The notes beneath the pieces were generated by a model, which did not search any database, was not told the DNA's origin, and saw only the letters and a list, made by a program, of their open reading frames with translations. Below are positions 1 to 56,553 of a stretch of DNA of 56,553 bases, one piece after another. Location of the stretch: the NCBI GenBank assembly GCA_035403785.1, contig DAONFW010000006.1, positions 1 to 56,553 of the forward strand. Reading direction: 5' to 3'. Source of the stretch: Minisyncoccota bacterium (GTDB taxonomy: Bacteria; Patescibacteriota; Minisyncoccia; Phycocordibacterales; UBA9973). Within the stretch, counting starts at the first letter, position 1. Each line of letters opens with the position of its first letter. The translations under genes were made by a program, and so were the position numbers.

Positions 1-56
1 CAGATCGTCCAGAAATCATTTATTGTGAAGAGTGTTATAAGAGGGAAGTTTATTAA
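1..56 (+). CDS. 3' end of an upstream CDS (partial, unidentified)
   Basis: Frame 3 is open from the window edge to TAA at 54-56 (...DRPEIIYCEECYKREVY*). Too short to identify. Confidence 0.3.
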   Translation, partial: DRPEIIYCEECYKREVY

Positions 57-85
57 ACTTTATTTTGTGCTACAATATTCCTCAT

Positions 86-1081
86 ATGAAAAATGCTGGT
101 AAAAAACTAAAAATCGGGATACTTTTTGGTGGAAAATCTACGGAGCATGAAGTTTCTATCAAATCTGCTACGAATATCATGGCTGCTTTAGATAAGGCTA
201 AATATGAAATTGTAAAAATAAAGATAGAAAAATCTGGAAAATTTAATTTGAATTTATTAAAAAAAGTTGATGTTGTTTTTCCAGTTTTGCATGGATCTTT
301 TGGTGAAGATGGCACAATGCAGGGATTTTTGAAAATTTTAGAAAAGCCATTTGTTGGGCCTTCTGTTTTGGGATCAGCTGTTGGTTTTGATAAAGATGTA
401 ACAAAAAGATTATTAACAGAAGCCGGGATTCCAAATACTAAATTTTTAACTTTTAGAAAAAATGAAAAAATAAATTTTGCTGAGGTAAAAGAAAATTTAA
501 ATTTGCCCATGATTGTAAAACCAGCAAATGCAGGATCTTCTGTTGGAATTAGCAAAGTTTCTGATCAAAAAGAATTTGAAAAAGCTGTAAAATTTGCTTT
601 TAAATTTGATAATAAAATAATTATAGAAAAGTTTTTGGCTGACAGAAGAGAAATAGAATGTGCTGTTTTGGGAAATGAAAAACCAAAAGCTTCTGTTTGT
701 GGTGAAGTTATTACGAACAAGCAGCACGCTTTTTATTCTTATGAAGCAAAATATCTTGATGAAAAAGGTGCTGAATTAGAAATTCTGGCTAAGATTTCAA
801 AAGAAACTCAAAAGAATATTCAAGATTTAGCTGTTAGAACTTTTAAGACTTTAGAATGTGAAGGTTTGTCTCGTGTGGATTTCTTTTTAATGCCTGACGG
901 TGAGATTCTAGTTAATGAAATCAACACAATTCCTGGATTCACGAATATCAGTATGTATCCAACACTTTGGAAAAATACCGGAATTTCTTATTCTAAACTG
1001 ATAGATAAATTAATAAATTTAGCGATAGAAAGATTCAAAAAAGAGCAGAAATTACAAACTTCTATAAAAATAAAAAAATAA
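86..1081 (+). CDS. ddl: D-alanine--D-alanine ligase
   Basis: ATP-grasp Ddl hallmarks (KIGILFGGKSTEHEVS near the N-terminus, EINTIPGFT near the C-terminus). ATG at 86 is preferred over the track's TTG at 65 because 68-76 reads as an extended -10 (TGCTACAAT). Confidence 0.93.
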   Translation: MKNAGKKLKIGILFGGKSTEHEVSIKSATNIMAALDKAKYEIVKIKIEKSGKFNLNLLKKVDVVFPVLHGSFGEDGTMQGFLKILEKPFVGPSVLGSAVGFDKDVTKRLLTEAGIPNTKFLTFRKNEKINFAEVKENLNLPMIVKPANAGSSVGISKVSDQKEFEKAVKFAFKFDNKIIIEKFLADRREIECAVLGNEKPKASVCGEVITNKQHAFYSYEAKYLDEKGAELEILAKISKETQKNIQDLAVRTFKTLECEGLSRVDFFLMPDGEILVNEINTIPGFTNISMYPTLWKNTGISYSKLIDKLINLAIERFKKEQKLQTSIKIKK

Positions 1082-1094
1082 AAAGAAGAATTAA

Positions 1095-2252
1095 ATGATT
1101 AAAATGCAGAAAAATTTTCAAAAACAAAAATTTCTATCTTCTATAGAAATAGACAAGAAGAATTTAATTCACAATGTGAAGCAAATTAAAAGTTTGTTAA
1201 AGAAAGAAGCGAAATTTGCTGCTGTCATTAAATCAAATGCTTACGGACATGGAGACGTAGAAGTTGTAAAAATTTTAAATAATTATGTAGATTATTTTCA
1301 GGTTAACAGTATTGAAGAATTAGCAAGAATAAAGAAATATACAAAAAAGCCAATATTAGTTTTGGGTTATGTCGCAAAAAATGATCTAGAGAAAGCAATC
1401 AAGCTAGGTTGCATTCTGTCTGTTTTTGATTTGCATCATTTAGGTTTAATAAACAGTGCAGCAAAAAAATTAAATAAAAAGCAGTTAGTGCATGTTGCTG
1501 TTGATTCTTGTTTGGGAAGAGAGGGAATTATGCCAAGTGAAGTTGAAGCTTTTGTAAGAAAGATTTTAAAAATGAAGAATATAGTAGTAGACGGAATTTA
1601 TTCTCATTTTGCAAACATTGAAGATACAGCAAATTTTGCGTATGCGCAAAAACAAATTGATTCTTATGAAAACACTTTAAATGTTTTTAGAAAATATGGA
1701 TTTGATAAAATCAAAACACATATTTCTGCAACTTCTGGAATTATGGTTTACGAAAAAGACAAAGGCAGAAATAATATTGTGAGAGGGGGAATTGGAATTT
1801 ACGGAATGTGGCCTTCAGATTATTTGGAAAAAAGATTAAAAAATAGAATTACTTTAAAACCTGTGATGACTTGGAAAACTCACGTTGCTCAAGTAAAAAC
1901 ACTTCCAGCTGGGCATTCTATCGGTTATGGACTGACATATTTTACGCCCAAAGAAACAAAAGTCGCTGTAATTCCGCAAGGATATTTTGATGGTATAGAC
2001 AGAGGTTTGTCTAACAAAGGTGAAGTTTTGATTAAAGGTAAAAGATGCAGAATTTTAGGTCGCATCGCGATGAATATGTACGTTGTAAATGTTTCGCACG
2101 TTAAAGATATAAAAATAGAAGATGAAGTTGTGATTTTAGGTAAACAAGGGAACGAAAAAATAACAGCCGAAGAAATTGCTAACAAGATAGATACTATAAA
2201 TTACGAAATTACGACTAGAACTAGCGCATATTTGCCTAAAGTTATAAAATAA
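1095..2252 (+). CDS. alr: alanine racemase
   Basis: PLP-lysine motif AVIKSNAYGHG, typical length (385 aa), immediately downstream of ddl. Confidence 0.9.
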   Translation: MIKMQKNFQKQKFLSSIEIDKKNLIHNVKQIKSLLKKEAKFAAVIKSNAYGHGDVEVVKILNNYVDYFQVNSIEELARIKKYTKKPILVLGYVAKNDLEKAIKLGCILSVFDLHHLGLINSAAKKLNKKQLVHVAVDSCLGREGIMPSEVEAFVRKILKMKNIVVDGIYSHFANIEDTANFAYAQKQIDSYENTLNVFRKYGFDKIKTHISATSGIMVYEKDKGRNNIVRGGIGIYGMWPSDYLEKRLKNRITLKPVMTWKTHVAQVKTLPAGHSIGYGLTYFTPKETKVAVIPQGYFDGIDRGLSNKGEVLIKGKRCRILGRIAMNMYVVNVSHVKDIKIEDEVVILGKQGNEKITAEEIANKIDTINYEITTRTSAYLPKVIK

Positions 2253-2296
2253 GCAGATTATTGCATTTTTACTAATTTTGTATTAATATATAAAAC

Positions 2297-2455
2297 ATGT
2301 CACAAGATAAACTTATAAAACTTGCTTGCGGAACTTGTAAGAGAATTAATTACTGGTCAAGAAAGAACAAGAAAACTGTAACTCAAAAAATTGAGCTTAA
2401 GAAGTACTGCAAATGGTGCAAGAAAAACACAAAACACAAGGAAATCAAGAAATAA
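2297..2455 (+). CDS. rpmG: 50S ribosomal protein L33
   Basis: 52-aa ORF below the track cutoff: MSQDKLIKLACGTCKRINYWSRKNKKTVTQKIELKKYCKWCKKNTKHKEIKK. It has the CxxC...CxxC zinc-ribbon L33 pattern. A TAATAT -10 sits 7 nt before the ATG. Confidence 0.85.
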   Translation: MSQDKLIKLACGTCKRINYWSRKNKKTVTQKIELKKYCKWCKKNTKHKEIKK

Positions 2456-2491
2456 TCTAGTCTTTATTTTTATTTATTTATTGATATAATG

Positions 2492-2529
2492 GAACTTGCA
2501 GTAAATGTTTGCTGCAAGTTCTTTTTATT
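2492..2529 (+). terminator. intrinsic terminator after rpmG
   Basis: 10-bp stem GAACTTGCAG (2492-2501) / CTGCAAGTTC (2512-2521) followed by TTTTTATT. Confidence 0.7.
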
Positions 2530-2617
2530 GGATCTGTTTTTTCGAAGCCAGATCCATTGAGAGACGAGTTAATTTTTATTTTCACGTCTCGTTATTCCGG
2601 CTTTCGAGCCGGGATAT

Positions 2618-2688
2618 GGGCGGTTAGTTAAGTGGCATAACTACGGTCTCCAAAACCGTTGTCGGGAGTTCGATTCTCTCACCGCCCG
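2618..2688 (+). tRNA. tRNA-Trp (anticodon CCA)
   Basis: Cloverleaf read by eye: acceptor GGGCGGT/ACCGCCC, anticodon arm ACGGT-CTCCAAA-ACCGT, T arm GGGAG-TTCGATT-CTCTC. No encoded CCA. Confidence 0.9.
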
Positions 2689-2707
2689 CAAAAACAAGAA
2701 TAAAATT

Positions 2708-4633
2708 ATGGATAAAAATTCACGCAAAAAATACGTTAGAAGAAAAATCCAAGATATAAAAAGTAGGGCAAAACACGCTGCTGTTTATTCAAAAAAACTT
2801 ATTTCTCCGGTTTTTGGTTTTGGATTAAAAATGTCTGGTTTAATTTTATTTGGAATTTTATTGATTTTAGGAATTGTTAAGATTTTCTTTTTTGAAATAA
2901 AATATCAAGACAAGTTTTATCCGGGTGTCTATGTAGCAAATGAAAAAGTTGGAGGTTTAACATATGATGAGGCCGTAATACGTTTTAAGGAAAAGGTAGA
3001 AAATTTTAGAGCTAACGGAGTTAATGTCGAGATTGAAAACTCGCAGGGACTAAAAAAGAAAATAAATGTTCCAACTTTGACTGCTGGTTTGGCTGCGGAT
3101 AATACGATTGAATATTTTTTAATAAATGGATGGGAAAAGGATTTACAAAAAGCCTATCAGTGGGGACGTGGAAGCAGTGTTTTTCGTGATGTTTGGCAAC
3201 AAATAATTCTAATATTTACTAATAAAAATTTTGATTTTTCAAATTCTGTTCAAAAAGAAGCTGTTAGTTCTTTGCTTGAAAGTGAATTGAATAGTTTTTT
3301 AACAAAAAGCAAATCAGCTGAATTTTCTTTTGTCAAAAATAAACTAGTTATTTCTAAAGAGCAAGTCGGGGAGATTTTAAACAAAGAAGAAATTCTAAAT
3401 ATTTTGGCAAAAAAAGTTTCGCAGTTTGATACAGATATAGTTTATTTTAAAACCCAAGAAGATATTTCTGTTGTTAAAAAAGTTGATTTGGAAAAACACG
3501 CAACTTTTGTAGAAAATTTTGGAAATAAAATCAATTTCTCGTTTTTTTATAATGGTTTCAGGTGGTATGTAAAAGGAGCCAAATTTGTTAATTGGCTTAC
3601 TATTAACAGTAATAGTGAAAATTTAAATAGCGGTGAAAAAGAAATTTATTTAAATAAAAATAAATTAGAAAGTTATTTTTCTGAGAATATTGATAGACTA
3701 ATAGAAAATCCTCCAAGAAATAGTAGATTTGAAATAAGAAATGGAAAAATATTTGAGCTTGTTTCAAGCAAAAAAGGTAATGCGATAGATATTGAAAAAG
3801 TAGCTGAAGAAATAAATAAAATAATTAGTGATTCTAAAAACAATCTAGATCTTCAGAAAAAAACTTTTGATATACATATCGAGACAATTCAAATTGAGCC
3901 AAAAATAACCAAAGATTTGTTGTTAAAATATGAAATCAAAGATTTGATAGGTCGCGCTTCTACAAGTTTTGATGGAAGTAGTGCTGACCGCGAACATAAT
4001 ATAAGAACTGGAGTTTCTGCGATAAACGGAATTTTACTCGCGCCTGGTGAGGAGTTTTCTACTGTAAATTCTATTGGTCATGTTTCAGAGAAAGAAGGAT
4101 ATAGAAAAGAAACTGTAATTAAACAGAATAAGACAACGAAAGAATTTGGCGGTGGTTTGTGTCAGGTTGCGACAACTTTGTTTAGATTAGCTTTGAATAC
4201 TGGTCTGCCCATTACAGAAAGAATCAATCATCGTTTTACTGTGCCTTATTACGATCCGCCAGGTTTAGACGCAACTATTTATGGACCACATCCTGATCTG
4301 CGTTTTGTGAATGATACAGGAAATTATGTTTTGTTGCAGGCCAGAGTAGAAGGTAAAAAAATAATTATGGAATTTTACGGTAGAAAAGATGGTAGAATCG
4401 CAGAAGTTTCTAAACCAGTTGAATCAAATTGGATACCAGCACCAGCAACAAAATATATACCGACAAATTATCTTTCTGTTGGTCAGGTTAAATGTTCTGA
4501 AACACCACATTCAGGTTTAACCACTGATGTTTTGTATACAGTTAAATATCCCGATGGTATAACAAAACAAAGAAATTTTAGAAGTATTTATCAACCATGG
4601 CAAAAAGTTTGCTTGATCGGAGTTAGTTATTAG
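2708..4633 (+). CDS. VanW/YoaR-like membrane-anchored protein
   Basis: N-terminal TM helix. The C-terminal region has a VanW-type signature (GGGLCQVATTLFRLALNTGLPITERINH). Confidence 0.75.
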   Translation: MDKNSRKKYVRRKIQDIKSRAKHAAVYSKKLISPVFGFGLKMSGLILFGILLILGIVKIFFFEIKYQDKFYPGVYVANEKVGGLTYDEAVIRFKEKVENFRANGVNVEIENSQGLKKKINVPTLTAGLAADNTIEYFLINGWEKDLQKAYQWGRGSSVFRDVWQQIILIFTNKNFDFSNSVQKEAVSSLLESELNSFLTKSKSAEFSFVKNKLVISKEQVGEILNKEEILNILAKKVSQFDTDIVYFKTQEDISVVKKVDLEKHATFVENFGNKINFSFFYNGFRWYVKGAKFVNWLTINSNSENLNSGEKEIYLNKNKLESYFSENIDRLIENPPRNSRFEIRNGKIFELVSSKKGNAIDIEKVAEEINKIISDSKNNLDLQKKTFDIHIETIQIEPKITKDLLLKYEIKDLIGRASTSFDGSSADREHNIRTGVSAINGILLAPGEEFSTVNSIGHVSEKEGYRKETVIKQNKTTKEFGGGLCQVATTLFRLALNTGLPITERINHRFTVPYYDPPGLDATIYGPHPDLRFVNDTGNYVLLQARVEGKKIIMEFYGRKDGRIAEVSKPVESNWIPAPATKYIPTNYLSVGQVKCSETPHSGLTTDVLYTVKYPDGITKQRNFRSIYQPWQKVCLIGVSY

Positions 4634-5306
4634 CAAAAGCTAACTGAGTTTTTGTTGTATTATTTTCTTCTGTTTTATCTTCTATTGGTCTTATAACAAT
4701 AAGTTTTCTTTTCCAGCCGTTCATGAATTGAGAAACAGACACTGTTCTGATTCCGTCTTTTTTTCCTGGATCATTAAAATAAACAAAATTTTCGTCGTAA
4801 CCAGTTATGACGATTAAGTGCCCAAAAGAAAGCTTCGGATCAAAATTTCTATGAATAGAAGCTATTGCGGGGCCTTCGTCTATAATTTTTTTAAATTCTG
4901 ACAATGCAGTTGTTCTGTCGTAATCCCAAAAAGCGTGAACTTTTCCGATGAGTCCGTAACGAGATGCCAATTTTGCTAAACCATCATGACTCCAACCAAC
5001 ATTTTTTACATAAGCTCCAGATTTTATTCCATTTTCTAAAACAGCTTGAACATTTGTTGTTTCAGGTTTGTAATAGTTTACAAGCATTGCAACGTCTGCA
5101 ACCCCGCAACCTTTTTGTTGCCATTTAGTCCAAGAAATATCTCGTATCTGTGAGTAAAGGGGAACATCGTAAGGCATTGTTATTTTTTTCTCTTCAACAA
5201 TTTCTTGAGTTGGTTTATTAGAATCAGAAAAAAACTGGCCCATCTGAAGGTCTGTTTGAGTAACACTGTTATATAGAATTGTCGTTAAAACTGTAATTGA
5301 AAACAT
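4623..5306 (-). CDS. secreted C39-like cysteine peptidase domain protein
   Basis: Signal-like N-terminus and the C39_2-type motif YDVPLYSQ...GCGVADVAMLVNYY. The start is moved to MFSITV because the track's extra codons spell an extended -10 (TGCTATTAT) 6 nt upstream. Confidence 0.6.
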   Translation of the reverse strand: MFSITVLTTILYNSVTQTDLQMGQFFSDSNKPTQEIVEEKKITMPYDVPLYSQIRDISWTKWQQKGCGVADVAMLVNYYKPETTNVQAVLENGIKSGAYVKNVGWSHDGLAKLASRYGLIGKVHAFWDYDRTTALSEFKKIIDEGPAIASIHRNFDPKLSFGHLIVITGYDENFVYFNDPGKKDGIRTVSVSQFMNGWKRKLIVIRPIEDKTEENNTTKTQLAFANN

Positions 5307-5354
5307 ATTAAAATAATAGCACAAATTATGTGAAAAGTCAATAAATACAAGCTT

Positions 5355-5582
5355 TTAATTCCAGATTAAATCCCAGAACTTTTTGAGAGATTTTTTTGTA
5401 TCTTTTTCTATTTTTTCAAATCTTTTACCCCACTTTGATTCTTTTTCCAAAAATAACCAAATTAGCACAAAAAAACCTATAATTAAGCCAGCCAGAACCG
5501 CCCATTTGAATATAGTAAAGCCAAAAATCAATAAAATAGCTAAATAAACAACTATTGGTATTAAATAATCATACAACATCAT
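5355..5582 (-). CDS. small two-TM membrane protein, unknown function
   Basis: 75-aa ORF with two clear hydrophobic helices and a basic C-terminus. Confidence 0.5.
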   Translation of the reverse strand: MMLYDYLIPIVVYLAILLIFGFTIFKWAVLAGLIIGFFVLIWLFLEKESKWGKRFEKIEKDTKKSLKKFWDLIWN

Positions 5583-5643
5583 GGTTACTTATTATTTTAA
5601 CACAAATTTGCTTTGTTTTGAACAATACTGCTATACTAAAAAT

Positions 5644-6036
5644 ATGAGTGTAGAAGAATTTCCACCAATTAAAAAAGATAAAAAACCAGAGGAAGAAAAT
5701 GCAAAGGTCATGTTACTCCATGCTTTTAATCAATTTATTGAATTTAAAACATTTATCAAACTTATCAGAAAGAGTGAAGAAACTGGTAATAAAAGCGGAC
5801 TTTCTTATAGTGAAATAAAGAAAATATTAAAAAATACAGAATTTAAAAACTTAGAAGAAATTACAGAGCATGTTTTTTCTTTGGAAGAACTTGAAAAAAT
5901 AAGACCGGGAATTGGAGAAATATATAAAACATTAGTAAAAGAATTTAAAAGACCAAATTTAAAATTGGAGGAACTGGAATATTATATATCCATGGTAGAA
6001 GATTTGATTAAGGATGTACAGAGTTATAAAATTTAA
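5644..6036 (+). CDS. hypothetical protein
   Basis: ORF with an ATG 6 nt downstream of TGCTATACT (5629-5637). Charged, helical-looking sequence with no recognisable family. Confidence 0.5.
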   Translation: MSVEEFPPIKKDKKPEEENAKVMLLHAFNQFIEFKTFIKLIRKSEETGNKSGLSYSEIKKILKNTEFKNLEEITEHVFSLEELEKIRPGIGEIYKTLVKEFKRPNLKLEELEYYISMVEDLIKDVQSYKI

Positions 6037-6938
6037 TTTTTAAAAACTTTTTGAAAAATATCTTTTTTGTCTGTTTTACCAGGATCAAACCAAATTATTT
6101 CTTTATCTCTTTTGAACCAAGCCATTTGGCGTTTTGCAAATTTATTTATTTCAGAGTTTAATTTTTCTAAATATTCTTTTTTGGTTAATTTTTTCTGCAG
6201 ATATAACGCAGTGTATCTGTATTCAAGACCCAGTTCTTCCATGCGTTTCCAACTTAAGCCATTTTTGTGTAGATTTCTAATTTCTCGCAACATGCCGGCT
6301 TTGATTCTATTGTTTAATCTTTTCTCTATGCGCTCTTTCAGAACATCATTCGGCATTGTTAGACCAATTTTTATAAATTCATATTTTTGATCTTTTTTAT
6401 TCTTAGAATCAGCAAGTTTTGGCACTTTGCCGAGAGCTTTTGCGATTTCAATAGCTCTGATTAATCTGACTTTATTTTTAGCATCAATATTTTTTGCGCG
6501 AGATTTGTCTAATTTTTTTAACATTTCAAAAAGTTGGCTAGCAGTTTTTTTATTTAAACTAGCTCTAAGTTTTTCATTCGGTGGAACTTCAGGAAAAGTC
6601 ACATTATTAATAACAGAATCAATATAAAATCCCGTGCCACCACAGATTATTGGCACTTTGTTTCTTGAAATTATTTCTGTTATTTTCTGATCAGCTAATT
6701 CTTTGAATTCCGCAACCGTGAATCTGTTTTTTGCATTTGCCACGTCTAATAGAAAGTGGGGGATTTTCTGCATTTCTTTTTTTGTGATTTTACCCGTGCC
6801 CAAATCAAGACCAGTATAAACTTGCCTAGAATCAGCAGAAATCACTTCTCCGCCTATTTTCTGCGCAATAAACACGGCCAAATCGCTCTTTCCAGTAGCT
6901 GTTGGACCTAAAATTACGATTATTTTTGGTTTGGGCAT
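6033..6938 (-). CDS. miaA: tRNA dimethylallyltransferase
   Basis: P-loop ILGPTATGKS at the N-terminus, IPP-transferase-like core, 301 aa. Confidence 0.9.
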   Translation of the reverse strand: MPKPKIIVILGPTATGKSDLAVFIAQKIGGEVISADSRQVYTGLDLGTGKITKKEMQKIPHFLLDVANAKNRFTVAEFKELADQKITEIISRNKVPIICGGTGFYIDSVINNVTFPEVPPNEKLRASLNKKTASQLFEMLKKLDKSRAKNIDAKNKVRLIRAIEIAKALGKVPKLADSKNKKDQKYEFIKIGLTMPNDVLKERIEKRLNNRIKAGMLREIRNLHKNGLSWKRMEELGLEYRYTALYLQKKLTKKEYLEKLNSEINKFAKRQMAWFKRDKEIIWFDPGKTDKKDIFQKVFKN

Positions 6939-6980
6939 AAAATTAGCATAACATAAAATTTGAGGTTATAATAAATAATA

Positions 6981-7466
6981 ATGTTAGAAAAAATTAGAGA
7001 ACTTGTGAAAAGTGAAGCGGAACAAGATGACTGGAAATATCATATTATTCCAGTTGTTAACTACGCAAAAAAATTAGCAAAGATATTAAAAGTTGACGAG
7101 GAGATTGTTGAATTAGCTGCTTTATTGCATGATATTGGAAGATTAAAATTTGGTGGAGAAAATCACGATATTACAGGTATCCCTGAAGCTGAAAAAATTT
7201 TAAAAGAACATAATTATCCACAAGATACAATAGATGAAATAAAACATTGCGTTGAATCTCATAGAGGAAGTAAAGACCTTATTCCTAAAACAATTTTAGC
7301 AAAGATAATTGCTAATGCAGACGCAATGGCACATTTTGATGTATTACCAATTTTTTTCTATTGGCGTTCCAAGAAGGATAGTTTTGAAGAAGTGCTCAAG
7401 TGGACTGATGAAAAAATTGAACGAGATTGGAACAAAAAATCACACTTCCAGAAGCTAAAGAATTAA
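6981..7466 (+). CDS. HD-domain phosphohydrolase (C-terminus possibly frameshifted)
   Basis: HD motif LHDIGR and a later H..D (ANADAMAHFD). An alternative frame continues plausibly from the A6 tract at 7434-7439 to TAA at 7523-7525. Confidence 0.8.
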   Translation: MLEKIRELVKSEAEQDDWKYHIIPVVNYAKKLAKILKVDEEIVELAALLHDIGRLKFGGENHDITGIPEAEKILKEHNYPQDTIDEIKHCVESHRGSKDLIPKTILAKIIANADAMAHFDVLPIFFYWRSKKDSFEEVLKWTDEKIERDWNKKSHFQKLKN

Positions 7467-7533
7467 TGAAAGAAAAATATAAAGCAATAAGATTAATTCT
7501 TGATTCAAACAAAGAATACTTATAAAAATAAAT

Positions 7534-9042
7534 TTATTTCAAAATCTTAATATCCGCGCCGATAGAATTTAATCTGCTTGCGATTTCTTCATAACCTCTG
7601 CTTATCATATATACGTTTCTGAGAATAGAAGTGCCGTTTGTGCCCAACATTGAAATTAAAATTATCATAGACGGTCTCAACGCTGGCGGACAGACAACTT
7701 GTGCTGGTTTCAAATTAGTTCCGCCTGTTATATAAACTCTATGTGGATCAGCAAGTGTAATATTTGCGCCAAGTCTATTTAACTCAGTAAAATAAATCGC
7801 TCTGTTTTCATAACTCCAATCGTGAATCATCGTTTGACCTTTTGCTTTTATCGCAATCGGCACAAAGAAAGGCAAGTTGTCCATGTTTATGCCGGGATAT
7901 GGATTCGCATGAATTTTGTCTTCCAACGCAATTAACTTAGACGGAAAAATTTTTAGATCTACTAATTTAGTTTTGTTATTATAAGAAAGATATTTTTTTA
8001 ATATTTTAAATTTTAAATTCATTCTTTTTAACTTTTCTAATTCTAAAGACAAGAAATCTATCGGCACGCGAGTGATAGTGAGCTCAGAATCTGTAATTAT
8101 TCCAGCAGAAATGAACATCATAGACTCAATCGGATCTTCACTGTTCCAGTATTCTATATCTTGGTTTATTTCTTTTACACCATGCACTGTAAGTGTAGAA
8201 GTACCAATGCCGTCTATTTGCACGCCTAGTTTTTCCAAAAAGAAACAAATTTCTTGCACCATGTAATTCGCACTAGCAAAACTAATTACAGTCTTGCCTG
8301 GAATTCTTGCAGCCGCTGTAAGAACATTTTCACAAGCAGTATCACCAGCTTCGTACATGACTATTTCTGCAGGTTTTAATTTTTTTGCTTCTATATTGTA
8401 AGAATTATTAGTAGTCTTTATTTTAATACCTAAATCTTCAAATGCATAAGTGTGCGCTGCGATTGTTCTTTTACCAAGATTGCATCCAGATGCATGAGGC
8501 AAAGAAAAGTTTTGCAAAAAATGCACAAGTGGCCCAATAGTCATTAAGACTGATCTAGTTTTAATCGCAGATTCTACGTTTATTTTTTCTAATTTAAAAA
8601 CTTTTGGTGGAATTATTTCTACAGTATTTTGCACTGTCCAATTTACTTTCACGCCGATACTTTCTAAAATTTCTATCACTCTGTTCACTTCTTCTATTCG
8701 CGCGATGCCGTGCAGTGTAGTTTTTCCTTTATTGAGTAGGGAAGCACACAAAAGTCCCACAGAGCCGTTTTTTGAAAAATTAGTAGTAATACTGCCAGAT
8801 AATTTCTTTCCACCAACAACTTGAAAATCCATAGAGTCATTTAGACAAACTAATTTGTGCTCTAAAACTTCACTAATTTTTGTAAGTAAATCAGTAGTAA
8901 AGTTTTGTTCGCCTTTTTCCATACGCGCAACCGCGCTCTGTGATGTGCTCAATGCTTTTGCGAATTCTCCCTGAGTCATACCGCGTTGTTCGCGTAATGT
9001 TTTGATAAAAGTTCCAATTTGTTTAGATTGTGAATTTTTCAT
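7534..9042 (-). CDS. murA: XRE-family HTH domain fused to UDP-N-acetylglucosamine 1-carboxyvinyltransferase
   Basis: The first ~65 aa are a Cro/C1-type HTH (LREQRGMTQGEFAKALSTSQSAVARMEKG). The rest aligns by eye to MurA: SKNG (K22/N23 equivalent), catalytic loop LPHASGCNLGKR (Cys115/Arg120 equivalent), YPGINMD (Asp305 equivalent). Confidence 0.85.
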   Translation of the reverse strand: MKNSQSKQIGTFIKTLREQRGMTQGEFAKALSTSQSAVARMEKGEQNFTTDLLTKISEVLEHKLVCLNDSMDFQVVGGKKLSGSITTNFSKNGSVGLLCASLLNKGKTTLHGIARIEEVNRVIEILESIGVKVNWTVQNTVEIIPPKVFKLEKINVESAIKTRSVLMTIGPLVHFLQNFSLPHASGCNLGKRTIAAHTYAFEDLGIKIKTTNNSYNIEAKKLKPAEIVMYEAGDTACENVLTAAARIPGKTVISFASANYMVQEICFFLEKLGVQIDGIGTSTLTVHGVKEINQDIEYWNSEDPIESMMFISAGIITDSELTITRVPIDFLSLELEKLKRMNLKFKILKKYLSYNNKTKLVDLKIFPSKLIALEDKIHANPYPGINMDNLPFFVPIAIKAKGQTMIHDWSYENRAIYFTELNRLGANITLADPHRVYITGGTNLKPAQVVCPPALRPSMIILISMLGTNGTSILRNVYMISRGYEEIASRLNSIGADIKILK

Positions 9043-9051
9043 ACTTTTTAT

Positions 9052-9069
9052 TATATCATATATGATATA
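9052..9069 (-). promoter_or_regulatory. 18-bp perfect palindrome (candidate operator) overlapping the HTH-murA promoter
   Basis: TATATCATA|TATGATATA. It overlaps the -10 TATAAT (9050-9055, minus), which lies 7 nt upstream of the ATG at 9042. Confidence 0.5.
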
Positions 9070-9095
9070 TCACAAGCAAGTTAGTGAAAAAATAA

Positions 9096-9117
9096 AAAAC
9101 CTAAAATATTAGGTTTT
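9096..9117. terminator. bidirectional hairpin terminator downstream of tRNA-Leu
   Basis: 9-bp stem AAAACCTAA / TTAGGTTTT with a 4-nt loop, flanked by A and T runs on both sides. Confidence 0.6.
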
Positions 9118-9123
9118 ATTCTG

Positions 9124-9207
9124 TGCCGCGGGAGAGACTTGAACTCTCATGGGGTTGCCCCCGAACGATTTTGAGTCGTTTGCGTCTACCAATTCCGCCA
9201 CCACGGC
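9124..9207 (-). tRNA. tRNA-Leu (anticodon CAA)
   Basis: The reverse complement folds as a class II tRNA: acceptor GCCGTGG/CCGCGGC, D arm GCGGAATTGGTAGACGC, anticodon loop CTCAAAA, long variable arm, T arm GAGAG-TTCAAGT-CTCTC. Confidence 0.9.
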
Positions 9208-9291
9208 ATTTGCACTTCAATTCACATATTCTACACAATTCTTTTATAAAAATCAATTTTAAAATAAAATTTTTTGTGATAAAATATCTTC

Positions 9292-10308
9292 ATGTCTAAT
9301 TTATATTCCAACTCAATATTCTGGATCGACACTGATAAAATAAAGCCAAATCCATATCAACCAAGAAAAGAATTCGATGAAGCAAGACTTCAAGATCTAG
9401 CTGAGTCTATAAAGCAATATGGCGTTCTTCAGCCACTTGTCGTTTCTAGGGTAGAAAAAGAAAAAGACGATGGTGGTATGATTACAGAATATGAATTGAT
9501 AGCCGGCGAAAGAAGATTGCGCGCTGCCACTTTGGCTAGAGTTTCCCAAGTTCCAGCTATTATTAGAGTTGGAGATTCTAGCATGATGAAACTAGAATTG
9601 GCTATTATTGAAAACTTACAACGTGAAGATTTGAATGTAGTTGATAGAGCAAGGGCTTTCTTTCAACTAGCTAACGAATTTAAATTTACTCACAGTGAAA
9701 TTGCAAAGAAAATGGGACGCAGTCGTGAGTATGTTTCTAACACTTTGCGTATTTTGTCTCTTCCAGAAGAAATTTTACAAGCTTTGTCTGAAGGAAAAAT
9801 AACAGAAGGGCACACGAGACCAATTTTGATGCTTGTGGACCATCCAGAAGAGCAAATAGTTTTGTTTAAAGAAATAGTTTACAAAAAAATTACTGTTCGT
9901 GAAGCTGAAAAGTTAGCAAGGAAAATTGCTTATGACAGAGTTCGTAAGAAAGAATTCATGCCAGATCCAGAAATAGTAGAAATCGAAGAAGAATTTCAAG
10001 ACAAATTGGGCACCAGAGTGCATATAGAAAGAAAAGAAAATGGCGGACAAATTAAAATAGATTTCTTTTCAAACGAAGATTTGAGAACGATTTTGGATTT
10101 GATTAGTAAAACAAATTCAGAAAAAAAGCCAACTGAGATGCTAGAGAAATATATTGCCAAAGAAGAAGGAGAAGAAGGGAGCAATAATATTACCAGATCT
10201 GAATCTGTAGAAAATTCTAACGAAACGTCGTTACTCGACGATAGAACAAAAGAAGAAAAAAAAGAAGACGAAACTGAACTTTATGACATTTCGAATTTTA
10301 GTGTTTAG
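9292..10308 (+). CDS. parB: ParB/Spo0J-type partition protein
   Basis: ParB box (GVLQPLVV, IAGERRLRAA), an HTH region, and an acidic C-terminal extension. No parA is adjacent. Confidence 0.88.
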   Translation: MSNLYSNSIFWIDTDKIKPNPYQPRKEFDEARLQDLAESIKQYGVLQPLVVSRVEKEKDDGGMITEYELIAGERRLRAATLARVSQVPAIIRVGDSSMMKLELAIIENLQREDLNVVDRARAFFQLANEFKFTHSEIAKKMGRSREYVSNTLRILSLPEEILQALSEGKITEGHTRPILMLVDHPEEQIVLFKEIVYKKITVREAEKLARKIAYDRVRKKEFMPDPEIVEIEEEFQDKLGTRVHIERKENGGQIKIDFFSNEDLRTILDLISKTNSEKKPTEMLEKYIAKEEGEEGSNNITRSESVENSNETSLLDDRTKEEKKEDETELYDISNFSV

Positions 10309-11768
10309 TTTTTACCGAAATTTTTAAGTCTGTTTAATAAACTATTTTTATCTAAATAACTTTTGATATTCTTTTTTGCTGTGGTTGTTTTTACATAATT
10401 AAGCCACTTGCTAGATGGGTGAGAGTCTTTTTTGGTCACAATTTCTACAATGTCTCCATTTTTTAATTTAGTATCAAGAGGAGACATTCTTCCACTAATT
10501 TTTGCGCTAGAAATATGATTGCCGATGTCAGAGTGAATCATATAAGCAAAATCTATTGGAGTAGAATCAACTGGTAAATCTACAACGTCACCCTTAGGTG
10601 TAAAAATAAAAATTCTATGACTGAAAAAATCTGTTCTTAAATTATCTAAAAACTGCTTAGGATCAACCTCGAAATTCTTTAAGCTTTTTAAACCTTCAAG
10701 CCATTCTAGTTTTGATTTATCTAATTTTATGCTGCCTTTTTCTTTGTATGCAAAGTGAGCTGCTATACCATAAGCTGCTTCTGCATGCATTTCTTTTGTT
10801 CTAATTTGTATTTCAACTATTCCGCCAGAACCAGTGAAAATAGTAGTATGAATAGATTGATAGCCGTTTGGTTTTGGTACTGCAATGTAGTCTTTTATCC
10901 TGCCTGGAAGTGGTCGCCATAAAGAATGAACCAATCCTAAAACTTTATAACAATCTGATATATCTTCTACTACGACACGTAGTGCGATTATATCGTAGAT
11001 TTTTTCTATGTCCATATTGTATCTCTGTAATTTTTTCCAAAGGCTGTATTTGTTTTTTATTCTATAAGTAAGTTCAGAAACTTTTATATTTTCTTCTTTC
11101 AAAACTTTTTCGAGCTCACTTCTAACCTCGTCCATTTCTTTTTGGAAAGATTCTTTTTTCTCTTTTATTATTTCTTCTATTTCTGCGTATTCTTTTGGAT
11201 AAGCAAAAGGGAAGGCAGCGTCTTCGATTTCTCCTTTTAGTTTTCCCATTCCAAGTCTATTTGCAAGGGCTGCGTATACTTCAATAGATTCTAATGCGAT
11301 TCTTTTTCTTTTATCTTCACGTATATATTCCAAAGTTCTAAGATTGTGTAATCTGTCTGCAAGTTTAATGATCACGACGCGCAAGTCGTTTGCCATAGCG
11401 ACGAAAAATTTACGCAAACTTTCAACGTGTCTTTCACGTCCGTGATATTTCAAAGTGCCAAGTTTTGTAACTCCTTTTACTAAAAAAACTATTTCTTCAC
11501 CGAATTTTTCAGTTAGTTTTTTTTCAGAAATTTTTGTATCTTCCAATACATCATGCAAGAGACCCGCAGCAATTGTCTTTGCGTCCATGCCTATTTTTGC
11601 AAGATTTTTTGCTGTTTCAAAAACATGCACGAAATATGGATCTCCGCTAGAACGTTTCTGGTCTTTGTGTGCTTCTTGAGCAAAATCAAAAGCTTCCTGA
11701 ATTAATTTTTTATCTTTTTCAGAAACTCCGCCAGGTATTAAATCAAAAATTTCTTTTATATCTGACAT
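10305..11768 (-). CDS. rel: short bifunctional RelA/SpoT-homolog (p)ppGpp synthetase/hydrolase
   Basis: HD hydrolase motif (HDVLEDT), RelA/SpoT synthetase core and a TGS domain (GDVVDLPVDSTPIDFAY). It ends after TGS at 487 aa. Confidence 0.88.
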   Translation of the reverse strand: MSDIKEIFDLIPGGVSEKDKKLIQEAFDFAQEAHKDQKRSSGDPYFVHVFETAKNLAKIGMDAKTIAAGLLHDVLEDTKISEKKLTEKFGEEIVFLVKGVTKLGTLKYHGRERHVESLRKFFVAMANDLRVVIIKLADRLHNLRTLEYIREDKRKRIALESIEVYAALANRLGMGKLKGEIEDAAFPFAYPKEYAEIEEIIKEKKESFQKEMDEVRSELEKVLKEENIKVSELTYRIKNKYSLWKKLQRYNMDIEKIYDIIALRVVVEDISDCYKVLGLVHSLWRPLPGRIKDYIAVPKPNGYQSIHTTIFTGSGGIVEIQIRTKEMHAEAAYGIAAHFAYKEKGSIKLDKSKLEWLEGLKSLKNFEVDPKQFLDNLRTDFFSHRIFIFTPKGDVVDLPVDSTPIDFAYMIHSDIGNHISSAKISGRMSPLDTKLKNGDIVEIVTKKDSHPSSKWLNYVKTTTAKKNIKSYLDKNSLLNRLKNFGKN

Positions 11769-11809
11769 GTATAAATAACATTATATCACTATTTTAAATT
11801 TTTGGTTAT

Positions 11810-14014
11810 CTATTTTTGTTTATCTAATTTATGCGGATTGTGATTTACACAAGATTTATTAGAACATCTTTCTGGAATAGTTTTCGTGCCTTCCATCATT
11901 AGGCTTCCGCATAATTCGCAAATTCTTCCAGTTGGTTTTGCTTTGATCGCATTTTTACAGTCAGGGTAATTAGAACAAGAATAGAAAATTCCAAATCTTC
12001 CTCTGCGTTCCATCATTTCGCCTTTTTTGCAAACAGGACAGATTACGCCAGTTAATTTTTTCTTTAATTCTTCTTCATCTTGTTTTATAAATTTACATTT
12101 TGGATATCTAGAACAAGAAATGAAAGTTCCAAATCTTCCTTCGCGAACTACTAACTTTCCGCCACCATTTTTGCCAGTTTTGTCTCCACATTCTGGACAT
12201 TTTTCCCCAGTTTCTTTGGGACCAGCCATTTCTGTGCCATTTAGTTTCAAAGCTCCAGTACAGTCTGGGTAATTAGAACAAGAATAAAACTTTCCAGTTC
12301 TGGCTAGTTTAATTATCATTTTACTACCACATTTTGGGCATTTTATGTTATTAGGCGCTTCGCCAAGATTAGTCGCTTTCTTTAATTTATCTTTTTCTTT
12401 TACTTCTTTCAAAAACGGCCCGTAAAAATCTTTTAGAGTTTTGGTATAATCTCTTTCGCCGTTTGCTATTTCGTCTAATTCATTTTCCATCTCAGCTGTA
12501 AAAGTATCTGAAATATATTTAGCAAAATTATTTTCAAGAAAATCAGAAACAACTTCACCTGTATCAGTAGGGAATAAAGTTCTGCCTTCTTTTTGCACAT
12601 ATTCTCTATCTTCAAGAGTTTTCATAATAGAAGCATAAGTAGATGGTCTGCCAATTCCTCGCGCTTCTAATTCTTTTACAAGACCAGCTTCGGTGTATCT
12701 GTTTGGCGGTTCTGTAAACTTTTCTTCGTTTATCAAATCTAATAATTCTAATTTCTCACCAATCTGCATTTTTGGTAATTCAACATCTTCACCTCGTGCA
12801 GCTTGATCAACAGAAAGCCAACCATCAAATAAAATTCTTGAACCAATAGCAGAAAAATCTGGGATTATATCTTTTTCAGTATTTGCTATAACTTTTGTTT
12901 TCAATAATTTGGCATCAGACATTTGCGAAGCGACAGTTCTTTCCCAAATCAGTCTATATAATTTTTGTTGATCAATAGATCCGGCATGCTCTACATTAAT
13001 ATGTGTTGGTCTAATAGCTTCGTGCGCCTCTTGTGCATTTTTTGATTTGGTTTTAAAAATTCTAGCTTCAGAATATTTTGTGCCGAAGTTTTTATCAATA
13101 TAAGAAAGTATCTGTGCCTGCGCTTGTTTAGACAAATTAGTGCTGTCAGTTCTCATATATGTAATATGCCCAGCTTCGTAAAGTTTTTGCGCTAGTTGCA
13201 TGGTTCTAGAAGGCGAATAACCCAAACGCGAGCTGGCAGTTTGCTGAAGTGTAGAAGTTGTAAACGGTGCACGAGGTGAACGCTTTTGTTCAGATTCTTT
13301 TATATCTTTTACTAACCAATTTCCTGATTTAGCTTCAGAAACTATTTTTTCCATTTCTTTCTCATCTCGTGGCTCTTCTGCACAGTCTAGTTTTATTTTA
13401 GATTTATTTTGAGTTTCAAAAAGTCCAGAAATTCTCCAAAACTTTTCTGGTACAAAAGCGCGAATTTCTCTTTCGCGTTCCATTATTATTCTAAGAGCCG
13501 GAGATTGCACTCGTCCCGCAGAAAGTCCATATCTAACTTTTTTCCAAATTAAACCAGACAAATCATAACCAACAAGTCTGTCTAGAACTCTTCTCGCTTC
13601 CTGTGCTTTTACTAATTTTTGATCTATATCTCTTGGATTTTTGATAGCTTCTGAAACTGCATCTTTTGTAATTTCATGAAAAGCCACTCTTTTGATCGGC
13701 GCTTTAATTTTTTTATCTTCATCTATTAGTTCTTTCAAGTGCCAAGAAATAGCCTCTCCTTCACGATCAGGGTCTGTCGCAAGTAAAATTTCGTCAGATT
13801 TTTTTGATAAATCTTTTAATTCTTTTACAACTTTTTCTTTGCCTTTTGAAATTTCGTAATGCGGAATAAAACCAGCTTCAATATCGATGGCTTTTTTGTT
13901 TGATTTTGGTAAATCACGAATATGACCGACAGAAGCGCGGACTGTGTATTTACCGTCTAAATATTTCTCAATAGTCTTCGCTTTTGAAGGTGACTCAACG
14001 ATTAATAATTTCAT
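11810..14014 (-). CDS. topA: DNA topoisomerase I
   Basis: TOPRIM N-terminus (KLLIVESPSKAKTI), the active-site Tyr region (GHITYMRTDS), and four C-terminal C4 zinc ribbons. Confidence 0.95.
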   Translation of the reverse strand: MKLLIVESPSKAKTIEKYLDGKYTVRASVGHIRDLPKSNKKAIDIEAGFIPHYEISKGKEKVVKELKDLSKKSDEILLATDPDREGEAISWHLKELIDEDKKIKAPIKRVAFHEITKDAVSEAIKNPRDIDQKLVKAQEARRVLDRLVGYDLSGLIWKKVRYGLSAGRVQSPALRIIMEREREIRAFVPEKFWRISGLFETQNKSKIKLDCAEEPRDEKEMEKIVSEAKSGNWLVKDIKESEQKRSPRAPFTTSTLQQTASSRLGYSPSRTMQLAQKLYEAGHITYMRTDSTNLSKQAQAQILSYIDKNFGTKYSEARIFKTKSKNAQEAHEAIRPTHINVEHAGSIDQQKLYRLIWERTVASQMSDAKLLKTKVIANTEKDIIPDFSAIGSRILFDGWLSVDQAARGEDVELPKMQIGEKLELLDLINEEKFTEPPNRYTEAGLVKELEARGIGRPSTYASIMKTLEDREYVQKEGRTLFPTDTGEVVSDFLENNFAKYISDTFTAEMENELDEIANGERDYTKTLKDFYGPFLKEVKEKDKLKKATNLGEAPNNIKCPKCGSKMIIKLARTGKFYSCSNYPDCTGALKLNGTEMAGPKETGEKCPECGDKTGKNGGGKLVVREGRFGTFISCSRYPKCKFIKQDEEELKKKLTGVICPVCKKGEMMERRGRFGIFYSCSNYPDCKNAIKAKPTGRICELCGSLMMEGTKTIPERCSNKSCVNHNPHKLDKQK

Positions 14015-14176
14015 TATTGCCTAAGTATTACACGAAAAGCTATTTTTTTGCAAATTCTCACATGTTTTTATATGTGTAAATACCCCCTTTACAAAATAAA
14101 TAAATCTGATATAATCAAAGCAAACTTGTAAATTCACATAATAGTTCAAAAAATAATAACCTAAAAACCAAATCTT

Positions 14177-14857
14177 ATGAAAAAATCTGTTTGGACAACA
14201 TTCGTGTTGTTTATTTTTGCATCTTTAATGGCTTTTTTGTCGTCATGTAAAACGGGTCAATTACAACAACCAATAATACTGACTCAATTTAGTCAGAAAT
14301 TAATTGATGATTACGCACTTACTAACGATCAGATTTTGTCACTTCAATTCTTTAATGGGCCAGATACAATTCCCATAACCCTTAAAAGACGGTGGTATGA
14401 CGAAACTAAATCAATCATTGATGGACAGTTGATTTATTCAAAAACTGAACATCGTGACTCAATCATTATTCAACCTTTTACTAAAGGTCGGGGGTTAGAA
14501 TATGATTCAATCGTGCACTTATTAAAGATTAGTTTCGGTGCCGATAGTGCATACGTTGTTTTTGGTCCTGCGGATAATAAAGAAGGGAATTTTATTTTAT
14601 ACTCCCTTAAAGGAACAAATCCACCGAAAACTAATTATGGTTCCATCAGGTATACCATTACATCAGGTGCTTATGGAGCAAGTAAACTTTTTATAGTTTT
14701 CAACAACGAGAAAAAACCGGATTTCAAAGGACGTGTTGAACCTGGTGCTAATCAACAAAATTACAACCAGCCAGTTGATGACCAAAGAACAACTAACAAA
14801 CCATCTGTTCCTGTCGATACAAATTCAGTTAAACAACCTGGTCCGAATGATTATTAG
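14177..14857 (+). CDS. lipoprotein, unknown function
   Basis: Signal peptide with a lipobox-like LSSC. Own promoter TTTACA-16-TGATATAAT (14088-14115) and own terminator. Visibly less AT-rich than its neighbours. Confidence 0.6.
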   Translation: MKKSVWTTFVLFIFASLMAFLSSCKTGQLQQPIILTQFSQKLIDDYALTNDQILSLQFFNGPDTIPITLKRRWYDETKSIIDGQLIYSKTEHRDSIIIQPFTKGRGLEYDSIVHLLKISFGADSAYVVFGPADNKEGNFILYSLKGTNPPKTNYGSIRYTITSGAYGASKLFIVFNNEKKPDFKGRVEPGANQQNYNQPVDDQRTTNKPSVPVDTNSVKQPGPNDY

Positions 14858-14884
14858 CCGTAGCCGTTGGGTTATTAAAACCGA

Positions 14885-14927
14885 AAAGCCCCAAGCTTTC
14901 TGTAAGGATAGTTTGGGCTTTTTTATT
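14885..14927 (+). terminator. intrinsic terminator after the lipoprotein gene
   Basis: AAAGCCCCAA ... TTTGGGCTTT stem (one bulge) followed by a T run. Confidence 0.65.
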
Positions 14928-14932
14928 TAAAT

Positions 14933-15796
14933 TTAGCTAGTTCTAATTTCTCCGTATTCTTCTTTTATCAAACCTTTTATTTCCATAACAGAAAGCAAAG
15001 AATTTGCAGTTTGAATTGGCATTTTCATTGCACGAGTTAAGTCATCGCGAGACATCGGTTCGCGCAAAAGTTTCAAAACTATTTTTTCTTCTAGTGAAGA
15101 TTCTTCAAAAAGTTTTTTCTGTTTATCTTCTTCTGGATTTTTAATTTCAAATCCAAGATTTTCTAAAACATCTTCTGAACTTGTTATTGGTATCGCACCC
15201 AATTTTAATAAACTGTTTGTGCCTTTTGAATTTTGAGAAAAAATTGAACCTGGTATAGTCATTACATCTCTATTATAATCAGTTGCAAGTCTCGCTGTAA
15301 TTAAAGTTCCAGATTTTTCTTCGGCTTCTATTATTAGAACAGCTTTTGATATTCCAGCCATCAATCTGTTTCTTTGCGGAAAAGACCAAAGCGTTGCTTT
15401 AAAATCTGGTTCAAATTCTGAAATAAAACAACCGTAATTTTCTAAAATTTCATCCATTAATTTTAAATTAGTTTTTGGGTAAATTGCATTTTTTGAAAGT
15501 CCTGAACCTGGAAACACTAAAGTCTTAAGTCCAACCTGAAGCGCTTTTTTATGAGCAATACTATCAATTCCCATAGCAAAACCAGAAACGATTACTATGG
15601 GATAACCTTTTAACCCAGCTATTATTTTTTCGCAGGCTTCTTTACCATAAGAAGTGAACTTTCTAGAACCAACTATGCACAAATATGTGTAATCTTCTGG
15701 AGGTAATTCGCCTAAAATCCAGAGATCTTTTGGTGGCTGAGGAATTTCAAAAAATACTTTTGGGAACTTTTCTTTTGAAAGTTTTTGAATTTGCAT
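14933..15796 (-). CDS. dprA: DNA-processing protein DprA/Smf
   Basis: Rossmann-like DprA core (IVGSRKFTSYGK, IVSGFAMGIDSIAH) plus a C-terminal winged-helix-like tail. Confidence 0.88.
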   Translation of the reverse strand: MQIQKLSKEKFPKVFFEIPQPPKDLWILGELPPEDYTYLCIVGSRKFTSYGKEACEKIIAGLKGYPIVIVSGFAMGIDSIAHKKALQVGLKTLVFPGSGLSKNAIYPKTNLKLMDEILENYGCFISEFEPDFKATLWSFPQRNRLMAGISKAVLIIEAEEKSGTLITARLATDYNRDVMTIPGSIFSQNSKGTNSLLKLGAIPITSSEDVLENLGFEIKNPEEDKQKKLFEESSLEEKIVLKLLREPMSRDDLTRAMKMPIQTANSLLSVMEIKGLIKEEYGEIRTS

Positions 15797-15802
15797 TTTG
15801 AA

Positions 15803-15826
15803 ATTATAGCAGATTTTGTGTATAAT
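15803..15826. promoter_or_regulatory. back-to-back divergent -10 boxes for dprA and serS
   Basis: TGCTATAAT on the minus strand (hexamer 15803-15808) sits 6 nt from the dprA ATG. TATAAT on the plus strand (15821-15826) sits 6 nt from the serS ATG. Confidence 0.6.
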
Positions 15827-15832
15827 AAAAAA

Positions 15833-17098
15833 ATGTTAGATATAAAATTCATTAGAGAGAATAAAGAAATAGTTCAGGCTGGAGCAAAGAAAAAGAATGT
15901 CGATATAGATATAGAAAAATTAGTTGCTCTAGATGACCAAAGATTAAAAGAATTGAAAGAAGTCGAAGATATTCGTGGTGAAATTAATCGTGTCTCTAAT
16001 GACATTGCGCGTGATCAAGATCCTGCTCTTAAAATACAGCTTATTGAAGAAATGCGTGCAGTGAAAGAAGATTTAAAACAGAAAGAAGAGAAGCTAAAAG
16101 TTACTCTAGACGATTGGCAAAAAATGATGTTGCAAGTTCCAAACGTTCCAGATATTTCTGTGCCAGCCGGTAATACAGATGAAGAAAATCAGGAAATAAA
16201 AAGTTGGGGAGAAAAAACAGCTTTTACTTTTGATCCAAAAGATCACACAGAAATAATGACTACTTTAAAAATGTGTGATTTTGAAAGAGGCACAAAAGTG
16301 CATGGTTTCAGAGGATATTATCTAACCGGCGACGGCGCAAGATTATCTTTTGCGATTTGGAATTATGCATTAGATTTTTTTAGTGCAAGAGGTTTTAATC
16401 CTGTTATTCCGCCAGTGATAGTTAGAAAACAAAATTTATATGGCACAGCACATTTACCAGGAGACGTTGAAGATTTTTATGTTACTCAGGACGGTGACGC
16501 CCTTGCTGGTACCGCAGAAGTGCCGGTTATGGGAATGCACGCCGGAGAAGTTTTAGATAAAAATTCTTTCCCGATAAAATATCTAGGATTTTCGCCGTGT
16601 TTTAGAAGAGAAGCTGGAAGTCACGGAAAAGACGTTAAAGGTCTGATTAGAGTTCACGAATTTTATAAATTTGAGCAAGTAGTTTTGTGTGAAGCTAGTC
16701 ATGAAACTTCTGTAAAATTACATGAAGAAATAAATAGAAATACAGAAGAATTTATTGAATCTTTAAAAATACCCTACAGAACTGTTATAAACTGTGGTGG
16801 AGATTTAGGTTTAGGACAAGTAAAGAAATACGACATAGAACTTTGGGTGCCAAAAGAAGAAAAATATAGAGAGATTAGCTCAGCTTCTTATTTCCATGAT
16901 TTTCAGTGCAGGAGATTTAGTATTAGATACAAAGATGAAGCTGGCAAAATGCACTATGCGCATTCTTTGAATTCTACTGCAATACCAACTCCGAGAATTC
17001 TTGTTTCACTCATAGAAAATTATCAACAAGCAGATGGCTCAGTAAAAATTCCAGAGGTTTTGCAGAAATATATGGGTGGCAAAGAATTTATAAAATAG
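15833..17098 (+). CDS. serS: seryl-tRNA synthetase
   Basis: N-terminal coiled-coil arm and class II core motifs (FRREAGSHGKD, GLIRVHEF, TAIPTPR). Start at MLDIKFIRENKE. Confidence 0.95.
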   Translation: MLDIKFIRENKEIVQAGAKKKNVDIDIEKLVALDDQRLKELKEVEDIRGEINRVSNDIARDQDPALKIQLIEEMRAVKEDLKQKEEKLKVTLDDWQKMMLQVPNVPDISVPAGNTDEENQEIKSWGEKTAFTFDPKDHTEIMTTLKMCDFERGTKVHGFRGYYLTGDGARLSFAIWNYALDFFSARGFNPVIPPVIVRKQNLYGTAHLPGDVEDFYVTQDGDALAGTAEVPVMGMHAGEVLDKNSFPIKYLGFSPCFRREAGSHGKDVKGLIRVHEFYKFEQVVLCEASHETSVKLHEEINRNTEEFIESLKIPYRTVINCGGDLGLGQVKKYDIELWVPKEEKYREISSASYFHDFQCRRFSIRYKDEAGKMHYAHSLNSTAIPTPRILVSLIENYQQADGSVKIPEVLQKYMGGKEFIK

Positions 17099-17123
17099 GA
17101 ATAATTTAATTAGATAAATTAGA

Positions 17124-18050
17124 ATGAAAAAAAAGAGCATTCTAGAAACTCCGCGGTTAAAAGAGCTTAAAAAAAAGAAACGAAAGAAAATTTATAAAAA
17201 AATTGTAATTTTTGCTGTATTTTTTTTAGTTTTTTTAACTGGTTTAGTTTTTTTGTCACATTGGAAAGAAATTAAAATTCAAGATATTCAAGTAGAAGGG
17301 AACAAAATAGTTGAATCGAAAGATGTAAAAAATGTAGCTGATAGTTATATTCAAGGGAAATATCTTGGTCTCTTCCCAAAAAATAATTCTTTTATTTATC
17401 CTGAAAAGAAAATTAAAAAAGATTTAGAAGAAAAGTACAGAAGATTGAAAAATGTAAACGTAGAAGTTGATGCTAATGATTTGAAAACCCTTTGGATTTC
17501 CGTTTCAGAATATGATGGGGAATATATGTGGTGTGGAGAGCAGATAATAAGTGACAGTATTGATCAACAATGTTACTTTTTAGATTCTAACGGTTATATT
17601 TTTGACAAAGCACCATATTTTTCCGGAGATGTTTACTTTAAATTTTATGGAAACTCTGATTTTGATTTACTAAACCCAATCGGCTCATATTTTTTGCCAG
17701 ATTATTTCAGTAAATTAGTTTCTTTTAAAGATGCCGTTGAAAAAATGAACTTAAAACCGGTGGTTTTTAATTTAGAAGACAAAGAAGCAAATGAAGGTGG
17801 ACTTTATTTATTTAACTCAAGCCAGGTTCCAAACGCACCAAAAATCTTATTTAAACTAGATTCAGATTATGAAAAAATCGAAGAAAACTTACAGTCAGCC
17901 ATCACAACAGAGCCACTGCAAACTAGTTTAAAAAATAGTCTAAGTAATTTAAATTATATAGATTTAAGATTTGGAAATAAAATATATTATAAATTCAAGC
18001 AGAATCAAAATAAAAATGATAGAGAAACAGAACTTGTGGCAGAAAATTAA
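17124..18050 (+). CDS. ftsQ: FtsQ-like cell-division protein (TM + POTRA)
   Basis: Basic N-terminus, a single TM helix, a POTRA-like segment (IQDIQVEGNKIVESKDV) and a beta-rich C-terminal domain. Confidence 0.65.
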   Translation: MKKKSILETPRLKELKKKKRKKIYKKIVIFAVFFLVFLTGLVFLSHWKEIKIQDIQVEGNKIVESKDVKNVADSYIQGKYLGLFPKNNSFIYPEKKIKKDLEEKYRRLKNVNVEVDANDLKTLWISVSEYDGEYMWCGEQIISDSIDQQCYFLDSNGYIFDKAPYFSGDVYFKFYGNSDFDLLNPIGSYFLPDYFSKLVSFKDAVEKMNLKPVVFNLEDKEANEGGLYLFNSSQVPNAPKILFKLDSDYEKIEENLQSAITTEPLQTSLKNSLSNLNYIDLRFGNKIYYKFKQNQNKNDRETELVAEN

Positions 18051-19026
18051 AAAACCGTTCTTTTGTCTTGCACCGATGTCTGATGTGACAGATATTGCTT
18101 TTCGTGAAATGTTGGCGCGATACGGCAAAGATAGAGAAAACAAAGATTCTGTAATTTTTTGGACAGAATTCGTGGCAGCAGATGGTTTATGTAATAAATT
18201 TGCTAGAAAAAAATTAGCGCACATTTTAGAATTTTCTGAAAAAGAAAGACCAATAATAGCGCAGGTTTTTGGCGCAAATCCAGAAAATATGAAAAAAGCT
18301 TGTCAGTATATAGCGAGTTTAGACTTTGATGGTATTGATATTAATATGGGATGTCCAGACAAATCTGTGATTAGCCAGGGAGCTGGATCTGCTTTAATCA
18401 AAAATTCAAAATTATCAAAAGAAATAATTCAAGCTGCACGAGATGGCATAAAAGCAACAGGCAAGAATATTCCAGTTTCTGTAAAAACACGAATTGGTTT
18501 TAACAAAAAAGAAGAATTAGAAAATTGGATTTCTGAAATATTAAAAACAGAAATCAGCGCGCTAACAGTGCATTTGCGTACAACAAAAGAAATGTCAAAA
18601 GTCCCAGCTCATTGGGAATTAATGGAAAAAGTAATAAAATTAAGAAACAAAATTTCCCCGGAAACTTTAATAATCGGAAACGGTGATGTGCAGAATATTA
18701 AAGAAGCAAGAGAAAAAATAAATAAATATAAATGCGACGGTATTATGATCGGTCGTGGAGTTTTTGGTAATCCATGGTTTTTTTCTTCAAATCAAAATCA
18801 AGAAATTAGTTTAGAAGAAAAATTAAAAGTTATGCTAGAGCATACAGAGATTTTTGATAAAAAATTATTGCAGCCTAAACATAAAAATTTTGATGTTATG
18901 AAAAAACACTTTAAAGCATACGTGAACGGTTTTGATGGCGCAAAAGAACTCAGAATAAAACTTATGGATACAAAAGATAGTAAAGAAGTAAAAAAAATAG
19001 TAAATAGCTTTTTAAAACAAATTTGA
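18016..19026 (+). CDS. dus: tRNA-dihydrouridine synthase
   Basis: FCLAPMSDVTD N-terminal motif and a TIM-barrel FMN-type core (GIDINMGCP). The start is chosen at MIEKQNLW and overlaps the ftsQ 3' end. Confidence 0.88.
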   Translation: MIEKQNLWQKIKKPFFCLAPMSDVTDIAFREMLARYGKDRENKDSVIFWTEFVAADGLCNKFARKKLAHILEFSEKERPIIAQVFGANPENMKKACQYIASLDFDGIDINMGCPDKSVISQGAGSALIKNSKLSKEIIQAARDGIKATGKNIPVSVKTRIGFNKKEELENWISEILKTEISALTVHLRTTKEMSKVPAHWELMEKVIKLRNKISPETLIIGNGDVQNIKEAREKINKYKCDGIMIGRGVFGNPWFFSSNQNQEISLEEKLKVMLEHTEIFDKKLLQPKHKNFDVMKKHFKAYVNGFDGAKELRIKLMDTKDSKEVKKIVNSFLKQI

Positions 19027-19038
19027 TAGAATAAACAC

Positions 19039-20073
19039 ATGCATGATTTAGCTTTATATCGTAAATACAGACCAAGTAGATTTGAAGAAATTTTGGGTCA
19101 GGAACATATTGTTAAAGTTTTAGAAAGTTCAATTAAAAACAACAAAGTTTCGCACGCTTATCTTTTTGTTGGTTCTAGGGGAACAGGTAAAACCTCTATC
19201 GCTAGAATTTTTGCACAAGAGATTGGTATTTCTAATAATGATATATACGAGATAGACGCTGCCTCAAATAGAGGAATAGAAGATATTAGAACTTTGCGTG
19301 ATGGAGTTCGTGCTTTGCCTTTTGATTCAAAATACAAAATTTACATAATAGACGAAGTGCATATGCTTTCAAAAGATGCTTGGGGCGCACTGTTAAAAAC
19401 ACTAGAAGAGCCACCTAAACATGTAATTTTTGTATTAGCAACTACAGAATTTCATAAAGTCCCAGAAACTATCATTTCACGTTGTCAGGTATTTCAGTTT
19501 AAAAAACCGACAGATTTAATTTTAAAAAATCTAGTTTTAGACATTGCAGAAAAAGAAGGTTTTGAAATAGATAGCAGCTCTGCTGAATTAATCGCTTTGC
19601 TTGGTGACGGAGCCTTTCGAGATACATTAGGAGTTTTGCAAAAAGTTTTAAATTTTTCAAAAAGCAAGAAAGTAAAAAGAGAAGAAATAGAAAAAATAAC
19701 TGGCGCACCAAAGAATGTTTTAATAAATGACTTTATTTCATCAATAGTAGAAAAGAAATTAGACGACGGAATTTCTATTATACACAAAGCTTCTGTTGAA
19801 AATTTAGATATGAAATTATTTTTGAAATTAATTATCCAGAAATTTAGAATGGCAATAATTTTGAAATACGCGCCAAAACTTGAAGTTCAAATGGCAGGGG
19901 ATTTATCTGAAAGCGATTTAACTTTTTTAAAAAAGATTATAAAAGAAGACAAAGAAAGTATGCTTCGCTCTCCAGCGCTTACAATTTTACTTGAAGCTTA
20001 TCAAAACATAGAAAGATCTTTTATTGTAGAACTGCCACTCGAGTTAGCTTTGATAAAAATAATTTCTAAATAA
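19039..20073 (+). CDS. dnaX: DNA polymerase III gamma/tau-type clamp-loader subunit (short form)
   Basis: AAA+ motifs (GSRGTGKTS, IIDEVHML, SRC). Only 344 aa, so no tau C-terminal domains. Confidence 0.88.
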   Translation: MHDLALYRKYRPSRFEEILGQEHIVKVLESSIKNNKVSHAYLFVGSRGTGKTSIARIFAQEIGISNNDIYEIDAASNRGIEDIRTLRDGVRALPFDSKYKIYIIDEVHMLSKDAWGALLKTLEEPPKHVIFVLATTEFHKVPETIISRCQVFQFKKPTDLILKNLVLDIAEKEGFEIDSSSAELIALLGDGAFRDTLGVLQKVLNFSKSKKVKREEIEKITGAPKNVLINDFISSIVEKKLDDGISIIHKASVENLDMKLFLKLIIQKFRMAIILKYAPKLEVQMAGDLSESDLTFLKKIIKEDKESMLRSPALTILLEAYQNIERSFIVELPLELALIKIISK

Positions 20074-20106
20074 AAATGCCCGCATTTTTACAAATAATAC
20101 GGGCAT
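20071..20106 (-). terminator. hairpin terminator after the 20107-20448 gene, overlapping the dnaX stop
   Basis: ATGCCCG (20076-20082) / CGGGCAT (20100-20106). The T run is present only on the minus strand. Confidence 0.45.
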
Positions 20107-20448
20107 TTAGTTAAGGCACAAGTTTTCCAGCAAATTTTTTGCTGAAGTTTTAATTAAGGAGCATTCTTTAATTTCTTTTCTAGAGAACTTAATTTGAAAA
20201 TAATTTCCAGAAGTATCTTCTGAAAAGAAAAGTTTTTTGGGAACATTTATTACTACATATTCCGAGTCTTCCTTAAAAAAAGCACCAGTGATTATTGGAA
20301 GATTTTTCCACTCATCTTTGGAATTATATAATTCGTCGGGAAATTGAGGAAAGAAAATATTAATTCCTCCTGCTGAGTTTTTCTTCCAATAAAAATTGGG
20401 AACATCGAGTCTTACTCGTGTTCCAACGGCAAGCATCAATGTTTTCAT
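20107..20448 (-). CDS. hypothetical protein
   Basis: 113-aa ORF with no recognisable motif, bounded by a hairpin terminator and an inverted-repeat-containing upstream region. Confidence 0.45.
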   Translation of the reverse strand: MKTLMLAVGTRVRLDVPNFYWKKNSAGGINIFFPQFPDELYNSKDEWKNLPIITGAFFKEDSEYVVINVPKKLFFSEDTSGNYFQIKFSRKEIKECSLIKTSAKNLLENLCLN

Positions 20449-20632
20449 TTTTTAAAATTTATTGGTGGTCCAAAAAGACTTAAACCTTCTTAGATCACCA
20501 ATAAAAATCTTTATTAAAGAACCCTATGTTCTTAGACTAGCATACTAATTTGACTTTGTCAAATTGGGTTTTCAACAGTTTTTGACTAAACCTTTAGTTT
20601 TCAATGAAAAAATAAGTTATTATATATACAAT

Positions 20633-22108
20633 ATGAAAAATATGAAGAGAATCTCTTTTTATATATCAGCTATTGTCATTTTGGGTGCGGTTCTTGTTTC
20701 TGTTTGGGTTTATCAAAAATATTTTAAAAAAGACAATGTCGGCTTTTTGTATTTCAATGTTGAAAAGGGTGATATTCAAGAATTAGTAAAAGCTCGGGGT
20801 GAAATAGTATCAGAAAAAAATTTTGATTTAAGTTTTCCTTTTTCTGGAAAAGTTAGCAATATTTTTGTAAAAGAAGGACAGACAATAAGTCAAAATGATT
20901 CTTTAATAGAATTGGAAACAACGGATTTTCGATTAGAACTTCAAAAACTTCAAGGACAACTAAAACAAGCAGAAGCAGAATTATTAATTAAAAAAGCAGA
21001 AGCGGGAAATACTGAGAATATTCTTAATACAGTTACTCAACAACAAGAAGCTTTAGTTACAAGTGCATACAGTAAATTGCTTTCAGAAGGACTGGAAGCT
21101 GAGCCAGAAGAAGAAAATTATGAAGTTACAAACCCAGTGATTACAGGAAATTACAAAGGAATACCAGGGACTTATAGATTTAGAGTAGACAAAAAATATA
21201 CTTCAAGTACAGAAATTTTCTTGTATGTTTTCGGAATAGAAAAAATAGATCCAATTGAAATTAAAAAAACTGGGCCAACAGCTTTGGGTACAAAAGGACT
21301 TTATGTGTCTTTTTCAGATGATTTAGAATCTTATGTAGATAAGAGTTGGACTGTAACTATTCCGAATACTGAAAGTAGTGTTTATTCTGTTAATTACAAT
21401 GCATACCAACAAGCTTTAGCTGAAAAAGTTCGAGCTATTGAAGAAGCTAAATCAAATTTGGCAAATCAAACAACGGGAATTTCTATTGCTGACGCAAAAA
21501 TCCTTCAAGCTGAGTCAGAAATCAGAAATTACAAATCGCAAATCGCGCTTATCGAAGAAAAAATAAAAAAATCTACTCTGTATGCTCCTATTGATGCAAA
21601 AGTTACAAAAATATTTTTAGAAAAAGGGGAACAAGCTACACAAGATCAAATAGTGATTGCATTGGGCACTTCCGGTTTTAAAATTCAGACTGATATCTCA
21701 GAATTAGAGATAGTGAAAATTAAAGAAACGGCAGGAAATTCAGTTATTGCAAAATTGGATGCTTTTCCAGACACTGAAATTAAAGGAAAAGTTTTTTCTA
21801 TTGAACCAAAAGAAATAATAAAAGAAGGTGATAAATATTATCGAGTAAATATAAACATAGAGCCGAATTCTTTAGAAATTCGTTCTGGTATGAGCGCGGA
21901 TCTTTCAATTTTTGTTTCTGCCAAACAGAGTGTTCTTAAAATTCCAGAACTTGCGATTAATAAAAAAGAGGGCAAAAGTTTTGTAAATATACTTGAAGGA
22001 AAAGAGCAGAAAGAAGTAGAAATAAAAACAGGGATTTCCGATGGTGAGTTTATAGAAGTTGCTGAAGGATTAACCGAAGGACAGACAGTTGTTGTTTCTG
22101 CTGACTAA
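20633..22108 (+). CDS. HlyD-family periplasmic adaptor (MacA/YknX-like)
   Basis: N-terminal TM helix, a lipoyl-like segment, a long coiled-coil (LELQKLQGQLKQAEAELLIKKAEA) and a beta-barrel C-terminus. A TACAAT -10 lies immediately before the ATG pair. Confidence 0.8.
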   Translation: MKNMKRISFYISAIVILGAVLVSVWVYQKYFKKDNVGFLYFNVEKGDIQELVKARGEIVSEKNFDLSFPFSGKVSNIFVKEGQTISQNDSLIELETTDFRLELQKLQGQLKQAEAELLIKKAEAGNTENILNTVTQQQEALVTSAYSKLLSEGLEAEPEEENYEVTNPVITGNYKGIPGTYRFRVDKKYTSSTEIFLYVFGIEKIDPIEIKKTGPTALGTKGLYVSFSDDLESYVDKSWTVTIPNTESSVYSVNYNAYQQALAEKVRAIEEAKSNLANQTTGISIADAKILQAESEIRNYKSQIALIEEKIKKSTLYAPIDAKVTKIFLEKGEQATQDQIVIALGTSGFKIQTDISELEIVKIKETAGNSVIAKLDAFPDTEIKGKVFSIEPKEIIKEGDKYYRVNINIEPNSLEIRSGMSADLSIFVSAKQSVLKIPELAINKKEGKSFVNILEGKEQKEVEIKTGISDGEFIEVAEGLTEGQTVVVSAD

Positions 22109-22117
22109 TTTTTATTT

Positions 22118-22981
22118 ATGGAAAAAGAAAATAAAAAACAAAAAATTGATCCAATCTGTGGAATGGATGTTACAGATTTTTCTGATAGTCCAGAGGCAAT
22201 TCATAACAATAAAAAATTTTATTTTTGTAGCAATTTTTGTCACGATAGATTTAAAAGGAATCCAGAAAAATTTTCAAAAGAACCTCTTGTAAAAATTTCC
22301 AATGTTTGGAAAATTTTTAGTCCTGATCACACAAAAACTGAAGTTTTAAAAGGATTAAATCTTCATATTTGGGAAGGGGATTTTGTTGTTGTTATCGGGC
22401 CATCTGGTTCTGGAAAAAGCACTACTTTGAATATTGTAGGCTTGCTCGATAAACCAACTTCTGGACATATTTATTTAAAAGGTAAAAATATTTCTACACT
22501 TGATGATAACGAAAGAGCAAAAATGCGCTCTAAAACTTTCGGTTTTGTTTTTCAACAATATAATTTAATTCCTTGGTTGACTGCTTACGAAAATGCAACT
22601 TTACCGCTTATTTTTTCAACAAAAAAAGCTAGCAAAAAGAAAAATTTAGAGCATCTTTTCGATGAAATAGGGCTAAAAGAAAGGTTGGATCATTTTCCAT
22701 CAGAGCTTTCTGGAGGAGAACAGCAACGAACGGCTTTGCTTAGAGCTTTAGCAAATGATCCAGATATTCTTTTAGGAGATGAACCGACAGGAAACTTAGA
22801 CTCAGTAACAGGAAAAAAAATTCTTGATCTTTTAATTGATTTACACAAAGTTCACAAAAAAACTCTTTTGATAGTAACGCATGATATGGATATTGCTGAA
22901 TTAGCTGATCAAGTAATAACTTTTAAAGATGGTCGTATAATTCGAAACCATGAGACTCATAAAAAAGCTTATGTAAAATAG
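22118..22981 (+). CDS. ABC transporter ATP-binding protein (MacB/LolD-type) with N-terminal YHS domain
   Basis: Residues ~10-55 match the YHS pattern (IDPICGMDV...KKFYFCSNFCHDRFKRNPEKF). These are followed by Walker A GPSGSGKST, signature LSGGEQQR and Walker B ILLGDEPT. Confidence 0.88.
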   Translation: MEKENKKQKIDPICGMDVTDFSDSPEAIHNNKKFYFCSNFCHDRFKRNPEKFSKEPLVKISNVWKIFSPDHTKTEVLKGLNLHIWEGDFVVVIGPSGSGKSTTLNIVGLLDKPTSGHIYLKGKNISTLDDNERAKMRSKTFGFVFQQYNLIPWLTAYENATLPLIFSTKKASKKKNLEHLFDEIGLKERLDHFPSELSGGEQQRTALLRALANDPDILLGDEPTGNLDSVTGKKILDLLIDLHKVHKKTLLIVTHDMDIAELADQVITFKDGRIIRNHETHKKAYVK

Positions 22982-22991
22982 TAATAATAAA

Positions 22992-24197
22992 ATGCTGAAA
23001 AATTTTTTATTTTTAAATTTAAAAAGTATTAGATATCGTCCAGTGAGAAGTTGGCTGACTATTATTGGTATTGTTATTGGAATAATGCTTGTGGTAGTGA
23101 TTTTAGCTTTGGGAAATGGTATTCAAAATACAGTCAAAAGCACTTTACAGATGTTCGGATCTAATTTAATTGTAGTTATGCCAGGAAAAGAAACAAATCC
23201 GTTAACGAGTTTTTTTGGCGGAGAAAGATTTAGAGAAAAAGATTTAGTCGCCCTAGAAAAAATTCCAGGAGTAAAATTTGTTGCGTTAGAAGATATTGCA
23301 ACCATGAACATAGAATTTGACGGAGAAAAAAAATCTACTTTAATTCATTCTGTTCAGTGGACATGGATGAGAGAACTCCTCGAAGAATCTGAGGGTATAA
23401 AACTAGAACAGGGATATTGGCCTCAAGACTTGAACGCTAGTGAAGTAATTTTGGGAAACAAAATAGCAAGTAGTCTTTTTAAAAATCCAGTGAAAGTTGG
23501 CGAAGATATCATAATAAAAGGCAAAAGAATGAAAGTTGCTGGTATTCTTTCTCCAATTGGAGAGCAGATGTCTGATAATATTATTTTTATGCCACAGTCT
23601 ATTTTTCAGAGTTTAACCGGGAAAAGATCTGTTGCTATGTCGGCTGACGTAAAAGTTTTACCAGGCGCAGATATTAATCTAATAGCAAAACAGGTAAAAT
23701 TTGAACTTTCCAAACAAGATGTAGTTAGAGATTTTTCTGTGCTTACTCCTGAAAAAACAGAAAGAATTGCCGGCAATGTTCTCTCGATTATTGAATTAGT
23801 TTTAGTTTTTATTGCTTTGATTTCTCTAATAGTCGGCGCTGTTGGAATCATGAACACAATGTATACTTCTGTTTTGGAAAGAACTAAACAAATTGGAATA
23901 ATGAAAGCGATCGGCGCTACAAATGACGATGTTTTGTCTTTGTTCTTATTAGAATCTGGAATAATAGGTTTAGTGGGTGGAATTCTCGGAATTATCTTAG
24001 GAATTGGCGTTGCTTATCTAATAGGTTTATACGGTAATAGTGCGGGAATTAAAGGATTATTTTCTTTTGCTTCTTTAGATTATTTTGGTCTTTTTGTAAT
24101 TCTATTTCTTACTTTTGTGATTGGAGTTGTTTCTGGTCTCATGCCAGCAAAAAGAGCATCCAAAATGGAGCCAGCTGACGCTTTGAGATATGAATAA
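22992..24197 (+). CDS. ABC transporter permease, MacB/FtsX type
   Basis: TM1, a large extracytoplasmic domain of ~220 aa, then three C-terminal TM helices (FtsX-like). Confidence 0.85.
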   Translation: MLKNFLFLNLKSIRYRPVRSWLTIIGIVIGIMLVVVILALGNGIQNTVKSTLQMFGSNLIVVMPGKETNPLTSFFGGERFREKDLVALEKIPGVKFVALEDIATMNIEFDGEKKSTLIHSVQWTWMRELLEESEGIKLEQGYWPQDLNASEVILGNKIASSLFKNPVKVGEDIIIKGKRMKVAGILSPIGEQMSDNIIFMPQSIFQSLTGKRSVAMSADVKVLPGADINLIAKQVKFELSKQDVVRDFSVLTPEKTERIAGNVLSIIELVLVFIALISLIVGAVGIMNTMYTSVLERTKQIGIMKAIGATNDDVLSLFLLESGIIGLVGGILGIILGIGVAYLIGLYGNSAGIKGLFSFASLDYFGLFVILFLTFVIGVVSGLMPAKRASKMEPADALRYE

Positions 24198-24206
24198 ATT
24201 TTAAAT

Positions 24207-25304
24207 TTATTTTTTCACATCACTTAACAATATTGGTTCTGTTTCTGTTGGTAGAACTTTAAATAGCAAATGTCCAATTGTTTGTCCTAATTCTGTTTTT
24301 ATATTTACTCGCCACTTTCCGTAATTCAAATTTGTTCGCATAGAATAAGTACGGAACCCACCGTCACGTCCGCCTATCACTGGCAACCTAACTGTCACAT
24401 CTGTTATCCATTTTTTCTCTGTTTCAGAATAATATTGCCATTCATGAAGAATAGTAAGATTCAAATCTTTAGGTGAAAAAATTGCGCTGTAAACATAAAC
24501 TGGCGCGTTTGGTGTCTTTCTGTATTCTCTATATAGCTTAAAATAACTTTTCCAATCTTGATCTTCGTAAGTAACATCATAATTTCCTGAGCTATTTTTA
24601 TGAATAGAATGATAAACATCTGCGTCTTTGAGGGATAGTGGAATCGGGGGAATCAAGTTAGTAAAATACAAAAAATTAATTACAAGAAACATTCCTGAAA
24701 CCAAAAGAAAAGTCATTCGTTTACTCTTTTTTAACTTACTTCTGTCTTTTTTAAAATAAAACAGAATCAAAACAAAGAAAAAAATAAAAATTAAACTTAA
24801 TAATCCAGACAAAAGAAAAATTTTAGTCCCAATTTTATGTAAAACTACGGGCACTAAAAAAATAGCAAAAGAATAAACCGAAAGGAAAAATAAACTTATT
24901 TGAAAACTTAATCTAATATACTGGCGTTTGAGAGATTCGTTTGCAATAAAAGCTAAAGCCAAAAGAAGTACAAAGGGCCAAGTAACGAAAATATCAGCGC
25001 TTCTAAAATAAAAAACTAAATATGTAGAAAGAAGACCTCCGAAAAAGAATTGTAAAATGTTTACATACCAAAAATGAGCTTTGCTTGGATCTTTCGCGTC
25101 GTTAGGCTTTACTTCTTTTACGTGAATAAGAATTATAAACAGACCAACTATCAGTATATGTCCGAAAATCCAAAGGTTTTCCCAAAAGGTGTCCACTCGT
25201 TTTAAAGTAATCGCATCAAAAACGAACCCGCCAATCAAAGATAGAGATGAAACCGGTCTTTCAAAACGCTTATACCAATTTTGAGCTTTTTTTATTAACT
25301 TCAT
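24207..25304 (-). CDS. multi-pass membrane protein with DUF2914-like C-terminal domain
   Basis: About 7 hydrophobic helices, then a soluble tail with the GGRDGGFRTYS...GKWRVNIKTELGQTIG pattern that I associate with DUF2914. Confidence 0.55.
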   Translation of the reverse strand: MKLIKKAQNWYKRFERPVSSLSLIGGFVFDAITLKRVDTFWENLWIFGHILIVGLFIILIHVKEVKPNDAKDPSKAHFWYVNILQFFFGGLLSTYLVFYFRSADIFVTWPFVLLLALAFIANESLKRQYIRLSFQISLFFLSVYSFAIFLVPVVLHKIGTKIFLLSGLLSLIFIFFFVLILFYFKKDRSKLKKSKRMTFLLVSGMFLVINFLYFTNLIPPIPLSLKDADVYHSIHKNSSGNYDVTYEDQDWKSYFKLYREYRKTPNAPVYVYSAIFSPKDLNLTILHEWQYYSETEKKWITDVTVRLPVIGGRDGGFRTYSMRTNLNYGKWRVNIKTELGQTIGHLLFKVLPTETEPILLSDVKK

Positions 25305-25386
25305 TTTTATTATATAAATTATAGTTGTTATTCAAATTATAGCAAAAAAATTCCTTTTTTCTTAAAATGTACTATATTATATAAAC

Positions 25387-27492
25387 ATGGAAAAAAGTAT
25401 TTTCAAGCTTAAGAGCGAATATAAACCAGCCGGGGATCAACCCAAGGCTATTTCTGAGTTAGTAAAGGGCCTGAAGAAAAATATGCACAAACAGACATTA
25501 CTCGGCGCTACTGGAACTGGAAAAACTTTTACTATGGCAAATGTCATTAAACAGCACAATAAGCCAACTTTAGTAATCGCACATAACAAGACTCTAGCCG
25601 CACAACTCGCTCAAGAATTCAAAGAATTTTTTCCGGAAGCGGCCGTGCATTATTTTGTTTCTTATTATGATTACTATCAGCCGGAAGCTTATTTGCCAGT
25701 TACTGATACTTATATAGAAAAAGACGCGCAAATAAACAAAGAAATAGACAGATTGCGTCATGCCTCTACTCAATCTCTGCTTACCAGAAAAGACGTAATA
25801 ATAGTAGCATCAGTTTCGTGTATTTATGGTTTGGGTTCACCAGAAGAATATGAAAAAGTTAATTTGACTTTGCAAGTTGGAGAAAAAAACGACCGCACAA
25901 GTTTAATGCGCAAATTGATTAATATTCATTTTGAAAGAACTAATGCTGATATTAATCCTGGTCAGTTTAGATCTATTGGTCAAAAAGTTGAAATCATGCC
26001 AATTTCCGAAACTTTTGTTTATCAAATAGAATTTGCGAATAATAAAATTTCTAGCATTTCAAAAGTTGATCCTGTTTCTTCAAAAGTTTTATCTAAAGAA
26101 AAAAATATTTTTCTATTTCCAGCTAAACATTTTATTACTGATGATTTAAAAGTAGAAAAAGCAGTAAAAACTATTCAGAGCGAACTGACTGCGCAACTTA
26201 AAAAATTTGAAAAAGAAGGTAAGTTACTAGAAGCGGAAAGATTAAAAAGACGCACAAATTATGATTTGGCTATGATTCGAGAAATCGGCTATTGTAACGG
26301 CATAGAAAACTACTCACGACATTTTTCTGGTAAAAAGGCAGGTGAGCCACCGGAGACTTTGCTTTCATATTTTCCAAAAGACTTTTTGACTATTATTGAT
26401 GAATCACATGTTACTTTGCCACAGATTGCCGGAATGTACGCTGGTGACGCTTCTAGAAAGAACACTCTGATCGAATACGGTTTTCGTTTACCTAGTGCAA
26501 AAGACAACAGACCGCTTAAGATTTCAGAATTTGAGGAAAAAGTTAAGCAAGTTATCTACACATCTGCCACACCTGGTGAGCAAGAGAAGAAAGAAAGTGC
26601 ACAGATAGTTGAACAAATTATTAGACCAACTGGATTAATAGATCCAGAAATTTTGGTACGCCCAGTTGCTGCAAAGAAAGAATTCCCAGGCCAAGTTCAA
26701 GATTTTATTTCAGAATCTGAGAAAACTATAAAAAAGGGTTTCCGTGTTTTGGCTACAACTTTGACCAAAAAGATGGCAGAAGATCTAGCACAGTATTTGA
26801 AAGACAAAAATATAAAAGCAGAATATTTGCATAGTGAAATTAAAACAATAGAACGCATTCAGATAATTACTAAATTTAGAAAAGGTGAAATAGATATTCT
26901 TGTTGGCGTGAACTTACTTCGTGAAGGATTAGATTTGCCGGAAGTTGCGCTTATTGGAATTTTAGATGCTGACAAAGAAGGATTTTTGCGATCTGAGACA
27001 GCTTTGATACAGACTATCGGCCGTGCAGCTAGAAATGTAGAAGGAAAAGTAATTCTTTATGCTGATGTACTAACCGGCTCGCTCAAGAATGCTATTAATG
27101 AAACAAATAGACGTAGAGCTATTCAGATTGCTTATAACAAAAAGCATAAAATTACACCAAAAACTATTATCAAAAAAATCAAAGACATCACAGAAGAGTT
27201 AGAAAACAAGCATGAAAAAGCGGTAAAATCTGAGCTTGATCTTGATATAGAATTATTTAAAAAGACTTTCACGAAAAGTAAAAGTAATAAAAATAAAACA
27301 GAAAGCGCATCTATAAAAAATCTAATGCTTTCTGACGAAGAAAGAAATAAATTAGTTTTTGAAAAAATAATTAAAATGAAAGAAAAAGAAATGAATAGGG
27401 CAGTGAAAGAACTTGATTTTGAAACTGCAGCTATTTTGAGAGATGAAATTTTTGAACTGAAAGAAAAGTTGGAAAATAAAAAGAATAACTAG
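25387..27492 (+). CDS. uvrB: excinuclease ABC subunit B
   Basis: Helicase motifs (GATGTGKT, DESH), a beta-hairpin region and a C-terminal UVR domain (FETAAILRDEIFELK). Confidence 0.96.
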   Translation: MEKSIFKLKSEYKPAGDQPKAISELVKGLKKNMHKQTLLGATGTGKTFTMANVIKQHNKPTLVIAHNKTLAAQLAQEFKEFFPEAAVHYFVSYYDYYQPEAYLPVTDTYIEKDAQINKEIDRLRHASTQSLLTRKDVIIVASVSCIYGLGSPEEYEKVNLTLQVGEKNDRTSLMRKLINIHFERTNADINPGQFRSIGQKVEIMPISETFVYQIEFANNKISSISKVDPVSSKVLSKEKNIFLFPAKHFITDDLKVEKAVKTIQSELTAQLKKFEKEGKLLEAERLKRRTNYDLAMIREIGYCNGIENYSRHFSGKKAGEPPETLLSYFPKDFLTIIDESHVTLPQIAGMYAGDASRKNTLIEYGFRLPSAKDNRPLKISEFEEKVKQVIYTSATPGEQEKKESAQIVEQIIRPTGLIDPEILVRPVAAKKEFPGQVQDFISESEKTIKKGFRVLATTLTKKMAEDLAQYLKDKNIKAEYLHSEIKTIERIQIITKFRKGEIDILVGVNLLREGLDLPEVALIGILDADKEGFLRSETALIQTIGRAARNVEGKVILYADVLTGSLKNAINETNRRRAIQIAYNKKHKITPKTIIKKIKDITEELENKHEKAVKSELDLDIELFKKTFTKSKSNKNKTESASIKNLMLSDEERNKLVFEKIIKMKEKEMNRAVKELDFETAAILRDEIFELKEKLENKKNN

Positions 27493-27518
27493 AAAAAATA
27501 AGTAGTATTAAAAATGCT

Positions 27519-27547
27519 TTGCCAAAATTTGACAGGTGTGTTATAAT
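27519..27547 (+). promoter_or_regulatory. sigma-70-type promoter for uvrA
   Basis: TTGCCA (27519-27524), a 17-nt spacer, then TGTTATAAT (hexamer 27542-27547). It gives a ~65-nt leader, unlike most genes here. Confidence 0.6.
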
Positions 27548-27616
27548 GCTAATAACTTAATATCGATATACACCCCAATAGAGGAAGACGGGGTGTTATT
27601 GTGTTATGAAAAAGAT

Positions 27617-30208
27617 ATGAATAAATTAGACAAAAATACAGAAAAATTGGTTGTTAAGGGCGCAAAAACCCACAATCTAAAGAATATCAGTGTAGAAATG
27701 CCACGAAATAAGATGGTGATAATTACTGGTACATCTGGTAGTGGAAAAAGTTCGTTGGCTTTCGATACAATTTTTGCCGAAGGACAAAGAAGATACGTAG
27801 AAAGTCTTTCCGCTTACGCAAGACAGTTTTTGAACCAAATGCCAAAACCAGAAGTTGATGAAATTTCTGGTCTTTCGCCAGCTATTTCTATTGATCAAAA
27901 ATCTAGATCGAACAATCCACGTTCTACGGTAGCTACTATCACAGAAATTTATGATTATCTGCGTGTTTTATATGCGCGTATAGGTAAGCCGCACTGTCCG
28001 ACTTGTGGACACGAAATAAAAAAACTTTCTAATGATGAAATTTTAAATTTTATATTTGATAAGATAAAAAAATTCGAAAAAGAAAATAAAAAACAAAAAG
28101 TCATGGGGGTAGAATGGGACAATACGCAGATTGCTGTTTATTCTCCGGTAGTTCGTGGAAGAAAAGGAGAATATTATCAAATGCTTTATGATTTGCTTGG
28201 AAAAGGTTTTCAAAAAATAAGATTAGACGGCGCAATAAAAAATTTACGCGACAGAATAGATCTTTCGAAAAACAAAAAGCATAATATTGATGTTTTGATA
28301 GATAGTTTTGCGGTGCATGAATTCAAAGATAATCCTGATGATGCAAAAATGCGATTGTCTGAAGCGGTAGAACTGGCAGTTGCTGAATCTGATGGACTGG
28401 TTGTCATTGCTTTCGGAGAAGACACAAAAGAAGAATTTTTGATGTCTACAAAATTTTCTTGTCCTCGTGATGGATTTTCGTTTCCAGAAATAGAGCCAAG
28501 ATTGTTTTCTTTCAACTCTCCGTACGGCGCTTGCCCAGAATGTAACGGTCTAGGCACAGAATATTTTGGTGGTTTAGATTTGTGTAAAACTTGCAACGGT
28601 GCACGTTTGAGACCAGAAGCACTGAATGTATTTTTGGGTAAAAAAACAAATATATTAGAATTAACAAAATTATCTATCGAAAAAGTAGCGGACTTTTTTA
28701 TTGAATTAGAATTAACAGAACAAGAAAAAGAAATCTCAAGAGTCGTAATAAAAGAAATTGAAGCAAGAATACAGTTTTTACTAAATGTCGGTTTGAATTA
28801 TTTATCTTTAAACAGAAAAGCAAACACTTTGTCTGGCGGTGAAGCGCAAAGAATCAGACTTGCATCTCAGCTTGGTTCAAGATTGGTGGGCGCTTTATAT
28901 GTACTAGATGAGCCGACTATTGGTTTGCATCAGAGAGATAACGAAAAGTTAATTAAAACCTTGCAAAATCTACGTGATTTGGGAAACACTATAGTGATAG
29001 TAGAACATGACGAAGATACTATTTTGGCTTCTGATTATATTGTAGATATTGGCCCAAAAGCTGGCGTGCATGGAGGAAACGTCGTTGTTTCTGGTTGGTT
29101 GGAAGATTTACTTGATGCAAAAACTAATCCATCCAAATCTAGAACTCTCGCTTATTTGCGTGGCGAGGCAAAAATAGAAATTCCAGAAAAAAGAAGAGAA
29201 AAAGAAAAAGGTTCTATCAAAATAACTGGTGGAAAAGTTTTTAATATAAAAAACATGAACATAGATATTCCTCTTGGTAGATTAATCACAATTACTGGAG
29301 TTTCTGGGTCTGGAAAAAGTTCTTTCATGTATGAAATTTTGCATAAAAACTTACAAGCAAAATTAGAAAGACAATACAGAACTGCTCAGATTTTCAACTG
29401 CGCTAGTTTTTCTGGAACAGAATATTTATCTAGAACTATCCTGATAGATCAATCGCCAATCGGCAGAACACCAAGATCAAACGTTGCGACGTATACTGGC
29501 GCGTTTACTTATATTCGAGATTTGTTCGCAGAAAATAGCGAATCAAAATTGCGTGGTTGGAAATCAAACAGATATTCTTTTAATGTAAAAGGCGGACGTT
29601 GTGAAGCATGTGAAGGAAACGGAGAAATTGCTGTAGAAATGCATTTCTTGCCAACTGTTTATGTAACTTGTGACGTCTGCGGAGGAAAAAGATTTAACAA
29701 AGAAACTTTAGCGATAAAATACAAAAAGAAAAATATTCATGAAGTTTTGCAAATGACAGTAGAAGAAGCTTTAGAATTTTTCAAAGATATTCCGAATGTT
29801 TACGATAGATTGCAAACTTTGTCTGATGTAGGATTAGGCTATATTGTTTTGGGTCAACCAGCTACAACTTTGTCTGGCGGAGAAGCGCAGAGAGTAAAGA
29901 TAGCATCAGAATTATATCGTCCACATTTAGAAAAAACTATATATTTGCTAGACGAACCAACTGTCGGCTTGCATTACGATGACGTGGCAAAATTGCTGGA
30001 AGTGTTAAATAAATTGGTAGACAAAGGTAATACAGTTGTACTTATTGAGCACAATATGGACGTAATTAAGTGTTCTGATTATATAATAGACATAGGACCA
30101 GAAGGTGGCGACGCTGGTGGAAAAATTGTAGCAAAAGGCACGCCAGAAGAAATCGCAAATAATAAAAATTCTCACACTGGAAAATATTTGAAAAAAGTTT
30201 TGAAATAA
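27617..30208 (+). CDS. uvrA: excinuclease ABC subunit A
   Basis: Two ABC modules ([18 protein letters not shown], twice LSGGEAQR) and zinc modules. The ATG at 27617 gives the canonical MNKL...[12 protein letters not shown]-terminus. Confidence 0.96.
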
Positions 30209-30250
30209 AATATTTTAAATATTTAAAAATTTAGAAAAGAATTCAAAATT

Positions 30251-31492
30251 ATGAAAAAAGAAAATCTTAAAAAATTTAAAATTCCAGACAAACCAGGAGT
30301 ATATTTTTTCTTGAAAAATACCAAAATTTTATATATCGGAAAAGCTACTAGTCTGAAAGATAGAATAAAAAGTTATTTTTCTAAAGATTTGATCGCCATA
30401 CGCGGGCCGATGATTTTGGACATGACTGTTCAGGCTGATAATATAAAATTTCAAGAAACTGACAACGTGCTCGAAGCTCTAATTCTCGAAGCTGAATTAA
30501 TAAAAAAACATCAGCCAAAATATAACGTAAAAGAAAAAGACGACAAGTCTTGGAACTATGTCTGCATTACAAAAGAAGAATGGCCAAAAGTTTTGATAGA
30601 AAGAGGTAGAAATTTGATGCAGAAAGAAAAAATAAAAAAATCAAACTGCGCTTACAAATTTGGACCATATACCAACGGCACGCAACTCAAAGAGGCGATG
30701 AAAATCATACGTAGAATTTTTCCATATTTAGATAATGATGCTGTAAAGAAAAATAATAAAGAATTTTATAATCAGCTCAACCTAGTGCCAGAAATTAATT
30801 CCAAAAATGCACTGACAGAGTATAAAAAAAATATAAATAACTTAAAATTATTTTTCCAAGGCAAAAAGAAAAAGATTATTTTGAATCTCAAAAAAGAGAT
30901 GAACAAGCACGCTGAAAAATTTGAATTTGAAAAAGCGAATGAAATCAAAAAGCAAATTTTTGCTTTAGAACATATAAACGATATAGCTCTAATAAAATCA
31001 GAAAATACTCAAGAAAATATTTTAAGTTTTTCAAATTATTTCAGAATAGAAGCATACGATATAGCACATATGTCTGGTAAAAATATGGTTGGCGTGATGA
31101 CTGTTGTGGAAAATGGTCAAGTAGCAAAAAATCAATACAAAAAATTTATAATTAGAACTCAGACAAATGCAAACGATACCGGCGCGCTCGAAGAAGTGCT
31201 AGCGAGAAGATTAAGGCATACAGAATGGGGAATTCCAAGTTTAATCGTTGTAGACGGCAGTACAGCGCAAATAAACGTCGCTGAGAGGGTTTTATTGCGT
31301 TATCAAATGAAAATTCCAGTTGTTTCTGTAGTAAAAGATGAGAAACACAAAGCAAAAGCGATAAAAAGCAGAGAAAAAAATATAGAAAGTTTAATTAAAA
31401 AACACAAAAAATCTATCTTACTCGCAAACTCAGAAGCGCACAGATTTGCTATTTCTTTTTATAGACAGAAAAGTAGGAAGGGGATGTTTTAA
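30251..31492 (+). CDS. uvrC: excinuclease ABC subunit C, short form lacking the C-terminal (HhH)2
   Basis: GIY-YIG (PGVYFF...ILYIGKA), UVR domain (FEFEKANEIKKQIFALEHI) and the RNase-H-like endonuclease region (IEAYDIAHMSG). It ends at 413 aa. Confidence 0.85.
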   Translation: MKKENLKKFKIPDKPGVYFFLKNTKILYIGKATSLKDRIKSYFSKDLIAIRGPMILDMTVQADNIKFQETDNVLEALILEAELIKKHQPKYNVKEKDDKSWNYVCITKEEWPKVLIERGRNLMQKEKIKKSNCAYKFGPYTNGTQLKEAMKIIRRIFPYLDNDAVKKNNKEFYNQLNLVPEINSKNALTEYKKNINNLKLFFQGKKKKIILNLKKEMNKHAEKFEFEKANEIKKQIFALEHINDIALIKSENTQENILSFSNYFRIEAYDIAHMSGKNMVGVMTVVENGQVAKNQYKKFIIRTQTNANDTGALEEVLARRLRHTEWGIPSLIVVDGSTAQINVAERVLLRYQMKIPVVSVVKDEKHKAKAIKSREKNIESLIKKHKKSILLANSEAHRFAISFYRQKSRKGMF

Positions 31493-31504
31493 ACAAGTAA
31501 AATA

Positions 31505-32038
31505 TTATTTACTCATCATTTTTCTATACTCACTGCCACTCATATAACTTTTCGTATCTGTAACTCGGTCAGTAAAAAGAATCCCATCGAGATGGTCATA
31601 CTCATGCTGAATCACTCTAGCCAAAAGTCCGGTAGCTTTTAATTCAAAAACTTTTCCGTTTAGATCTAGCGCTTTTATTATTACTGATTTTGATCTCTTT
31701 ACTAAACCAAATAAGTTTGCATTAGCCACGCTGCCACATCCTTCATAATCATTATATGTTTCTTTAGAAAAGAAATTTATTTCTGGATTAATGAAAACCC
31801 TTAACTCATCCATATCTGCTGGTTTTCTATTTTTAGTTTGCCTAATTTCTGTCGCAAAAATTTTTATATTTTTATTTATCTGCGGAGCAGAAATACCAAC
31901 CAGTTCATTGTGTCTCATTGAATCAACTAAATCACTTATAACTGTTTTTATTTTTTTAGAAGAAATATCGGTTTTAGATACTTTTTTAGATTTTTTTCTT
32001 ATATTGGGATTTCCGATTTGAATTGTTTCTTTTATCAT
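31505..32038 (-). CDS. def: peptide deformylase
   Basis: Motifs GISAPQ, EGCGS and HEYDHLDG. The start is moved to MIKETIQIGNP because TGATATAAT (32046-32054, minus) lies 7 nt upstream. Confidence 0.9.
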   Translation of the reverse strand: MIKETIQIGNPNIRKKSKKVSKTDISSKKIKTVISDLVDSMRHNELVGISAPQINKNIKIFATEIRQTKNRKPADMDELRVFINPEINFFSKETYNDYEGCGSVANANLFGLVKRSKSVIIKALDLNGKVFELKATGLLARVIQHEYDHLDGILFTDRVTDTKSYMSGSEYRKMMSK

Positions 32039-32256
32039 AATTTTTATTATATCAAAACGAAGCTTCTCGAGCACCTAAAAAAGTGACAAAATTGACACAG
32101 ATTGGCATATAAATATTACAGCTATATGTAACTTTCATATGATATTTTTATATTTGACATCAATGATTCATTGTCGTAATCTTTAAGCGAAGGTCTAGCA
32201 CAAAGCTAGATCATAAACCATAAAACCCTTAATTAGGGAAAAGGAGGAAAGTTCTT

Positions 32257-33603
32257 ATGACAACAAAAAAAGAAAAAAACCCTGGAGCGATGGCTTTTTA
32301 TCATCAAGATGGATTGCCAGCTGCTTGGAAACAAGCTATGGAATTTGCGGGTAAGCATGGCCGCATAGCGACTATGCCCGACATCGTCTCGTTTAGAATA
32401 AAAACTAAACCTGGTGATGAACCCTGGGAAACCTACTACACTTCATTGACTGCTGAGTATGTTGGATACACCAAACATGGTAATAAAATTATTATTGTTG
32501 CCCATGGCATTGGTCCTATGTCCAATTTACAAGGCATACAAGAAGCCTACAGTTGGGAATACAAAGACAAAAGCCGAGATCACCGCGGTGGTAGGATTAC
32601 ACAGTCTGAATTCTGGGATTTGGAAAGTGGTAAATATGGAGATGTTGAAATTATCGATTTCAACGAATATTTTTCTCTCTATAAATATCCCTTTATTCAA
32701 ACTTTAAGAGCATCAGAAGCGATTACTGACCCTGTTCTTAGAGCTCGTTTTGGCCCACAGATTGAACAATATGTTCAAATTCATGTAGATGCTGCTCGTG
32801 CTTGGCACAGAGAAAAAGCTGGAATCAACCCGGAAAACAAGTACGAAGTTCCGGAAGAAATCCATATCCAATTCATTGATGGCCGCCGTAAAAAACACAT
32901 TAATAATGGCGCAGAAAATTCTGACCCTTTTATTATTCAGGTTGGAGATGCCTCAAATTGTAGTTATAAATATGTCAGTATCGAAAAAGGATATGCTTTG
33001 GCTCATTTAATTTCTACTGGCGGGTTGGTTCATTTACACCATGATGATAATGAAAGTTTAACCTTAGACGTTGATGCACACGAATGGCACAACGGAGTGC
33101 GTTTCATTGGCATTAAATCAAAAAAGGGAATTATCTCCGATGTTCAATCGGGCCCTGATGCTCACGAATTATTAAAAAAACATTGGAATGATTTAATGCG
33201 ACCTGTTGGTGGACAAATCATTTTAGGTTTTAGTTCCTTAATGGAAATGAGTGGGCAATGGTTTACTCAATACCCAAAAGTGGGAGCAAGAATAGACACG
33301 TGGGAGCCGGAATACAAGGTAACCAAAATAGAAAAAGTAGGTAACCCTATTTTATTCCGCACCACTGTTGGTGGTTACCATGGTTTCTTCAAGTTTGATA
33401 TCAAGGAAATTCAGTCTATCGCGCCGCCTAATGCCAACGCTTATCGTTTTGTCACCGATCCTGAAATTGAATGGAATGAAGGTAATCCAACTCACCACAC
33501 AGCCATGGCTCAATTTTACAGAATTGAAGCTGATACCACTAAACGATTAATTCGTTCATCTGAATTGGCTCGTGATTACGCGAAAATGATGTCGTTAATT
33601 TAA
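32257..33603 (+). CDS. 448-aa protein of unknown function (ORFan by eye)
   Basis: Long ORF with a strong SD (GGAAAAGGAGGAAAG) 7 nt before the ATG, its own promoter-like TTGACA-17-TAATCT, a leader hairpin and a GC-rich terminator. Less AT-rich than its neighbours. No family recognised. Confidence 0.75.
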   Translation: MTTKKEKNPGAMAFYHQDGLPAAWKQAMEFAGKHGRIATMPDIVSFRIKTKPGDEPWETYYTSLTAEYVGYTKHGNKIIIVAHGIGPMSNLQGIQEAYSWEYKDKSRDHRGGRITQSEFWDLESGKYGDVEIIDFNEYFSLYKYPFIQTLRASEAITDPVLRARFGPQIEQYVQIHVDAARAWHREKAGINPENKYEVPEEIHIQFIDGRRKKHINNGAENSDPFIIQVGDASNCSYKYVSIEKGYALAHLISTGGLVHLHHDDNESLTLDVDAHEWHNGVRFIGIKSKKGIISDVQSGPDAHELLKKHWNDLMRPVGGQIILGFSSLMEMSGQWFTQYPKVGARIDTWEPEYKVTKIEKVGNPILFRTTVGGYHGFFKFDIKEIQSIAPPNANAYRFVTDPEIEWNEGNPTHHTAMAQFYRIEADTTKRLIRSSELARDYAKMMSLI

Positions 33604-33628
33604 AAATTAGTTGTCACAATTTTACTAG

Positions 33629-33654
33629 ACCGCACTTAAACGTGCGGTTTTTTG
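33629..33654 (+). terminator. intrinsic terminator after the ORFan
   Basis: ACCGCAC (33629-33635) / GTGCGGT (33642-33648) followed by TTTTTT. Confidence 0.8.
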
Positions 33655-33664
33655 TATTTAGTGC

Positions 33665-33738
33665 TGGCTGGGAGACTAGGAATCGAACCTAGATTAAAGG
33701 CTTCAAAGGCCTCTGTCCTACCGTTAGACGATCTCCCA
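33665..33738 (-). tRNA. tRNA-Gln (anticodon TTG), CCA encoded
   Basis: Reverse complement: acceptor TGGGAGA/TCTCCCA (U1-A72 as in bacterial tRNA-Gln), anticodon loop CTTTGAA, T arm CTAGG-TTCGATT-CCTAG, 3' GCCA. Confidence 0.9.
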
Positions 33739-33789
33739 ATATTTAACGAATTACAAAGTATAATATAACATAATTTATATAAAAATAAA

Positions 33790-33815
33790 ATCCGGGCACA
33801 AGGCTCGGATTTTTT
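33790..33815. terminator. hairpin terminator between the 33841-34263 gene and tRNA-Gln
   Basis: ATCCGGGC / GCTCGGAT stem with A/T runs on both sides. There is one G-U (plus) or A-C (minus) position. Confidence 0.5.
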
Positions 33816-33840
33816 AGCTGACTGTTTTAAACAATTAAAT

Positions 33841-34263
33841 TTAACAACCTCCGCCACTACCTCGGCGAGCACGGAGAGATGTTTTGAACCCCGGATCCGG
33901 AGAAAAACTTTTTACTTTCTTATACAGGTATTTTTCAAATTCAGGAGCTTTTTCACCTTTGCCACCATAAAGATACTCGATATTTGCTAACGTTTTTATG
34001 CTTTCGCAAACATCATTAAAAACAAAAATAATAGAAGCGGGATCTTTTTCATCTACTGCTGTTACTTCTTTTTTTTCAGGAGAAAGATCTGCGGGAAAAA
34101 AGCTTTGAGCTTCTTTTAGCAAAAACATTTTGAACTCCAAAAGGTTTTCATTTATCTTGTCAAACAAGACCGCTCTTTTCTCTCTCATTCTTATCTTGTC
34201 ACAAACTCTAATAAATGAAAAAGCCAACGCTGTTTCGTAAGATCCTTTTTCGTCAGTTGTCAT
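33841..34263 (-). CDS. hypothetical protein with GC-rich basic/glycine tail ending GSGGGC
   Basis: 140-aa ORF with no recognisable family. The last ~20 codons are conspicuously GC-rich (PDPGFKTSLRARRGSGGGC*). Confidence 0.5.
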   Translation of the reverse strand: MTTDEKGSYETALAFSFIRVCDKIRMREKRAVLFDKINENLLEFKMFLLKEAQSFFPADLSPEKKEVTAVDEKDPASIIFVFNDVCESIKTLANIEYLYGGKGEKAPEFEKYLYKKVKSFSPDPGFKTSLRARRGSGGGC

Positions 34264-34360
34264 AATAATTTTTTTAGGTTAAACGTACTTTTTTGTCTAG
34301 TTGCATAATAGCACTAAACATCCAAAAGTAAAGTTAGAGAAACTATGTTATAATCAAAAC

Positions 34361-35176
34361 ATGAAATTTAAAAAAATATTTTTGATCTTTATTCTAGCCC
34401 TGTCATTTTTGCCTTTTTGTAAAATAAACGCAGAAAGTTCTAATACTGGTTTTGTGCCTGGAAGTATTTGGTATTCGAAAGATCCGCTAACTGAAGGTGA
34501 TAAAGTGAAAATTTATACTCTTATTTTTAATCCTGAAAACAAAGAACTTTCTGGCACAGTTATGTTTTTTGACAAAGAAACTTTGTTAGGAAAGAAAGAT
34601 ATCAAAGTTTCATCAAGAGCAACAAAAGATGTTTCAGTTGATTGGACTGTAACAGCGGGGAAACATTCTATTTATGCAAAAATTGAAAATGCAAAATTTT
34701 TGGTGTCAGCTGGAAAATACGAAAACGCTTTATTGAGTAAAATAGAAACAGAAAAAGATATTTTCACTATTAGTAAAAAAATTCAAACTGAAAGCACGGA
34801 TGGAAAAAGTAAAACTTCTTCAAATTCAGACTCAGACGTAGACAGCGTCAAAAATTTTATAACAGAAAAAACTCCAAGTTTTATCGCTAAGCCGATAATT
34901 TCTACAACTGATTTTCTGGAAAATTTTAGACAAAATACTAGCGAGAAAACTGAAGTAAAAAGGGACGAAGCGAAGCAAGAATTAGAAGATATCAAAAAAA
35001 TAGAAACCGAATCAGAAACAGGGGAGAAGCAGACTAGTCAGAAAATTTTTAAATATATAGAAGTAGCTGTTTTACAAATAGTTTTGTTTATTTTCAGCAA
35101 CCAATTCGTCTTTTATACTGTTCTATTTATCTTGGTTTTCTTGGTTTTGAGATATATTTGGTTAAAAATTTTCTAG
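34361..35176 (+). CDS. secreted protein with C-terminal membrane anchor, unknown function
   Basis: Signal peptide (MKFKKIFLIFILALSFLPFCKINA) and a C-terminal hydrophobic stretch. TGTTATAAT lies 6 nt before the ATG. Confidence 0.55.
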   Translation: MKFKKIFLIFILALSFLPFCKINAESSNTGFVPGSIWYSKDPLTEGDKVKIYTLIFNPENKELSGTVMFFDKETLLGKKDIKVSSRATKDVSVDWTVTAGKHSIYAKIENAKFLVSAGKYENALLSKIETEKDIFTISKKIQTESTDGKSKTSSNSDSDVDSVKNFITEKTPSFIAKPIISTTDFLENFRQNTSEKTEVKRDEAKQELEDIKKIETESETGEKQTSQKIFKYIEVAVLQIVLFIFSNQFVFYTVLFILVFLVLRYIWLKIF

Positions 35177-35211
35177 TTTGAATTTTATAATAAAGCGTGT
35201 AATATAAATAT

Positions 35212-35496
35212 ATGCTACTTAGAATTTTGGCTTTTATAATTTTATTGTTTTCTATCTTGTTTTTACCTTTTTGGATTTCAATAATTTTAGGAATTTTTGC
35301 GACTATTTATTTCCGCAATTATTGGGAAGTGGTAGTTTTGTTTTTTATTTCAGATTTTCTGTACGGCGTCCAAAATACTAAATATGCTTTCTTAACTTTC
35401 ACTTCAGGAATCTTCGCGCTTTTATTTTTAATTCTCGTAGAATTTTTGAAAAAGAAATTTAAATTTTACCCAAGAAAAACGCAATACAGAAAATAA
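35212..35496 (+). CDS. small multi-TM membrane protein
   Basis: 94-aa, three hydrophobic helices, directly upstream of PBP2. An MreD-like role is possible but unsupported. Confidence 0.45.
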   Translation: MLLRILAFIILLFSILFLPFWISIILGIFATIYFRNYWEVVVLFFISDFLYGVQNTKYAFLTFTSGIFALLFLILVEFLKKKFKFYPRKTQYRK

Positions 35497-35549
35497 ATAG
35501 AAAATAAAAATAAAAAAAATAGATAGATAAAAAGATTAGAAAAAAGATA

Positions 35550-37247
35550 ATGAGAAAAATTTTTAAAAAAAGAAGAAGAGTAAAGAATGTAAATTTTTTC
35601 GTTGAACCAGACGAAATTTTTTTGGATTCAGAAAATATAGAACAATTTGATACGCAGCAGTTCGAAGGAAGAATCGAAAAGCCGATTGCTAAAAGAAATA
35701 TCATAATGCTTGGACTGGGATTTCTTTTAGTTTTTTTGGCTTTTACTGTCAGAGCTGGATATTTGCAAATTGATAAAGGCGACGAATATTTCCAAAGAAG
35801 TGAAGATAATACGCTTGAAAAACAAATAATTTTCGCTGACAGAGGCATTATTTATGACAGAAACAAAATAGAACTTGCTTGGAATAGCAAATCTGATATT
35901 GAAGGAAGTTTTCCAATAAGAAGATATTTATCTCCTGGATTTTCGCATTTATTGGGTTATATTAGCTATCCAATGCAAGATAAATCTGGAAATTATTGGC
36001 AAGAAGAAATAATCGGTAAAGACGGTTTAGAAAAACAATATGCTGAAAGATTAAAGGGAATTAACGGAACAAAAATAGTTGAAACAGATGCAAGAAAAAA
36101 AGTACATTCGGAAAATATGATAAATATTCCAGAACGCGGTGAAGATCTAGTCACGACGATAGATTCAAGAGTCCAAAAAGAATTATATTCTTTAATCAAA
36201 AGTATTTCTGACGCTAATGCTTTCAAAGGTGGCGCAGGAATGATCATGAATATTCAAAACGGAGAAATTATCACATCTACAAGTTATCCAGAATATGATT
36301 CAGAAATATTATCAACAGGAAAAGATAAGGCAGTAATCAGTAATTATTTCACAGACAAGAGAAAAGTTTTTATTGATAAAAATATTTCAGGACTTTACAC
36401 ACCTGGATCTATCATAAAGCCTTTTGTCGCGCTTGGTGCTTTGAACGAAAAAGTTATCACGCCGTATAAACAAATTCTTTCTACTGGTTCTATTTCAATT
36501 CCAAACCCGTACTTTCCAGACAAGCCGACTGTGTTCAAAGACTGGAAAGCTCACGGCTGGGTTGATATGAGAAGAGCATTGGCTGTTTCTTCGGACGTTT
36601 ATTTTTATGAAATCGGTGGAGGTTTCCAAGGACAAGACGGTATCGGAATTAGTAATATAGAAAAATACGCAAGACTTTTTGGAATTGGAGAAAAAACTGG
36701 AATTGATATTCCAGACGAAATCAGCGGAGTTATTCCAAATCCAGAATGGAAAGCAAAAAATTTCAAAGGGGACATTTGGCGAGTCGGAGATACTTATCAC
36801 ACAGCAATCGGTCAGTACGGATTTCAGGTTACGCCGATTCAAATGTTGCGCGCCTCAGCAGCAATTGCAAATTATGGAAAATTAGTTACGCCGCATTTGT
36901 TACTTGGCGATACGGAAAAAGAAGAAAAGTTTACGAATATTAATTTGAGTAGAGAATATTTTGATGTTGTTCGCGAAGGAATGCGTGGCGCTGTCACTTC
37001 GGGAACTTCCACTGCTTTGAACATTCCAAAAGCTGCAATTGCCGCAAAATCAGGTACCGCTCAGCTTGGATTGGCAAAAAACAGAGTAAACTCATGGATT
37101 ATGGGCTTTTTCCCATATGAAAACCCAAAATACGCTTTTGTTGTTCTAATGGAATCTGGGCCTTCTACTGGTACTGTTAGTGCTTCTTACGTAATGAGCC
37201 AGTTGGTGTGGTGGATGACTACAAATACACCAGAATACTTCGAATAA
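35550..37247 (+). CDS. mrdA: penicillin-binding protein 2 (class B transpeptidase)
   Basis: N-terminal TM helix, a dimerisation domain, and SxxK (GSIIKPF), SxN (SSDVYF) and KSG (KSGTA) motifs. Confidence 0.9.
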   Translation: MRKIFKKRRRVKNVNFFVEPDEIFLDSENIEQFDTQQFEGRIEKPIAKRNIIMLGLGFLLVFLAFTVRAGYLQIDKGDEYFQRSEDNTLEKQIIFADRGIIYDRNKIELAWNSKSDIEGSFPIRRYLSPGFSHLLGYISYPMQDKSGNYWQEEIIGKDGLEKQYAERLKGINGTKIVETDARKKVHSENMINIPERGEDLVTTIDSRVQKELYSLIKSISDANAFKGGAGMIMNIQNGEIITSTSYPEYDSEILSTGKDKAVISNYFTDKRKVFIDKNISGLYTPGSIIKPFVALGALNEKVITPYKQILSTGSISIPNPYFPDKPTVFKDWKAHGWVDMRRALAVSSDVYFYEIGGGFQGQDGIGISNIEKYARLFGIGEKTGIDIPDEISGVIPNPEWKAKNFKGDIWRVGDTYHTAIGQYGFQVTPIQMLRASAAIANYGKLVTPHLLLGDTEKEEKFTNINLSREYFDVVREGMRGAVTSGTSTALNIPKAAIAAKSGTAQLGLAKNRVNSWIMGFFPYENPKYAFVVLMESGPSTGTVSASYVMSQLVWWMTTNTPEYFE

Positions 37248-37289
37248 ATCAATTTTGCTTAAGATTTTGAAAGAGTTATAATAAATAGT

Positions 37290-37664
37290 ATGAAAAAAGC
37301 AAGAACACTTTTAATAATAGCTATTTGGGTAGCGATATTACCTTATTTAGGTTTTCCATATTTTTGGAAAAATCTAATGTATTTAATAACAGGAATTGCG
37401 ATAGCTTATATCAGTTACATTATTTATAGAGAGGCAAAACCAAAAGAAACAACACAGCGAAAAACTTTTGACAGCTTTTCTGAAAATTTTCATCACAAGA
37501 AACACGGTAGTAAAAACTTTGACATAAAGTCAGAACAAAATTTGAACGCAGAAAAAATTGAAAAAACAGAAAGAAAATTTGAAGAAGAAGACGAAGAAGA
37601 TGATGACGACAATAATAATAAAGAAGAACACGAAACAGAAACAGCTGAGAAAATAAATGATTAA
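37290..37664 (+). CDS. small membrane protein with poly-acidic tail
   Basis: Two TM helices, then EEEDEEDDDDNNNKEE. TATAAT lies 7 nt before the ATG. Confidence 0.5.
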   Translation: MKKARTLLIIAIWVAILPYLGFPYFWKNLMYLITGIAIAYISYIIYREAKPKETTQRKTFDSFSENFHHKKHGSKNFDIKSEQNLNAEKIEKTERKFEEEDEEDDDDNNNKEEHETETAEKIND

Positions 37665-37678
37665 GAGATAAAAAATAA

Positions 37679-38899
37679 ATGCCTGATTTCATTAAAAAAA
37701 GAAAAAAAATTTTCTATGTTCTACTAATCGTAGTGGTTTTTTTTCTTGGCATATTCGTAGGATTTAAAAAACAGCCTTCTTTGGCAAAAGTTATAAATAT
37801 TGCAAATTCAGAAACTCCATCCAAAATAAATGCGGACTTCGAGCCATTTTGGAAAGTTTGGAATTCAATAAATGAAAAATACCCAGACGCAGACAAGGTT
37901 GATAATCAAAAAAGAGTTTACGGCGCAATCGCTGGGTTAGTTAGTTCACTAAATGATCCATATAGTATTTTTTTTAATCCAGAAGAAACAAAAGAATTTA
38001 AAGAAGATATTGCGGGAAGTTTCAGTGGAATTGGATTAGAAGTTGGTATAAAAGACGGAATTCTAACCGCAATTTCGCCGTTGAAAGACACACCGGCTTA
38101 TCAAGCAAATATCAAGCCAGGCGATAAAATTTTGAAAATTAATGACACTCTTACTTCAGATCTTTCCATCGAAGAAGCAATCGATTTGATTCGAGGAGAA
38201 GTTGGCACAGCTGTTTCTTTGACTATTTTCCGTGATGGAGAAAAAGATCCTAAAGAAATAAAAATTGTTAGACAAACAATAAATGTTCCAACACTTGAGA
38301 CAGAAAAAAGAGACGACGGTATTTTTATCATAAGACTTTACAGTTTCACTGAGAATTCTCCAGAACTATTTAAAAAAGCATTAAAAGAATTTGCTAAAGC
38401 TAACTCAGATAAGTTAATTCTAGACTTGCGAGGAAATCCAGGAGGATATCTAGAAGCTGCGGTTAATATCTCAAGTTGGTTCTTACCAGACGGAAAAGTT
38501 ATTGTGACAGAAGATTATGGCGACGACATAAGTCCAAAAGATTACAGAAGTCTCGGCTACGATGTATTTTCAGAAAAACTTAAATTTGTAATTCTGATAG
38601 ACGAAGGTTCTGCTTCCGCTTCAGAAATAGTTGCTGGCGCGATGCAAGATTATAAAAAAGCAATTTTGGTTGGAACAAAAAGTTACGGAAAAGGTTCTGT
38701 GCAAGAGCTCGTAGACGTAACTCCAGACACAGTACTGAAAATTACAGTAGCAAAATGGCTTACTCCAAATGGAAATTCAATTTCAGAAAAAGGCTTAACT
38801 CCTGATTATGAAGTAAAATACACAAAAGAAGATTTCGAGAAAAAAATTGATCCTCAATTAAACAAAGCAGTCGAATTATTAAAAAATTGGCCAAAATAA
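37679..38899 (+). CDS. S41 carboxy-terminal processing peptidase with PDZ domain
   Basis: TM anchor, PDZ ([11 protein letters not shown]), an S41 core ([17 protein letters not shown]) and a catalytic Lys region (SYGKGSVQ). Confidence 0.88.
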
Positions 38900-38909
38900 A
38901 AACAAAAAT

Positions 38910-39353
38910 ATGAAAGTTATATTTCTAAAAGATGTACCAAGAGTAGGGAAGAAGCATGACGTCAAAGAAATTAATGACGGTTACGCTATCAATTTTTTAT
39001 TTCCTAGAAAGTTAGCAGAAATGGCTACGCCTTCCAATATCGCTGCGTTAGAAAGAAGAAAAAAAGAAGTAGAAATTACCAAAGAAATTCAAGACGAACT
39101 ACTCGATAAAAATTTGGAAGAAATAAAAAATAAAACTATCACAATCAGAGGCAAAGCCAACGACAAAGGTAGCCTGTTTTCTGCTATCAAACAAAAAGAT
39201 TTGATAGATGAATTAAAAAAAGAACACAGAATAGATATCAAAGAAGAATTTATTTTGTTAGATAAACCAATCAAAGAAATTGGTGAATATGATATTCAAA
39301 TTAAAATAAAAAATAAGACCGGTTCGTTTAAGCTGATAGTGGAGAAAATATAA
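38910..39353 (+). CDS. rplI: 50S ribosomal protein L9
   Basis: MKVIFLKDV...[25 protein letters not shown]-terminal L9 signature, 147 aa. Confidence 0.92.
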
Positions 39354-39360
39354 AAATATC

Positions 39361-40242
39361 ATGCAGAAACTAAAAAAATATAAAAACAAAAGATATTTTT
39401 TCTTTATTTTTGTTTTTATTTCAGTCTTTCCAATTTTTACTTTTGCTCATCAACCTAGAATTCCAGATTCTAACCAGACGGTAGTACTAGATCCAGAAAT
39501 TTCAAAAGCATATTATGCAAAACTTTCCGGCGATCCTCAGGTTTATACTATTTCTTCTGATAAAGCTTTTAATCTATACGTGAACATTTTAGTGCCAGAT
39601 ATCGCTGATCAGAAAAAAGATGTAAATCTCGCGCTTTTCAAAAAGAACGGCCAGAGTTCTACGGCCGACGAGCTTTTGACTATTTTTGATAACGGCAATA
39701 ATAATTGGGAAAAATTTTTTGAGCCATTTGGATATGATAGTTATTGGAAAGGCGCAGAATACAGACAGGCAGTTCCAGCCGGAAATTACGAAATCAGAAT
39801 TTGGAGTTCAAACAATGATAGTAAATATGTTTTAGCTGTAGGAGAAAAAGAATCTTTTCCACTGAAAGAAACTTTACGCACAGTGAAACTCATACCTGAG
39901 ATAAAAAAGAATTTTTTTAACGAATCTCCGATTAATTTCATTCTTTCACCAATAGGTTGGGGATTTGTTTTGGTTGTGTTTATTCTAGCTTTCATAATAG
40001 GATTTATTTTCAGACTGTTAGTAAGAAAAATAGCAAAAAGGAAAAACAGAACCACAACTAGAAATATTGGAAAAACAGATCGTATTTTCCGAGCAATTTT
40101 AGGATTAGCTTTATTCTTGATAGCTATAAGTACTTCCTGGAGCCCAATTTTGCTGTTTTTAGCCGGTTTTATGCTGTTTGAAGCTATTTTCTCATGGTGT
40201 GGATTCTATGCTGCTGTAGGTAAAAACACGTGTCCGAGATAA
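39361..40242 (+). CDS. secreted domain fused to YgaP-like (DUF2892) membrane domain
   Basis: Signal peptide and a ~190-aa extracytoplasmic domain, followed by TM helices ending ...FSWCGFYAAVGKNTCP, typical of DUF2892. Confidence 0.5.
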   Translation: MQKLKKYKNKRYFFFIFVFISVFPIFTFAHQPRIPDSNQTVVLDPEISKAYYAKLSGDPQVYTISSDKAFNLYVNILVPDIADQKKDVNLALFKKNGQSSTADELLTIFDNGNNNWEKFFEPFGYDSYWKGAEYRQAVPAGNYEIRIWSSNNDSKYVLAVGEKESFPLKETLRTVKLIPEIKKNFFNESPINFILSPIGWGFVLVVFILAFIIGFIFRLLVRKIAKRKNRTTTRNIGKTDRIFRAILGLALFLIAISTSWSPILLFLAGFMLFEAIFSWCGFYAAVGKNTCPR

Positions 40243-40261
40243 TATTATAAAATATAAAAAT

Positions 40262-40525
40262 ATGAACGAAATAGAACAAATAAAAAAAGACATAGCAGAA
40301 ATCAAAGAAAGAAATGCCCGTGTAGAGCAAGACAAGGCATGGGAGACAAGTTTGGTAAGAAAGATAGTAATCGCAATAATGACTTATATTGTTATTGTTT
40401 TGTTTTTCTTTTTTGCAGGATTTTCTAGTCCATTCATAAATGCAATAGTTCCGACTATTGGTTTTTTACTTTCTACTCTTTCAATATCGTTTGCTAGAAA
40501 GATTTGGATAAAAATGAAACAATAA
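40262..40525 (+). CDS. small membrane protein
   Basis: 87 aa with a charged N-terminal helix and two TM helices. Confidence 0.45.
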   Translation: MNEIEQIKKDIAEIKERNARVEQDKAWETSLVRKIVIAIMTYIVIVLFFFFAGFSSPFINAIVPTIGFLLSTLSISFARKIWIKMKQ

Positions 40526-40569
40526 AAATATAAAATAATTTTGTATTAAAAAAATTATCTAGTGAAAAA

Positions 40570-41076
40570 ATGAAAAAATCCATTAACGTTTCTGACAAAA
40601 TGCAAAAGAATTACAAATATCAGCTTGTAGAGCCGATGGGAAAAAACTTTGATTCTAGATTCAAACCAGATCTCACACCGAAACAAATGCTCAAGCTTGG
40701 GATTTTTGGTGGTAAATATATGACTGATTGTCAGAAAGAATTTCCAAAAGATTGGTATAAAGGCGTAAAACTTTCTCCGAAATTTCACGATCCAAAATTA
40801 AATTATTTCAAAGTTAATGCCAGCCAGCCACTTTCTGTGTGGCGCAAAAAAGGCTGGATTTACAAAGAAGATCCAAGAGGCTGGTTCCAATGGTATTGCA
40901 GATATTATATGGGCCGTAGAATACAAAAAGAAGATGACAGGCAAATCAAGCGCTGGCTGGCAATTCGCAGACATATAGCGCAAATTAAGAAAAATTGTAG
41001 GACAGGAGACGAATTTTGTCGTCCGGTACAAAGGCAGGCGGTTTTACACTGGGCTTACGATAGTCGAAAATTATAA
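40570..41076 (+). CDS. conserved-looking Trp/Arg-rich hypothetical protein
   Basis: 168-aa soluble ORF with a distinctive RGWFQWYCRYYMGRR...IKRW block. I cannot name the family. Confidence 0.55.
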   Translation: MKKSINVSDKMQKNYKYQLVEPMGKNFDSRFKPDLTPKQMLKLGIFGGKYMTDCQKEFPKDWYKGVKLSPKFHDPKLNYFKVNASQPLSVWRKKGWIYKEDPRGWFQWYCRYYMGRRIQKEDDRQIKRWLAIRRHIAQIKKNCRTGDEFCRPVQRQAVLHWAYDSRKL

Positions 41077-41096
41077 TCTTCTGATATAATTTTAAT

Positions 41097-41882
41097 ATGA
41101 GAACAAAAACAATTTTAATCATAATCGCAATACTTTTGATAGTAGTGAGCGGCGCTTTGTATGTGGAAAATAGAAAAAATCACCAACAAAGTGAAAATGA
41201 AACTTTATTAAATCAAAACCAAACACAAAACAATTCTGATATATCACAAACTGAACAACCTGATGTTGTCGCTCGTTTTGTTTGTCCAACTGGCGCTTAT
41301 ATCGACGCAAAATTTTACAATAAAGAACCAAACAATTCTGTCGATATTACTTTGAGCGACGGAAGAAATTATAAATTGCCACAAGTTATTTCCGCTTCTG
41401 GCGCAAGATATGCAAATAGTGACGAAAGTTTTGTTTTCTGGAATAAAGGCGACATGGCTTTTACTTTAGAAAATGACAAAATTGCACTAAATGAATGTTA
41501 TACAAAAAGTCAGGAAGATAGAAGCACGACAAGCACAAATATTGTTGGTGGAGACAGAGACGCTCATGGATGTATCGGTAGCGCAAGATATTCTTGGTGC
41601 GCAGTAAAAAATAAATGTTTAAGAATTTGGGAAGAAAAATGTGAAGTAACTAATTCTTCTGACGCTAAAATAATTTTAGACGCAACAAACAAAAAAGTTT
41701 CTTGCGAGAGTAATGGGGGAGTGTGGTATTCTGATAATAATACTTGTGAAATAAATTCTCTTTCTGAAACTTCTTGTATTGCAAAAGGTGGAGAATTTAA
41801 TTCTTGCGCTTCCGCTTGCCGTCATGATCCAAAAGCAGAAATCTGCACAATGCAGTGCGTTTTGACTTGTACTTTTAAATAG
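41097..41882 (+). CDS. membrane-anchored MliC-like domain protein with Cys-rich C-terminal module
   Basis: TM anchor. The segment ARFVCPTGAYIDAKFYN...ITLSDGRNYKLPQVISASGARYANSDESFVFWNKGD matches the MliC (lysozyme-inhibitor) pattern. It is followed by 16 Cys in ~120 aa. Confidence 0.6.
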   Translation: MRTKTILIIIAILLIVVSGALYVENRKNHQQSENETLLNQNQTQNNSDISQTEQPDVVARFVCPTGAYIDAKFYNKEPNNSVDITLSDGRNYKLPQVISASGARYANSDESFVFWNKGDMAFTLENDKIALNECYTKSQEDRSTTSTNIVGGDRDAHGCIGSARYSWCAVKNKCLRIWEEKCEVTNSSDAKIILDATNKKVSCESNGGVWYSDNNTCEINSLSETSCIAKGGEFNSCASACRHDPKAEICTMQCVLTCTFK

Positions 41883-41928
41883 ATAAATAAGTTAGTAAAT
41901 TAAAAGTTTAATTAAAAAAAATAAATAT

Positions 41929-42327
41929 ATGAGCAATGCAACTATTTGGTATTCGCAATTAATAAAACCAACTTGGGCACCGCCACCTTGGTTGTTTGGA
42001 CCTGTTTGGACAATACTTTACATAATAATTCTAATCTCTTTCGGTACAGTCCTTTTGAGATTTTTTGAAGGGAAATTGTCTAAAAAAATAATTTTGCCGT
42101 TTATTTTAAACTTAATATTCAATTTTATTTTCAGTCCAGTTCAGTTTGTTTTACAAAATAATATTCTAGCGGCGATAGATATTGTTTTAATCCTTGGCAC
42201 GTTGATCTGGGCAATGATCGCAATTTATCCAAAAATGAAATGGGTAGCTTATGTAAATATTCCTTATCTAATTTGGGTTTCTTTCGCTACTGTTTTGCAA
42301 TTTACAGTAACTTTTTTAAACATATAA
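41929..42327 (+). CDS. tspO: TspO/MBR family tryptophan-rich membrane protein
   Basis: WYSQLIKPTWAPPPWLFGPVWTILY signature. Shorter than usual at 132 aa. Confidence 0.75.
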   Translation: MSNATIWYSQLIKPTWAPPPWLFGPVWTILYIIILISFGTVLLRFFEGKLSKKIILPFILNLIFNFIFSPVQFVLQNNILAAIDIVLILGTLIWAMIAIYPKMKWVAYVNIPYLIWVSFATVLQFTVTFLNI

Positions 42328-42336
42328 TTTAAAAAT

Positions 42337-42771
42337 ATGAAAAAATCTAAAATTTCTTTATTGATATTTTCTCTAGCTGGATTTTTATTTTCAGGTTATA
42401 TGAGCAATATAAAAATCTTCTCAAACACCTGCGCATTCGGAGAAACTTGCCCGTTGTTTTTAGGAATTCCTGCTTGTTATTACGGTTTTACAATCTTCAC
42501 TTTGATACTTATCTTCTCCATAATTTTTGCATTCAAGAAGGCGAGTATTGGCTCCATAACTAATTCGATTTTTTACACTGCGTTAGTTGGCGTATTCTTT
42601 TCCGGATATTTTGCTATGCAAGAATTTCCAATGTTACTCAAAAATGGATTTAGCACATACAAATTTGGTTTACCAACTTGTATAATGGGATTTCTTTTCT
42701 TTGTAATAATTTTTATTATTTCAATATTTTTGAAAAAAGAAATAAAAAATCAAAAAATTATTTTAGAATAA
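42337..42771 (+). CDS. four-TM membrane protein with Cys pair in first loop
   Basis: Hydrophobic profile plus a CAFGETC...PAC segment. It is VKOR/DsbB-like only loosely, with no second CxxC. Confidence 0.45.
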   Translation: MKKSKISLLIFSLAGFLFSGYMSNIKIFSNTCAFGETCPLFLGIPACYYGFTIFTLILIFSIIFAFKKASIGSITNSIFYTALVGVFFSGYFAMQEFPMLLKNGFSTYKFGLPTCIMGFLFFVIIFIISIFLKKEIKNQKIILE

Positions 42772-42844
42772 CTATACTATATTGCTTTATATAAATTTTT
42801 TTGTTTTAATTAACTACAGAACAACCCTAAAAAACTTAATAAAG

Positions 42845-43219
42845 ATGAGTAGAACAAAACTGGTTCGAACAAAAGGACATCACAGAAGGCCTAGCTCATT
42901 AAAAGGAACCGATTCAAAAGCCAACATCTCTTATGTAGAACCTAAGCTGCATGAAAATTGGCACCTATTATTCGGAAACCTTAACGCTTACCAAATCTGT
43001 GAACTTTTACAAAAGGAACCGGAAATGCCTAAAGGAATTTTTGTAACTTGTGAATTTATTAACGGTAATCCCGTTGGAGTTGAAGGGAAACATTATTGTA
43101 AAAACAAAAACAAAAGAAGAATTGCCTGGAAAATTCTTTTTGGAGAAATGCCGTTCAGTGAAATAATAAGTTACATTAACAATGTATGGCTGGATCCGGC
43201 TTACCATTTTTATTTTTAG
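42845..43219 (+). CDS. small HNH-like (beta-beta-alpha-Me) motif protein
   Basis: GHHRRPSSLKG-x6-N-x9-LHENWHLLF resembles the HH..P.S.GG...N....H...H nuclease motif. Own GC-rich terminator. Less AT-rich than its neighbours. Confidence 0.45.
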   Translation: MSRTKLVRTKGHHRRPSSLKGTDSKANISYVEPKLHENWHLLFGNLNAYQICELLQKEPEMPKGIFVTCEFINGNPVGVEGKHYCKNKNKRRIAWKILFGEMPFSEIISYINNVWLDPAYHFYF

Positions 43220-43234
43220 ATTTTTTATAAAAAG

Positions 43235-43269
43235 CCCGTTGGATTTTATTCTAACGGGTTATTTTTTAT
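43235..43269 (+). terminator. intrinsic terminator after the HNH-like gene
   Basis: CCCGTT (43235-43240) / AACGGG (43253-43258) followed by TTATTTTTT. Confidence 0.7.
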
Positions 43270-43274
43270 AAACT

Positions 43275-43583
43275 AAAAACGGACGGCCCCATAAGGAAAC
43301 CGTCCTAATCGTAATAAGATGAGCATTCTGACTGTGGGGGATTCAAACCCTTGCTGAGTTTTTTTCAGCTCCATTTTCTGATAGTCTCTTTCCTCAAAAG
43401 AATATTTTGAGGAGGAACTGAATTAAAAAGTTTTTTGAATTTCTCTCGTCCTCCATAAAACAATTTAATTTTAATCAGACGTTCTACCCGTTACTAGGAA
43501 GCGTCTCTGTGATTAAAAATCAGAGGGAAATCGACAACTGTTATCCTTGAACTAATTCAGGTGCAGAATGCTAAAAAACGACT
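43275..43583 (-). ncRNA. unclassified structured RNA candidate (~310 nt)
   Basis: ORF-free gap. Minus-strand promoter TTGACT (43618-43613), 17-nt spacer, TATTAT (43595-43590). Terminator GGACGG/CCGTCC (43305-43281) plus U5. A 9-bp long-range helix joins 43572-43564 with 43330-43322, and there are several internal hairpins. Confidence 0.6.
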
Positions 43584-43623
43584 ATTTATATAATATCATA
43601 AGTATTATCAAAAGTCAATATAT

Positions 43624-43650
43624 TAAAAAATCCCCAGAAAATTCTGAGGA
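43624..43650 (-). terminator. intrinsic terminator after rpmA
   Basis: Minus strand UCCUCAGA / UCUGGGGA (one G-U, which would be a C-A mismatch on the plus strand) followed by UUUUUU. Confidence 0.7.
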
Positions 43651-43666
43651 CTTTTTAATTTATTTT

Positions 43667-43939
43667 TTATATAACGCTTACAGTTTTCTTTGTTGAGACT
43701 TTGTTGTCGTATGAAGTCTTTCTCTTTGAACCAAACTTTACCGTTCCATCTTTTAGAGCGAATAGGGTATGATCTTTTCCTGTTCCAACATTTTTTCCTG
43801 CCAAGATAGCTGTACCTCTCTGACGAACTATAACAGAACCGGTTTGAGCCTTCTGGCCGTCATAAAGCTTAGTACCTAGGTACTTTGGTTGTGAGTCTCT
43901 TAAGTTTTTGGCTGTTCCGCCGGCTTTTCTATGTGCCAT
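43667..43939 (-). CDS. rpmA: 50S ribosomal protein L27
   Basis: [29 protein letters not shown]... canonical L27 N-terminus, 90 aa. No rplU is adjacent. Confidence 0.95.
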
Positions 43940-44018
43940 ATTGTTTTTATATTATTTTTAACGTTAAATATGTGTTAAAATTAAATTTAATTAACGTTAT
44001 AAAAGTATAAATGATTTC

Positions 44019-44396
44019 ATGAAAAAAATCAAGCGCTTTATTGATAGTGACAAAGGCAAAGATATAATAACTGTATTTATAGTAATTTTAGTAGGTTTAG
44101 GCTCATTTCAATTAGGTAGATTATCTCAAGAAAATGACCCAAATAGCCTTAAAATCGATTTTAAAGGGTCAGAATTAGCCCAATCGGCCTCTGATTCAGA
44201 ATCGGCATCTACTATCGGTCCTAAAACCAGCAAAAACAGCAGTTCGGGGGACTATTTTGGTTCAAATAAAGGAAATAAATATTATCCAATAAATTGTTCC
44301 GCTGGAAAAAATATTATAGAGGAAAATAGAATTTATTTTTCTAGCGCTGACGCAGCAGAAAAAGCTGGCCTCCAACTCTCTGGTTCTTGTGAATAA
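44019..44396 (+). CDS. membrane-anchored protein with Ada-Zn-binding-like (sunset-type) C-terminal domain
   Basis: TM helix, a Ser-rich linker, then KYYPINCSAGKNIIEENRIYFSSADAAEKAGLQLSGSC (the KYH..C...I...N...F.S...A...G...C pattern). Confidence 0.5.
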   Translation: MKKIKRFIDSDKGKDIITVFIVILVGLGSFQLGRLSQENDPNSLKIDFKGSELAQSASDSESASTIGPKTSKNSSSGDYFGSNKGNKYYPINCSAGKNIIEENRIYFSSADAAEKAGLQLSGSCE

Positions 44397-44645
44397 AAGT
44401 CGATATTTTTTAAAGGGAAGAGGCCGATTTGAATTATAATACTACGTCGCACAATATATCTTTGCGACATAGCCTTATACAAATAAGCTTTATTCTACAA
44501 TAAAACTCAAAAATACAGCCACACCTCTCCAGCCTATTTAGTAATTGCTTTACTAAATAAAAAGAATATACTGAAAAAAGAAATAGAATTTTGAAAAAGA
44601 AATAACAAAAACATAATTCTCCCCTAAAACAAAACATAAAAAAAT

Positions 44646-44676
44646 AAAAAGCCGTTTTTCACAACGGCTTTTTTTA
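44646..44676. terminator. bidirectional intrinsic terminator
   Basis: AAAAA-GCCGTT (44651-44656) / AACGGC (44663-44668)-TTTTTTT. It lies directly downstream of the 44689-45048 gene. Confidence 0.75.
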
Positions 44677-44688
44677 TTTATATTTAAT

Positions 44689-45048
44689 TTAATTTGTTTG
44701 CATTTTATCTACTTTCACACGACTGCCGATATTTAAACCTGGAGCATTTTCTTCCATTTCTGTTGGCATGCCATCTTTTATTCTTTGCAAATTGTTGGTG
44801 AATGAACCCCAAAGCAAATCAACAACTACTTTGTCCCAGAATTTATTTGCAGGCTCTTTTAGATATCTATCCCAAACACTTATACCAGCGCCACGAACAT
44901 AAGTAATATTGTCTTGTGCTTCTGGACTTTCTACTACTGTTCTAATGCTTATTTTGAAATAACTTAAAATCAAAATCAGAACAAAAGCTAAGACCAAAAA
45001 TCCGATTACGCTAATCCCCTTGCTACTTTTTTTGTTTAAGTTTTTCAT
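44689..45048 (-). CDS. membrane-anchored hypothetical protein
   Basis: 119 aa with an N-terminal TM helix (ISVIGFLVLAFVLILILSYF) and a soluble C-terminus. Confidence 0.5.
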   Translation of the reverse strand: MKNLNKKSSKGISVIGFLVLAFVLILILSYFKISIRTVVESPEAQDNITYVRGAGISVWDRYLKEPANKFWDKVVVDLLWGSFTNNLQRIKDGMPTEMEENAPGLNIGSRVKVDKMQTN

Positions 45049-45066
45049 TTTATTTTAAATAAATTA

Positions 45067-45219
45067 TTAAGTGAAAACACTTCGAAAAGCATTTATTATC
45101 CAGTTAAACACACCGCTGACTGTCACATGAAAATAAGCTAACAAAAAAACTACCACGATTATTATAAGAATAGTTTTTATAATACCTCCGTTTTTATTTT
45201 TAAAATTATTCATACTCAT
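45067..45219 (-). CDS. 50-aa single-TM peptide (below track cutoff)
   Basis: MSMNNFKNKNGGIIKTILIIIVVVFLLAYFHVTVSGVFNWIINAFRSVFT*. It fills the gap between two same-strand genes. Confidence 0.4.
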   Translation of the reverse strand: MSMNNFKNKNGGIIKTILIIIVVVFLLAYFHVTVSGVFNWIINAFRSVFT

Positions 45220-45241
45220 GTTTATATTTTACCATATTTTA

Positions 45242-46501
45242 TTATTTGGGAAAATAAGTAGAAGGATTAAGATAAGCGTTTGTAGCAGCGATTGGTTGAG
45301 TCAGAGTTTTTCCTGGACAAGCTTTACTTGGCATTGATTCTACGTTAACCGCATCTTTTGGATAAACAGAAATATGCAAATGTGGCCCTGTAGAATAACC
45401 AGTGTTTCCAGAATATCCAACGATTTCGCCTCGAGAAACTTTTTGACCTTTACTTACTTTTATCAAAGACAAATGTCCATAAGTAGTAGCCAAACCGTTG
45501 TCATATTTTAACAAAATAAACTTACCAAAAGACGCACCAGCGCATGTAGCATCTGTATCTCCAGAACCTGCGACAAAACCATCTGCCGCGGCTCTTACCG
45601 GCGTGCCCACGGCCGCTCTCAAGTCCAAACCTCTATGAACCGTGCCCCATCTCGTTCCAAATGGCGAAGTTATATAAATAGAATCCAACGGCCAACTCAA
45701 AACGCCACTCTTCGGCAATTTTGATTTATCCAAAATATATTTAAGTTGTGACTCATATTGGTCAACTTCTTTTTCGAGGGCTTCTTTTTCTGCCAATCTA
45801 TTTTTCAAAAGGGTTTGATAATTTGCTTCATTGTTTTTTGTTTGTGCTAATAATTTATTTTTTTCTGCAGCATTTTGATCAACAATTTTTTTCTGATCAG
45901 CCAATTTTGTTTTCAAGTTTTCAAGTTCAGTTCTAGCCAAAATACTTTCAGCACGAGAATCTTCCAAAACTATTTTATCTTGTTTTAAATCATTAATAAT
46001 CTCAATAAGTCTTTCTCTGACTGTTAAAATATTATCAACGTCGTTCCAAACATCTGAGAAATTATTTTTTGATAACAAAATTTCTGCCAATGAAAAATTT
46101 TCATATTCATCGCTGCGCTTAATATCTAATTTAATAGATTCTTTACTGTCATAAATAGCATCTTCTTTGTTTACAATCTGCGAACCTAAACTTTTTATTT
46201 TTAAATTAGTTTTATCTATTTTAACTTGAGTCACAGACATATCGGCAACTAATTTTTTTCGAGTTATTTCTAGTTCTTTTAAAGAATTTGCCAAAGAGTT
46301 TTTTTGTTGACCCAAACTATTTAATTCGTTTTGGTAAGATTTTATTTCTTGTTCAAGCTTTGCAATATCGTCATTTTTTTGATCAATTTTATCATTCAAT
46401 TCTTGAGCTGTTTCCGCATAGGAAAAAACCATAGGAACAATCAACAAAAGTCCTAATAGAAAAAACTTAAATTCCCTTTTGTAATCTTGAAATTGTCTCA
46501 T
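45242..46501 (-). CDS. M23 peptidase with long N-terminal coiled coil (EnvC-like)
   Basis: Signal/TM segment, ~230 aa of heptad-like repeats, and an M23 LytM domain (HRGLDLRA, GNTGYSTGPHLH). Confidence 0.85.
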   Translation of the reverse strand: MRQFQDYKREFKFFLLGLLLIVPMVFSYAETAQELNDKIDQKNDDIAKLEQEIKSYQNELNSLGQQKNSLANSLKELEITRKKLVADMSVTQVKIDKTNLKIKSLGSQIVNKEDAIYDSKESIKLDIKRSDEYENFSLAEILLSKNNFSDVWNDVDNILTVRERLIEIINDLKQDKIVLEDSRAESILARTELENLKTKLADQKKIVDQNAAEKNKLLAQTKNNEANYQTLLKNRLAEKEALEKEVDQYESQLKYILDKSKLPKSGVLSWPLDSIYITSPFGTRWGTVHRGLDLRAAVGTPVRAAADGFVAGSGDTDATCAGASFGKFILLKYDNGLATTYGHLSLIKVSKGQKVSRGEIVGYSGNTGYSTGPHLHISVYPKDAVNVESMPSKACPGKTLTQPIAATNAYLNPSTYFPK

Positions 46502-47906
46502 TTTTTCCTAAAATTTCTGAAATTATGAAAGGGTCTGGAGATTTGTCAAGACCAGACAAAGCATAGCGTATTGGATGTAGTAACTCTCCCCTACTTTCTA
46601 AATTGTTCGCAATTTCCATCAAACTTTCTTTAACATTTTCCTGAGTAAAATCTTGCTCTTCCATTTTTTCTAAAACACTGACAGCCAGTTTCAAATTTTC
46701 AGAAATTTTTTCTGGACTAGTATTTTTGAAAATTAATTTAGCTTTTTCATATTCTGGTTTTTTGTAAAAGAAATCTAATTCTTTAGCTTCAAGCATCTTT
46801 TTCACATCACTGAATTTAGAAATTCTTTCTGTAATAATTGGAATTAATTTTTCAATATTTTTTATTTCTTTTAATTCTTTTGGTAAATATTCAAAAATTT
46901 TATTTTTTAATTCCTCTGGATTTTTTTCAGCGAGCAATTTAATATGCTCTTTGTTTATCCAATCTAATTTTATATCATCCCACTGTGCACCAGCTTTTTG
47001 AATTCTATTTATATCAAAACTCTCTATTAATTCACTAACAGTAAAAATTTCTTTTTCGTCTTTTGGATGCCATCCAAGAAGTGCTAAGTAATTTAACAAA
47101 GCTTCTGGTAAATATCCCTCTGTTCTGTAATCTAAAATGTCTTTTGCGCCGTCTCTTTTACTTAATTTTTTTGTGCCACTTTCTCCCAAAATCGGCGGAA
47201 GTGTTACAAAAGTTGGCGGTGTAATTTCTAAAGCTTCATACAAAGCCAAAAACTTTGGCACAGAAGCAATAAATTCCTGCCCACGCATAACATGCGTCAC
47301 GCCCATTTCTATATCGTCAACAATGTGCGCAAAATTATAAGTTGGATAACCATCAGATTTTATTAAAATAAAATCATCAAGTGCTTCTGGCCCAGCAGAC
47401 AAATCGCCAAATATTTCATCGTGCCATTTGTAACTTTTAATTTCTGGCACTTTAAATCTAAGTGGTTTAGTGCCATCCCATTTTTCAAAAACTTCTGGCC
47501 TATGTTCTCTAAAAAGAAAAGCTTTACCAGCCAATTCAGCTTTTTCACGAAATCCATCAACTTCATCATTACTGTATGGATCAGAATAAGCCAAATTTTT
47601 TTCTATAAGTTTCTGCGCGTATTTTTTATATAAATCTAAACGTTCTGACTGTTTGTAAGAAGCATTCGGTCCACCAATTCCGGGTCCCTCGTCCCAGTTT
47701 AAATTCAGCCACTTAAGTGATTCTTGTATATGCTCAACAGAACCAGGAACTTCTCTTGCTTTATCAGTATCTTCTATTCTTAATATAAAAATGCCATTAT
47801 TTCTTCTAGCCCAAAGCCACGCATAAAGCGCTGTTCTAACTCCACCAACGTGCATAAAACCAGTCGGCGACGGCGCAAATCTTGTTACAACTTTCTTTTC
47901 GTTCAT
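46467..47906 (-). CDS. gltX: glutamyl-tRNA synthetase
   Basis: Class I motifs (RFAPSPTGFMHVGG, KLSKR), 479 aa. Confidence 0.93.
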   Translation of the reverse strand: MNEKKVVTRFAPSPTGFMHVGGVRTALYAWLWARRNNGIFILRIEDTDKAREVPGSVEHIQESLKWLNLNWDEGPGIGGPNASYKQSERLDLYKKYAQKLIEKNLAYSDPYSNDEVDGFREKAELAGKAFLFREHRPEVFEKWDGTKPLRFKVPEIKSYKWHDEIFGDLSAGPEALDDFILIKSDGYPTYNFAHIVDDIEMGVTHVMRGQEFIASVPKFLALYEALEITPPTFVTLPPILGESGTKKLSKRDGAKDILDYRTEGYLPEALLNYLALLGWHPKDEKEIFTVSELIESFDINRIQKAGAQWDDIKLDWINKEHIKLLAEKNPEELKNKIFEYLPKELKEIKNIEKLIPIITERISKFSDVKKMLEAKELDFFYKKPEYEKAKLIFKNTSPEKISENLKLAVSVLEKMEEQDFTQENVKESLMEIANNLESRGELLHPIRYALSGLDKSPDPFIISEILGKNETISRLQKGI

Positions 47907-48032
47907 TATTTTATTTTAGCATTTTTAAACAAAATAAGAAATTATATTTAATTTATTTGACTTTTATCATATTTTGTGATATTCTAAAAACAGAAAAAGT
48001 TAATTAATGTCAAACTTAAAAAAATAATAGCC

Positions 48033-48410
48033 ATGGACTTAATTGAAATTTTACAGACAAACGGTACTGGTCTGCTGTCAGGAACATGCAGGCTTGTTGA
48101 TCCTATTTATCTATCTTTTCATGATTTTTTCAAAACAACTGAAAAAAGTGGCGAAAAAAATATCCTGGTAGCCTTTTCGCTCAACGAAAAAAACCTCGGA
48201 AAATTTGAAATTAAATGCTCTGGTTTCATTTTCGAAAAAGAAAGAAAAGGTTATAAAAAATTATACGAAGACATGAGGGCCATCGGATTTCATGCTACGT
48301 TTCAGGAAATTAAAACAACTGGTCCGGTAAAAATCTGGTTTGAAATATTATGGGATCCTTACGAAGAGGAATTTGGTATCTTTAAAGCCATAAAACAATT
48401 CTATGCTTAA
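48033..48410 (+). CDS. hypothetical protein
   Basis: 125-aa soluble ORF with an upstream TTGACT-17-TATTCT and a strong terminator. No family recognised. Confidence 0.5.
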   Translation: MDLIEILQTNGTGLLSGTCRLVDPIYLSFHDFFKTTEKSGEKNILVAFSLNEKNLGKFEIKCSGFIFEKERKGYKKLYEDMRAIGFHATFQEIKTTGPVKIWFEILWDPYEEEFGIFKAIKQFYA

Positions 48411-48427
48411 ATCAAACCAAGCGCACA

Positions 48428-48454
48428 AGAAGCCCAAAAGGCTTCTTTTTTTTA
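48428..48454 (+). terminator. intrinsic terminator
   Basis: AGAAGCC (48428-48434) / GGCTTCT (48440-48446) followed by TTTTTTT. Confidence 0.8.
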
Positions 48455-48457
48455 TTT

Positions 48458-49588
48458 CTATTTCTCGTGAGATAAAGCGATATTTATGATTTCTCTAGCG
48501 ATTTTTTCAGCAGCGTCTGGTTTGCTGAAATTTTTAGCATTCTGTGACATACGAGCCCAAACATCTTTATTTTCTACTATGTTATCAATTTCGTGCACTA
48601 AAATATTTGCCGTCATGTTCATTTCTTCTATTACACTACATGCACCTGCGCGCGCATAATTAAACGCATTCTTTTTTGAATGATCAGCATTCGATTCTGT
48701 AAACGGAATTAAGATAGAAGGCACTCCCCAATTTGCTATTTCAAATAAAGTTGAACCAGCCCGCGACACTACAATCGTTGCAGCACCAGCTGCCATTTTC
48801 ATCTGAAGCGGCGACAAAAAAGATAATGGCATGTATCTGCCTTTGTTTGGATTTTCACCCAATACAACTTCAGCTTGAGTTTCAACCATTTTGAAATTTC
48901 GCACTCCAGTTTGGTGAATAATTTGATATTTTTCTACTAATCTTGATAATGCGTCTAAAATAGTATTGTTAATTAATTCTGCGCCTTGAGAACCGCCTAA
49001 AATTAAAATAACTGGTAAATTCGATTGAAATTTAAAATAATCTAAAGCTTTACTTTTTTCTTCTATTTTTTCTAATTCTGTTCTAATGGGCTGACCAGTC
49101 CAGGCAACTCTTTCTTTTGGAAAAAATTCTGCTGCTTCTGGAAAAGAAACTGCGATTCTTTTTGCAAATTTTCCAGCCCACATATTTACTCTACCAGGCG
49201 CAGAATCTGATTCATGAATCACTACTGGTATTCGCAATATTCTTGCTGCGAAAAGTGCTGGAAAACTAGCATAACCACCTTTTCCAAAAACAACATCAGG
49301 ATAAATAGAAAACATTTTAAACGTAGCTTTTATCACGCCGATTCCGGTTTTAAATAAATCAAAAAAGTTTTTTATAGAAGAATAAATACGTAATTTGCCT
49401 GCAGTTACTTCTCTAAATTCTAAACTATTTTCTGCCAAAGCTTGTTTATCATAAGGCTCGTTTGAAACATAATAAAGCTTTGCGCCAATAATTTTTTCTT
49501 GATCAATTATTTGATTTGTTTTTTGTGCTACGGCGATTATTGGAAAAAAATGTCCTCCTGTTCCGCCTCCTGTAAATACTATTTTCAT
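48458..49588 (-). CDS. murG: undecaprenyl-PP-MurNAc-pentapeptide GlcNAc transferase
   Basis: GGGTGGHFFP N-terminal G-loop and a GT28 C-terminal domain (SRAGSTLFEI). Confidence 0.92.
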   Translation of the reverse strand: MKIVFTGGGTGGHFFPIIAVAQKTNQIIDQEKIIGAKLYYVSNEPYDKQALAENSLEFREVTAGKLRIYSSIKNFFDLFKTGIGVIKATFKMFSIYPDVVFGKGGYASFPALFAARILRIPVVIHESDSAPGRVNMWAGKFAKRIAVSFPEAAEFFPKERVAWTGQPIRTELEKIEEKSKALDYFKFQSNLPVILILGGSQGAELINNTILDALSRLVEKYQIIHQTGVRNFKMVETQAEVVLGENPNKGRYMPLSFLSPLQMKMAAGAATIVVSRAGSTLFEIANWGVPSILIPFTESNADHSKKNAFNYARAGACSVIEEMNMTANILVHEIDNIVENKDVWARMSQNAKNFSKPDAAEKIAREIINIALSHEK

Positions 49589-49613
49589 GTTTTTATTTTT
49601 CTAAAAAATTAAA

Positions 49614-50717
49614 TTAATTTGTTTTTCTTTGATATTTTGAAATTTGCAAAACGATTCCCATCGCTGCTAAATAAATCATTAATGACGTTCCTCCGTGGCT
49701 CATAAATACCAACGGCACACCGGTCAGCGGAAATACTCCTACGATAGAAGCAATATTCATAAATGACTGCGCTAGTATCAGTATAACAATTCCGGCAACT
49801 AGAAGTCTACTAAACTGATCAGGAGACCTGTTTGCAATATAAAGCCCACGTAAAGCAAAAACAACATAAAGAATAATTATTATTACTGAACCAACAAAAC
49901 CCAATTCTTCTCCAACAACTGCAAAAATAGAATCTCCTTGCGGCTCTGGTAAATAGCTAAATTTTTGGATACTCTGCCCTACTCCACGACCAAAAATTCC
50001 ACCAGAACCAATTGCAATAAGCGACTGCTGAATTTGAAAAGAAGAACCTCTTGGATCTTGAGATGGGTCAATGAAAGTCTTCACTCTGTCTTGCAAATAT
50101 GGCGTAAAAACAACAAGACTAGCTAAAACTATTCCTATTCCCAAAAAAGTTCCAATTATATATTTCCACGGAATTCCAGCCATCAAAAGCATACAAGCAC
50201 CGGTCACTGTAATCAAAATAAAACTTTTTGTGTCTGGTTGTTTAAATAAAACTAACGCAATAATTCCCAACAATGCAACAAACGGAAGAATTCCAAATTT
50301 AAAATCTTTTATTTTAGCTTTTGCCCAAGACAACCATGCCGCAAAATAAATTACAAAACCGAATTTTAAAAATTCTACTGGCTGAAATCTAAAAAAACCC
50401 AAATCAATCCATCTTCGCGCACCACCATGTGCCCAACCAACATGCGGAATAAAAACTGCTGCAGTCAAAAGCACTGAGCCTAATAAAATATAAAAAGCAT
50501 ATTTCCGCCAAAATTTGTAATTTATTTTATAACAAATATACATTCCAAGCAGTCCTACACCCAATCCCTGCACTATCTGACTAAACAAAACAGAATAAAA
50601 AATATTTCTGTCTTTTGCTAAAATTCCAAGAGAAGCAGAAATAAACATCACTATTCCAATAGAAAGAAGAAGAATTAAAACCGTCAAAAAAAATTTATCT
50701 GCTTTTTTTTCTCGCAT
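49614..50717 (-). CDS. ftsW: SEDS-family peptidoglycan polymerase (FtsW by context)
   Basis: Ten-TM SEDS profile with the motifs RWIDLGFFRFQPVEF and LPEPQGDSIFAVVGEELG. It lies between mraY and murG. Confidence 0.85.
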   Translation of the reverse strand: MREKKADKFFLTVLILLLSIGIVMFISASLGILAKDRNIFYSVLFSQIVQGLGVGLLGMYICYKINYKFWRKYAFYILLGSVLLTAAVFIPHVGWAHGGARRWIDLGFFRFQPVEFLKFGFVIYFAAWLSWAKAKIKDFKFGILPFVALLGIIALVLFKQPDTKSFILITVTGACMLLMAGIPWKYIIGTFLGIGIVLASLVVFTPYLQDRVKTFIDPSQDPRGSSFQIQQSLIAIGSGGIFGRGVGQSIQKFSYLPEPQGDSIFAVVGEELGFVGSVIIIILYVVFALRGLYIANRSPDQFSRLLVAGIVILILAQSFMNIASIVGVFPLTGVPLVFMSHGGTSLMIYLAAMGIVLQISKYQRKTN

Positions 50718-50732
50718 TAATTTTAAATTTAT

Positions 50733-51788
50733 TTATCTGCTTATAACTACCAATATCATACCAACAATCGCAAAAATGATTGATAAAACCCAATAACGCA
50801 TTGTTACTTTGTATGATGGCCAACCGATTGCTTCAAAATGATGATGTAAAGGTGCAACTCTAAAAATTTTCTTCCCGTGTCTTAATTTTTTAGAAACAAT
50901 TTGTAAAATCACAGAAAGTGAAGTAACAACTAACGGCAAAGCAATAATTGGCAAAATCAAAACAGAATCTGTCAAAAACGCCAATGTTGCGAGAGTAATA
51001 GTAAGCCCCATCATACCGGTTTCTCCCATATAAAATCTAGCCGGCGGGATATTAAACCAAAGAAAAGCTAAAATAGAACCACCAATAACAGCTGAAAAAG
51101 CTGCGAGATTTATTTGGTTATTAGCAAAAGCAATGACAGAATAAGCAAGAAAAATTACAGAAAAAACTCCGCCGGATAGACCATCTATTCCATCTATCAC
51201 TCCACCAGAAAAAGTTGCTAACGCTACTATTACAAAAAATGGAATAATCAAAAATCCTAAATTAATTTCTCCAGCAAAAGGCACATGAATTCCTGTCATG
51301 CCCAATTTGTAGAAAAACCACAATCCAATTAAAGTAGAAATAAAAATTATAATTAAAGTTTTCCAACGTCTCCACGTTTTATCATCATGAGCAATTTTTC
51401 CTTTTCCAAAAATCTGTAATAAATCATCCCAAAGTCCTAACACTGCGCCAAAAAGCAAAGTGAAAAAAGGAATCAACGTCTGATCTCTACTTAAAAAATT
51501 TAATTTCCCGGTTAACTCATTTGGAAAAATTATAGAAATTAAAAAGAAAACTAAAGTGACAATCAATGCAGAAAACCAAATTATAATTCCACCGACTCTT
51601 GGCGTTCGTAATTCTTCTTTTTCGTTATGTATTTTTTGAAAATCTGCATTTGTAGTAGTTTCCGTTCTGGAATTTTTCTTCCACATTTTGTATTTATAAA
51701 AAAAATGCGTAGCCGTAGGAGTTATCAAAATACCAGTCAAAAATGCTAGCGCTGTTGGCAAAAATATTTTTACAAAATTTAGAAGCAT
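50733..51788 (-). CDS. mraY: phospho-N-acetylmuramoyl-pentapeptide transferase
   Basis: MraY motifs (TPRVGG, GLWDDL, NIPPARFYMGETG, APLHHHFE). Confidence 0.93.
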   Translation of the reverse strand: MLLNFVKIFLPTALAFLTGILITPTATHFFYKYKMWKKNSRTETTTNADFQKIHNEKEELRTPRVGGIIIWFSALIVTLVFFLISIIFPNELTGKLNFLSRDQTLIPFFTLLFGAVLGLWDDLLQIFGKGKIAHDDKTWRRWKTLIIIFISTLIGLWFFYKLGMTGIHVPFAGEINLGFLIIPFFVIVALATFSGGVIDGIDGLSGGVFSVIFLAYSVIAFANNQINLAAFSAVIGGSILAFLWFNIPPARFYMGETGMMGLTITLATLAFLTDSVLILPIIALPLVVTSLSVILQIVSKKLRHGKKIFRVAPLHHHFEAIGWPSYKVTMRYWVLSIIFAIVGMILVVISR

Positions 51789-51792
51789 ATAG

Positions 51793-52686
51793 TTAAGATA
51801 ATATCACATTTATTAATTTTTCCATATCAGAAAATCTACCATCCATCGTAGAACCAAGCACAGTAACGGCAATTTCGTGTCCTTCTTTATTTTTCAAAAT
51901 AATACTTAAATTTCCACCAGCCAATTTTGTATAACCAGTCTTAGAAAACAGAAGATTTGGTATTTTATCAGCAAGAATATTAGTATTCTGAACATTATGC
52001 GTCACCCCTGTATTAGACTTTATTTTCAACTCAGAATAAGCGGTGTTTGAAAAAATTTCTGGAAAATTCTTAAGCGCATAAGCATTCATTTGGTTTATAT
52101 CTTTTGCTGAAGCATAAGCTCCCGAACTTGCTTCGTTAATATCTAATCCCGTTTCATTTCGAAAAGCAAAATTGGTCATCCCGATTGTCTCAGCTTTATT
52201 ATTCATTTTTTCTAAAAATTTTTCATCTCCTCTTGCAAGAGCGTTAGCTCCATCATTTGATGACTGAATTAAAGTAAATTTAATTAAATCAGAAACTTTC
52301 CATTTTTCATTTAACAAAAGACCGTTGTCCCCTTCTTTTGCTAAATCTTCTTTAATAATCTCAATTTGATCATCAAGTTTTTTATTATCTAAGACAACTA
52401 AAACTGTAAGCGTTTTTACAACAGAAGCTATCGGAAATCTTTTATACTGATTTCTTCCATAAATTTCTTTGTTTTCTGTAATATCATAAACAGAAAAAGC
52501 TTTTGCCTGAATTGGAATATTCGCATATTTATTTATAATCAACTGCTGTTTCTTTTCTTGCTCTTGTACTTGCTTTATAAACTTTTGATTGTTTCTGTGG
52601 TTAAAAAAACAAAACAAAATTGCCTCTACGGCAATTATGATTAATATAAAAAATAAAAGAAGCTTATTCTGTTTCCCCATTTTCAA
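51793..52686 (-). CDS. S11-family D-alanyl-D-alanine carboxypeptidase
   Basis: TM/signal segment and SxxK (ASVVKTL), SxN (SSNDGA) and KTG (SKTGYT) motifs. Confidence 0.85.
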   Translation of the reverse strand: MKMGKQNKLLLFFILIIIAVEAILFCFFNHRNNQKFIKQVQEQEKKQQLIINKYANIPIQAKAFSVYDITENKEIYGRNQYKRFPIASVVKTLTVLVVLDNKKLDDQIEIIKEDLAKEGDNGLLLNEKWKVSDLIKFTLIQSSNDGANALARGDEKFLEKMNNKAETIGMTNFAFRNETGLDINEASSGAYASAKDINQMNAYALKNFPEIFSNTAYSELKIKSNTGVTHNVQNTNILADKIPNLLFSKTGYTKLAGGNLSIILKNKEGHEIAVTVLGSTMDGRFSDMEKLINVILS

Positions 52687-53383
52687 TTTCTTTTTCTATA
52701 TCTTCTAAAACTTGTTCAACCAATTCTGAATCTAAATTCTCTTCGCCACCAGAAATAATATTTTCCTCTAAATTTTCTTCTTCTTTTTCTTCTTCTTGCT
52801 TATCTTCTGAACTTTTTTCTATATTTTCCTCTTCTTTCAATTCGTCTTCAATATTTTTGGCAGCATCTTCCAAAGAAATATTTAATTCTCCATAATTTGG
52901 CAATTCTTCAACTGATTTAACTCCCAAATAAGACAAAAGCTCGAAGCTTGGCTTATAAATATACCTTCGACTATCTTTTTTATCTACTATTTTTTCAACC
53001 AAACCTCTGATAACCAAAGCTCTTAAAATAAAGCTTGAATTTACGCCTCTTATATAATCAATATCAGCTCTACTTGCGCCATTTTTGTATAAAACAATAG
53101 ACAAAGTTTCCAAACTTGATTTTGAAAGTTCTTTGTTTAATTCTTCTTTTTGCAAATCTGAAATCAAATCAGAAAATTCTGGATTTGTGCCAAGAGCTAG
53201 TTCATTTTCTTTTTCCATCAAAACAATCCCTCTGTCTGCCAATTTTGAATTTAAAGAAATAATTGCTTCTGCCAACTCTTCTCTGGAAACTTTCAAAATA
53301 CTTAGCAACTTATCAATAGTTACTGGTTCTCCTTTAAAAAATAATATTGCTTCGATTTTTTGTGCTAATTTTTCTGTATTCAT
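52664..53383 (-). CDS. scpB: segregation and condensation protein B with acidic tail
   Basis: Tandem winged-helix ScpB pattern (IEAILFFKGEPVTI, IRGVNSSFILRALVIRGLV) and a Glu-rich C-terminal ~60 aa. Confidence 0.85.
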   Translation of the reverse strand: MNTEKLAQKIEAILFFKGEPVTIDKLLSILKVSREELAEAIISLNSKLADRGIVLMEKENELALGTNPEFSDLISDLQKEELNKELSKSSLETLSIVLYKNGASRADIDYIRGVNSSFILRALVIRGLVEKIVDKKDSRRYIYKPSFELLSYLGVKSVEELPNYGELNISLEDAAKNIEDELKEEENIEKSSEDKQEEEKEEENLEENIISGGEENLDSELVEQVLEDIEKEIENGETE

Positions 53384-53392
53384 AATTATTTT

Positions 53393-54163
53393 TTATTCAT
53401 TAATTTCTAATACTATTTCTGTTTGTTCTATTTCTTCTTGCTCTTGTTCTTGCTTTTCTATTATTATATCTTCGAAATTACTTTCCTGCGCTGCGTTTAA
53501 TATTCCGTTACGTACAAGTTCTAGCATAGCAAGAAATCCGACAATTACAAAGACTTTTTCTTCTTTTGTCTGCACTTTTCCGGCAAATTCTCTAAAGTTC
53601 ATTTTGATAGAATTCTGAATTCTTTCTGTTAGCTTATCAATCATTTCATCAATACTAATAACTTTTTTAACTTCAACTTCTGGCAGAAAAATTTTCTTTG
53701 GAATTCTACCTAAAGCATCCGAAGCAAAAGCCATCATGTTTTCTTTTGTAATTCTTTCGTCTGGCAAAAATACAAGAAAATCATTTTTTCTTTCGTTCGG
53801 CAAAAAAATCATTTTCTGACCAAAAATTTCTTTTATATTTCTTGAAAGATTTTTATAAAATTCATACTGCTTTAATCTGTCTTCTAGATTTTTTATATCA
53901 GTCTCTTCTTCGTCTGTTAAGTTTAAATTCGGGAGTAAAGATTTTGATTTAATTAAAATCAAAGTAGCAGCAACAACTACAAAACTAGAAATTTCAGCCG
54001 GTGATAAATTCTGTAAACTATTCACATAATTCAAATAATCCTCTGTAACCTGCGCAAGTGAGATTTCGTTTATAAATAATTTTCTATTTTCTACCAAATT
54101 TAAAAGCAGTCCAAACGGACCTTCAAAATTATCTGTTTTTACTTTATAAATCTGCTCTTCCAC
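53393..54163 (-). CDS. scpA: segregation and condensation protein A
   Basis: FEGPFGLLLNLVENRKL kleisin N-terminus. A GTG start at 54163 is preferred because TGTTATAAT (hexamer 54175-54170, minus) lies 6 nt upstream. The track's longer N-terminus translates the promoter. Confidence 0.85.
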   Translation of the reverse strand: MEEQIYKVKTDNFEGPFGLLLNLVENRKLFINEISLAQVTEDYLNYVNSLQNLSPAEISSFVVVAATLILIKSKSLLPNLNLTDEEETDIKNLEDRLKQYEFYKNLSRNIKEIFGQKMIFLPNERKNDFLVFLPDERITKENMMAFASDALGRIPKKIFLPEVEVKKVISIDEMIDKLTERIQNSIKMNFREFAGKVQTKEEKVFVIVGFLAMLELVRNGILNAAQESNFEDIIIEKQEQEQEEIEQTEIVLEINE

Positions 54164-54235
54164 ATTTAAATTATAACAAAATAAGGCTTTTTTAAAAACC
54201 CTTGACAAAAAAATTTATCTTAGTATTATTTATAT

Positions 54236-54353
54236 GTATCTTCTTTCTTTTTTTGTTTTTTTACTGGGTGCTTCCCCACACCCAAAGAGCTACGTCGATT
54301 CAACGTAGCAAACCATCCAGGCCTCGCTTCCCTAAAAAGAAGTGGGGCTTTTT
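54236..54353 (+). ncRNA. unclassified small RNA candidate (~115 nt)
   Basis: Plus-strand promoter TTGACA (54202-54207), 16-nt spacer, TATTAT (54224-54229). Terminator GCCUCGCUUC (54321-54330) / GAAGUGGGGC (54339-54348) plus U5. The helices contain G-U pairs that become A-C mismatches on the minus strand. Confidence 0.55.
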
Positions 54354-55728
54354 ATTTGTATTCTTCTATAAATTTGACTAAAGCTGCAACCGGTGAACCA
54401 ACTGCACCAGCTGCTAGATTATCTCCAGAAATAGAAACCATCCTAGGTGCAATATCTATATGCAGCCAATTTTCATCTTTTATAAACTGCTCTAAAAATT
54501 TTGCAGCGTAAATCACACCGCCAGAACGCGATTCTTTATTGTGAATATTAGTCCAATCACCCAAACTGCCTTTTATCTCATTTTCATATTCTTCCCAAAG
54601 TGGAAACTGCCAAAAATATTCTCCAGTTTTCTCTCCAGCTGTCTTAATTTTATCAGATAAAAAATCTTCACTTGAAAAAACAGCAGAAGCTCTTTCGCCC
54701 AATGCAACGACAGCCGCGCCAGTCAAAGTCGCAACATCTATTACAACTTCTGGCTTATATTTTTTTGAATAAGTTAAAGCATCGGCCAAAATTATTCTTC
54801 CTTCTGCGTCTGTGTTCAAAACTTCAATAGTCTGTCCAGACATAGAATAAATTACATCGCCCGGTCTGTAACTTTTTCCCGATGGCATATTCTCAACAGA
54901 CGGAATAAGAGCTATCACATTCTTTTTTAATTTCATTTTTGCACACAAAGCAACAGCATGAATCACAGCGGACCCACCAGACATATCCATATTCATTCCA
55001 GCCAGAGAGTTATTTGGTTTCAAATTTATTCCACCAGTGTCAAAAGTTACACCTTTTCCAACCAAAACAATCGGCTTTTCTGATTTCTTACCACCAAAAT
55101 ATTCTATAATTATAAATTTAGATTCTTCGTCTGATCCGCGACCAACAGATAAAATAGCGCGCATATTTTGTTTTTCCATTTCTTTTTCACCCAAAACAGT
55201 CACTTTCACTGGTAAATTTTTTACCGCCTCTTTTGCCTTCTGCGCTAGAATTCCTGGCGTCATGTCGCCACCTGGCATATTTGATAAAGTTCTAGTTTTA
55301 TTAACTTCTTCTGCAATCACGTGCCCTTTTAAGATAGCTTTTTCTGTTTCTTTAAAAACGCCCAAAACATTTACTTCTTTTACAAAAGTACCTTCTTTCT
55401 TTGATTTATATTCAAGAAATTCATAATTTGCAAAATCCAACTGTGAGCCAATTATTTCACCAAGTTCAGCGTCAGAAATTTTTATATCTTTAAATTTAAA
55501 ATCATTAAAATCAAAACAAATCTTTTCAGCTTTTGCTTTCTTTGCAATTAAAATAACTTTTCTAATCAGCAAAAATAATTTGCGCAAAGTCATTTTTTCA
55601 TCGCATTTTACAAAAAGAGTTTTTCTGCCGTCTTCTTTGACTATTTCATCTTGATTCTTGCTACCCACAGAAACAAAAACAAATTCTTTTTCATTTATAT
55701 TATTTAATGTTTTGAAAGTTATTTTCAT
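54352..55728 (-). CDS. pepA: M17 leucyl aminopeptidase
   Basis: NTDAEGRIILADAL signature plus VGKGVTFDTGG, 458 aa. Confidence 0.93.
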   Translation of the reverse strand: MKITFKTLNNINEKEFVFVSVGSKNQDEIVKEDGRKTLFVKCDEKMTLRKLFLLIRKVILIAKKAKAEKICFDFNDFKFKDIKISDAELGEIIGSQLDFANYEFLEYKSKKEGTFVKEVNVLGVFKETEKAILKGHVIAEEVNKTRTLSNMPGGDMTPGILAQKAKEAVKNLPVKVTVLGEKEMEKQNMRAILSVGRGSDEESKFIIIEYFGGKKSEKPIVLVGKGVTFDTGGINLKPNNSLAGMNMDMSGGSAVIHAVALCAKMKLKKNVIALIPSVENMPSGKSYRPGDVIYSMSGQTIEVLNTDAEGRIILADALTYSKKYKPEVVIDVATLTGAAVVALGERASAVFSSEDFLSDKIKTAGEKTGEYFWQFPLWEEYENEIKGSLGDWTNIHNKESRSGGVIYAAKFLEQFIKDENWLHIDIAPRMVSISGDNLAAGAVGSPVAALVKFIEEYK

Positions 55729-55740
55729 GATATTTATCTA

Positions 55741-56490
55741 TTAATAATTTAATAATTCTTTTATTGGTCTAAATTTATTATCTTTTTTTAGTTTTTCTTC
55801 AAAATATCTTTTATCTTTCCAATACACTTTATAAGCATTTGCGGATTGTTTTGAATTAATAATACGATAATTGTCCCCAACAATTTCTATCGCGCAACAA
55901 TTGTCTAATGCAATTGCCGCACTTTTGGTTTTTTTCATTAATATTTTTAATTCTGGTTTTCGATCTTTTTCAACATCATAATGCGGACAAGATACAGCTG
56001 AGATAAAATTTAAACCGCTAACTTTTATTAAACTAGCCTTAGGATCATAAAATTTTTTAGAATCTGAGCTTGCATATTTAAACCAACAAACAGCACCAGC
56101 ACTTAAACCAGAAAACACCACTCCTTTTTTAATCGCTTTTTTAAAAATTTTATCAACTCCTTTTCTCTTCCATATATTCATCATTTTAAGAGTATTACCA
56201 CCACCAACGTAAACAATATCTGCCGATAAAATCTTTTTTTCAATATCTTTTTTAGAAATTTTTTCTTTCAATAAAAGCAAATTATCTACTTTACATTTAA
56301 GTTTTTTACCAAAGTAATTCTGCGCAACAGAAACATAGCCTTCAGAATCAGAACTAGCCGTCGGTACAAAAAGTAATTTAGGATTTTTTTTACCTGTTAA
56401 TTTAATTATTTCCCGATCTATCTTTTTTGTTTCTATTTTATGACCAGGTCTTCCTATTTCCCCTCCACCAATAGCTATTATTTTCCTCAT
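55741..56490 (-). CDS. S51-family peptidase (dipeptidase E / cyanophycinase-like)
   Basis: IIAIGGGE N-terminus, VYVGGGNT, and the nucleophile elbow GLSAGA. Confidence 0.75.
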   Translation of the reverse strand: MRKIIAIGGGEIGRPGHKIETKKIDREIIKLTGKKNPKLLFVPTASSDSEGYVSVAQNYFGKKLKCKVDNLLLLKEKISKKDIEKKILSADIVYVGGGNTLKMMNIWKRKGVDKIFKKAIKKGVVFSGLSAGAVCWFKYASSDSKKFYDPKASLIKVSGLNFISAVSCPHYDVEKDRKPELKILMKKTKSAAIALDNCCAIEIVGDNYRIINSKQSANAYKVYWKDKRYFEEKLKKDNKFRPIKELLNY

Positions 56491-56498
56491 GTGTTTAT

Positions 56499-56553
56499 TT
56501 ACTCCATATTAGAAAACCTCTCATCAATTCTTTCCATATCTCTTGGAAACATT
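56499..56553 (-). CDS. 3' end of an upstream minus-strand CDS (partial, unidentified)
   Basis: One minus-strand frame is open from the window edge to TAA at 56501-56499, 8 nt before the next ATG. The frame choice is uncertain. Confidence 0.25.
   Translation of the reverse strand, partial: MFPRDMERIDERFSNME

Follow-up and report, generated by a model that had tools for sequence, protein, structure and literature searches.

Among the described proteins that come closest to the HTH-MurA reported here, BirA, the biotin protein ligase and bio operon repressor of E. coli, is a model for how the ligand state of an enzyme could gate dimerisation and DNA binding. Like HTH-MurA, it combines an N-terminal DNA-binding domain of the HTH type with a catalytic one in a single chain, and its dyad operator overlaps the promoter of genes of its own pathway. 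BirA differs in having a winged rather than an XRE-type HTH, in its enzyme fold and pathway, and in that it does not regulate its own gene; moreover, control by a corepressor is proven for BirA, while for HTH-MurA it is a guess. NadR (XRE-type HTH, NMN adenylyltransferase and ribosylnicotinamide kinase) is similar in that an N-terminal Cro/C1-type HTH sits on active enzyme domains and represses the genes of its own pathway, but its enzymes are different and lie outside peptidoglycan synthesis, and it has several NAD gene targets, as opposed to the sole site seen here, at the protein's own (and murB's) promoter. PutA and RbkR are also enzyme-repressor fusions, or "trigger enzymes" (PMC5397151), i.e., metabolic enzymes with a DNA-binding domain controlling pathway genes. 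PutA autoregulates from the divergent putA-putP control region, which is comparable to the murB<>HTH-murA organization described below, but its DNA-binding domain is of the ribbon-helix-helix type and its switch is a redox/membrane one. RbkR, in turn, is archaeal and has another DNA-binding domain, and neither of the two involves the EPSP-synthase fold.

By sequence, the closest relatives of the fused HTH are the HigA/Y4mF-like XRE antitoxins of type II systems (best-scoring HTH model: TIGR03070, E 1.7e-10), for which autorepression via a promoter dyad is the norm. Yet, the score of HTH-MurA against TIGR03070 (40.7) stays below the cut-off of 71.65, and the protein differs from antitoxins in that its HTH is N-terminal on an enzyme and no toxin gene lies beside it, the neighbors identified by Pfam in the window being MiaA, an HD-domain protein, ParB and RelA/SpoT.

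MurA is the gatekeeper of peptidoglycan synthesis, of which it catalyzes the first committed step, and the target of fosfomycin. Its known control, which acts on this very enzyme and likewise serves to restrict the flux at that step, includes feedback by UDP-MurNAc as well as ReoM/ClpCP proteolysis and PASTA-kinase control in Firmicutes. To our knowledge, all of this control acts on the protein (inhibition, degradation, partner binding) and none of it makes MurA a DNA-binding transcription factor. A link between MurA and LpxC is described in Pseudomonas (PMC9995270). Our literature search, with subscription journals outside its coverage, returned no paper on an HTH-MurA fusion or on such control of MurA. 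HTH-MurA resembles the enzyme-repressors already known. In its sequence a DNA-binding and an intact catalytic domain share one polypeptide, and an operator is positioned at a promoter of its own pathway (over its own -10 and, in 43 of 80 relatives, also at murB). We consider it likely that HTH-MurA is bifunctional: a catalytically active MurA and, in addition, the repressor of its own promoter, which is probably leaderless. If true, a sequence-specific repressor MurA would add a transcriptional layer to a much-studied enzyme through a compact system of one protein, one 18-bp site and a bidirectional promoter of ~40 bp, and would do so in a fusion spanning thousands of lineages of Patescibacteria, a major uncultivated group with very few transcription factors.

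Domain organization and distribution of the fusion

The window, i.e., the whole stretch of 56,553 nt analyzed here, was first annotated as encoding an XRE-type HTH and a full-length MurA in one 502-aa ORF. Both Pfam domains were indeed matched within a single frame that runs without interruption in the ORF list, and the following features were assigned to it:

7534..9042, minus strand: HTH-MurA gene, 502 aa plus stop codon (ORF list; both Pfam domains; >8000 homologues of like architecture)
8863..9042, minus strand: XRE/Cro-C1 type HTH domain, aa 1-60 (Pfam HTH_3; AlphaFold model)
8917..8940, minus strand: predicted recognition helix, aa 35-42 (QSAVARME), within the motif TSQSAVARME (third helix of the model; SAVAR and SS(V/I)PR variants track half-site variants)
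8833..8862, minus strand: flexible linker, aa 61-70 (mean pLDDT 57; <50 for aa 65-68)
7537..8832, minus strand: MurA (UDP-GlcNAc 1-carboxyvinyltransferase) domain, aa 71-502 (NF006873; PDB MurA matches; Foldseek; residues invariant in 68 fusions)

The HMM scan called for in the first-pass annotation placed the domain borders at aa 13-60 for HTH_3 (PF01381, E 1.9e-12) and aa 77-490 for EPSP_synthase (PF00275, E 2.2e-39). In the AlphaFold model (pLDDT 89.5), the HTH is a helical bundle of four (aa 4-19, 24-30, 35-42 and 50-60), joined to MurA by a flexible tether with no fixed HTH-MurA interface in the single chain. Its residues R17, Q24, T33, Q35, S36, R40, E42, G44 and N47 are invariant among 68 fusions.

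We found that the fusion is very common in Patescibacteria, where over 8000 protein clusters, as well as 238 species-level genomes of GTDB, have the same ~502-aa architecture. The clusters sharing this two-domain protein of ~500 aa come from independent NCBI, JGI, ENA and Logan assemblies, and the linker and the HTH/MurA junction are conserved among fusions. This refutes the explanation that two separate genes were merged in the ORF by an error of assembly, a possibility which the first-pass annotation had itself raised, or by a frameshift. At present, the fusions are named in databases either plain "MurA" or "XRE family regulator". The production of an HTH-less MurA from a conserved internal start was considered and rejected, as Met71 of the window protein is Ile in most relatives.

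Integrity of the MurA domain

In our best reading, the 430 residues at the C terminus form the working MurA of the organism and are predicted to be active. The two-domain inside-out alpha/beta barrel fold of MurA was recovered in the model and by Foldseek against solved MurA structures (TM-score ~0.9; top match E 9e-39), and the best PDB MurA match of the domain has an E-value of 4e-52. The window protein passes NF006873, the NCBIfam MurA subfamily model (305 bits vs. a cut-off of 297), and stays below the strict MurA equivalog TIGR01072 (297.3 bits vs. 392.7). Since the latter is also missed by P0122 (320.8), an orthologue lacking the HTH, and by the second-type MurA of locus L201 (312.2), we attribute this to lineage divergence.

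Residues K91, N92, R163, C187, R192, D388, R414, R456 and R482 correspond to K22, N23, R91, C115, R120, D305, R331, R371 and R397 of E. coli MurA, as numbered on a reference sequence consistent with the PDB alignments. Across 68 fusions with identities of 53-95%, the equivalents of these residues and of H125 do not vary, and the HTH-less orthologues checked have catalytic residues identical to those of the fusions. The alignments agree with the earlier assignment of K22/N23 to SKNG and of C115 and R120 to GCNLGKR, and with the presence of D305 (in INMDN); the arginine of LRPS, however, which had been taken for R397, is R371, and R397 is the arginine of ISRGY. Likewise, the description of the enzyme as apparently intact holds for the listed catalytic residues, but Asp369 is replaced by Ala (PPALRPS) across the whole clade, fused or not. 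In MurA enzymes Asp369 is conserved and implicated in the interaction with PEP and fosfomycin. A D369N MurA has been reported in E. coli clinical isolates (PMC4790336).

Fused and unfused genes share a common mreB<>murA-priA synteny, and therefore we regard the fusion as the housekeeping orthologue. It is unlikely that the protein is a regulator only, with its MurA domain acting as a ligand sensor and the real MurA encoded elsewhere in the genome. The missed TIGR01072 cut-off and the Ala at D369 would fit such a role, and a regulator-only state seems to have arisen in the distant fusions P0131, P0274, P0271 and others, which lie beside a distinct murA-murB operon. Yet, the other catalytic residues are invariant in the 68 fusions and the same as in syntenic HTH-less orthologues, many species share the protein at ~80% identity, no second MurA-like gene was found in the 56-kb window or, besides the fusion, in the 80 related loci (loci being read over up to 21 kb), and the NF006873 cut-off passed by the window protein is failed by the degenerate ones.

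The distant fusions P0131, P0274, P0271 and others have lost R91, C115, R120, R371 and R397, and they look like pure regulators. We observed the catalytic loss only where a distinct second murA-murB operon adjoins (3/3 loci examined). The retention of fold, HTH and operator in these dead descendants may be an indirect hint that DNA binding is governed by ligand or catalytic state. The neighboring canonical MurA is as distant from the MurA domain of the fusion (27-29% identity) as E. coli MurA is, and so belongs to a different MurA lineage; on the same grounds, duplication followed by subfunctionalization was rejected as the origin of the dead fusions.

Operator and promoter of the HTH-murA gene

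The region upstream of the gene contains the following elements:

9052..9069, no strand: 18-bp dyad operator TATATCATATATGATATA, half-sites ATATC and GATAT (exact match; conservation in relatives)
9050..9058, minus strand: extended -10 TGATATAAT (TGnTATAAT; TATAAT at 9055-9050), overlapping the right operator half-site (read from sequence; like geometry in relatives)
9074..9079, minus strand: -35-like TTGCTT, 18 nt upstream of the -10 (read from sequence; TTGCA conserved in relatives)
9040..9042, minus strand: ATG start codon, 7 nt after the -10, no Shine-Dalgarno (sequence)
9096..9117, minus strand: AT-rich hairpin AAAACCTAA-tatt-TTAGGTTTT with a run of T after it (read from sequence)

As first noted, TATATCATATATGATATA is a perfect 18-bp palindrome at 9052-9069, and it is the sole match in the window even when 3 mismatches are allowed. 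It fills the -35/-10 spacer and overlaps the -10 (TATAAT, 9050-9055) by 4 nt, a geometry which had been read as suited to autorepression and which does suit it; its edge, though, lies 9 nt before the ATG and not 10. In 55 of 77 loci the ATG lies 9-13 nt from the operator, and the murA mRNA, with a transcription start deduced from the sequence, is probably leaderless or nearly so. A tRNA-Leu gene lies upstream of murA on the same strand (9123-9207). The hairpin at 9096..9117, which was skipped by the terminator scan because it has fewer than three G-C pairs, is likely the terminator of this tRNA and would insulate the murA promoter.

The -35-like TTGCTT was not called by the consensus scan because only 3/6 positions match, and in relatives the -35 is TTGCAA or TTGCAT, with a spacer of 17 nt in most of them vs. 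18 nt in the window. A weak -35, an 18-nt spacer and an operator located in that spacer would fit an activator remodelling a sub-optimal spacer like MerR-type regulators do. We regard activation as highly improbable, given that most relatives combine the 17-nt spacer with a good extended -10 and should work without an activator, and that the operator overlaps the -10 itself. XRE/Cro-type proteins and related antitoxins at such promoter positions are known to act as repressors.

Taken from the window alone, the palindrome has no significance and was rejected on that basis, as ~0.9 are expected per window by chance: first-order Markov shuffles (n = 200) of the window at 32% GC contained on average 0.93 perfect palindromes of at least 18 bp, with one or more in 123/200 shuffles. 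We take it as real because it is conserved in relatives. The operator is present upstream of the gene, exactly once per locus, in 79/79 related loci with upstream DNA. It also occurs in 7/7 distant fusions (four intact, three degenerate; 39-64% identical), picked by protein similarity alone, so that the palindrome and the fusion do co-occur, a point on which the first-pass annotation had made its proposal depend. The information content of the operator is 1.88 bit/position vs. 0.27 in the flanks, and it is retained in GC-rich contexts at 50% protein identity. Its variants are symmetric (TATCTC..GAGATA, TCACATGTGA and TATAGC..GCTATA), while the central TCATATATGA is nearly invariant. In turn, the operator is absent from 4/4 HTH-less orthologues in the same gene neighborhood, and no HTH gene was found within 4 kb of these four.

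Two further candidates were discarded. The sequence ATATCGATAT in the uvrA leader (27560-27569), which had been singled out as a related arrangement, exists, but it gives no operator match within 3 mismatches and its half-sites directly adjoin, whereas those of the operator are separated by 6 bp; we therefore treat it as unrelated and not as a second operator. A link with DnaA boxes or an origin was likewise rejected: many relatives have TTATCCACA-like boxes ahead of the promoter, and those at -36/-37 are murB coding sequence. No DnaA boxes were detected at the window promoter and no enrichment across the window, and the GC skew indicates no clear origin near the HTH-murA gene.

Proposed recognition and role of the operator

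Recognition of the 18-bp dyad by the fused HTH is supported by several lines of comparison, namely their co-occurrence, the absence of the dyad from HTH-less orthologues, covariation, and reuse in toxin-antitoxin systems. Proteins with the SQSAVAR helix are associated with no G-type half-site (32 loci) or one (8 loci), never two, and those with the SQSS(V/I)PR helix with one (24 loci) or two (12 loci), never none; this pattern persists through at least 12 state changes inferred on a MurA-domain tree. It is not a clean code, with eight A-type proteins having a mixed operator, and the variant operators of L204 and L212 pair with an unchanged SAVAR core (P0376 has TTQS for TSQS, and P0271 has IE for ME). 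We also found Gp49-toxin/XRE-antitoxin operons whose HTH is ~50% identical and which carry the identical 18-bp operator at their own promoters. Part of the conservation of the right half-site could reflect promoter function, because this half-site coincides with the extended -10.

In the 43 of 80 relatives mentioned above, the operator region is common to divergent murB and HTH-murA. Their start codons are 37-41 bp apart, with the operator mid-region and its half-sites doubling as extended -10s, and in 38/42 loci with divergent murB 8-13 nt separate the murB ATG from the opposite edge of the operator. Such a layout would also be produced if the palindrome were promoter architecture only, i.e., back-to-back extended -10s (TGATATAAT) for divergent genes, each half-site being TGnTATAAT on its own strand and a start codon lying 8-13 nt beyond each edge; alternatively, it could be the site of another protein, as other contigs encode free-standing XRE proteins that have a related HTH and share this operator. 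That the fused HTH is not the binder is nevertheless quite improbable. The full dyad is kept without a divergent gene (next to the same-strand tRNA-Leu of the window and in L205-L207), and it is absent from HTH-less orthologues which also have a divergent neighbor, mreB, and need a promoter. Furthermore, the central TCATATATGA is nearly invariant though it is no promoter element, the half-sites change symmetrically and in step with the recognition helix of the fused HTH, and in the seven fused loci for which genes were called, no separate HTH gene was called in the 3-10 kb around the fusion.

With the fused HTH as the binder, the MurA domain would transfer enolpyruvyl from PEP to UDP-GlcNAc, while the N-terminal XRE-type HTH, presumably as a dimer, would bind TATATCATATATGATATA on its own promoter and exclude RNA polymerase, so that MurA would limit its own synthesis by negative autoregulation. 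The murA transcript would begin at the ATG or within a few bases of it, and in relatives with divergent murB one bound dimer would silence both of the first two committed steps at once. As a rule, MurA enzymes are monomeric. Dimer formation of HTH-MurA is presumed, and the means of bringing two HTHs together is not evident in the model. Modelled on biotinyl-AMP in BirA, our guess is that a closed, UDP-MurNAc- or substrate-bound MurA may alter dimerization or DNA affinity.

A broader proposal, which we hold tentatively and judge somewhat short of probable, is that the MurA/EPSP-synthase fold serves as the ligand sensor of an unrecognized transcription-factor family. In intact fusions, the open or closed state of MurA, or its loading with UDP-MurNAc/PEP, would decide on dimerization and on binding to the operator. 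Peptidoglycan-precursor levels would then directly dictate how much murA (and murB) is transcribed from a promoter that is compact, bidirectional and leaderless, some lineages would have turned the protein into a dead regulator of a mur cluster, and the HTH would have been taken over together with its operator from a toxin-antitoxin antitoxin. An evolutionary series leading from an antitoxin HTH through an enzyme-repressor fusion to a catalytically dead mur-cluster regulator is possible.

A metagenome-wide scan with the operator returned at least 120 loci. Among the 120 matches listed, 85 are not adjacent to an HTH-murA gene, and most of these represent unrelated contexts, such as longer hairpins (CCCAT..ATGGG), AT-rich simple repeats and regions of other GC contents; no regulon was defined among the matches listed. 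The same scan turned up fusions 50-80% identical as well as toxin-antitoxin homologues.

Domain architecture and spread of the HTH-murA fusion

We found that HTH-murA is a single 502-aa ORF, read without interruption on the minus strand (9042-7534). Pfam places an HTH_3 domain at aa 13-60 (E 1.9e-12) and an EPSP_synthase domain at aa 77-490 (E 2.2e-39). The protein reaches the NCBIfam MurA subfamily model (305 bits, cut-off 297) and misses the strict MurA equivalog model (297 bits, cut-off 392.7). The proposal of the first-pass annotation, an XRE-type HTH fused to a full-length MurA, is thus borne out. The closest solved structures are MurA enzymes (5ujs, E 4e-52), and the N-terminus resembles HipB-type antitoxins. 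In a confident AlphaFold model based on 68 homologues (pLDDT 89.5, pTM 0.82), the N-terminus forms four helices and is followed by a low-confidence linker (aa 61-69). The MurA part matches solved MurA structures at a TM-score of about 0.9, and in the model only a flexible tether joins it to the HTH.

Residues K22, N23, R91, C115, R120, H125, D305, R331, R371 and R397 (E. coli numbering) are kept in all 68 fusions compared (53-95% identity). All catalytic residues claimed earlier are present, except that the LRPS motif assigned to R397 contains R371, and R397 is the arginine of ISRGY. The position of Asp369 is occupied by Ala. This residue has been linked to PEP/fosfomycin interaction, and clinical isolates of E. 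coli with D369N have been reported (PMC4062475, PMC4790336); hence, the substitution is no argument for a dead enzyme.

The protein search returned at least 8000 homologues. The best 120 of these share 79-95% identity over about 502 aa and carry both domains, except for the N-terminally truncated P0018 (462 aa). They stem from NCBI, JGI, ENA and Logan assemblies, and the source names of close homologues include Nomurabacteria, Pacebacteria and Paceibacterota. A close relative is encoded in 238 species-level GTDB genomes. Recurrence of the same two-domain protein across these four assembly sources and the GTDB species speaks for a real gene. At the 50% cluster level, identity of the fusions goes down to about 31%. 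Further searches detected fusions in Liptonbacteria, Taylorbacteria, Colwellbacteria, Tagabacteria and Doudnabacteria.

The operator and its association with the HTH

Features around HTH-murA and mur-related genes of the window (neighbours by Pfam; Ddl-like gene from the MurA/mur search)
113-961, plus strand: Ddl-like gene
6033-6938, minus strand: MiaA
6981-7466, plus strand: HD-domain protein
9042, minus strand: ATG of HTH-murA, seven bases past TGATATAAT
9058-9050, minus strand: extended -10 TGATATAAT
9069-9052: perfect palindrome TATATCATATATGATATA, putative operator
9079-9074, minus strand: TTGCTT, followed by an 18-nt spacer
9117-9096, minus strand: AT-rich hairpin with a T run, 9-bp stem AAAACCTAA / TTAGGTTTT, 4-nt loop
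9207-9123, minus strand: tRNA-Leu, upstream of HTH-murA
9292-10308, plus strand: ParB
10305-11768, minus strand: RelA/SpoT-family protein

The 18-bp perfect palindrome reported over the HTH-murA promoter was recovered between TTGCTT and the -10. By itself it is unsurprising in a 32% GC genome, as shuffled windows contain on average 0.93 palindromes of such kind. No Shine-Dalgarno sequence occurs in the seven bases between TGATATAAT and the ATG. The hairpin at 9096-9117 is likely the terminator behind tRNA-Leu; a terminator scan based on G+C made no call for it. A 14-bp all-AT palindrome, AAATAAATTTATTT, at 7526-7539 overlaps the HTH-murA stop codon, in the stretch where HTH-murA and the HD-domain gene converge. 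The related half-site arrangement suggested for ATATCGATAT at 27560 did not hold and was discarded as a second operator: its half-sites abut, and it lies beside an unrelated hairpin. There, in the leader (27560-27596, plus strand) of an 890-aa ORF, presumably uvrA as first annotated, ATATCGATAT is directly followed by ACACCCC(13 nt)GGGGTGT.

Conservation of the palindrome was examined in 80 GTDB loci of close relatives, whose proteins are 76-83% identical. In 72 of them a single copy of the degenerate pattern TATMTCATATATGAKATA is present, always upstream of the gene; the remaining loci have one or two extra mismatches, one of them the symmetric double variant TATATCACATGTGATATA, and in one of the 80 loci just 18 nt precede the gene. 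With the loci aligned on the site, information content reaches 1.88 bit/position over the 18 bp vs 0.27 in the flanks. In 55 of 77 loci the operator ends 9-13 nt before the ATG, i.e., the -10 lies 7-11 nt from it; because of this short distance, their mRNAs should have little or no leader. Metagenomes scanned blindly for the operator yielded, among the matches listed, exact copies at the start of fusions of only 50-57% identity, and in L155 and L193 the all-AT 18-mer is conspicuous within GC-rich flanks. Fusions picked solely by protein similarity carry it 6-14 nt ahead of the ATG in Liptonbacteria (L205), Colwellbacteria (L206), locus L207 and Doudnabacteria (L204, symmetric variant TATAGC..GCTATA). 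The palindrome is thus kept where the fusion occurs, in close loci with upstream DNA as in these distant sets.

Other MurA proteins lack the HTH; they are about 430-445 aa long, form a sizeable clade and share 64-69% identity with neighbouring fusions. Four such genes (L208-L211, at 4001 in each) lie in the RRF-holB-mreB<>murA-priA neighbourhood of the fused Liptonbacteria/Taylorbacteria genes, and their active-site residues are identical to those of the fusions. The operator is absent from these four loci, the best match anywhere being single, non-palindromic and with 4 mismatches, and no HTH gene of its own lies within 4 kb in any of the four. Since HTH-less orthologues share the mreB<>murA-priA synteny with fusions, the Paceibacteria have evidently lost or gained the HTH on more than one occasion. 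Because of the same common synteny, the fusion is to be regarded as the housekeeping murA; no second MurA-like gene was detected in the window or in any of the 80 related loci.

Among close relatives, two recognition-helix types occur. TSQSAV(A/V)RME is paired with TATATC..GATATA (G/C-type half-sites: 0 in 32 loci, 1 in 8, 2 in none), and TSQSS(V/I)PRME with GAGATA (0 in none, 1 in 24, 2 in 12). In a neighbour-joining tree built from the MurA domain only, helix type changed at least 12 times (Fitch count) with the association kept. The tree is rough, and the count could be too high if the HTH-operator module recombines; recombination of this kind would, in turn, mean that HTH and operator belong together.

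Among the matches listed in the metagenome scan, eight (L139, L173, L174, L192, L197, L166, L082, L126) have a standalone XRE protein nearby that shares about 50% identity with aa 8-64. In L139 (1535-2219), a Gp49-family toxin gene (PF05973, E 5e-20) precedes an XRE antitoxin gene, and an identical 18-bp operator overlaps the operon start. Such XRE antitoxins autorepress via promoter dyads. Two unrelated gene contexts thus share the HTH-operator pair, with the operator on the HTH gene's own promoter in both, and the module may have originated in a toxin-antitoxin operon.

Degenerate fusions

In distant fusions (P0131, P0271-P0275, P0128, P0141, P0137, P0143, P0190, P0214) most arginines and the cysteine loop are gone, and P0131 falls under the MurA cut-off (235 vs 297). 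In all three loci examined, the degenerate fusion and a murA-murB (or murD-E-F-A-B) operon point away from each other, and more mur or ddl genes follow the fusion.

Regions of degenerate fusions
L201: 8598-11477
L203: 4275-11518
L212: 5574-9536

The operon-neighbour MurA of L201 and L203 is of another lineage and shares 27-29% identity with the MurA domain of the fusion; that of L201 scores 325 bits, above the MurA cut-off, and that of L212 is recognised by Pfam only. The operator or a close symmetric variant is located in the 29-70 nt intergenic region of all three loci. Thus, in these three loci, catalysis is predicted to decay only alongside another MurA, and HTH, fold and operator persist. 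This supports a regulatory role that is real and selectable by itself, and it supports that intact fusions, the window's included, do both jobs. The degenerate proteins appear to be dedicated regulators in which the MurA fold would serve as a sensor. Judged by eye, MurA of the second type in L201 (8598-9914, minus strand) and L203 (4275-5588, minus strand) reads ENGLDF and PGIIQAT vs ENRFMH and ATDLRAS in E. coli; these proteins may lack R331 and R371 equivalents despite passing the subfamily cut-off.

Divergent murB and the proposed autorepression

In 43 of 80 relatives (e.g., L035, L012, L033, L048) the divergent upstream neighbour encodes MurB (FAD_binding_4 and MurB_C). The murB ATG lies 8-13 nt off the left operator edge in 38 of 42 such loci, the two start codons then being 37-41 bp apart, as in L035 (about 3950-4003): CAT-ATTGCAAT-[operator]-AAATAGTAAAT-ATG. 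Seen from murB, the left half-site reads TGATATAAT on that gene's strand, and the ATG comes after a further 6-8 nt; each half-site would thus be the extended -10 of one of two divergent, probably leaderless genes, and one bound dimer would shut off both together. As tRNA-Leu takes the murB side in the window, and no murB is found across its 56 kb (nor other mur genes besides HTH-murA and the Ddl-like gene), autoregulation alone would apply there.

A perfect DnaA-box-like TTATCCACA, in one orientation, lies 15-35 nt upstream of the operator in L009, L010, L014, L064, L065, L067, L068, L073-L075 and L078. Loci with this motif just upstream of the murA promoter are those without divergent murB; similar matches elsewhere, at -36/-37, fall within the murB coding sequence. 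The promoter in the window has no such box, nor is the motif enriched overall in the window.

We consider it quite probable that the fusion works as a MurA enzyme and, through its HTH, represses the promoter of its own gene by occluding the -10. This autorepression, as originally proposed, has strong comparative support in operator conservation, operator absence at HTH-less genes and helix/half-site covariation. MurA is usually monomeric and closes on UDP-GlcNAc; the MurA-MurB pair, which in many relatives is under predicted operator control, makes UDP-MurNAc. UDP-MurNAc and a PEP adduct tightly occupy MurA in several solved structures (e.g., 3swd, 3su9). Our favoured, still speculative idea is that ligand binding to the MurA domain would gate dimerisation of the fusion; autorepression by concentration alone, with no ligand, is equally compatible with the data.

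We know of no MurA control via DNA binding by MurA itself. The fusion sequences have long been public, labelled 'MurA' or 'XRE family regulator'; the predicted regulatory function appears new, as the library searched contained no publication describing an HTH-MurA fusion or its function. Like BirA, NadR, PutA and RbkR, the fusion would be an enzyme with a DNA-binding domain controlling its own pathway. Yet, it lies outside these families: it combines a genuine MurA with an XRE HTH whose closest resemblance is to HigA/Y4mF-type antitoxins.

Follow-up and report, generated by a model that had tools for sequence, protein, structure and literature searches.

Organization of the locus

The window, by which we mean the whole 56.5-kb stretch of DNA analyzed here, contains on its forward strand an open reading frame (ORF) at positions 32257 to 33603 that codes for a 448-residue protein, with the same limits as in the preliminary description of this DNA; the ORF call, homologue searches, and an AF2 model assign its product to an unnamed Patescibacteria protein family. 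Upstream on the same strand lies a predicted sigma-70-type promoter (32154 to 32182), read from the sequence then as now and consisting of a TTGACA hexamer (32154 to 32159), a 17-nt spacer, and a TAATCT hexamer (32177 to 32182). A consensus scanner omitted this element because TAATCT matches TATAAT at three of six positions; the same TTGACA-17-TAATCT arrangement recurs at the locus of the closest relative (L013), and TTGAC(A/T) boxes occupy the corresponding position at many of the homologous loci. The leader, measured from the predicted start site, would be about 65 to 75 nt long rather than the roughly 90 nt at first estimated, but it does contain the 8-bp hairpin reported for it (32192 to 32212, forward strand; hereafter hairpin 1), in which GGUCUAGC (32192 to 32199) pairs with GCUAGAUC (32205 to 32212) across a 5-nt loop. 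The Shine-Dalgarno (SD) sequence AAGGAGG that had also been pointed out is present (32241 to 32247), although it ends 9 nt before the ATG and not 7.

Beyond the stop codon, a terminator scan recovered the intrinsic terminator earlier placed at 33629 to 33654, now delimited as 33627 to 33660 on the forward strand, with a 9-bp stem at 33627 to 33650 that includes five G-C pairs and is followed by a T-run. A few nucleotides past this T-run, 61 nt from the stop codon and outside the cassette, begins the 3′ end of a tRNA-Gln(UUG) gene (33665 to 33738, reverse strand; ARAGORN, with a full-length Rfam tRNA match of 64.8 bits), which is intact and faces the gene with its 3′ end, so that the adjacency claimed at the outset holds. 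The gene forms a monocistronic unit that is complete in itself.

A protein family of the Patescibacteria

The gene was first described as an ORFan, which proved wrong: 310 word-indexed homologues were found at E <= 1e-3, and an exhaustive search returned 461 matching clusters at 50% identity. The best 120 of the 310 homologues are 52 to 78% identical to the query and cover at least 91% of it. The gene was located in 59 GTDB species loci, most of them with record titles of Patescibacteria type, and among these loci, which span many candidate phyla, identity falls to about 30%; the loci that carry a taxon label are almost all from Patescibacteria metagenome-assembled genomes. As far as sampled, the family is confined to the Patescibacteria (candidate phyla radiation [CPR]). 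Ten contigs, drawn from several samples, carry the identical protein. An alignment of 34 sequences displays 49 invariant columns, and the polar residues H83, R113, E118, R164, H184, E266, D271, H275, K341, and D347 are invariant or nearly so among these homologues.

The view that the 448 residues match no recognized family survives comparison with the databases, as Pfam, NCBIfam, PADLOC, and PHROGs gave no match for the protein, and Pfam scans of all 34 aligned members at E <= 10 yielded no consistent match. Likewise, no match was obtained among the viral structures of BFVD, no copy of the gene among the viral contigs of IMG/VR, and no publication on this protein family in a literature search. 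The reported absence of a transmembrane helix and of a signal peptide agrees with a maximal 19-residue Kyte-Doolittle hydropathy of 0.91 and a hydrophilic N terminus. We take the ORF to be a real gene whose product is a soluble, two-domain protein.

Predicted fold and domain architecture

The AF2 model of the 448-residue protein (pLDDT, 89.6; pTM, 0.82) divides it into two domains. The first (residues ~10 to 290; 32284 to 33126, forward strand) is predicted, from Foldseek, phmmer, and motifs, to adopt the AvpA-type C-type lectin (CLec) fold with an insert of ~60 residues (~185 to 245). AvpA (PDB code 5IOO) is the variable protein of a diversity-generating retroelement (DGR) of Nanoarchaeota; it is a monomer, is distantly related to the CLec-fold proteins of the formylglycine-generating enzyme (FGE) type, and has been listed together with AvpA-like proteins that lie outside DGRs (Handa et al. 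2016; PMC5006420). It was the sole significant PDB match in a Foldseek search with the model (5ioo_A; E = 8.5e-9, probability of 1.0, TM score of 0.75 normalized to AvpA, 280 columns), and by this match the predicted model falls in the AvpA subclass, which is defined by the pairing of β1 with β5, two helices, the β2-3-4-4′ sheet, and inserts 2 to 4. A single-sequence phmmer comparison recovers weak similarity to AvpA over residues 25 to 184 (E = 1.2e-3); the family-profile match is weaker (E = 0.12), so that the case for homology with AvpA is carried chiefly by the predicted structure.

The motifs of AvpA can be followed into the protein to different degrees. GxxVVVYAH of strand β3 corresponds to G75-NKIIIVAH83, which phmmer aligns with GNPVVVYVH of AvpA and in which G75 and H83 do not vary across the family. 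RFxGV of strand β5 corresponds to R282-FIGI286 (family consensus, RLVGI), a position assigned from motif and fold rather than from a residue-level alignment; R282 and the preceding G280 are invariant. HPxxxPFxG of insert 4 is only partly kept (D158-P159...F165-G166), in that the aligned stretch, ...ITDPVLRARFG, has D158, P159, and G166 conserved but has lost the His and the PF spacing. The hosts are ultra-small and probably symbiotic in both cases, but they are bacterial (CPR) here and archaeal for AvpA. The protein also differs from AvpA in the ~60-residue insert, which lies before the equivalent of the variable region (VR) discussed below, and in an extra C-terminal domain of 155 residues, which makes it nearly twice as long.

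This second domain (residues ~293 to 448; 33133 to 33600, forward strand) is predicted to be β-rich and has no known relative: a profile search against the PDB found no match, and Foldseek with an AF2 model of the domain (pLDDT, 82) found nothing significant beyond a weak dodecin-like submotif at an E value of about 0.4. The FGE-type CLec proteins (Mtd, TvpA, formylglycine-generating enzyme, and the C-domain of EgtB; PF03781) belong to the same broad fold class as the first domain and build their ligand-binding or catalytic surface from the last β-strands, as is predicted here. Yet PF03781 is not matched at E <= 10 by any of the 34 members, and these proteins are absent from the significant Foldseek matches.

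The conserved His/Asp-rich patch

The His/Asp-rich patch to which the preliminary description drew attention, LVHLHHDDNESLTLDVDAHEWHNG, is present at residues 257 to 280 (33025 to 33096, forward strand), directly before the RFIGI strand. In AvpA, the VR (residues 181 to 203) precedes RFxGV (residues 205 to 209), and this surface segment before the last strand is the one that the retroelement hypermutates (PMC5006420). Since both segments stand directly before the corresponding motif, we infer that the patch is the equivalent of the AvpA VR and ligand surface, an assignment made by motif position and not by residue-level structural alignment. In the new family, the segment is fixed and among the best conserved of the protein: in the 34 homologues, L257, S267, L268, W277, and G280 are invariant, and E266, D271, and H275 are conserved in at least 90%. 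A sequence search of the PDB with the segment alone gave no match. The fixed and conserved character of this AvpA-like segment (E266, D271, H275, and W277) suggests that the protein binds, or acts on, a single invariant ligand rather than a changing one.

A conserved leader RNA with a canonical Shine-Dalgarno sequence

The expression signals of the gene are, as had been asserted, alien to the local norm, in that a strong SD and a long, structured leader stand among SD-less genes. Of the 19 genes called between 22.9 and 42.3 kb, it alone is SD led, the other 18 lacking an SD in line with the initial reading of the region; many of the 19 have a TATAAT-like box 5 to 10 nt before the ATG. In five other hosts, 8 of 52 flanking genes are SD led. 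The leader folds with a z score of −3.28, and hairpin 1 is found in both the minimum free energy (MFE) and the centroid structures. Most of 52 homologous leaders have a stable hairpin of unrelated sequence at this position; their mean z score is −1.75, and 37 of them fall below −1.

Between hairpin 1 and the start codon lies a second element, YCYAAAA-[4-bp stem]-UAAWY-[stem]-AAAGGAG (32212 to 32247, forward strand), whose stem pairs 32226 to 32229 with 32235 to 32238. When the leaders were aligned with MAFFT alone, RNAalifold predicted no structure, since loops of variable length throw the short stem out of register; the element was captured instead by a covariance model (R1) built from a seed of equal-length leaders. 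A search of 515 kb with R1 gave one match per locus, directly upstream of the gene, at 53 family loci, and one weak match elsewhere; the window has a single match. Compensatory double changes occur at all four pairs of the stem, 94.7% of the cells are paired, and none of 500 shuffles reached the observed value. The promoter, the 5′ hairpin, the covarying 4-bp hairpin with a canonical SD just behind it, and the ORF co-occur in 53 loci.

The 5′ stem-loop of Escherichia coli ompA and the aprE leader of Bacillus subtilis are examples of hairpins that stabilize the 5′ untranslated region or present the ribosome-binding site. The leader resembles them in that it combines a stable 5′-proximal hairpin with a strong SD within A-rich sequence, features of mRNAs that are long-lived and highly translated. 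It differs in that the SD-proximal 4-bp hairpin with its YCYAAAA and AAAGGAG flanks is specific to the family and absent from Rfam 15, which the leader failed to match both in the window (E <= 10) and at nine other loci (E <= 1). As the host genes are mostly SD-less or leaderless, the module probably gives strong SD-dependent translation, and these signals, along with the codon pattern described below, suggest that the cassette is probably strongly expressed. A look through sequencing runs found the locus and its L050 homologue in none that were of RNA; the runs in which this genome occurs, from activated sludge or wastewater, are of DNA.

As a separate observation, in some MFE folds (L006, L014, and L063), though not in that of the window, an upstream pyrimidine tract pairs with the SD. 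Sequestration of the SD by such a tract may be entertained as a speculation from these predicted folds.

Base composition is a property of the family

The gene had been judged by eye to be richer in G+C than its neighbors, and the computed values bear this out: at 39.6%, against 32.1% in the remainder of the window, it ranks first in G+C content among the 52 ORFs of at least 120 amino acids (z = 2.8) and, with 0.32, second in GC3 among ORFs of that size. In 600-nt windows it is not unique, as positions 36500 to 37099, within a PBP gene, reach 0.417. The conclusion drawn from this composition, namely, that the gene is compositionally foreign, has to be abandoned. Its GC3 exceeds that of the flanking genes in 50 of 54 host genomes (mean excess, +12.6 points) and tracks host GC3 with a slope of 0.98 (offset, +0.14; r = 0.77), and the G+C content rises to 52 to 64% in GC-richer hosts. 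A family-wide excess that follows the host with such a slope indicates that the gene has adjusted to each host but keeps a constant offset peculiar to its family; raised G+C, and GC3 above all, is therefore an intrinsic trait of the family on top of host composition.

The origin of this offset is less clear from the codons. In the window gene there is an excess of C-ending codons (z = 2.4), as translational selection predicts. Across the family, G-ending Gln, Lys, and Glu codons are raised as much as the C-ending ones, which fits translational selection poorly; recombination-associated GC bias could be the alternative. The codon evidence for high expression is ambiguous.

Genomic position and probable relocation

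The neighbors of the gene are different in every genome inspected. At L013, whose host is equally AT rich (31% G+C) and whose protein is the closest relative (77% identical), the gene lies in an alr-tRNA-Trp...miaA block that is syntenic with 1.1 to 6.9 kb of the window; the backbone is thus shared (its proteins are 59 to 66% identical) and the gene is sited elsewhere. This pattern can be reconciled with a slowly evolving gene that was inherited vertically and later relocated. Species pairs with proteins 78 to 90% identical (six of them at 84 to 90%) have no homology in the flanks. Nucleotide homology between L054 and L058 begins close to the −10 box and goes no further than the stop codon, and that with L013 likewise ends there, so that the terminator is not homologous between loci. 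A check of synteny via def found its closest homologues (66 to 71% identical) in unrelated contexts.

Along with this lack of synteny, there is a bias toward tRNA 3′ ends. A tRNA gene adjoins the cassette at 11 of the 59 loci, compared with 2.7 expected from a density taken over just 302 kb of flanks (p = 7e-5), and in all 11 its 3′ end points toward the cassette. At L058, the gene lies downstream of ssrA, between 144-nt direct repeats terminating in the last nine nucleotides (the 3′-terminal 9-mer) of the tmRNA; 62-nt direct repeats are also present there. In the window, as initially stated, no far-side repeat of the tRNA 3′ end stands out above chance, and no integrase is found among the Pfam matches of the called genes at ~22.3 to 42.7 kb. 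None of the 10 other tRNA-adjacent loci has a duplicated tRNA end, no prophage or phage context was found near the family loci, and 200 neighboring genes include neither an integrase or transposase family with at least two members nor a conserved neighbor or partner gene that would give a functional clue.

These features recall single-gene “moron”-like cassettes and small islands at the 3′ ends of tRNA and tmRNA genes, which are likewise autonomous promoter-to-terminator units with composition and translation signals unlike those of their neighbors, variable positions, enrichment at tRNA 3′ ends, and att-like repeats, as seen at ssrA in L058. The cassette differs from them in the absence of a nearby prophage, integrase, or transposase and of a duplicated tRNA end at the 11 tRNA-adjacent loci, in the strong purifying selection on its protein across the superphylum, and in a G+C content that tracks each host. 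The proposal of a horizontally acquired single-gene cargo accordingly stands in part: the monocistronic unit, alien signals, tRNA 3′ end, and nonconserved position are all there, but the G+C does not mark a foreign origin, and no integrase, att repeat, or viral copy was found. On the best reading of these data the cassette is an old, relocating one, and lateral exchange between Patescibacteria has probably occurred.

Function and origin of the cassette

Taking these findings together, we consider it fairly likely that the locus represents an old, relocating, probably strongly expressed cassette for a ligand binder or enzyme with a fixed pocket. A rather doubtful alternative is that the protein, instead of binding passively, is a metal-dependent enzyme on a CLec/FGE-like scaffold, with the His, Asp, and Glu residues around the pocket forming a catalytic metal site. 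The very high full-length conservation with its invariant or near-invariant polar residues (H83 to D347) would suit such an enzyme, as would the missing signal peptide, from which a cytoplasmic location is probable, and CLec-fold enzymes do exist, in the form of FGE and the sulfoxide synthase (PMC5006420). Against it, there is no sequence or profile match to the FGE-sulfatase or any other enzyme family, Foldseek gives AvpA alone, which is itself distantly related to FGE, His 259, 261, and 262 of the HLHH stretch in the patch are not conserved across the family, and a metabolic gene neighborhood is absent.

We regard as unlikely the possibility that the gene is recent horizontally acquired cargo at the tRNA-Gln 3′ end, with G+C and signals betraying the composition of the donor. 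The tRNA-Gln 3′ end with the terminator a few nucleotides away, the singular SD, the top G+C rank, the different site in the syntenic backbone of L013, and the family-wide enrichment at tRNA 3′ ends all speak for it. However, the family as a whole shows the GC offset, which follows host G+C with a slope of about 1, as expected of a gene ameliorated to this host; the nearest homologue sits in an equally AT-rich relative whose backbone proteins are more divergent (59 to 66%) than the gene product itself (77%); all of the family shares the SD and leader, which are therefore not the mark of a particular donor; and integrase, att repeat, and viral copy were not found.

An abundant structural or assembly protein, such as a shell, a filament, or a surface layer exported nonclassically, in which surface conservation would reflect packing contacts, appears quite improbable. 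The high identity (probable surface positions included) that the best 120 homologues show across diverse CPR lineages, expression signals typical of very abundant proteins, and a monocistronic gene with no partners are in keeping with it, but the protein has no structural likeness to capsid, encapsulin, cytoskeletal, or S-layer proteins, and AvpA is a monomer (PMC5006420). Finally, that the gene is a DGR target with the patch as its variable region, as suggested by AvpA being the sole structural relative and by the frequency of DGRs in Patescibacteria (PMC11661182), is essentially refuted. Unlike for AvpA, no sign of a DGR was found: neither the 56.5-kb window nor the sequence flanking 57 loci contains a template repeat (TR)-like copy of any stretch of the gene, no reverse transcriptase occurs among the Pfam annotations of the called genes at ~22.3 to 42.7 kb, and no reverse-transcriptase family recurs among the 200 neighbors. 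The candidate VR, moreover, is conserved, and the protein is identical on the 10 contigs mentioned above.

We favor the old, relocating cassette with a fixed-pocket product. The gene would move with its own module, comprising a promoter with a near-consensus −35 box, a 5′ hairpin of the stabilizer type, a covarying 4-bp hairpin in A-rich sequence, an SD, and a terminator. Over evolutionary time, this promoter-leader-ORF unit would relocate, and probably be exchanged among Patescibacteria, with a preference for sites next to tRNA and tmRNA genes, on their 3′ side. Its product would combine the lectin-fold domain, which may bind or act on one invariant ligand instead of a changing one, with the predicted β-rich domain of the C-terminal ~155 residues. 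A bolder version, to which we give little credence for now, is that this is an integrase-free mobile cassette moved by a recombinase in trans or by another mechanism, that the leader is a new class of cis-acting RNA for SD-dependent high or regulated translation, and that the protein is a domesticated descendant of the AvpA scaffold with fixed specificity that serves episymbiosis.

Patescibacteria account for a large share of bacterial diversity, and most of their conserved lineage-specific proteins have yet to be assigned a function. The family described here joins a bacterial protein to the AvpA subclass of the lectin fold, so far known from archaeal retroelement targets, and presents the predicted scaffold in a fixed, nondiversified form fused to a new domain. 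Its conserved, covarying leader RNA, which lies outside Rfam and carries a canonical SD in genomes that barely use one, offers a handle on translation initiation and gene expression in the CPR. The GC3 offset and the tRNA 3′ bias further indicate that a gene that looks “compositionally foreign” can be a long-standing resident whose composition is intrinsic, which matters wherever horizontal transfer is called from composition alone.

An abundant, unnamed family in Patescibacteria

The 448-aa ORF at 32257-33603 (+), between def and tRNA-Gln, had been described from the sequence alone as an ORFan belonging to no recognized family. No model in Pfam, NCBIfam, PADLOC, or PHROGs matches the protein, and we found no paper on the family. 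It is no ORFan, however: a word-indexed search recovered 310 homologues (E ≤ 1e-3), an exhaustive profile search recovered 461 clusters at E ≤ 1e-3 (207 at E ≤ 1e-30) among 1.84 billion representatives, and a scan of GTDB species genomes located 59 loci. Hence, the family is abundant yet unnamed. The best 120 of the 310 homologues share 52-78% identity over at least 91% of the query and range from 418 to 545 aa; the named entries among them are “hypothetical protein,” with the given taxa being Patescibacteria, Parcubacteria, Paceibacterota, or Falkowbacteria. The GTDB loci carry the titles Paceibacterota, Yanofsky-, Kerfeld-, Falkow-, Levyi-, Vogel-, Komeili-, Collier-, Nomura-, Moranii-, Staskawicz-, and Uhrbacteria, and Saccharimonadia. 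The gene is a real and strongly conserved member of this Patescibacteria-wide family, a 34-member alignment of which has 49 invariant columns and a mean column identity of 53%.

At nine loci (L023, L030, L035, L036, L047, L051, L055, L065, and L071), the gene and its leader motif lie on contigs titled otherwise than Patescibacteria, from metagenome-assembled genomes labeled Gammaproteobacteria, Pseudomonadales, Cyanobacteria, Bdellovibrionales, Alphaproteobacteria, or Obscuribacterales; mislabeling or mis-binning of Patescibacteria contigs is the probable explanation. At three other loci, the frame ends early (L029 at 4116, L067 at 3645, and L069 at 3270), with homology running on to about 4300-4390, which could reflect frameshifting, pseudogenization, or faulty assembly. 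Two homologues from groundwater Parcubacteria (P0052 and P0089; 542 and 545 aa) are longer at the C terminus by a conserved stretch of about 90 residues (…LALLNDPQPGLM(S/T)WH…), which is absent elsewhere in the family.

A G+C excess that follows the host

The window is a chromosome segment of 32.3% G+C, with a gene content (uvrB, uvrA, uvrC, def, PBP, rplI, parB, and similar genes) expected for a Patescibacteria genome. The impression that the ORF is richer in G+C than its neighbors is borne out by computation: its 39.6% is the highest among 52 ORFs of at least 120 aa (others, mean of 32.1%, sd of 2.7; z = 2.8), the excess extends to all three codon positions (0.49, 0.38, and 0.32), and the peak of 0.41 that it forms in 600-nt windows is equaled once, within the PBP gene. 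Its four-fold codons show an excess of C endings (z = +2.4) and a deficit of A endings (z = -2.2), as in rplI. A 168-aa ORF at 40570-41076 (+), with no Pfam match and the highest GC3 of the window (0.36), resembles both in its C-rich four-fold codon usage. Elsewhere, an EPSP-synthase-family (MurA-like) protein at 7534-9042 (-) displays an unusual fusion to an N-terminal HTH_3 domain.

The composition had been read as foreign, an interpretation that the family overturns. Set against flanking ORFs (≥120 aa) at 54 loci, the family gene is richer at GC1 in 49 (mean excess of 7.1 points; Wilcoxon p = 4.6e-9), at GC2 in 45 (3.4 points; p = 3.1e-6), and at GC3 in 50 (12.6 points; p = 2.8e-9). Its GC3 regresses on host GC3 with a slope of 0.98 and an intercept of +0.14 (r = 0.77), and its G+C rises from 34% where the host has 29% to 64% where the host has 59%. 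The excess is thus a family trait, with the gene adopting each host's composition plus a constant offset, the opposite of what is expected of a fresh import. Across the family, C/(C+T) and G/(G+A) both rise by about 16 points; a general GC3 drive, such as a recombination-associated bias, suits this better than translational selection.

A conserved structured leader

The plus-strand expression signals of the preliminary description are present: a TTGACA-17-TAATCT promoter (TTGACA at 32154-32159, TAATCT at 32177-32182), an 8-bp hairpin at 32192-32212 in a leader with a fold z of -3.3, and, downstream of the gene, a terminator (9-bp stem at 33627-33650, then a T-run). The Shine-Dalgarno (SD) sequence AAGGAGG (32241-32247) is likewise there, ending 9 nt upstream of the ATG rather than 7. 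It is the only one among the 19 genes called at 22992-42327; the other 18 lack an SD, and many of these place a TATAAT-like box 5-10 nt ahead of their ATG, in keeping with the preliminary description and suggesting that mRNAs of this organism are mostly leaderless or very short-leadered. In five other family hosts, an SD-like 4-mer precedes just 8 of 52 flanking genes, so the SD-led design is atypical there too.

The leader architecture is common to family loci of unrelated contexts, comprising a TTGAC(A/T) -35 box, then one or two stable hairpins whose sequences are unrelated (the first hairpin found in most of 52 leaders; mean z of -1.75), and the motif YCYAAAA-CCNN-UAAAC-NNGG-AAAGGAG, with the start codon about 7-10 nt further on. 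We trained a 36-nt covariance model on 14 leaders of equal length; across 515 kb, it matched 53 loci, each once and immediately 5′ of the family gene (in the window solely at 32212-32247), and gave one weak match elsewhere. Compensatory double changes occur at all four stem pairs (C-G to U-A or A-U; 26 cells), and independent variants of the stem seen by eye include CCCC/GGGG, CCUC/GAGG, UCCC/GGGA, CCCA/UGGG, CCCU/AGGG, and GCCUU/AAGGC. Pairing holds in 94.7% of cells versus 83.6% after shuffling, with none of 500 shuffles reaching the observed value, and collapses in slid controls; the model-fitted alignment itself favors structure. No Rfam 15 family matches the leader. These sequence patterns show that a conserved, structured leader with an SD travels with the gene. 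Upstream hairpin loops are often AUGGU, AUUGUG, or CAGUGG despite differing stems (L016, L017, L004, L022, L006, L014, L020, L060, L001, L028, and L059), and a GU(K)CAUU…CAUCC segment precedes the motif in many leaders, hinting at further conserved elements beyond the 36-nt model.

Proposed relocation of the cassette and tRNA 3′ ends

The neighbors of the family gene differ across all genomes inspected. A Pfam census of 200 neighboring ORFs at 56 loci found ordinary housekeeping genes, none of them a recurrent partner, and neither an integrase nor a transposase family with as many as two members; IMG/VR viral contigs hold no copy of the gene. Where two species have family proteins 78-90% identical (84-90% in six pairs), nothing else within ±3 kb is homologous; in one pair (L054 and L058), the nucleotide homology (90.7%) begins near the -10 box and ends shortly before the stop codon. 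As to whether def adjoins tRNA-Gln in relatives, a check suggested in the preliminary description, the def homologues of highest identity (66-71%) sit in unrelated contexts. The closest relative, L013 (family protein 77% identical), has a backbone syntenic with 1.1-6.9 kb of the window (alr, 59% identical; tRNA-Trp; and miaA, about 57-66% identical), and its cassette of promoter, leader, and ORF lies between tRNA-Trp and miaA, a slot 26 kb from the cassette in the window. This stretch (2618-6938 in the window, 1933-5679 in L013) varies between the two related genomes: the window has a VanW/PG-binding protein (2708-4633), a C39-like peptidase (4623-5306, -), and an uncharacterized ORF (5581-6036), and in L013 the family cassette accompanies a small membrane protein. 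The stretch may be a second tRNA-3′ hotspot.

As first described, the gene adjoins the 3′ end of tRNA-Gln(UUG) (33665-33738, -). At 11 of 59 loci, the cassette has a tRNA gene no more than 300 nt away, against 2.7 expected from tRNA-cluster density in the outer flanks (p = 7e-5), the tRNA 3′ end facing the cassette in all 11. The cassette thus combines a lack of synteny with a bias toward tRNA 3′ ends. Neither the window, as already noted, nor the other tRNA-adjacent loci have an att-like repeat of the tRNA end on the far side. At L058, the cassette lies downstream of smpB-ssrA (tmRNA at 1638-2044) and is flanked by two 144-nt direct repeats that are 91% identical (2701-2844 and 4367-4510) and whose final 9-mer, TCTCCACA(G), matches the tmRNA 3′ end exactly in both copies. 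The tmRNA end is also repeated together with its terminator as a 62-nt unit (2038-2099 and 2837-2898), and a CYTH-domain ORF lies between repeats. The repeats resemble the scars that serial integration at ssrA would leave, and the tmRNA-cassette arrangement is the same in L048.

A predicted AvpA-like fold with a fixed pocket region

The protein has a hydrophilic N terminus and no hydrophobic segment (19-residue Kyte-Doolittle maximum of 0.91). An AlphaFold2 model based on the family alignment is confident (pLDDT of 89.6, pTM of 0.82), and its single significant Foldseek match in the PDB is AvpA (5ioo_A; E = 8.5e-9, probability of 1.0, TM of 0.75 normalized to AvpA, 280 columns), the C-type-lectin-fold variable protein of a Nanoarchaeota diversity-generating retroelement. 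A phmmer comparison aligns residues 25-184 with AvpA 17-171 (E = 1.2e-3); the family profile match is weaker (E = 0.12). AvpA founded a subclass of the fold with three motifs, GxxVVVYAH on β3, RFxGV on β5 immediately after the variable region (181-203), and HPxxxPFxG (PMC5006420). Their counterparts are G75-NKIIIVAH83, aligned to the first, and R282-FIGI286, with the third kept only in part. By position, the His/Asp patch (residues 257-280) would be equivalent to the variable, ligand-binding segment of AvpA; here L257, S267, L268, W277, and G280 are invariant, and conservation is at least 90% at E266, D271, and H275 in the 34-member alignment. Residues ~293-448 form a predicted β-rich domain with no PDB relative by sequence or structure, and viral structure libraries likewise gave no match. 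The modeling thus shows a predicted AvpA-type lectin fold with a fixed pocket region and a new domain.

We reject the possibility that the gene is a retroelement target: no repeat of any part of it occurs in the window or the flanks of 57 homologous loci, 10 contigs drawn from several samples encode an identical protein, and no reverse-transcriptase family recurs among the neighbors.

With respect to function, we tentatively favor ligand binding; an enzymatic role is rather unlikely, and a structural one is improbable.

The observations of the preliminary description largely stand, as does part of its interpretation, with the recent foreign ORFan giving way to an old, host-adapted, and positionally restless cassette. 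Its product is a new, two-domain, bacterial AvpA-like protein outside diversity-generating retroelements, with an undescribed leader RNA motif attached. We propose that the protein recognizes one invariant ligand, or acts on such a ligand as an enzyme, and that the cassette, probably strongly expressed, relocates and is probably exchanged between Patescibacteria.

Follow-up and report, generated by a model that had tools for sequence, protein, structure and literature searches.

Introduction

To our knowledge, almost nothing has been described about the non-coding RNAs of the candidate-phyla (Patescibacteria) bacteria, and we know of no small RNA target or chaperone in this phylum. The genomes of these bacteria are very compact and, hence, a non-coding unit of 300–450 nt that has been retained stands out. 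Among the RNAs with which such a unit can be compared, 6S RNA is encoded by a free-standing gene (ssrS) and has a length of ~180–200 nt; the 6S RNAs of close relatives are alignable and the gene is not patchy among them. In RNase P RNA, GAGGAAAGUCC from the 5' part of the molecule pairs with ACAGAA..GGCUUA from the 3' part to make the P4 helix, helix 8 of the SRP RNA carries a GGAA tetraloop with AGCA/GGAA loops, and the HEARO/IscB omega RNA lies upstream of, and on the same strand as, IscB, a protein of ~400–500 aa with RuvC and HNH domains. Free-standing HNH homing endonuclease genes are found in the tRNA gene regions of T4-like and T5-like phages. In bacterial Y RNAs of the YrlA type, a T-arm, a loop-closed acceptor-like stem and a D-arm follow one another within a 5'/3' stem, and the gene lies beside rsr, which encodes a TROVE-domain protein. 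These Y RNAs mimic tRNA and are bound by Rsr, the orthologue of Ro60; in these RNAs the T-arm comes before the acceptor stem, and a GNCGAAG motif has been linked to Rsr binding (PMC4201824). Here, we have compared with these systems a gap downstream of rpmA in a contig from a Minisyncoccota bacterium, of which the whole stretch analysed (56,553 nt) is referred to as the window. The gap had been interpreted, in a sequence-only reading of the window, as an orphan structured RNA gene.

Transcription signals in the gap downstream of rpmA

Nowhere else in the window is there a stretch as long as the intergenic gap (43220–43666, 447 nt) without a gene or a known RNA, other apparent gaps having been found to hold rpmG, tRNAs or a 308-aa gene. 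It is flanked by a gene for an HNH-like protein and by rpmA (ribosomal protein L27; 43667–43939, minus strand), the latter a 90-aa ORF for which the Pfam Ribosomal_L27 match was obtained on identical proteins, and the locus also includes VKOR-like, TspO, MliC and rplI genes. A pseudogene of rplI in the gap was rejected, as an intact rplI is present at 38910–39353 and searches of the gap by tblastn and tblastx gave no match.

On the minus strand, a sigma-70-type promoter (43618–43590) is present as the sequence-only reading had it, with TTGACT at 43618–43613, a 17-nt spacer and TATTAT at 43595–43590, making 10 of 12 matches to the consensus, and the -10 is in addition TG-extended. In strain L001 the -10 is TACTAT. 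The pattern TTGAC-N17-19-TANNAT occurs three times in the window, where 2.9 occurrences are expected and, thus, taken alone it is at chance frequency. The intrinsic terminator of the unit (43305–43275, minus strand), which was recovered by the consensus scan, also proved to be as described earlier: the stem at 43305–43281 has 10 pairs, six of them G-C, and is followed by GUUUUU on the minus strand only. Terminator-like sites are enriched in the window (seven versus 1.0 expected). The separate terminator of rpmA (43655–43625, minus strand; hairpin 43650–43631 and U-run 43630–43625) is absent from the list produced by the consensus terminator scan and was read directly from the sequence, and we agree with the earlier conclusion that the unit is not the 3' UTR of rpmA. 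This terminator is kept in four species, with an almost unchanged sequence in L084 and a related one in L117 and in L007, the three relatives considered below; a metagenome scan using the rpmA terminator word returned 24 unrelated terminators and no relative.

Predicted fold of the window copy

The predicted RNA body (43584–43306, minus strand, 279 nt) was delineated from the fold and the pair probabilities and consists of closing helices and inner hairpins arranged around a three-way junction. The 9-bp long-range helix recognized previously (43572–43564 with 43330–43322) has a pair probability of 0.99, and an extra 7-bp helix (43584–43578 with 43312–43306) pairs the predicted 5' end with the base just before the terminator. 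The hairpin CCUCAAAA/UUUUGAGG, also recognized previously, is part of the minimum-energy fold (probability 0.95). The hairpin UCCUCAAAA-UAUUC-UUUUGAGGA (43413–43391, minus strand, pair probability 0.95) holds GAGGAAAG, which does occur as had been claimed; it resembles the stem of the rpmA terminator, with direct repeat D3 shared with 43636–43650. A degenerate T-loop-like hairpin, GGG-UUUGAAU-CCC, lies near the 3' end. The GGAGGA/UCCUCC hairpin proposed earlier could not be retained; it is absent from the minimum-energy fold and a U>C change in strain L001 would give an A.C mismatch in the middle of the helix.

Strain L001 includes the RNA unit but not the HNH-like gene, and differs from the window at few sites in the unit. 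One U>C change converts a U.G pair to C-G, a G>A change in the terminator converts a G.U pair to A-U, and an unpaired A-run is shorter by one A.

For the fold of the whole 316 nt, z is -4.4 (minus strand) and -3.0 (plus strand), and when the terminator is left out the values for the body are -2.85 (minus) versus -2.77 (plus) and, hence, there is no strand asymmetry in the window copy. The region ranks at about 24 of 1124 among GC-corrected 300-nt sliding windows (about the top 2 %), and other gaps of the same genome fold better still. The GC content of 0.35–0.38 is at the background level, versus 0.49–0.58 for the tRNAs of the window. The 9-bp end-to-end closure of the body was matched by 4 of 150 shuffles. 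Taken together, these features exceed chance only moderately, and the sequence features described in the sequence-only reading are partly confirmed.

Counterparts in related species

In three related Paceibacteria species (L084, L117 and L007), rpmA is also followed by the rpmA terminator, a TTGACT promoter and a closed body. When the four promoters were aligned, the TTGACT -35 and a TATAAT-type -10 were found in the same position in each of the relatives. The bodies, including that of the window, range from 170 to 280 nt and are closed by a helix between the 5' and 3' ends. In all four species the closure exceeds that of shuffled sequences; its length is 8 bp in L084, 13 bp in L117 and 8 bp in L007, and the same length was reached by 6, 0 and 10 shuffles, respectively, of 150 per species. 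The body is followed by its own terminator in L117 and L007, and the contig of L084, like that of L112 from the same species, breaks off within the cassette before that point. The L117 RNA folds at -53.6 kcal/mol in the sense orientation versus -22.7 kcal/mol in antisense, a strong strand specificity that fits structure at the RNA level rather than a DNA palindrome, and it can be drawn as a closing stem, a bubble with small hairpins and then a long inner stem.

The four bodies could not be aligned in any species pair, even with permissive scoring, though the flanking genes are 75–84 % identical. With the window RNA as the query, nhmmer found nothing among 80 genome loci around rpmA and nothing further in the window. 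The corresponding covariance model likewise found nothing in 548 kb of related loci or in L117. The only motif shared by the four bodies is UCAGAA, and a common 6-mer is not significant (P=0.11). In most relatives the unit is absent and rplI directly follows rpmA; the species represented by contig P0056 also lacks the unit. The results also mark the rplI-rpmA junction as an insertion hotspot. What is conserved in L084, L117 and L007 is position, promoter and architecture, and not sequence. The sequence-only reading had named a lack of conservation or covariation in relatives as evidence against an RNA gene, and this applies in part, to the sequence but not to position, promoter and architecture.

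The interpretation offered in the sequence-only reading is thus partly supported. The unit does look free-standing, from promoter to terminator, rather than like a 3' UTR or a protein gene. A conserved structured RNA is unsupported, given the unalignable bodies and, for the window copy, the background GC content and the lack of strand bias in folding.

Comparison with known RNA classes

The class of the RNA had been considered not recognizable and it remains so after a search of Rfam. No family was matched when the gathering score was applied to the whole window or E≤10 to the region and to the corresponding regions of the three relatives, and only terminator-driven noise was seen. For 6S RNA, there was no Rfam match in the window, L084, L117 or L007. 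As in 6S RNA, a long closing stem is formed from the two ends, but the window copy is 279 nt and has a three-way junction, where 6S RNA is a rod that opens into a central bubble; the resemblance of L117 to 6S RNA is one of shape only. An SRP-like reading of UCCGGAAGGAAG in L117 was rejected, as this sequence caps the 15-bp stem of a terminator, which is paired throughout and includes no internal loops. A HEARO/IscB omega RNA was also rejected, the neighbouring protein being of 124 aa with only an HNH-like motif, encoded convergently and absent in L001 and L007, and there being no Rfam match. Likewise, a retron RNA was rejected; a terminator closes the unit, and the gene beyond it runs convergently and encodes something other than a reverse transcriptase. 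The unit resembles the orphan, species-specific small RNAs of bacteria in being an autonomous intergenic unit, from promoter to terminator, that is conserved in close relatives at most. However, at ~300 nt it is long for a base-pairing RNA and, unlike in typical orphan small RNAs, only the body changes from species to species, with no change of position, promoter or architecture.

When the tRNA covariance model was run without filters over 20.6 kb, three of the four best matches were inside the cassettes of the relatives, though individually they are not significant (E=2–5). The window's own copy does not match this model. The matches are to pieces of a tRNA: in L117 the acceptor 5' strand and D-arm only (UUGCUUG-UA-GCUC-AGAAGGAA-GAGC), in L007 the T-arm (GCGG-UUCGAGU-CCGC) and acceptor strands only, and in L084 AACGG-AUCGAUU-CCGUU. 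Neither L117 nor L007 folds as a tRNA according to ARAGORN. A tRNA gene, possibly one that bears an intron, was rejected, as no complete cloverleaf was found by ARAGORN, Rfam tRNA or the tRNA covariance model, and no Rfam match to a group I intron was found in the window, L117 or L007 regions.

These arms invite a comparison with the YrlA RNAs. As in YrlA, the 5' and 3' ends of the cassette form a stem and the interior of the relatives includes tRNA-like arms. In L007, a canonical T-arm directly precedes a 7-bp, loop-closed, acceptor-like stem, which is followed by UA, and the GNCGAAG motif is found in both L007 (GCCGAAGG) and L117 (GUCGAAGG). However, L117 carries this motif towards its 3' end rather than its 5' end, and the set of T-arm, acceptor stem and D-arm is complete in none of the four RNAs: L007 lacks a D-arm after the acceptor-like stem and UA, L117 has the UA and D-arm but no T-arm, and the window copy has only the degenerate T-like hairpin. 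Also unlike YrlA, these RNAs have no Rfam match and, at 170–280 nt, are mutually unalignable. No TROVE domain or Rsr was found in ten of the larger proteins of the window, and there is no rsr gene adjacent to the unit at any of the loci.

The neighbouring HNH-like gene

The HNH-like ORF (42845–43219, plus strand) encodes 124 aa from an ATG and includes the motif HHRRPxSxxG..NIS..H..WH.LFGN. The protein has no Pfam match and only a weak match to colicin E7 (E=0.5). The gene has its own terminator (43233–43260, plus strand), which is part of an indel between strains (about 42767–43262). The composition of this gene had been described as foreign-looking, and the gene does appear to be foreign, given the strain indel and DNA that is more alike across species than its flanks, the copy in L117 sharing 88 % nucleotide identity versus 75–79 % for the flanking regions. 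This gene beside the unit is an independent mobile insertion, a separate mobile gene. As with the free-standing HNH genes of T4-like and T5-like phages, it is a small ORF with an HNH motif that is present or absent according to the strain, its DNA is better conserved than the flanks and its homologues are near tRNA genes or tRNA-like units. It differs from them in being in a cellular candidate-phyla genome and, as a putative nuclease, in matching no Pfam model.

Alternative explanations

The sequence-only reading was correct in finding no credible ORF in the 447 nt but incorrect in giving 19 codons as the longest minus-strand reading, as ORFs of 33 aa (ATG, 43374–43273) and 32 aa (TTG) are present on that strand. 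That one of these is a small protein gene is scarcely credible: both lack a suitably spaced Shine-Dalgarno sequence (a GAGG is 17 nt before the ATG), the 33-aa ORF, which is the sole ATG ORF, passes through the terminator stem and is frameshifted by the 1-nt deletion in strain L001, and no gene has been called at the gap in public contigs. A highly divergent housekeeping RNA (RNase P RNA, tmRNA, SRP RNA or 6S RNA) that was missed by Rfam is very improbable, though RNase P RNAs of candidate-phyla bacteria that score below the Rfam thresholds have been reported (PMC8172020), and in the window RNA a hairpin comes before GAGGAAAG, an arrangement also seen at P3/P4 of RNase P RNA, the two ends are paired and the T-loop-like hairpin is close to the 3' end. 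Across the regions of the window, L084, L117 and L007, none of the four classes was matched at E≤10. For RNaseP_bact_a/b this applies to 601 nt at the gathering score or E≤10, and scores of 5–15 bits (PMC8172020) would not be listed. The GAGGAAAG sequence is two-thirds into the RNA, ~200 nt into the 279-nt body, where it is the 3' strand of a local hairpin; the P4 partner strand is missing and, judged by eye, no more than 4 bp (GACU/AGUC) could form with the 3' region. ARAGORN found no tmRNA in the window, L117 or L007, and the window RNA starts with UAGUCGU rather than GGG and has neither a CCA nor a plausible tag frame. The third pair of its outer 7-bp helix is G.U (compare G3.U70 of tmRNA), and the T-like hairpin is separated from that helix by the 9-bp helix and 16 nt. 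The earlier opinions that this is not a normal RNase P RNA, a tmRNA or a 4.5S RNA are endorsed, and there was no Rfam SRP match. The decisive point is that at this site the sequence of the sister species, whose flanks are 84 % identical, is unalignable, and that the site is empty in most relatives. Housekeeping RNAs do not show such a pattern, and this option is close to refuted.

It is unlikely that the unit is part of a mobile cassette tied to the HNH-like nuclease gene, in which the RNA would be a homing target, an immunity determinant, cargo or a small inverted-repeat element. The HNH-like gene adjoins the unit in both the window and L117 while the genes on its other side differ, its DNA is better conserved than the flanks, distant HNH homologues lie beside tRNA genes and the cassettes of the relatives hold tRNA-like arms, the window body is bounded by inverted repeats and the distribution of the unit among relatives is patchy. 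However, L001 and L007 include the RNA unit without the HNH gene, and the window and L117 share no similarity over the stretch that separates the HNH ORF from the promoter, both of which are conserved, and this is not what co-conversion during homing would give. The unit is in single copy in the 56 kb and no copy is present in ~680 kb of related loci, no target-site duplication was seen by eye beside the inverted repeats, the complementarity of the RNA to the HNH mRNA is no better than that of shuffles (by a crude, unrestricted duplex method), and viral contigs (three exact-word scans) and phages and plasmids (blastn) yielded no match. A miniature inverted-repeat element was rejected because, though inverted repeats are present, there is no duplication, the copy is the only one in the window and the related loci, and the L117 fold is strand-specific. 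A serious rival, possible though on balance doubtful, is that the region is a relic or spacer, non-functional DNA at a hotspot for rearrangement and insertion between rpmA and rplI. It may be a decayed small tRNA gene or operon brought in or disrupted by mobile DNA, and its hairpins would be at most terminators for two converging transcription units. This would account for sister species that have no sequence in common here, though their flanks are 84 % identical, and for the absence of the unit in most relatives. The background GC content, a window copy that folds equally on both strands, other gaps in the genome that fold better and the partial tRNA pieces of L117 and L007, neither of which folds as a tRNA, also favour it, as do minus-strand hairpins that double as terminator-like sites on the plus strand (43334–43354 and 43353–43369) and a hairpin at 43391–43413 that looks copied from the rpmA terminator. 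Against a relic, four species have retained a near-consensus TTGACT/TATAAT promoter in one and the same position though all that lies downstream of it has been replaced, strong terminators and end-to-end closure recur, and L117 exhibits a strong strand asymmetry.

Proposed role and significance

We put the chances at about even that the region is an independent transcription unit making a non-coding RNA of ~300 nt, in the form of a lineage-restricted and fast-evolving cassette. From the sequence we infer how such a unit would be transcribed, remain stable and act. Transcription would start at ~43583, from the extended -10 sigma-70 promoter that is just after the rpmA terminator, and stop at the hairpin 43305–43281. 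The transcript would form a helix between its first 7 nt and the 7 nt that immediately precede the terminator, with the 9-bp helix stacked inside and, hence, both ends would be locked in a rod bearing several hairpins; the closed ends together with the terminator hairpin would be expected to give a stable RNA. The unit is one of a small group of cassettes found downstream of rpmA in four related Paceibacteria species, which keep their position, promoter, size and end-to-end closure while the sequence turns over completely. Given that these cassettes retain their shape but not their sequence, action via a protein, with the RNA serving as a decoy or tRNA mimic, or a part in a genetic conflict is more likely than pairing with a conserved target.

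A more specific form of this proposal, though a long shot, is that the locus produces a hypervariable, tRNA-mimicking RNA engaged in genetic conflict. It could counter a tRNA-directed nuclease, in the manner of a decoy or of an immunity RNA, or be the target of such a nuclease. The nuclease may be the small HNH-like family that repeatedly lands beside the unit and beside tRNA genes, and the body would be swapped between species with the promoter, closure and terminator kept. If this is so, the unit would represent a new class of fast-evolving RNA that is defined by its architecture.

If the region is instead a relic, it would indicate that a promoter, a terminator and hairpins in AT-rich DNA are insufficient to call an RNA gene. 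The tRNA-like arms, together with a mobile HNH-like gene that is also found near tRNA genes, provide a concrete lead that can be tested. Should the independent transcription unit prove to be expressed, it would provide one of the few examples of an RNA whose promoter, position and fold architecture outlast its sequence, the latter being exchanged from one sister species to another; such a pattern suggests that the RNA acts by its shape or has a role in conflict, and not by base pairing.

The gap between the HNH-like gene and rpmA

With a plus-strand HNH-like ORF at one side and minus-strand rpmA at the other, the 447-nt gap at 43220-43666 is the longest span in the 56.5 kb window that is free of genes and known RNAs. 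The remaining apparent gaps are rpmG, tRNAs or a 308-aa gene; the apparent 365-nt gap upstream of tRNA-Trp (2253-2617, plus strand) is rpmG (L33), which at approximately 51 aa escaped the ORF cut-off and whose terminator, of 14 pairs, lies at 2491-2522. A sequence-only reading had proposed an orphan structured RNA gene here, and the signals it described were all found on the minus strand. A sequence scan gave the promoter TTGACT-17 nt-TATTAT (43618-43613 and 43595-43590), with a TG-extended -10, and a unit terminator of 10 pairs followed by GUUUUU (43305-43281). The hairpin and U-run of rpmA, read in the sequence at 43650-43625, are separate from this terminator, and the 9-bp helix 43572-43564/43330-43322 has a pair probability of 0.99. 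To these we add a 7-bp helix (43584-43578/43312-43306, probability 0.97), in which the first nucleotides of the predicted transcript pair with the bases immediately 5' of the terminator.

These features exceed chance to a moderate degree only. For the promoter pattern, the window has 3 occurrences (2.9 expected), and terminator-like sites are enriched (7 versus 1.0 expected). For the full 316 nt, the minus-strand fold has z=-4.4 and the plus-strand fold -3.0; for the body without the terminator the values are -2.85 and -2.77, so the window copy shows no strand bias. Among GC-corrected 300-nt windows over the entire sequence, the region ranks approximately 24th of 1124. The GC content of the unit (0.35-0.38) is near the genome background, that of the tRNAs being 0.49-0.58.

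Elsewhere in the window, a site at 5313-5341 (minus strand) has the identical -35 word TTGACTTTT with a TATTAT -10 (TTGACTTTTCACATAATTTGTGCTATTAT). A convergent 292-nt gap at 44397-44688 (minus strand) has a stronger fold than the gap studied here (z=-6.6); it has GGGGAG and an ATG at 44614, the latter opening a 26-aa hydrophobic ORF that ends at 44534, and of this gap the sister species keeps only the first approximately 60 nt.

Distribution among relatives

The host is a Paceibacteria/Nomurabacteria-type candidate-phyla bacterium. In nearly all of 80 related genome loci, rplI (L9) is convergent with rpmA and lies 0-70 nt past it, and nhmmer found no copy of the RNA in these loci. In the window, rplI and rpmA are 4.3 kb apart, with a block of membrane protein genes and the RNA unit between them. 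As rplI is intact (38910-39353), the gap is not an rplI pseudogene. The membrane/periplasmic block (39361-42771, approximately 3.4 kb) encodes YgaP-like, MliC, TspO and VKOR-like proteins, along with two unnamed ORFs (87 and 168 aa). The RNA unit and the HNH gene account for the rest of the 4.3 kb; the block itself was seen only in the window species and its sister (contig L112).

Within the species, L002 and L003 do not differ from the window. A further strain, L001 (98 % identical), retains the RNA unit and lacks the HNH-like gene with its terminator (indel at approximately 42767-43262). In its unit, one U.G has become C-G and one G.U in the terminator has become A-U, an internal loop carries two changes, a further change creates a C.A mismatch at a helix end, one A is gone from an unpaired A-run, and TACTAT makes a weaker -10 box. 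These differences fit the fold, in a sample far too small for testing pairing.

Three further species have a unit at the same place. In the sister species (84 % nucleotide identity in the flanks), represented by contig L084 and, for the other flank, L112, an rpmA terminator nearly identical to that in the window is followed by TTGACT-16-TATAAT and then by a different sequence, the L084 contig stopping 292 nt past rpmA. Both contigs end at the cassette, L084 (1916) from the rpmA side and L112 (3221) 3 nt past the VKOR-like stop, which may be due to chance and not to a repeat because coverage is low (0.85x for L084). The related species L117, located via its HNH-like protein, has the order rplI, HNH-like gene, 372-nt gap, rpmA. 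In this gap, the rpmA terminator is followed by TTGACT-16-TATAAT (TG-extended), by a body of approximately 187 nt and by a 15-bp terminator; the body is closed by 12-bp and 13-bp helices with many G.U pairs, and the complete fold has z=-6.1. In L007, the nearest relative of L117, the same layout lies directly between rpmA and rplI and the HNH gene is absent.

Comparison of the bodies

The terminator-promoter segments can be aligned across all four species. The bodies, defined as the stretch from promoter to terminator, do not align. For all species pairs, body-to-body alignments with strict and permissive scoring gave none above shuffles. A tblastx search was empty, and a covariance model from the window RNA had no match in 548 kb or in L117. 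The sole 6-mer common to all four bodies is UCAGAA, which is not significant (P=0.11 overall for any shared 6-mer). Searches of phages and plasmids using blastn, and word scans of viral contigs, also gave no match. By sequence, then, the four bodies are not homologous.

In the minimum-energy fold, both ends are paired in all four bodies. The closure is 9 bp in the window (reached by 4/150 shuffles), 8 bp in L084 (6/150), 13 bp in L117 (0/150) and 8 bp in L007 (10/150), and combining the four by Fisher's method, a calculation of our own, we obtain P of roughly 3e-4. As the L084 contig is truncated, the boundary of its body is in part an assumption. In L117, the sense strand (-53.6 kcal/mol, z=-3.3) differs very strongly from the antisense (-22.7, z=-0.1), an asymmetry that speaks for structure in the RNA itself.

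The HNH-like gene

The HNH-like ORF (42845-43219, plus strand), which has its own terminator, is an indel between strains, missing from L001. Its family is tiny (8 clusters in 5.8 billion proteins), with the motif HHRRPxSxxG..N..H..WH.LFGN and a conserved C-terminal half. Pfam gave no match to the protein, and there was one weak PHROG HNH match and a weak match to colicin E7 (E=0.5). The HNH DNA is 88 % identical between the window and L117, the flanks being 75-79 % identical, which indicates that the gene was transferred recently.

The gene adjoins the RNA unit in two species, and distant family members (at loci L120 and L121) adjoin tRNA genes. L001 and L007 have the unit without it. In each HNH-bearing species, DNA unrelated to that of the other separates the conserved HNH ORF from the conserved promoter, and complementarity between the RNA and the HNH mRNA was nothing special. 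In our reading the HNH-like gene is an independent mobile gene favouring RNA-gene neighbourhoods, with room for a functional link; that the RNA is tied to the HNH element, or is of mobile origin in some other way, is improbable.

tRNA-like pieces and alternative explanations

With Rfam 15, only three tRNAs reached the gathering score, and at E<=10 no family matched the 601 nt searched, including RNase P RNA, tmRNA, SRP RNA, 6S RNA, Y RNAs, HEARO, group I introns and large ornate RNAs; ARAGORN found no tmRNA. The class is still not recognisable, as first stated. Because RNase P RNAs of candidate phyla can score under Rfam thresholds (PMC8172020), we weighed other evidence besides this test. Where coding flanks are 84 % identical, as in the two sister species, an RNase P RNA, tmRNA, SRP RNA or 6S RNA would align without difficulty; the unalignable body in the sister species and the lack of the unit in most relatives thus rule out these housekeeping classes far more firmly than Rfam by itself, and a divergent housekeeping RNA is highly unlikely. 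A gene for a small protein is scarcely credible. The longest minus-strand reading had been put at 19 codons, which is wrong, as ORFs of 33 aa (ATG) and 32 aa (TTG) exist; neither has a usable Shine-Dalgarno, in keeping with the claim of no credible ORF, and the 33-aa ORF reads across the terminator and carries a frameshift in another strain (L001).

The main rival, a non-functional relic at an insertion hotspot, possibly a decayed tRNA locus, is a serious if less probable reading. The L007 unit (3318-3545, plus strand) has a canonical T-arm, GCGG-UUCGAGU-CCGC, with a 7-bp loop-closed acceptor-like stem directly 3' of it (CAAGUAG-CAAAA-CUGCUUG, third pair G.U) and then UA. The L117 unit (5425-5652, minus strand) has UUGCUUG-UA-GCUC-AGAAGGAA-GAGC-A, corresponding to the 5' strand of an acceptor stem, then U8 and A9, then a D-arm of textbook form. 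L084 has AACGG-AUCGAUU-CCGUU, and the window only a degenerate GGG-UUUGAAU-CCC hairpin. When a tRNA covariance model made from eight local tRNAs was run unfiltered on 20.6 kb, three of the four best matches, each weak (E=2-5), fell within the L007, L117 and L084 cassettes; none fell in the window-type cassette. The succession of T-arm, closed acceptor-like stem and UA in L007 recalls YrlA, a tRNA-mimicking bacterial Y RNA, and the YrlA motif GNCGAAG is present in L007 and L117 (PMC4201824). However, none of the single RNAs has the full set of arms, and no rsr/TROVE gene, the YrlA partner, lies nearby, both of which count against membership. The junction of two neighbouring tRNAs can mimic the YrlA pattern (PMC4201824), and decayed tRNA genes are thus still a live explanation.

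On a balance that is about even, we favour a real, independently transcribed non-coding RNA limited to a small lineage, in which promoter, position, size, closure and terminator are kept while the sequence turns over. As shape is kept and sequence is not, the pattern suggests a stable RNA that may act via a protein or in genetic conflict. A new conserved structured RNA would have been the more striking finding, but this one is no artefact either.

Follow-up and report, generated by a model that had tools for sequence, protein, structure and literature searches.

A putative small RNA gene with its own promoter and terminator in the scpA–pepA spacer of a Patescibacteria genome

In the genome of a Minisyncoccota bacterium, scpA and pepA follow one another on the minus strand, and the spacer between them holds a block that is far richer in GC than its surroundings. 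The stretch of DNA analysed here, called the window, is 56 553 nt in length; its overall GC content is 32%, against 52% for the block. The initial annotation, made from the letters of the window, had noticed this contrast and had read the block as a plus-strand small RNA (sRNA) gene, divergent from scpA and convergent with pepA. Both flanking genes are read in the opposite direction, which raises the question of what the block encodes, from which strand, and whether it is a gene at all.

Anatomy and predicted fold of the element

All the coordinates in the initial annotation match the sequence. The features of the locus, as delimited by Pfam, consensus scans and RNA folding, are as follows.

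53393–54163, minus strand: scpA, confirmed as ScpA by Pfam, with a GTG start codon at 54163–54161
54178–54170, minus strand: extended −10 element of scpA, TGTTATAAT, followed by 6 nt and the GTG
54202–54229, plus strand: sigma-70-type promoter, with −35 TTGACA (54202–54207), a 16-nt spacer and −10 TATTAT (54224–54229)
54236–54356, plus strand: predicted RNA of ∼120 nt, from G54236 to the U-tract, placed by promoter and terminator geometry
54236–54264, plus strand: unstructured U-rich 5′ tail GUAUCUUCUUUCUUUUUUUGUUUUUUUAC, ∼29 nt, unpaired probability ∼0.8–0.9
54265–54284, plus strand: hairpin 1, UGGGUG/CACCCA, with the 8-nt C-rich loop CUUCCCCA at 54271–54278
54289–54309, plus strand: hairpin 2, GCUACGU/ACGUAGC with loop CGAUUCA, from the predicted fold and pair probabilities
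54310–54318, plus strand: C-rich linker AAACCAUCC, containing CCAUCC, unpaired probability ∼0.9
54319–54357, plus strand: intrinsic terminator, with a 12-bp stem that includes two G-U pairs, an 8-nt loop and U5AU3
54354–54352, minus strand: pepA stop codon TAA, inside the U-tract of the plus-strand terminator
54352–55728, minus strand: pepA, an M17 aminopeptidase gene, confirmed by Pfam

The plus-strand promoter lies where it was first reported and matches the consensus at 11 of 12 positions; G54236, the inferred start, is the seventh base past the −10. Promoters with at least 11 matches occur eight times in the window, ∼3-fold more often than the 2.5 ± 1.5 obtained by Markov simulation; therefore, the match alone is only suggestive, and it is the conservation of the promoter in relatives that counts. 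On the other side, the spacing between TGTTATAAT and the GTG indicates that the scpA mRNA is leaderless, and the scpA promoter stands back-to-back with that of the sRNA, as had been proposed.

The 10-bp stem that had been described as a terminator is present as claimed, with both its G-U pairs. Its core arms are GCCTCGCTTC (54321–54330) and GAAGTGGGGC (54339–54348) in DNA, and GCCUCGCUUC/GAAGUGGGGC, followed by UUUUUAUUU, in RNA; six of the 12 pairs in the complete stem are G-C. The U-tract, TTTTTATTT at 54349–54357, overlaps the pepA stop codon, and a transcript ending there would not be antisense into pepA. Four terminator-like sites were found in the 800-nt region, where 0.5 were expected. 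The stem does not serve pepA as a bidirectional terminator: read on the minus strand, its arms are mismatched at two C-A positions, and CUGGAUGG follows in place of a U-tract. The consensus scan found no minus-strand terminator of pepA's own either, so that read-through antisense to the element is likely.

Folded as RNA, the plus strand reaches −36.3 kcal/mol (z = −4.09; none of 200 shuffled sequences folds equally well), and the best fold consists of three separate hairpins. For the minus strand the z-score is −2.45, and the centroid loses the long stem and most of the structure. The most suitable drawing of the predicted molecule runs from a U-rich tail through hairpin 1, with its C-rich loop, hairpin 2 and the C-rich linker to the terminator. 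Pair probabilities in hairpin 1 are 0.82–0.998. Hairpin 2 (GCTACGT/ACGTAGC in DNA) had been recognized at its correct position, and the predicted fold contains it.

This layout differs from the earlier drawing, in which a helix between CTGGGTG (54264–54270) and CATCCAG (54314–54320) closed a central domain. Both sequences are there, but the domain-closing helix was rejected: it is in competition with hairpin 1, imposing it raises the energy by 4.7 kcal/mol (from −36.3 to −31.6 kcal/mol), and it is predicted to pair with a probability of ∼0. Moreover, it is not conserved in the related loci introduced below: six of its seven pairs could form in L018, but only three of seven at the equivalent positions of L027. 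The pairing GGGUG/CACCC, formerly listed as an alternative, is part of UGGGUG/CACCCA, the stem of the conserved hairpin 1. A switch in which CCCCAC pairs with GUGGGG of the terminator finds no backing, as its pair probability is 0 and the terminators of L018 and L027 lack GUGGGG.

The element and its neighbourhood in related genomes

A genome-collection scan with PepA returned 16 relatives (69–76% identity), and the loci found through PepA belong to Patescibacteria (Paceibacterota/Nomurabacteria-like MAGs). The element occurs in none of the 16, and the spacer is empty where synteny is kept; in L001, L010, L014 and L026, pepA and scpA are 6–20 nt apart. ScpA and PepA homologues, with the contigs that encode them, led to closer relatives; among the loci, L017 is the window sequence itself.

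In this closer clade, the back-to-back promoter pair always adjoins the scpA start. The scpA-side promoter reads TGnTAnAAT, then 6 nt, then GTG or ATG in L018, L020, L021 and L028, which is the layout of the window. The outward promoter, TTGAC(A/T) with a 16–18-nt spacer and TA(T/A)A(C/T)T, is found equally far from the scpA start in L018/L019, L020, L021, L027 and L028; it is kept beside scpA in six related lineages. The conservation of this outward promoter, together with the orientation of everything that it drives, strongly supports plus-strand transcription in the window.

What follows the promoter varies. In L020, it is a GC-rich RNA unit of ∼230 nt and then an MFS transporter gene; L021/L022 encode a secreted protein of 115 aa there, and L029 a CMAS-type methyltransferase; L028 carries a 280-nt unit and, after it, a second and different unit rich in hairpins. 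Every filled slot is closed at the pepA stop by a terminator in plus orientation. From these sequences, the scpA–pepA spacer is a rapidly changing cargo slot, which may be empty or may carry an insertion sequence (IS), a gene for a transporter or further small RNA units.

The other units (‘unit 1’ of L020, L027 and L028, unit 2 of L028, unit 3 of L027, and positions 5922–6140 of L006) resemble the window element in promoter type, in having GC-rich hairpins in AT-rich DNA, in the terminator at their end and in the lack of an Rfam match. They are also oriented relative to scpA as the window element is, except for the L006 unit. Different from these likenesses, sequence homology between them and the element is undetectable. 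Unit 1 is longer than the window element (230–300 nt) and, unlike it, contains a conserved small ORF; a motif search did not find unit 1 in the window.

The comparison of scpA-upstream spacers suggested by the initial annotation yielded one clear homologue, in L018, and a probable one, in L027, with compensatory changes relative to the latter. L018 (ScpA 86–88% and PepA 90% identical) carries the homologue directly against the pepA stop. The core from hairpin 1 to hairpin 2 is identical to that of the window at 44 of 50 positions (88%; blastn E = 9e-7), whereas pepA and scpA agree at only 58–63% of their four-fold degenerate sites between the same two loci. Judged by this difference in sequence, the core is under purifying selection relative to the neighbouring synonymous sites. 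The stem of hairpin 1 is identical in the two loci. At the equivalent position, the terminator of L018 is built from another sequence, CCCUGUUUCAUG.../...CAUGAACAGGG and then U6; one terminator has evidently been replaced by another of the same function. The L018 and L027 terminators share the start CCCUGUUUC, with a stem CCCUGUUUC.../...CAGGG and then U6.

In L018, a 1.07-kb IS30-like element is inserted between the conserved promoter and the homologue; its transposase has an HTH_38 domain and a weak rve domain, and its terminal inverted repeats are 11 nt in length. This separation of the homologue from its promoter counts against the reading of the element as an sRNA gene.

In L027 (ScpA 82–84% identical), the slot holds a tandem array of unit 1, a unit with its own promoter, and a third promoter with a structured RNA. 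In the middle unit, a TTGACT-N16-TATACT promoter is followed by a leader of ∼30 nt and three hairpins. The stem GUGAGC/GCUCAC of hairpin 1 encloses the C-rich loop GCCCUCAU; CAGCCACAG/CUGUGGUUG forms hairpin 2, and CCAUUCCC is the linker. Sequence similarity is weak: over its full length, the unit matches L018 with an nhmmer E-value of 0.11, and nhmmer gives no match to the window. The unit is treated as a probable homologue on account of its position, orientation, size and architecture, together with this weak similarity.

The RNAs of the window, L018 and L027 each fold independently into the same three hairpins. Loop 1 is C-rich in all of them (CUUCCCCA in the window, CUCCCCA in L018 and GCCCUCAU in L027) and ∼0.9 unpaired; it is the only loop that is consistently C-rich. 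The linker (UAAUCC in L018, CCAUUCCC in L027) is likewise ∼0.9 unpaired in all three. As for the 5′ tail, its length and U-richness are kept and its sequence differs. The L018 and L027 leaders are U/A-rich, and the three tails have little in common apart from a UUUUUGUU-like run, of a kind to be expected where the DNA is AT-rich. A specific role for the 25-nt polypyrimidine tail finds no backing here.

In a manual structural alignment, compensatory double changes affect five of six pairs in hairpin 1, three of nine in hairpin 2 and three of eight in the terminator core. These 11 doubly changed pairs come from three sequences, one of which, L027, is only probably homologous. In hairpin 2, U-A became C-G, G-C became A-U and U-A became G-C in L027, within a constant AGC..AC / GU.G frame. 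RNAalifold on a crude MAFFT alignment recovered the three hairpins and five compensated pairs. As the comparison comprises two certain homologues and one probable homologue from one narrow clade, the covariation is of little statistical weight. A covariance model was trained on the MAFFT alignment, which misregisters hairpins 1 and 2 of L027 (the pair counts above were made by hand). Searched against 243 kb, it found these three copies only (E = 1e-17 to 1e-19).

The same spacer lacks the element in L020, L021, L026, L028, L029 and L001–L016, and its absence from other close relatives indicates that it is dispensable. It does not behave as a repeated or mobile element of the MITE or REP kind, as the block is unique in the 56.5-kb window and present once per carrier locus in the 243 kb.

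A probable small RNA gene and the competing readings

The sequence data establish the anatomy of the element, its strand, its non-coding nature and the conservation of its sequence, and they support a conserved structure. On this basis, we consider it probable that the element is a functional, lineage-restricted, independently transcribed plus-strand gene for a non-coding RNA of ∼120 nt. The near-consensus sigma-70 promoter, back-to-back with the leaderless scpA promoter, would initiate at about G54236, and the Rho-independent terminator would stop the transcript at the pepA stop codon. The annotated unit is supported in its outline: self-contained, non-coding, divergent from scpA and convergent with pepA.

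The reading that survives best beside it is that of a non-functional remnant, in which cargo was deleted and a transcribed UTR with hairpins was left between the outward promoter and a terminator that protects pepA. The fast turnover of the slot fits this reading (transporter and RNA in L020, a 115-aa protein in L021, CMAS in L029, the IS30-like element in L018; nothing in L001, L010, L014 and L026), as do the terminator that ends every filled slot at the pepA stop and the close relatives that dispense with the element. A leftover, however, would not be expected to hold its core at 88% identity, against ∼60% at neutral sites, while its terminator sequence was replaced, or to have its hairpins maintained by compensatory changes. 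In addition, the L027 unit has its own promoter 3′ of another unit's terminator, which marks it as a discrete gene and not a leftover UTR. Taken together, these observations make a remnant unlikely.

For the opposite strand, the block would be the 3′ UTR of pepA or a regulatory leader of scpA within a pepA–scpA–scpB read-through transcript. Both flanking genes are on the minus strand; where the slot is empty, the 6–20 nt between pepA and scpA suggest that the two are probably co-transcribed; and the missing terminator of pepA makes antisense read-through across the element likely. The structure itself is nevertheless that of a plus-strand RNA. The G-U pairs, two in the window and three to four in L027, exist only on the plus strand and turn into C-A mismatches on the minus strand, where the fold is weaker (z = −2.45), the centroid is without the long stem and no hairpin is followed by a U-tract. 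Furthermore, the conserved leaderless promoter of scpA sits downstream of the block, and relatives load the same slot with plus-strand genes under the same promoter. The plus-strand assignment of the initial annotation, which was based on the G-U pairs, is borne out by these pairs, by the plus-only U-tract and by the promoter and terminator orientation kept in relatives; we regard a functional minus strand as very improbable.

Could the plus-strand transcript be translated instead? The sole listed ORF, 54202–54381 (59 aa), begins at the −35 and runs through the terminator. An ATG at 54234 would open a hydrophobic peptide of 24 aa, MYLLSFFVFLLGASPHPKSYVDST, reminiscent of a leaderless type I toxin; the organism does use leaderless mRNAs (scpA), L018 has GTG where the window has ATG, and the N-terminal half of the ORF is hydrophobic. 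Set against this, the ATG lies 4 nt past the −10, and the predicted start is the G of that ATG (the seventh base, as for scpA), which places the start codon outside the transcript. The hydrophobicity merely reflects the poly-U tract. Two frame-shifting indels separate the window (SPHPKSYVDST) from L018 (PHTQNQLRDPT) despite 88% nucleotide identity, and L027 has no corresponding ORF; by this comparison, the element has no conserved coding potential. Such a peptide is hardly credible.

An orphan riboswitch or attenuator, with the terminator as its expression platform, is just as implausible: the RNA is structured and GC-rich with a terminator directly after it, alternative pairings can be drawn, and the transporter gene of L020 has a long structured RNA upstream of it, preceded by the same promoter, but no plus-strand gene lies downstream of the element (pepA is convergent), the alternative pairings have near-zero probability and are not conserved, no Rfam riboswitch matches, and the feature next to the L027 unit is another promoter and not a gene.

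Searches for a known identity were negative within their scope. The Rfam search proposed with the initial annotation was carried out, and no family matched the element: at the gathering threshold, Rfam 15 recognized only three tRNAs in the whole window; a permissive scan of 54100–54450 gave E-values of 0.47 or worse, far below threshold; and nothing relevant emerged from 15 related loci. ARAGORN found neither a tRNA nor a tmRNA at the element. A pattern scan of viral contigs gave two chance matches in high-GC coding sequence. The same kind of scan in a metagenome collection gave only a chance match in a high-GC coding region; since the window's own contig was itself missing from what this collection returned, its negative carries no weight. 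In a full-text literature search, no paper describing regulatory RNAs of Patescibacteria was found.

Possible targets and comparison with known sRNAs

If the favoured reading of an sRNA gene is correct, its likeliest role, held with low confidence, is that of a trans-acting, base-pairing regulator: G-rich sequence at a translation start would be bound by the unpaired C-rich loop 1, perhaps with help from the linker, much as by the C-rich-loop sRNAs of Gram-positive bacteria. Our analysis leaves this proposal tentative. Only a few genes in the window have a Shine-Dalgarno motif (GGAG lies 5′ of 3 of 54 genes), which weakens an anti-Shine-Dalgarno mechanism and leaves few targets for masking. 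The target prediction that had been envisaged for the pyrimidine tail led nowhere, as the U-rich tail yields only low-complexity matches to A-rich leaders.

For loop 1, the best duplex was found close to the element, in the scpA–scpB–dac operon that adjoins it; dac, the third gene, encodes an S11 DD-carboxypeptidase.

52673–52680, minus strand: candidate target AUGGGGAA at the start codon of dac, complementary to UUCCCCA of loop 1

The dac start ranks first among 54 crude gene starts, with −11.8 kcal/mol and seven contiguous pairs (UUCCCCA:UGGGGAA), a value that is not significant: −11 kcal/mol or better is reached by ∼1.6% of all 40-nt windows. In L018, a carrier of the element, the dac start reads AUGGGGAAA, whereas it reads AUGAAGAAA in L020 and L028, which are not carriers; AUGGGG thus co-occurs with the element in L018 and is missing in the other two. 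This co-occurrence may simply reflect shared ancestry, and as a specific target the dac start is a weak, rather improbable candidate.

A more far-reaching proposal takes the junction in this Paceibacterota clade as a cassette site, and the window RNA as one member of an undescribed, Patescibacteria-specific set of regulatory RNAs. Promoter-flanked genes for structured RNAs, and some for small proteins, would be gained, lost and shuffled at the scpA–pepA junction by recombination between near-identical promoters. The window RNA would repress translation of the neighbouring cell-wall DD-carboxypeptidase through pairing of loop 1 with AUGGGGAA, in a genome largely without Shine-Dalgarno sites. 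As a combination, we hold this to be quite doubtful.

For regulatory RNAs, the Patescibacteria (the Candidate Phyla Radiation) are almost uncharted territory, and Rfam recognizes none here or in the related loci. The locus offers a clean, testable example: its promoter is strong, its terminator is defined, its C-rich loop is conserved and its spacer is one of variable cargo. It also illustrates how quickly such genes may be gained and lost in reduced genomes. Its importance is moderate, as it concerns one narrow-range candidate sRNA of familiar architecture.

Among characterized systems, the closest parallels are RsaE/RoxS of Bacillales (Rfam RF01820) and the 6C RNA of Actinobacteria (RF01066). 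These are trans-encoded sRNAs of ∼100 nt with their own promoter, a Rho-independent terminator and C-rich unpaired motifs. The window RNA belongs to the same size class, likewise has its own promoter and a Rho-independent terminator, and presents the C-rich unpaired loop CUUCCCCA and the linker CCAUCC; pairing with G-rich translation starts is plausible for it as well. Different from these RNAs, it stems from Patescibacteria, has a very narrow distribution and contains one consistently C-rich loop. It also shows no sequence or covariance-model similarity to them, RF01820 and RF01066 remaining unmatched even at E ≤ 10. Furthermore, its host hardly uses Shine-Dalgarno sequences, so the classic target of Shine-Dalgarno masking is mostly missing.

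Orphan promoter–terminator pairs in intergenic regions are a criterion of classical sRNA gene finders. Like generic intergenic sRNA genes, the element has a near-consensus promoter and a strong intrinsic terminator ∼120 nt apart, encloses no ORF and is conserved in relatives; unlike them, it occupies a hyper-variable cargo slot and stands in tandem with other units in L027. By its sequence, the element looks like a previously undescribed, narrowly distributed sRNA gene candidate of familiar architecture.

The scpA-pepA junction across the clade

In the window's clade, scpA and pepA flank a cargo slot whose content is hyper-variable. The junction was compared at the following sites (loci L001-L031 come from related genomes, each in its own coordinates).

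Junction sites compared
Window, 54161-54229
L018 (clear homologue of the window's small RNA candidate), 2900-3001
L020, 2672-3001
L021, 2894-3001
L027 (probable homologue, in a tandem array), 392-643
L028, 3560-3656

At these sites, one conserved pair of back-to-back promoters adjoins scpA. The promoter on the scpA side is of the extended -10 type and is predicted to give a leaderless scpA mRNA; the second promoter, close to consensus, is directed outward. A terminator at the pepA stop codon closes the slot in every case. Between these borders, the contents differ by lineage: some slots are empty, and others carry small RNA units, an IS30-like element, or a gene for an MFS transporter, a CMAS methyltransferase or a secreted protein of 115 aa.

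The IS30-like insertion sequence (L018, ~1830-2910) is inserted in the leader of the small RNA homologue. It encodes a 344-aa transposase with one HTH_38 domain and one weak rve domain, and is bounded by perfect terminal inverted repeats of 11 nt (AAGCAGAACAC/GTGTTCTGCTT); the insertion junction recurs in a second sample (L019).

Small RNA units in the slot and elsewhere

Several kinds of unit, each with a promoter, were located in the relatives.

Units located
L020, ~2690-2920, minus strand, unit 1
L027, ~290-585, minus strand, unit 1
L028, ~3290-3570, minus strand, unit 1
L027, 1-115, minus strand, third unit of the tandem array: promoter TTGACT-N17-TAGTAT and a structured RNA
L028, 3110-3290, minus strand, unit in place of the window's element: promoter, hairpins and terminator
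L006, 5922-6140, minus strand: promoter TTGACT-N17-TATTAT, multi-hairpin RNA of ~190 nt and strong terminator

Unit 1, which is 230-300 nt in length and common to three relatives, contains one small ORF of 29-37 aa (MKN/MKK...WP(P/T)G...) that ends just 5' of UGAUCC. The ORF is followed by a conserved GC-rich structure, within which the 12-mer GGGCCTGCCATG is invariant, and then by the terminator. Unit 1 gave no match in Rfam and is absent from the window.

The third unit of L027 is seen in part, its 3' end lying beyond the contig end; its RNA is closed by a 10-bp stem (GUAGUUUUGG/CCAAAACUAC), inside which lies a 9-bp hairpin with a GGGG loop. The L028 unit at 3110-3290 forms the hairpins GGCAG/CUGCC and GCGUUA/UAACGC, followed by the terminator CCUCAUACC.../...GGUAUGAGG. 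It did not align with the window's element and is a different unit at the same position.

The L006 unit is divergent from a membrane-protein gene. It was the match of weakest significance (E = 0.034) in the 243-kb search with the covariance model built from the window, L018 and L027 copies; this unit indicates that promoter-hairpin-terminator units also exist elsewhere in these genomes.

Recurrent intergenic sequences in the relatives

Two further elements were found in intergenic DNA of the relatives.

Intergenic elements
12-mer CCCGTTAGAGAT, beside pepA or an MFS gene: L003, 5454-5530; L011, 5395-5406; L016, 5433-5444; L031, 6747-6864
Conserved GC-rich palindromic block, in AT-rich DNA adjoining MFS transporter genes: L005, L013 and L031 (~6900-7000)

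Four different Paceibacterota genomes carry the 12-mer, in two cases as inverted pairs with 50-100 nt between the copies. The window has no copy of this 12-mer, which may be a conserved repeat or a terminator-like element. The palindromic block reads GGTCTGGCCGGGGTTCGGGGCCCCGGAGAACTGAGGACCCGAG in L031 and the reverse complement of GGTCTGGCCGGGGTTCGGGGCCCCGGAGAACTGAGGACCCGAG in L005, and it matched no Rfam family.

Composition and translation starts of the window

The highest-GC stretch of the window (45515-45682; 64% over 80 nt) appeared to lie inside a putative coding sequence. Upstream of the 54 crude gene calls, SD-like motifs are rare (GGAG in 3 and GGAGG in 1 of the 54) and the leaders are A-rich. 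Together with the predicted leaderless scpA mRNA, these sequence features suggest that translation initiation in this organism is largely SD-independent.
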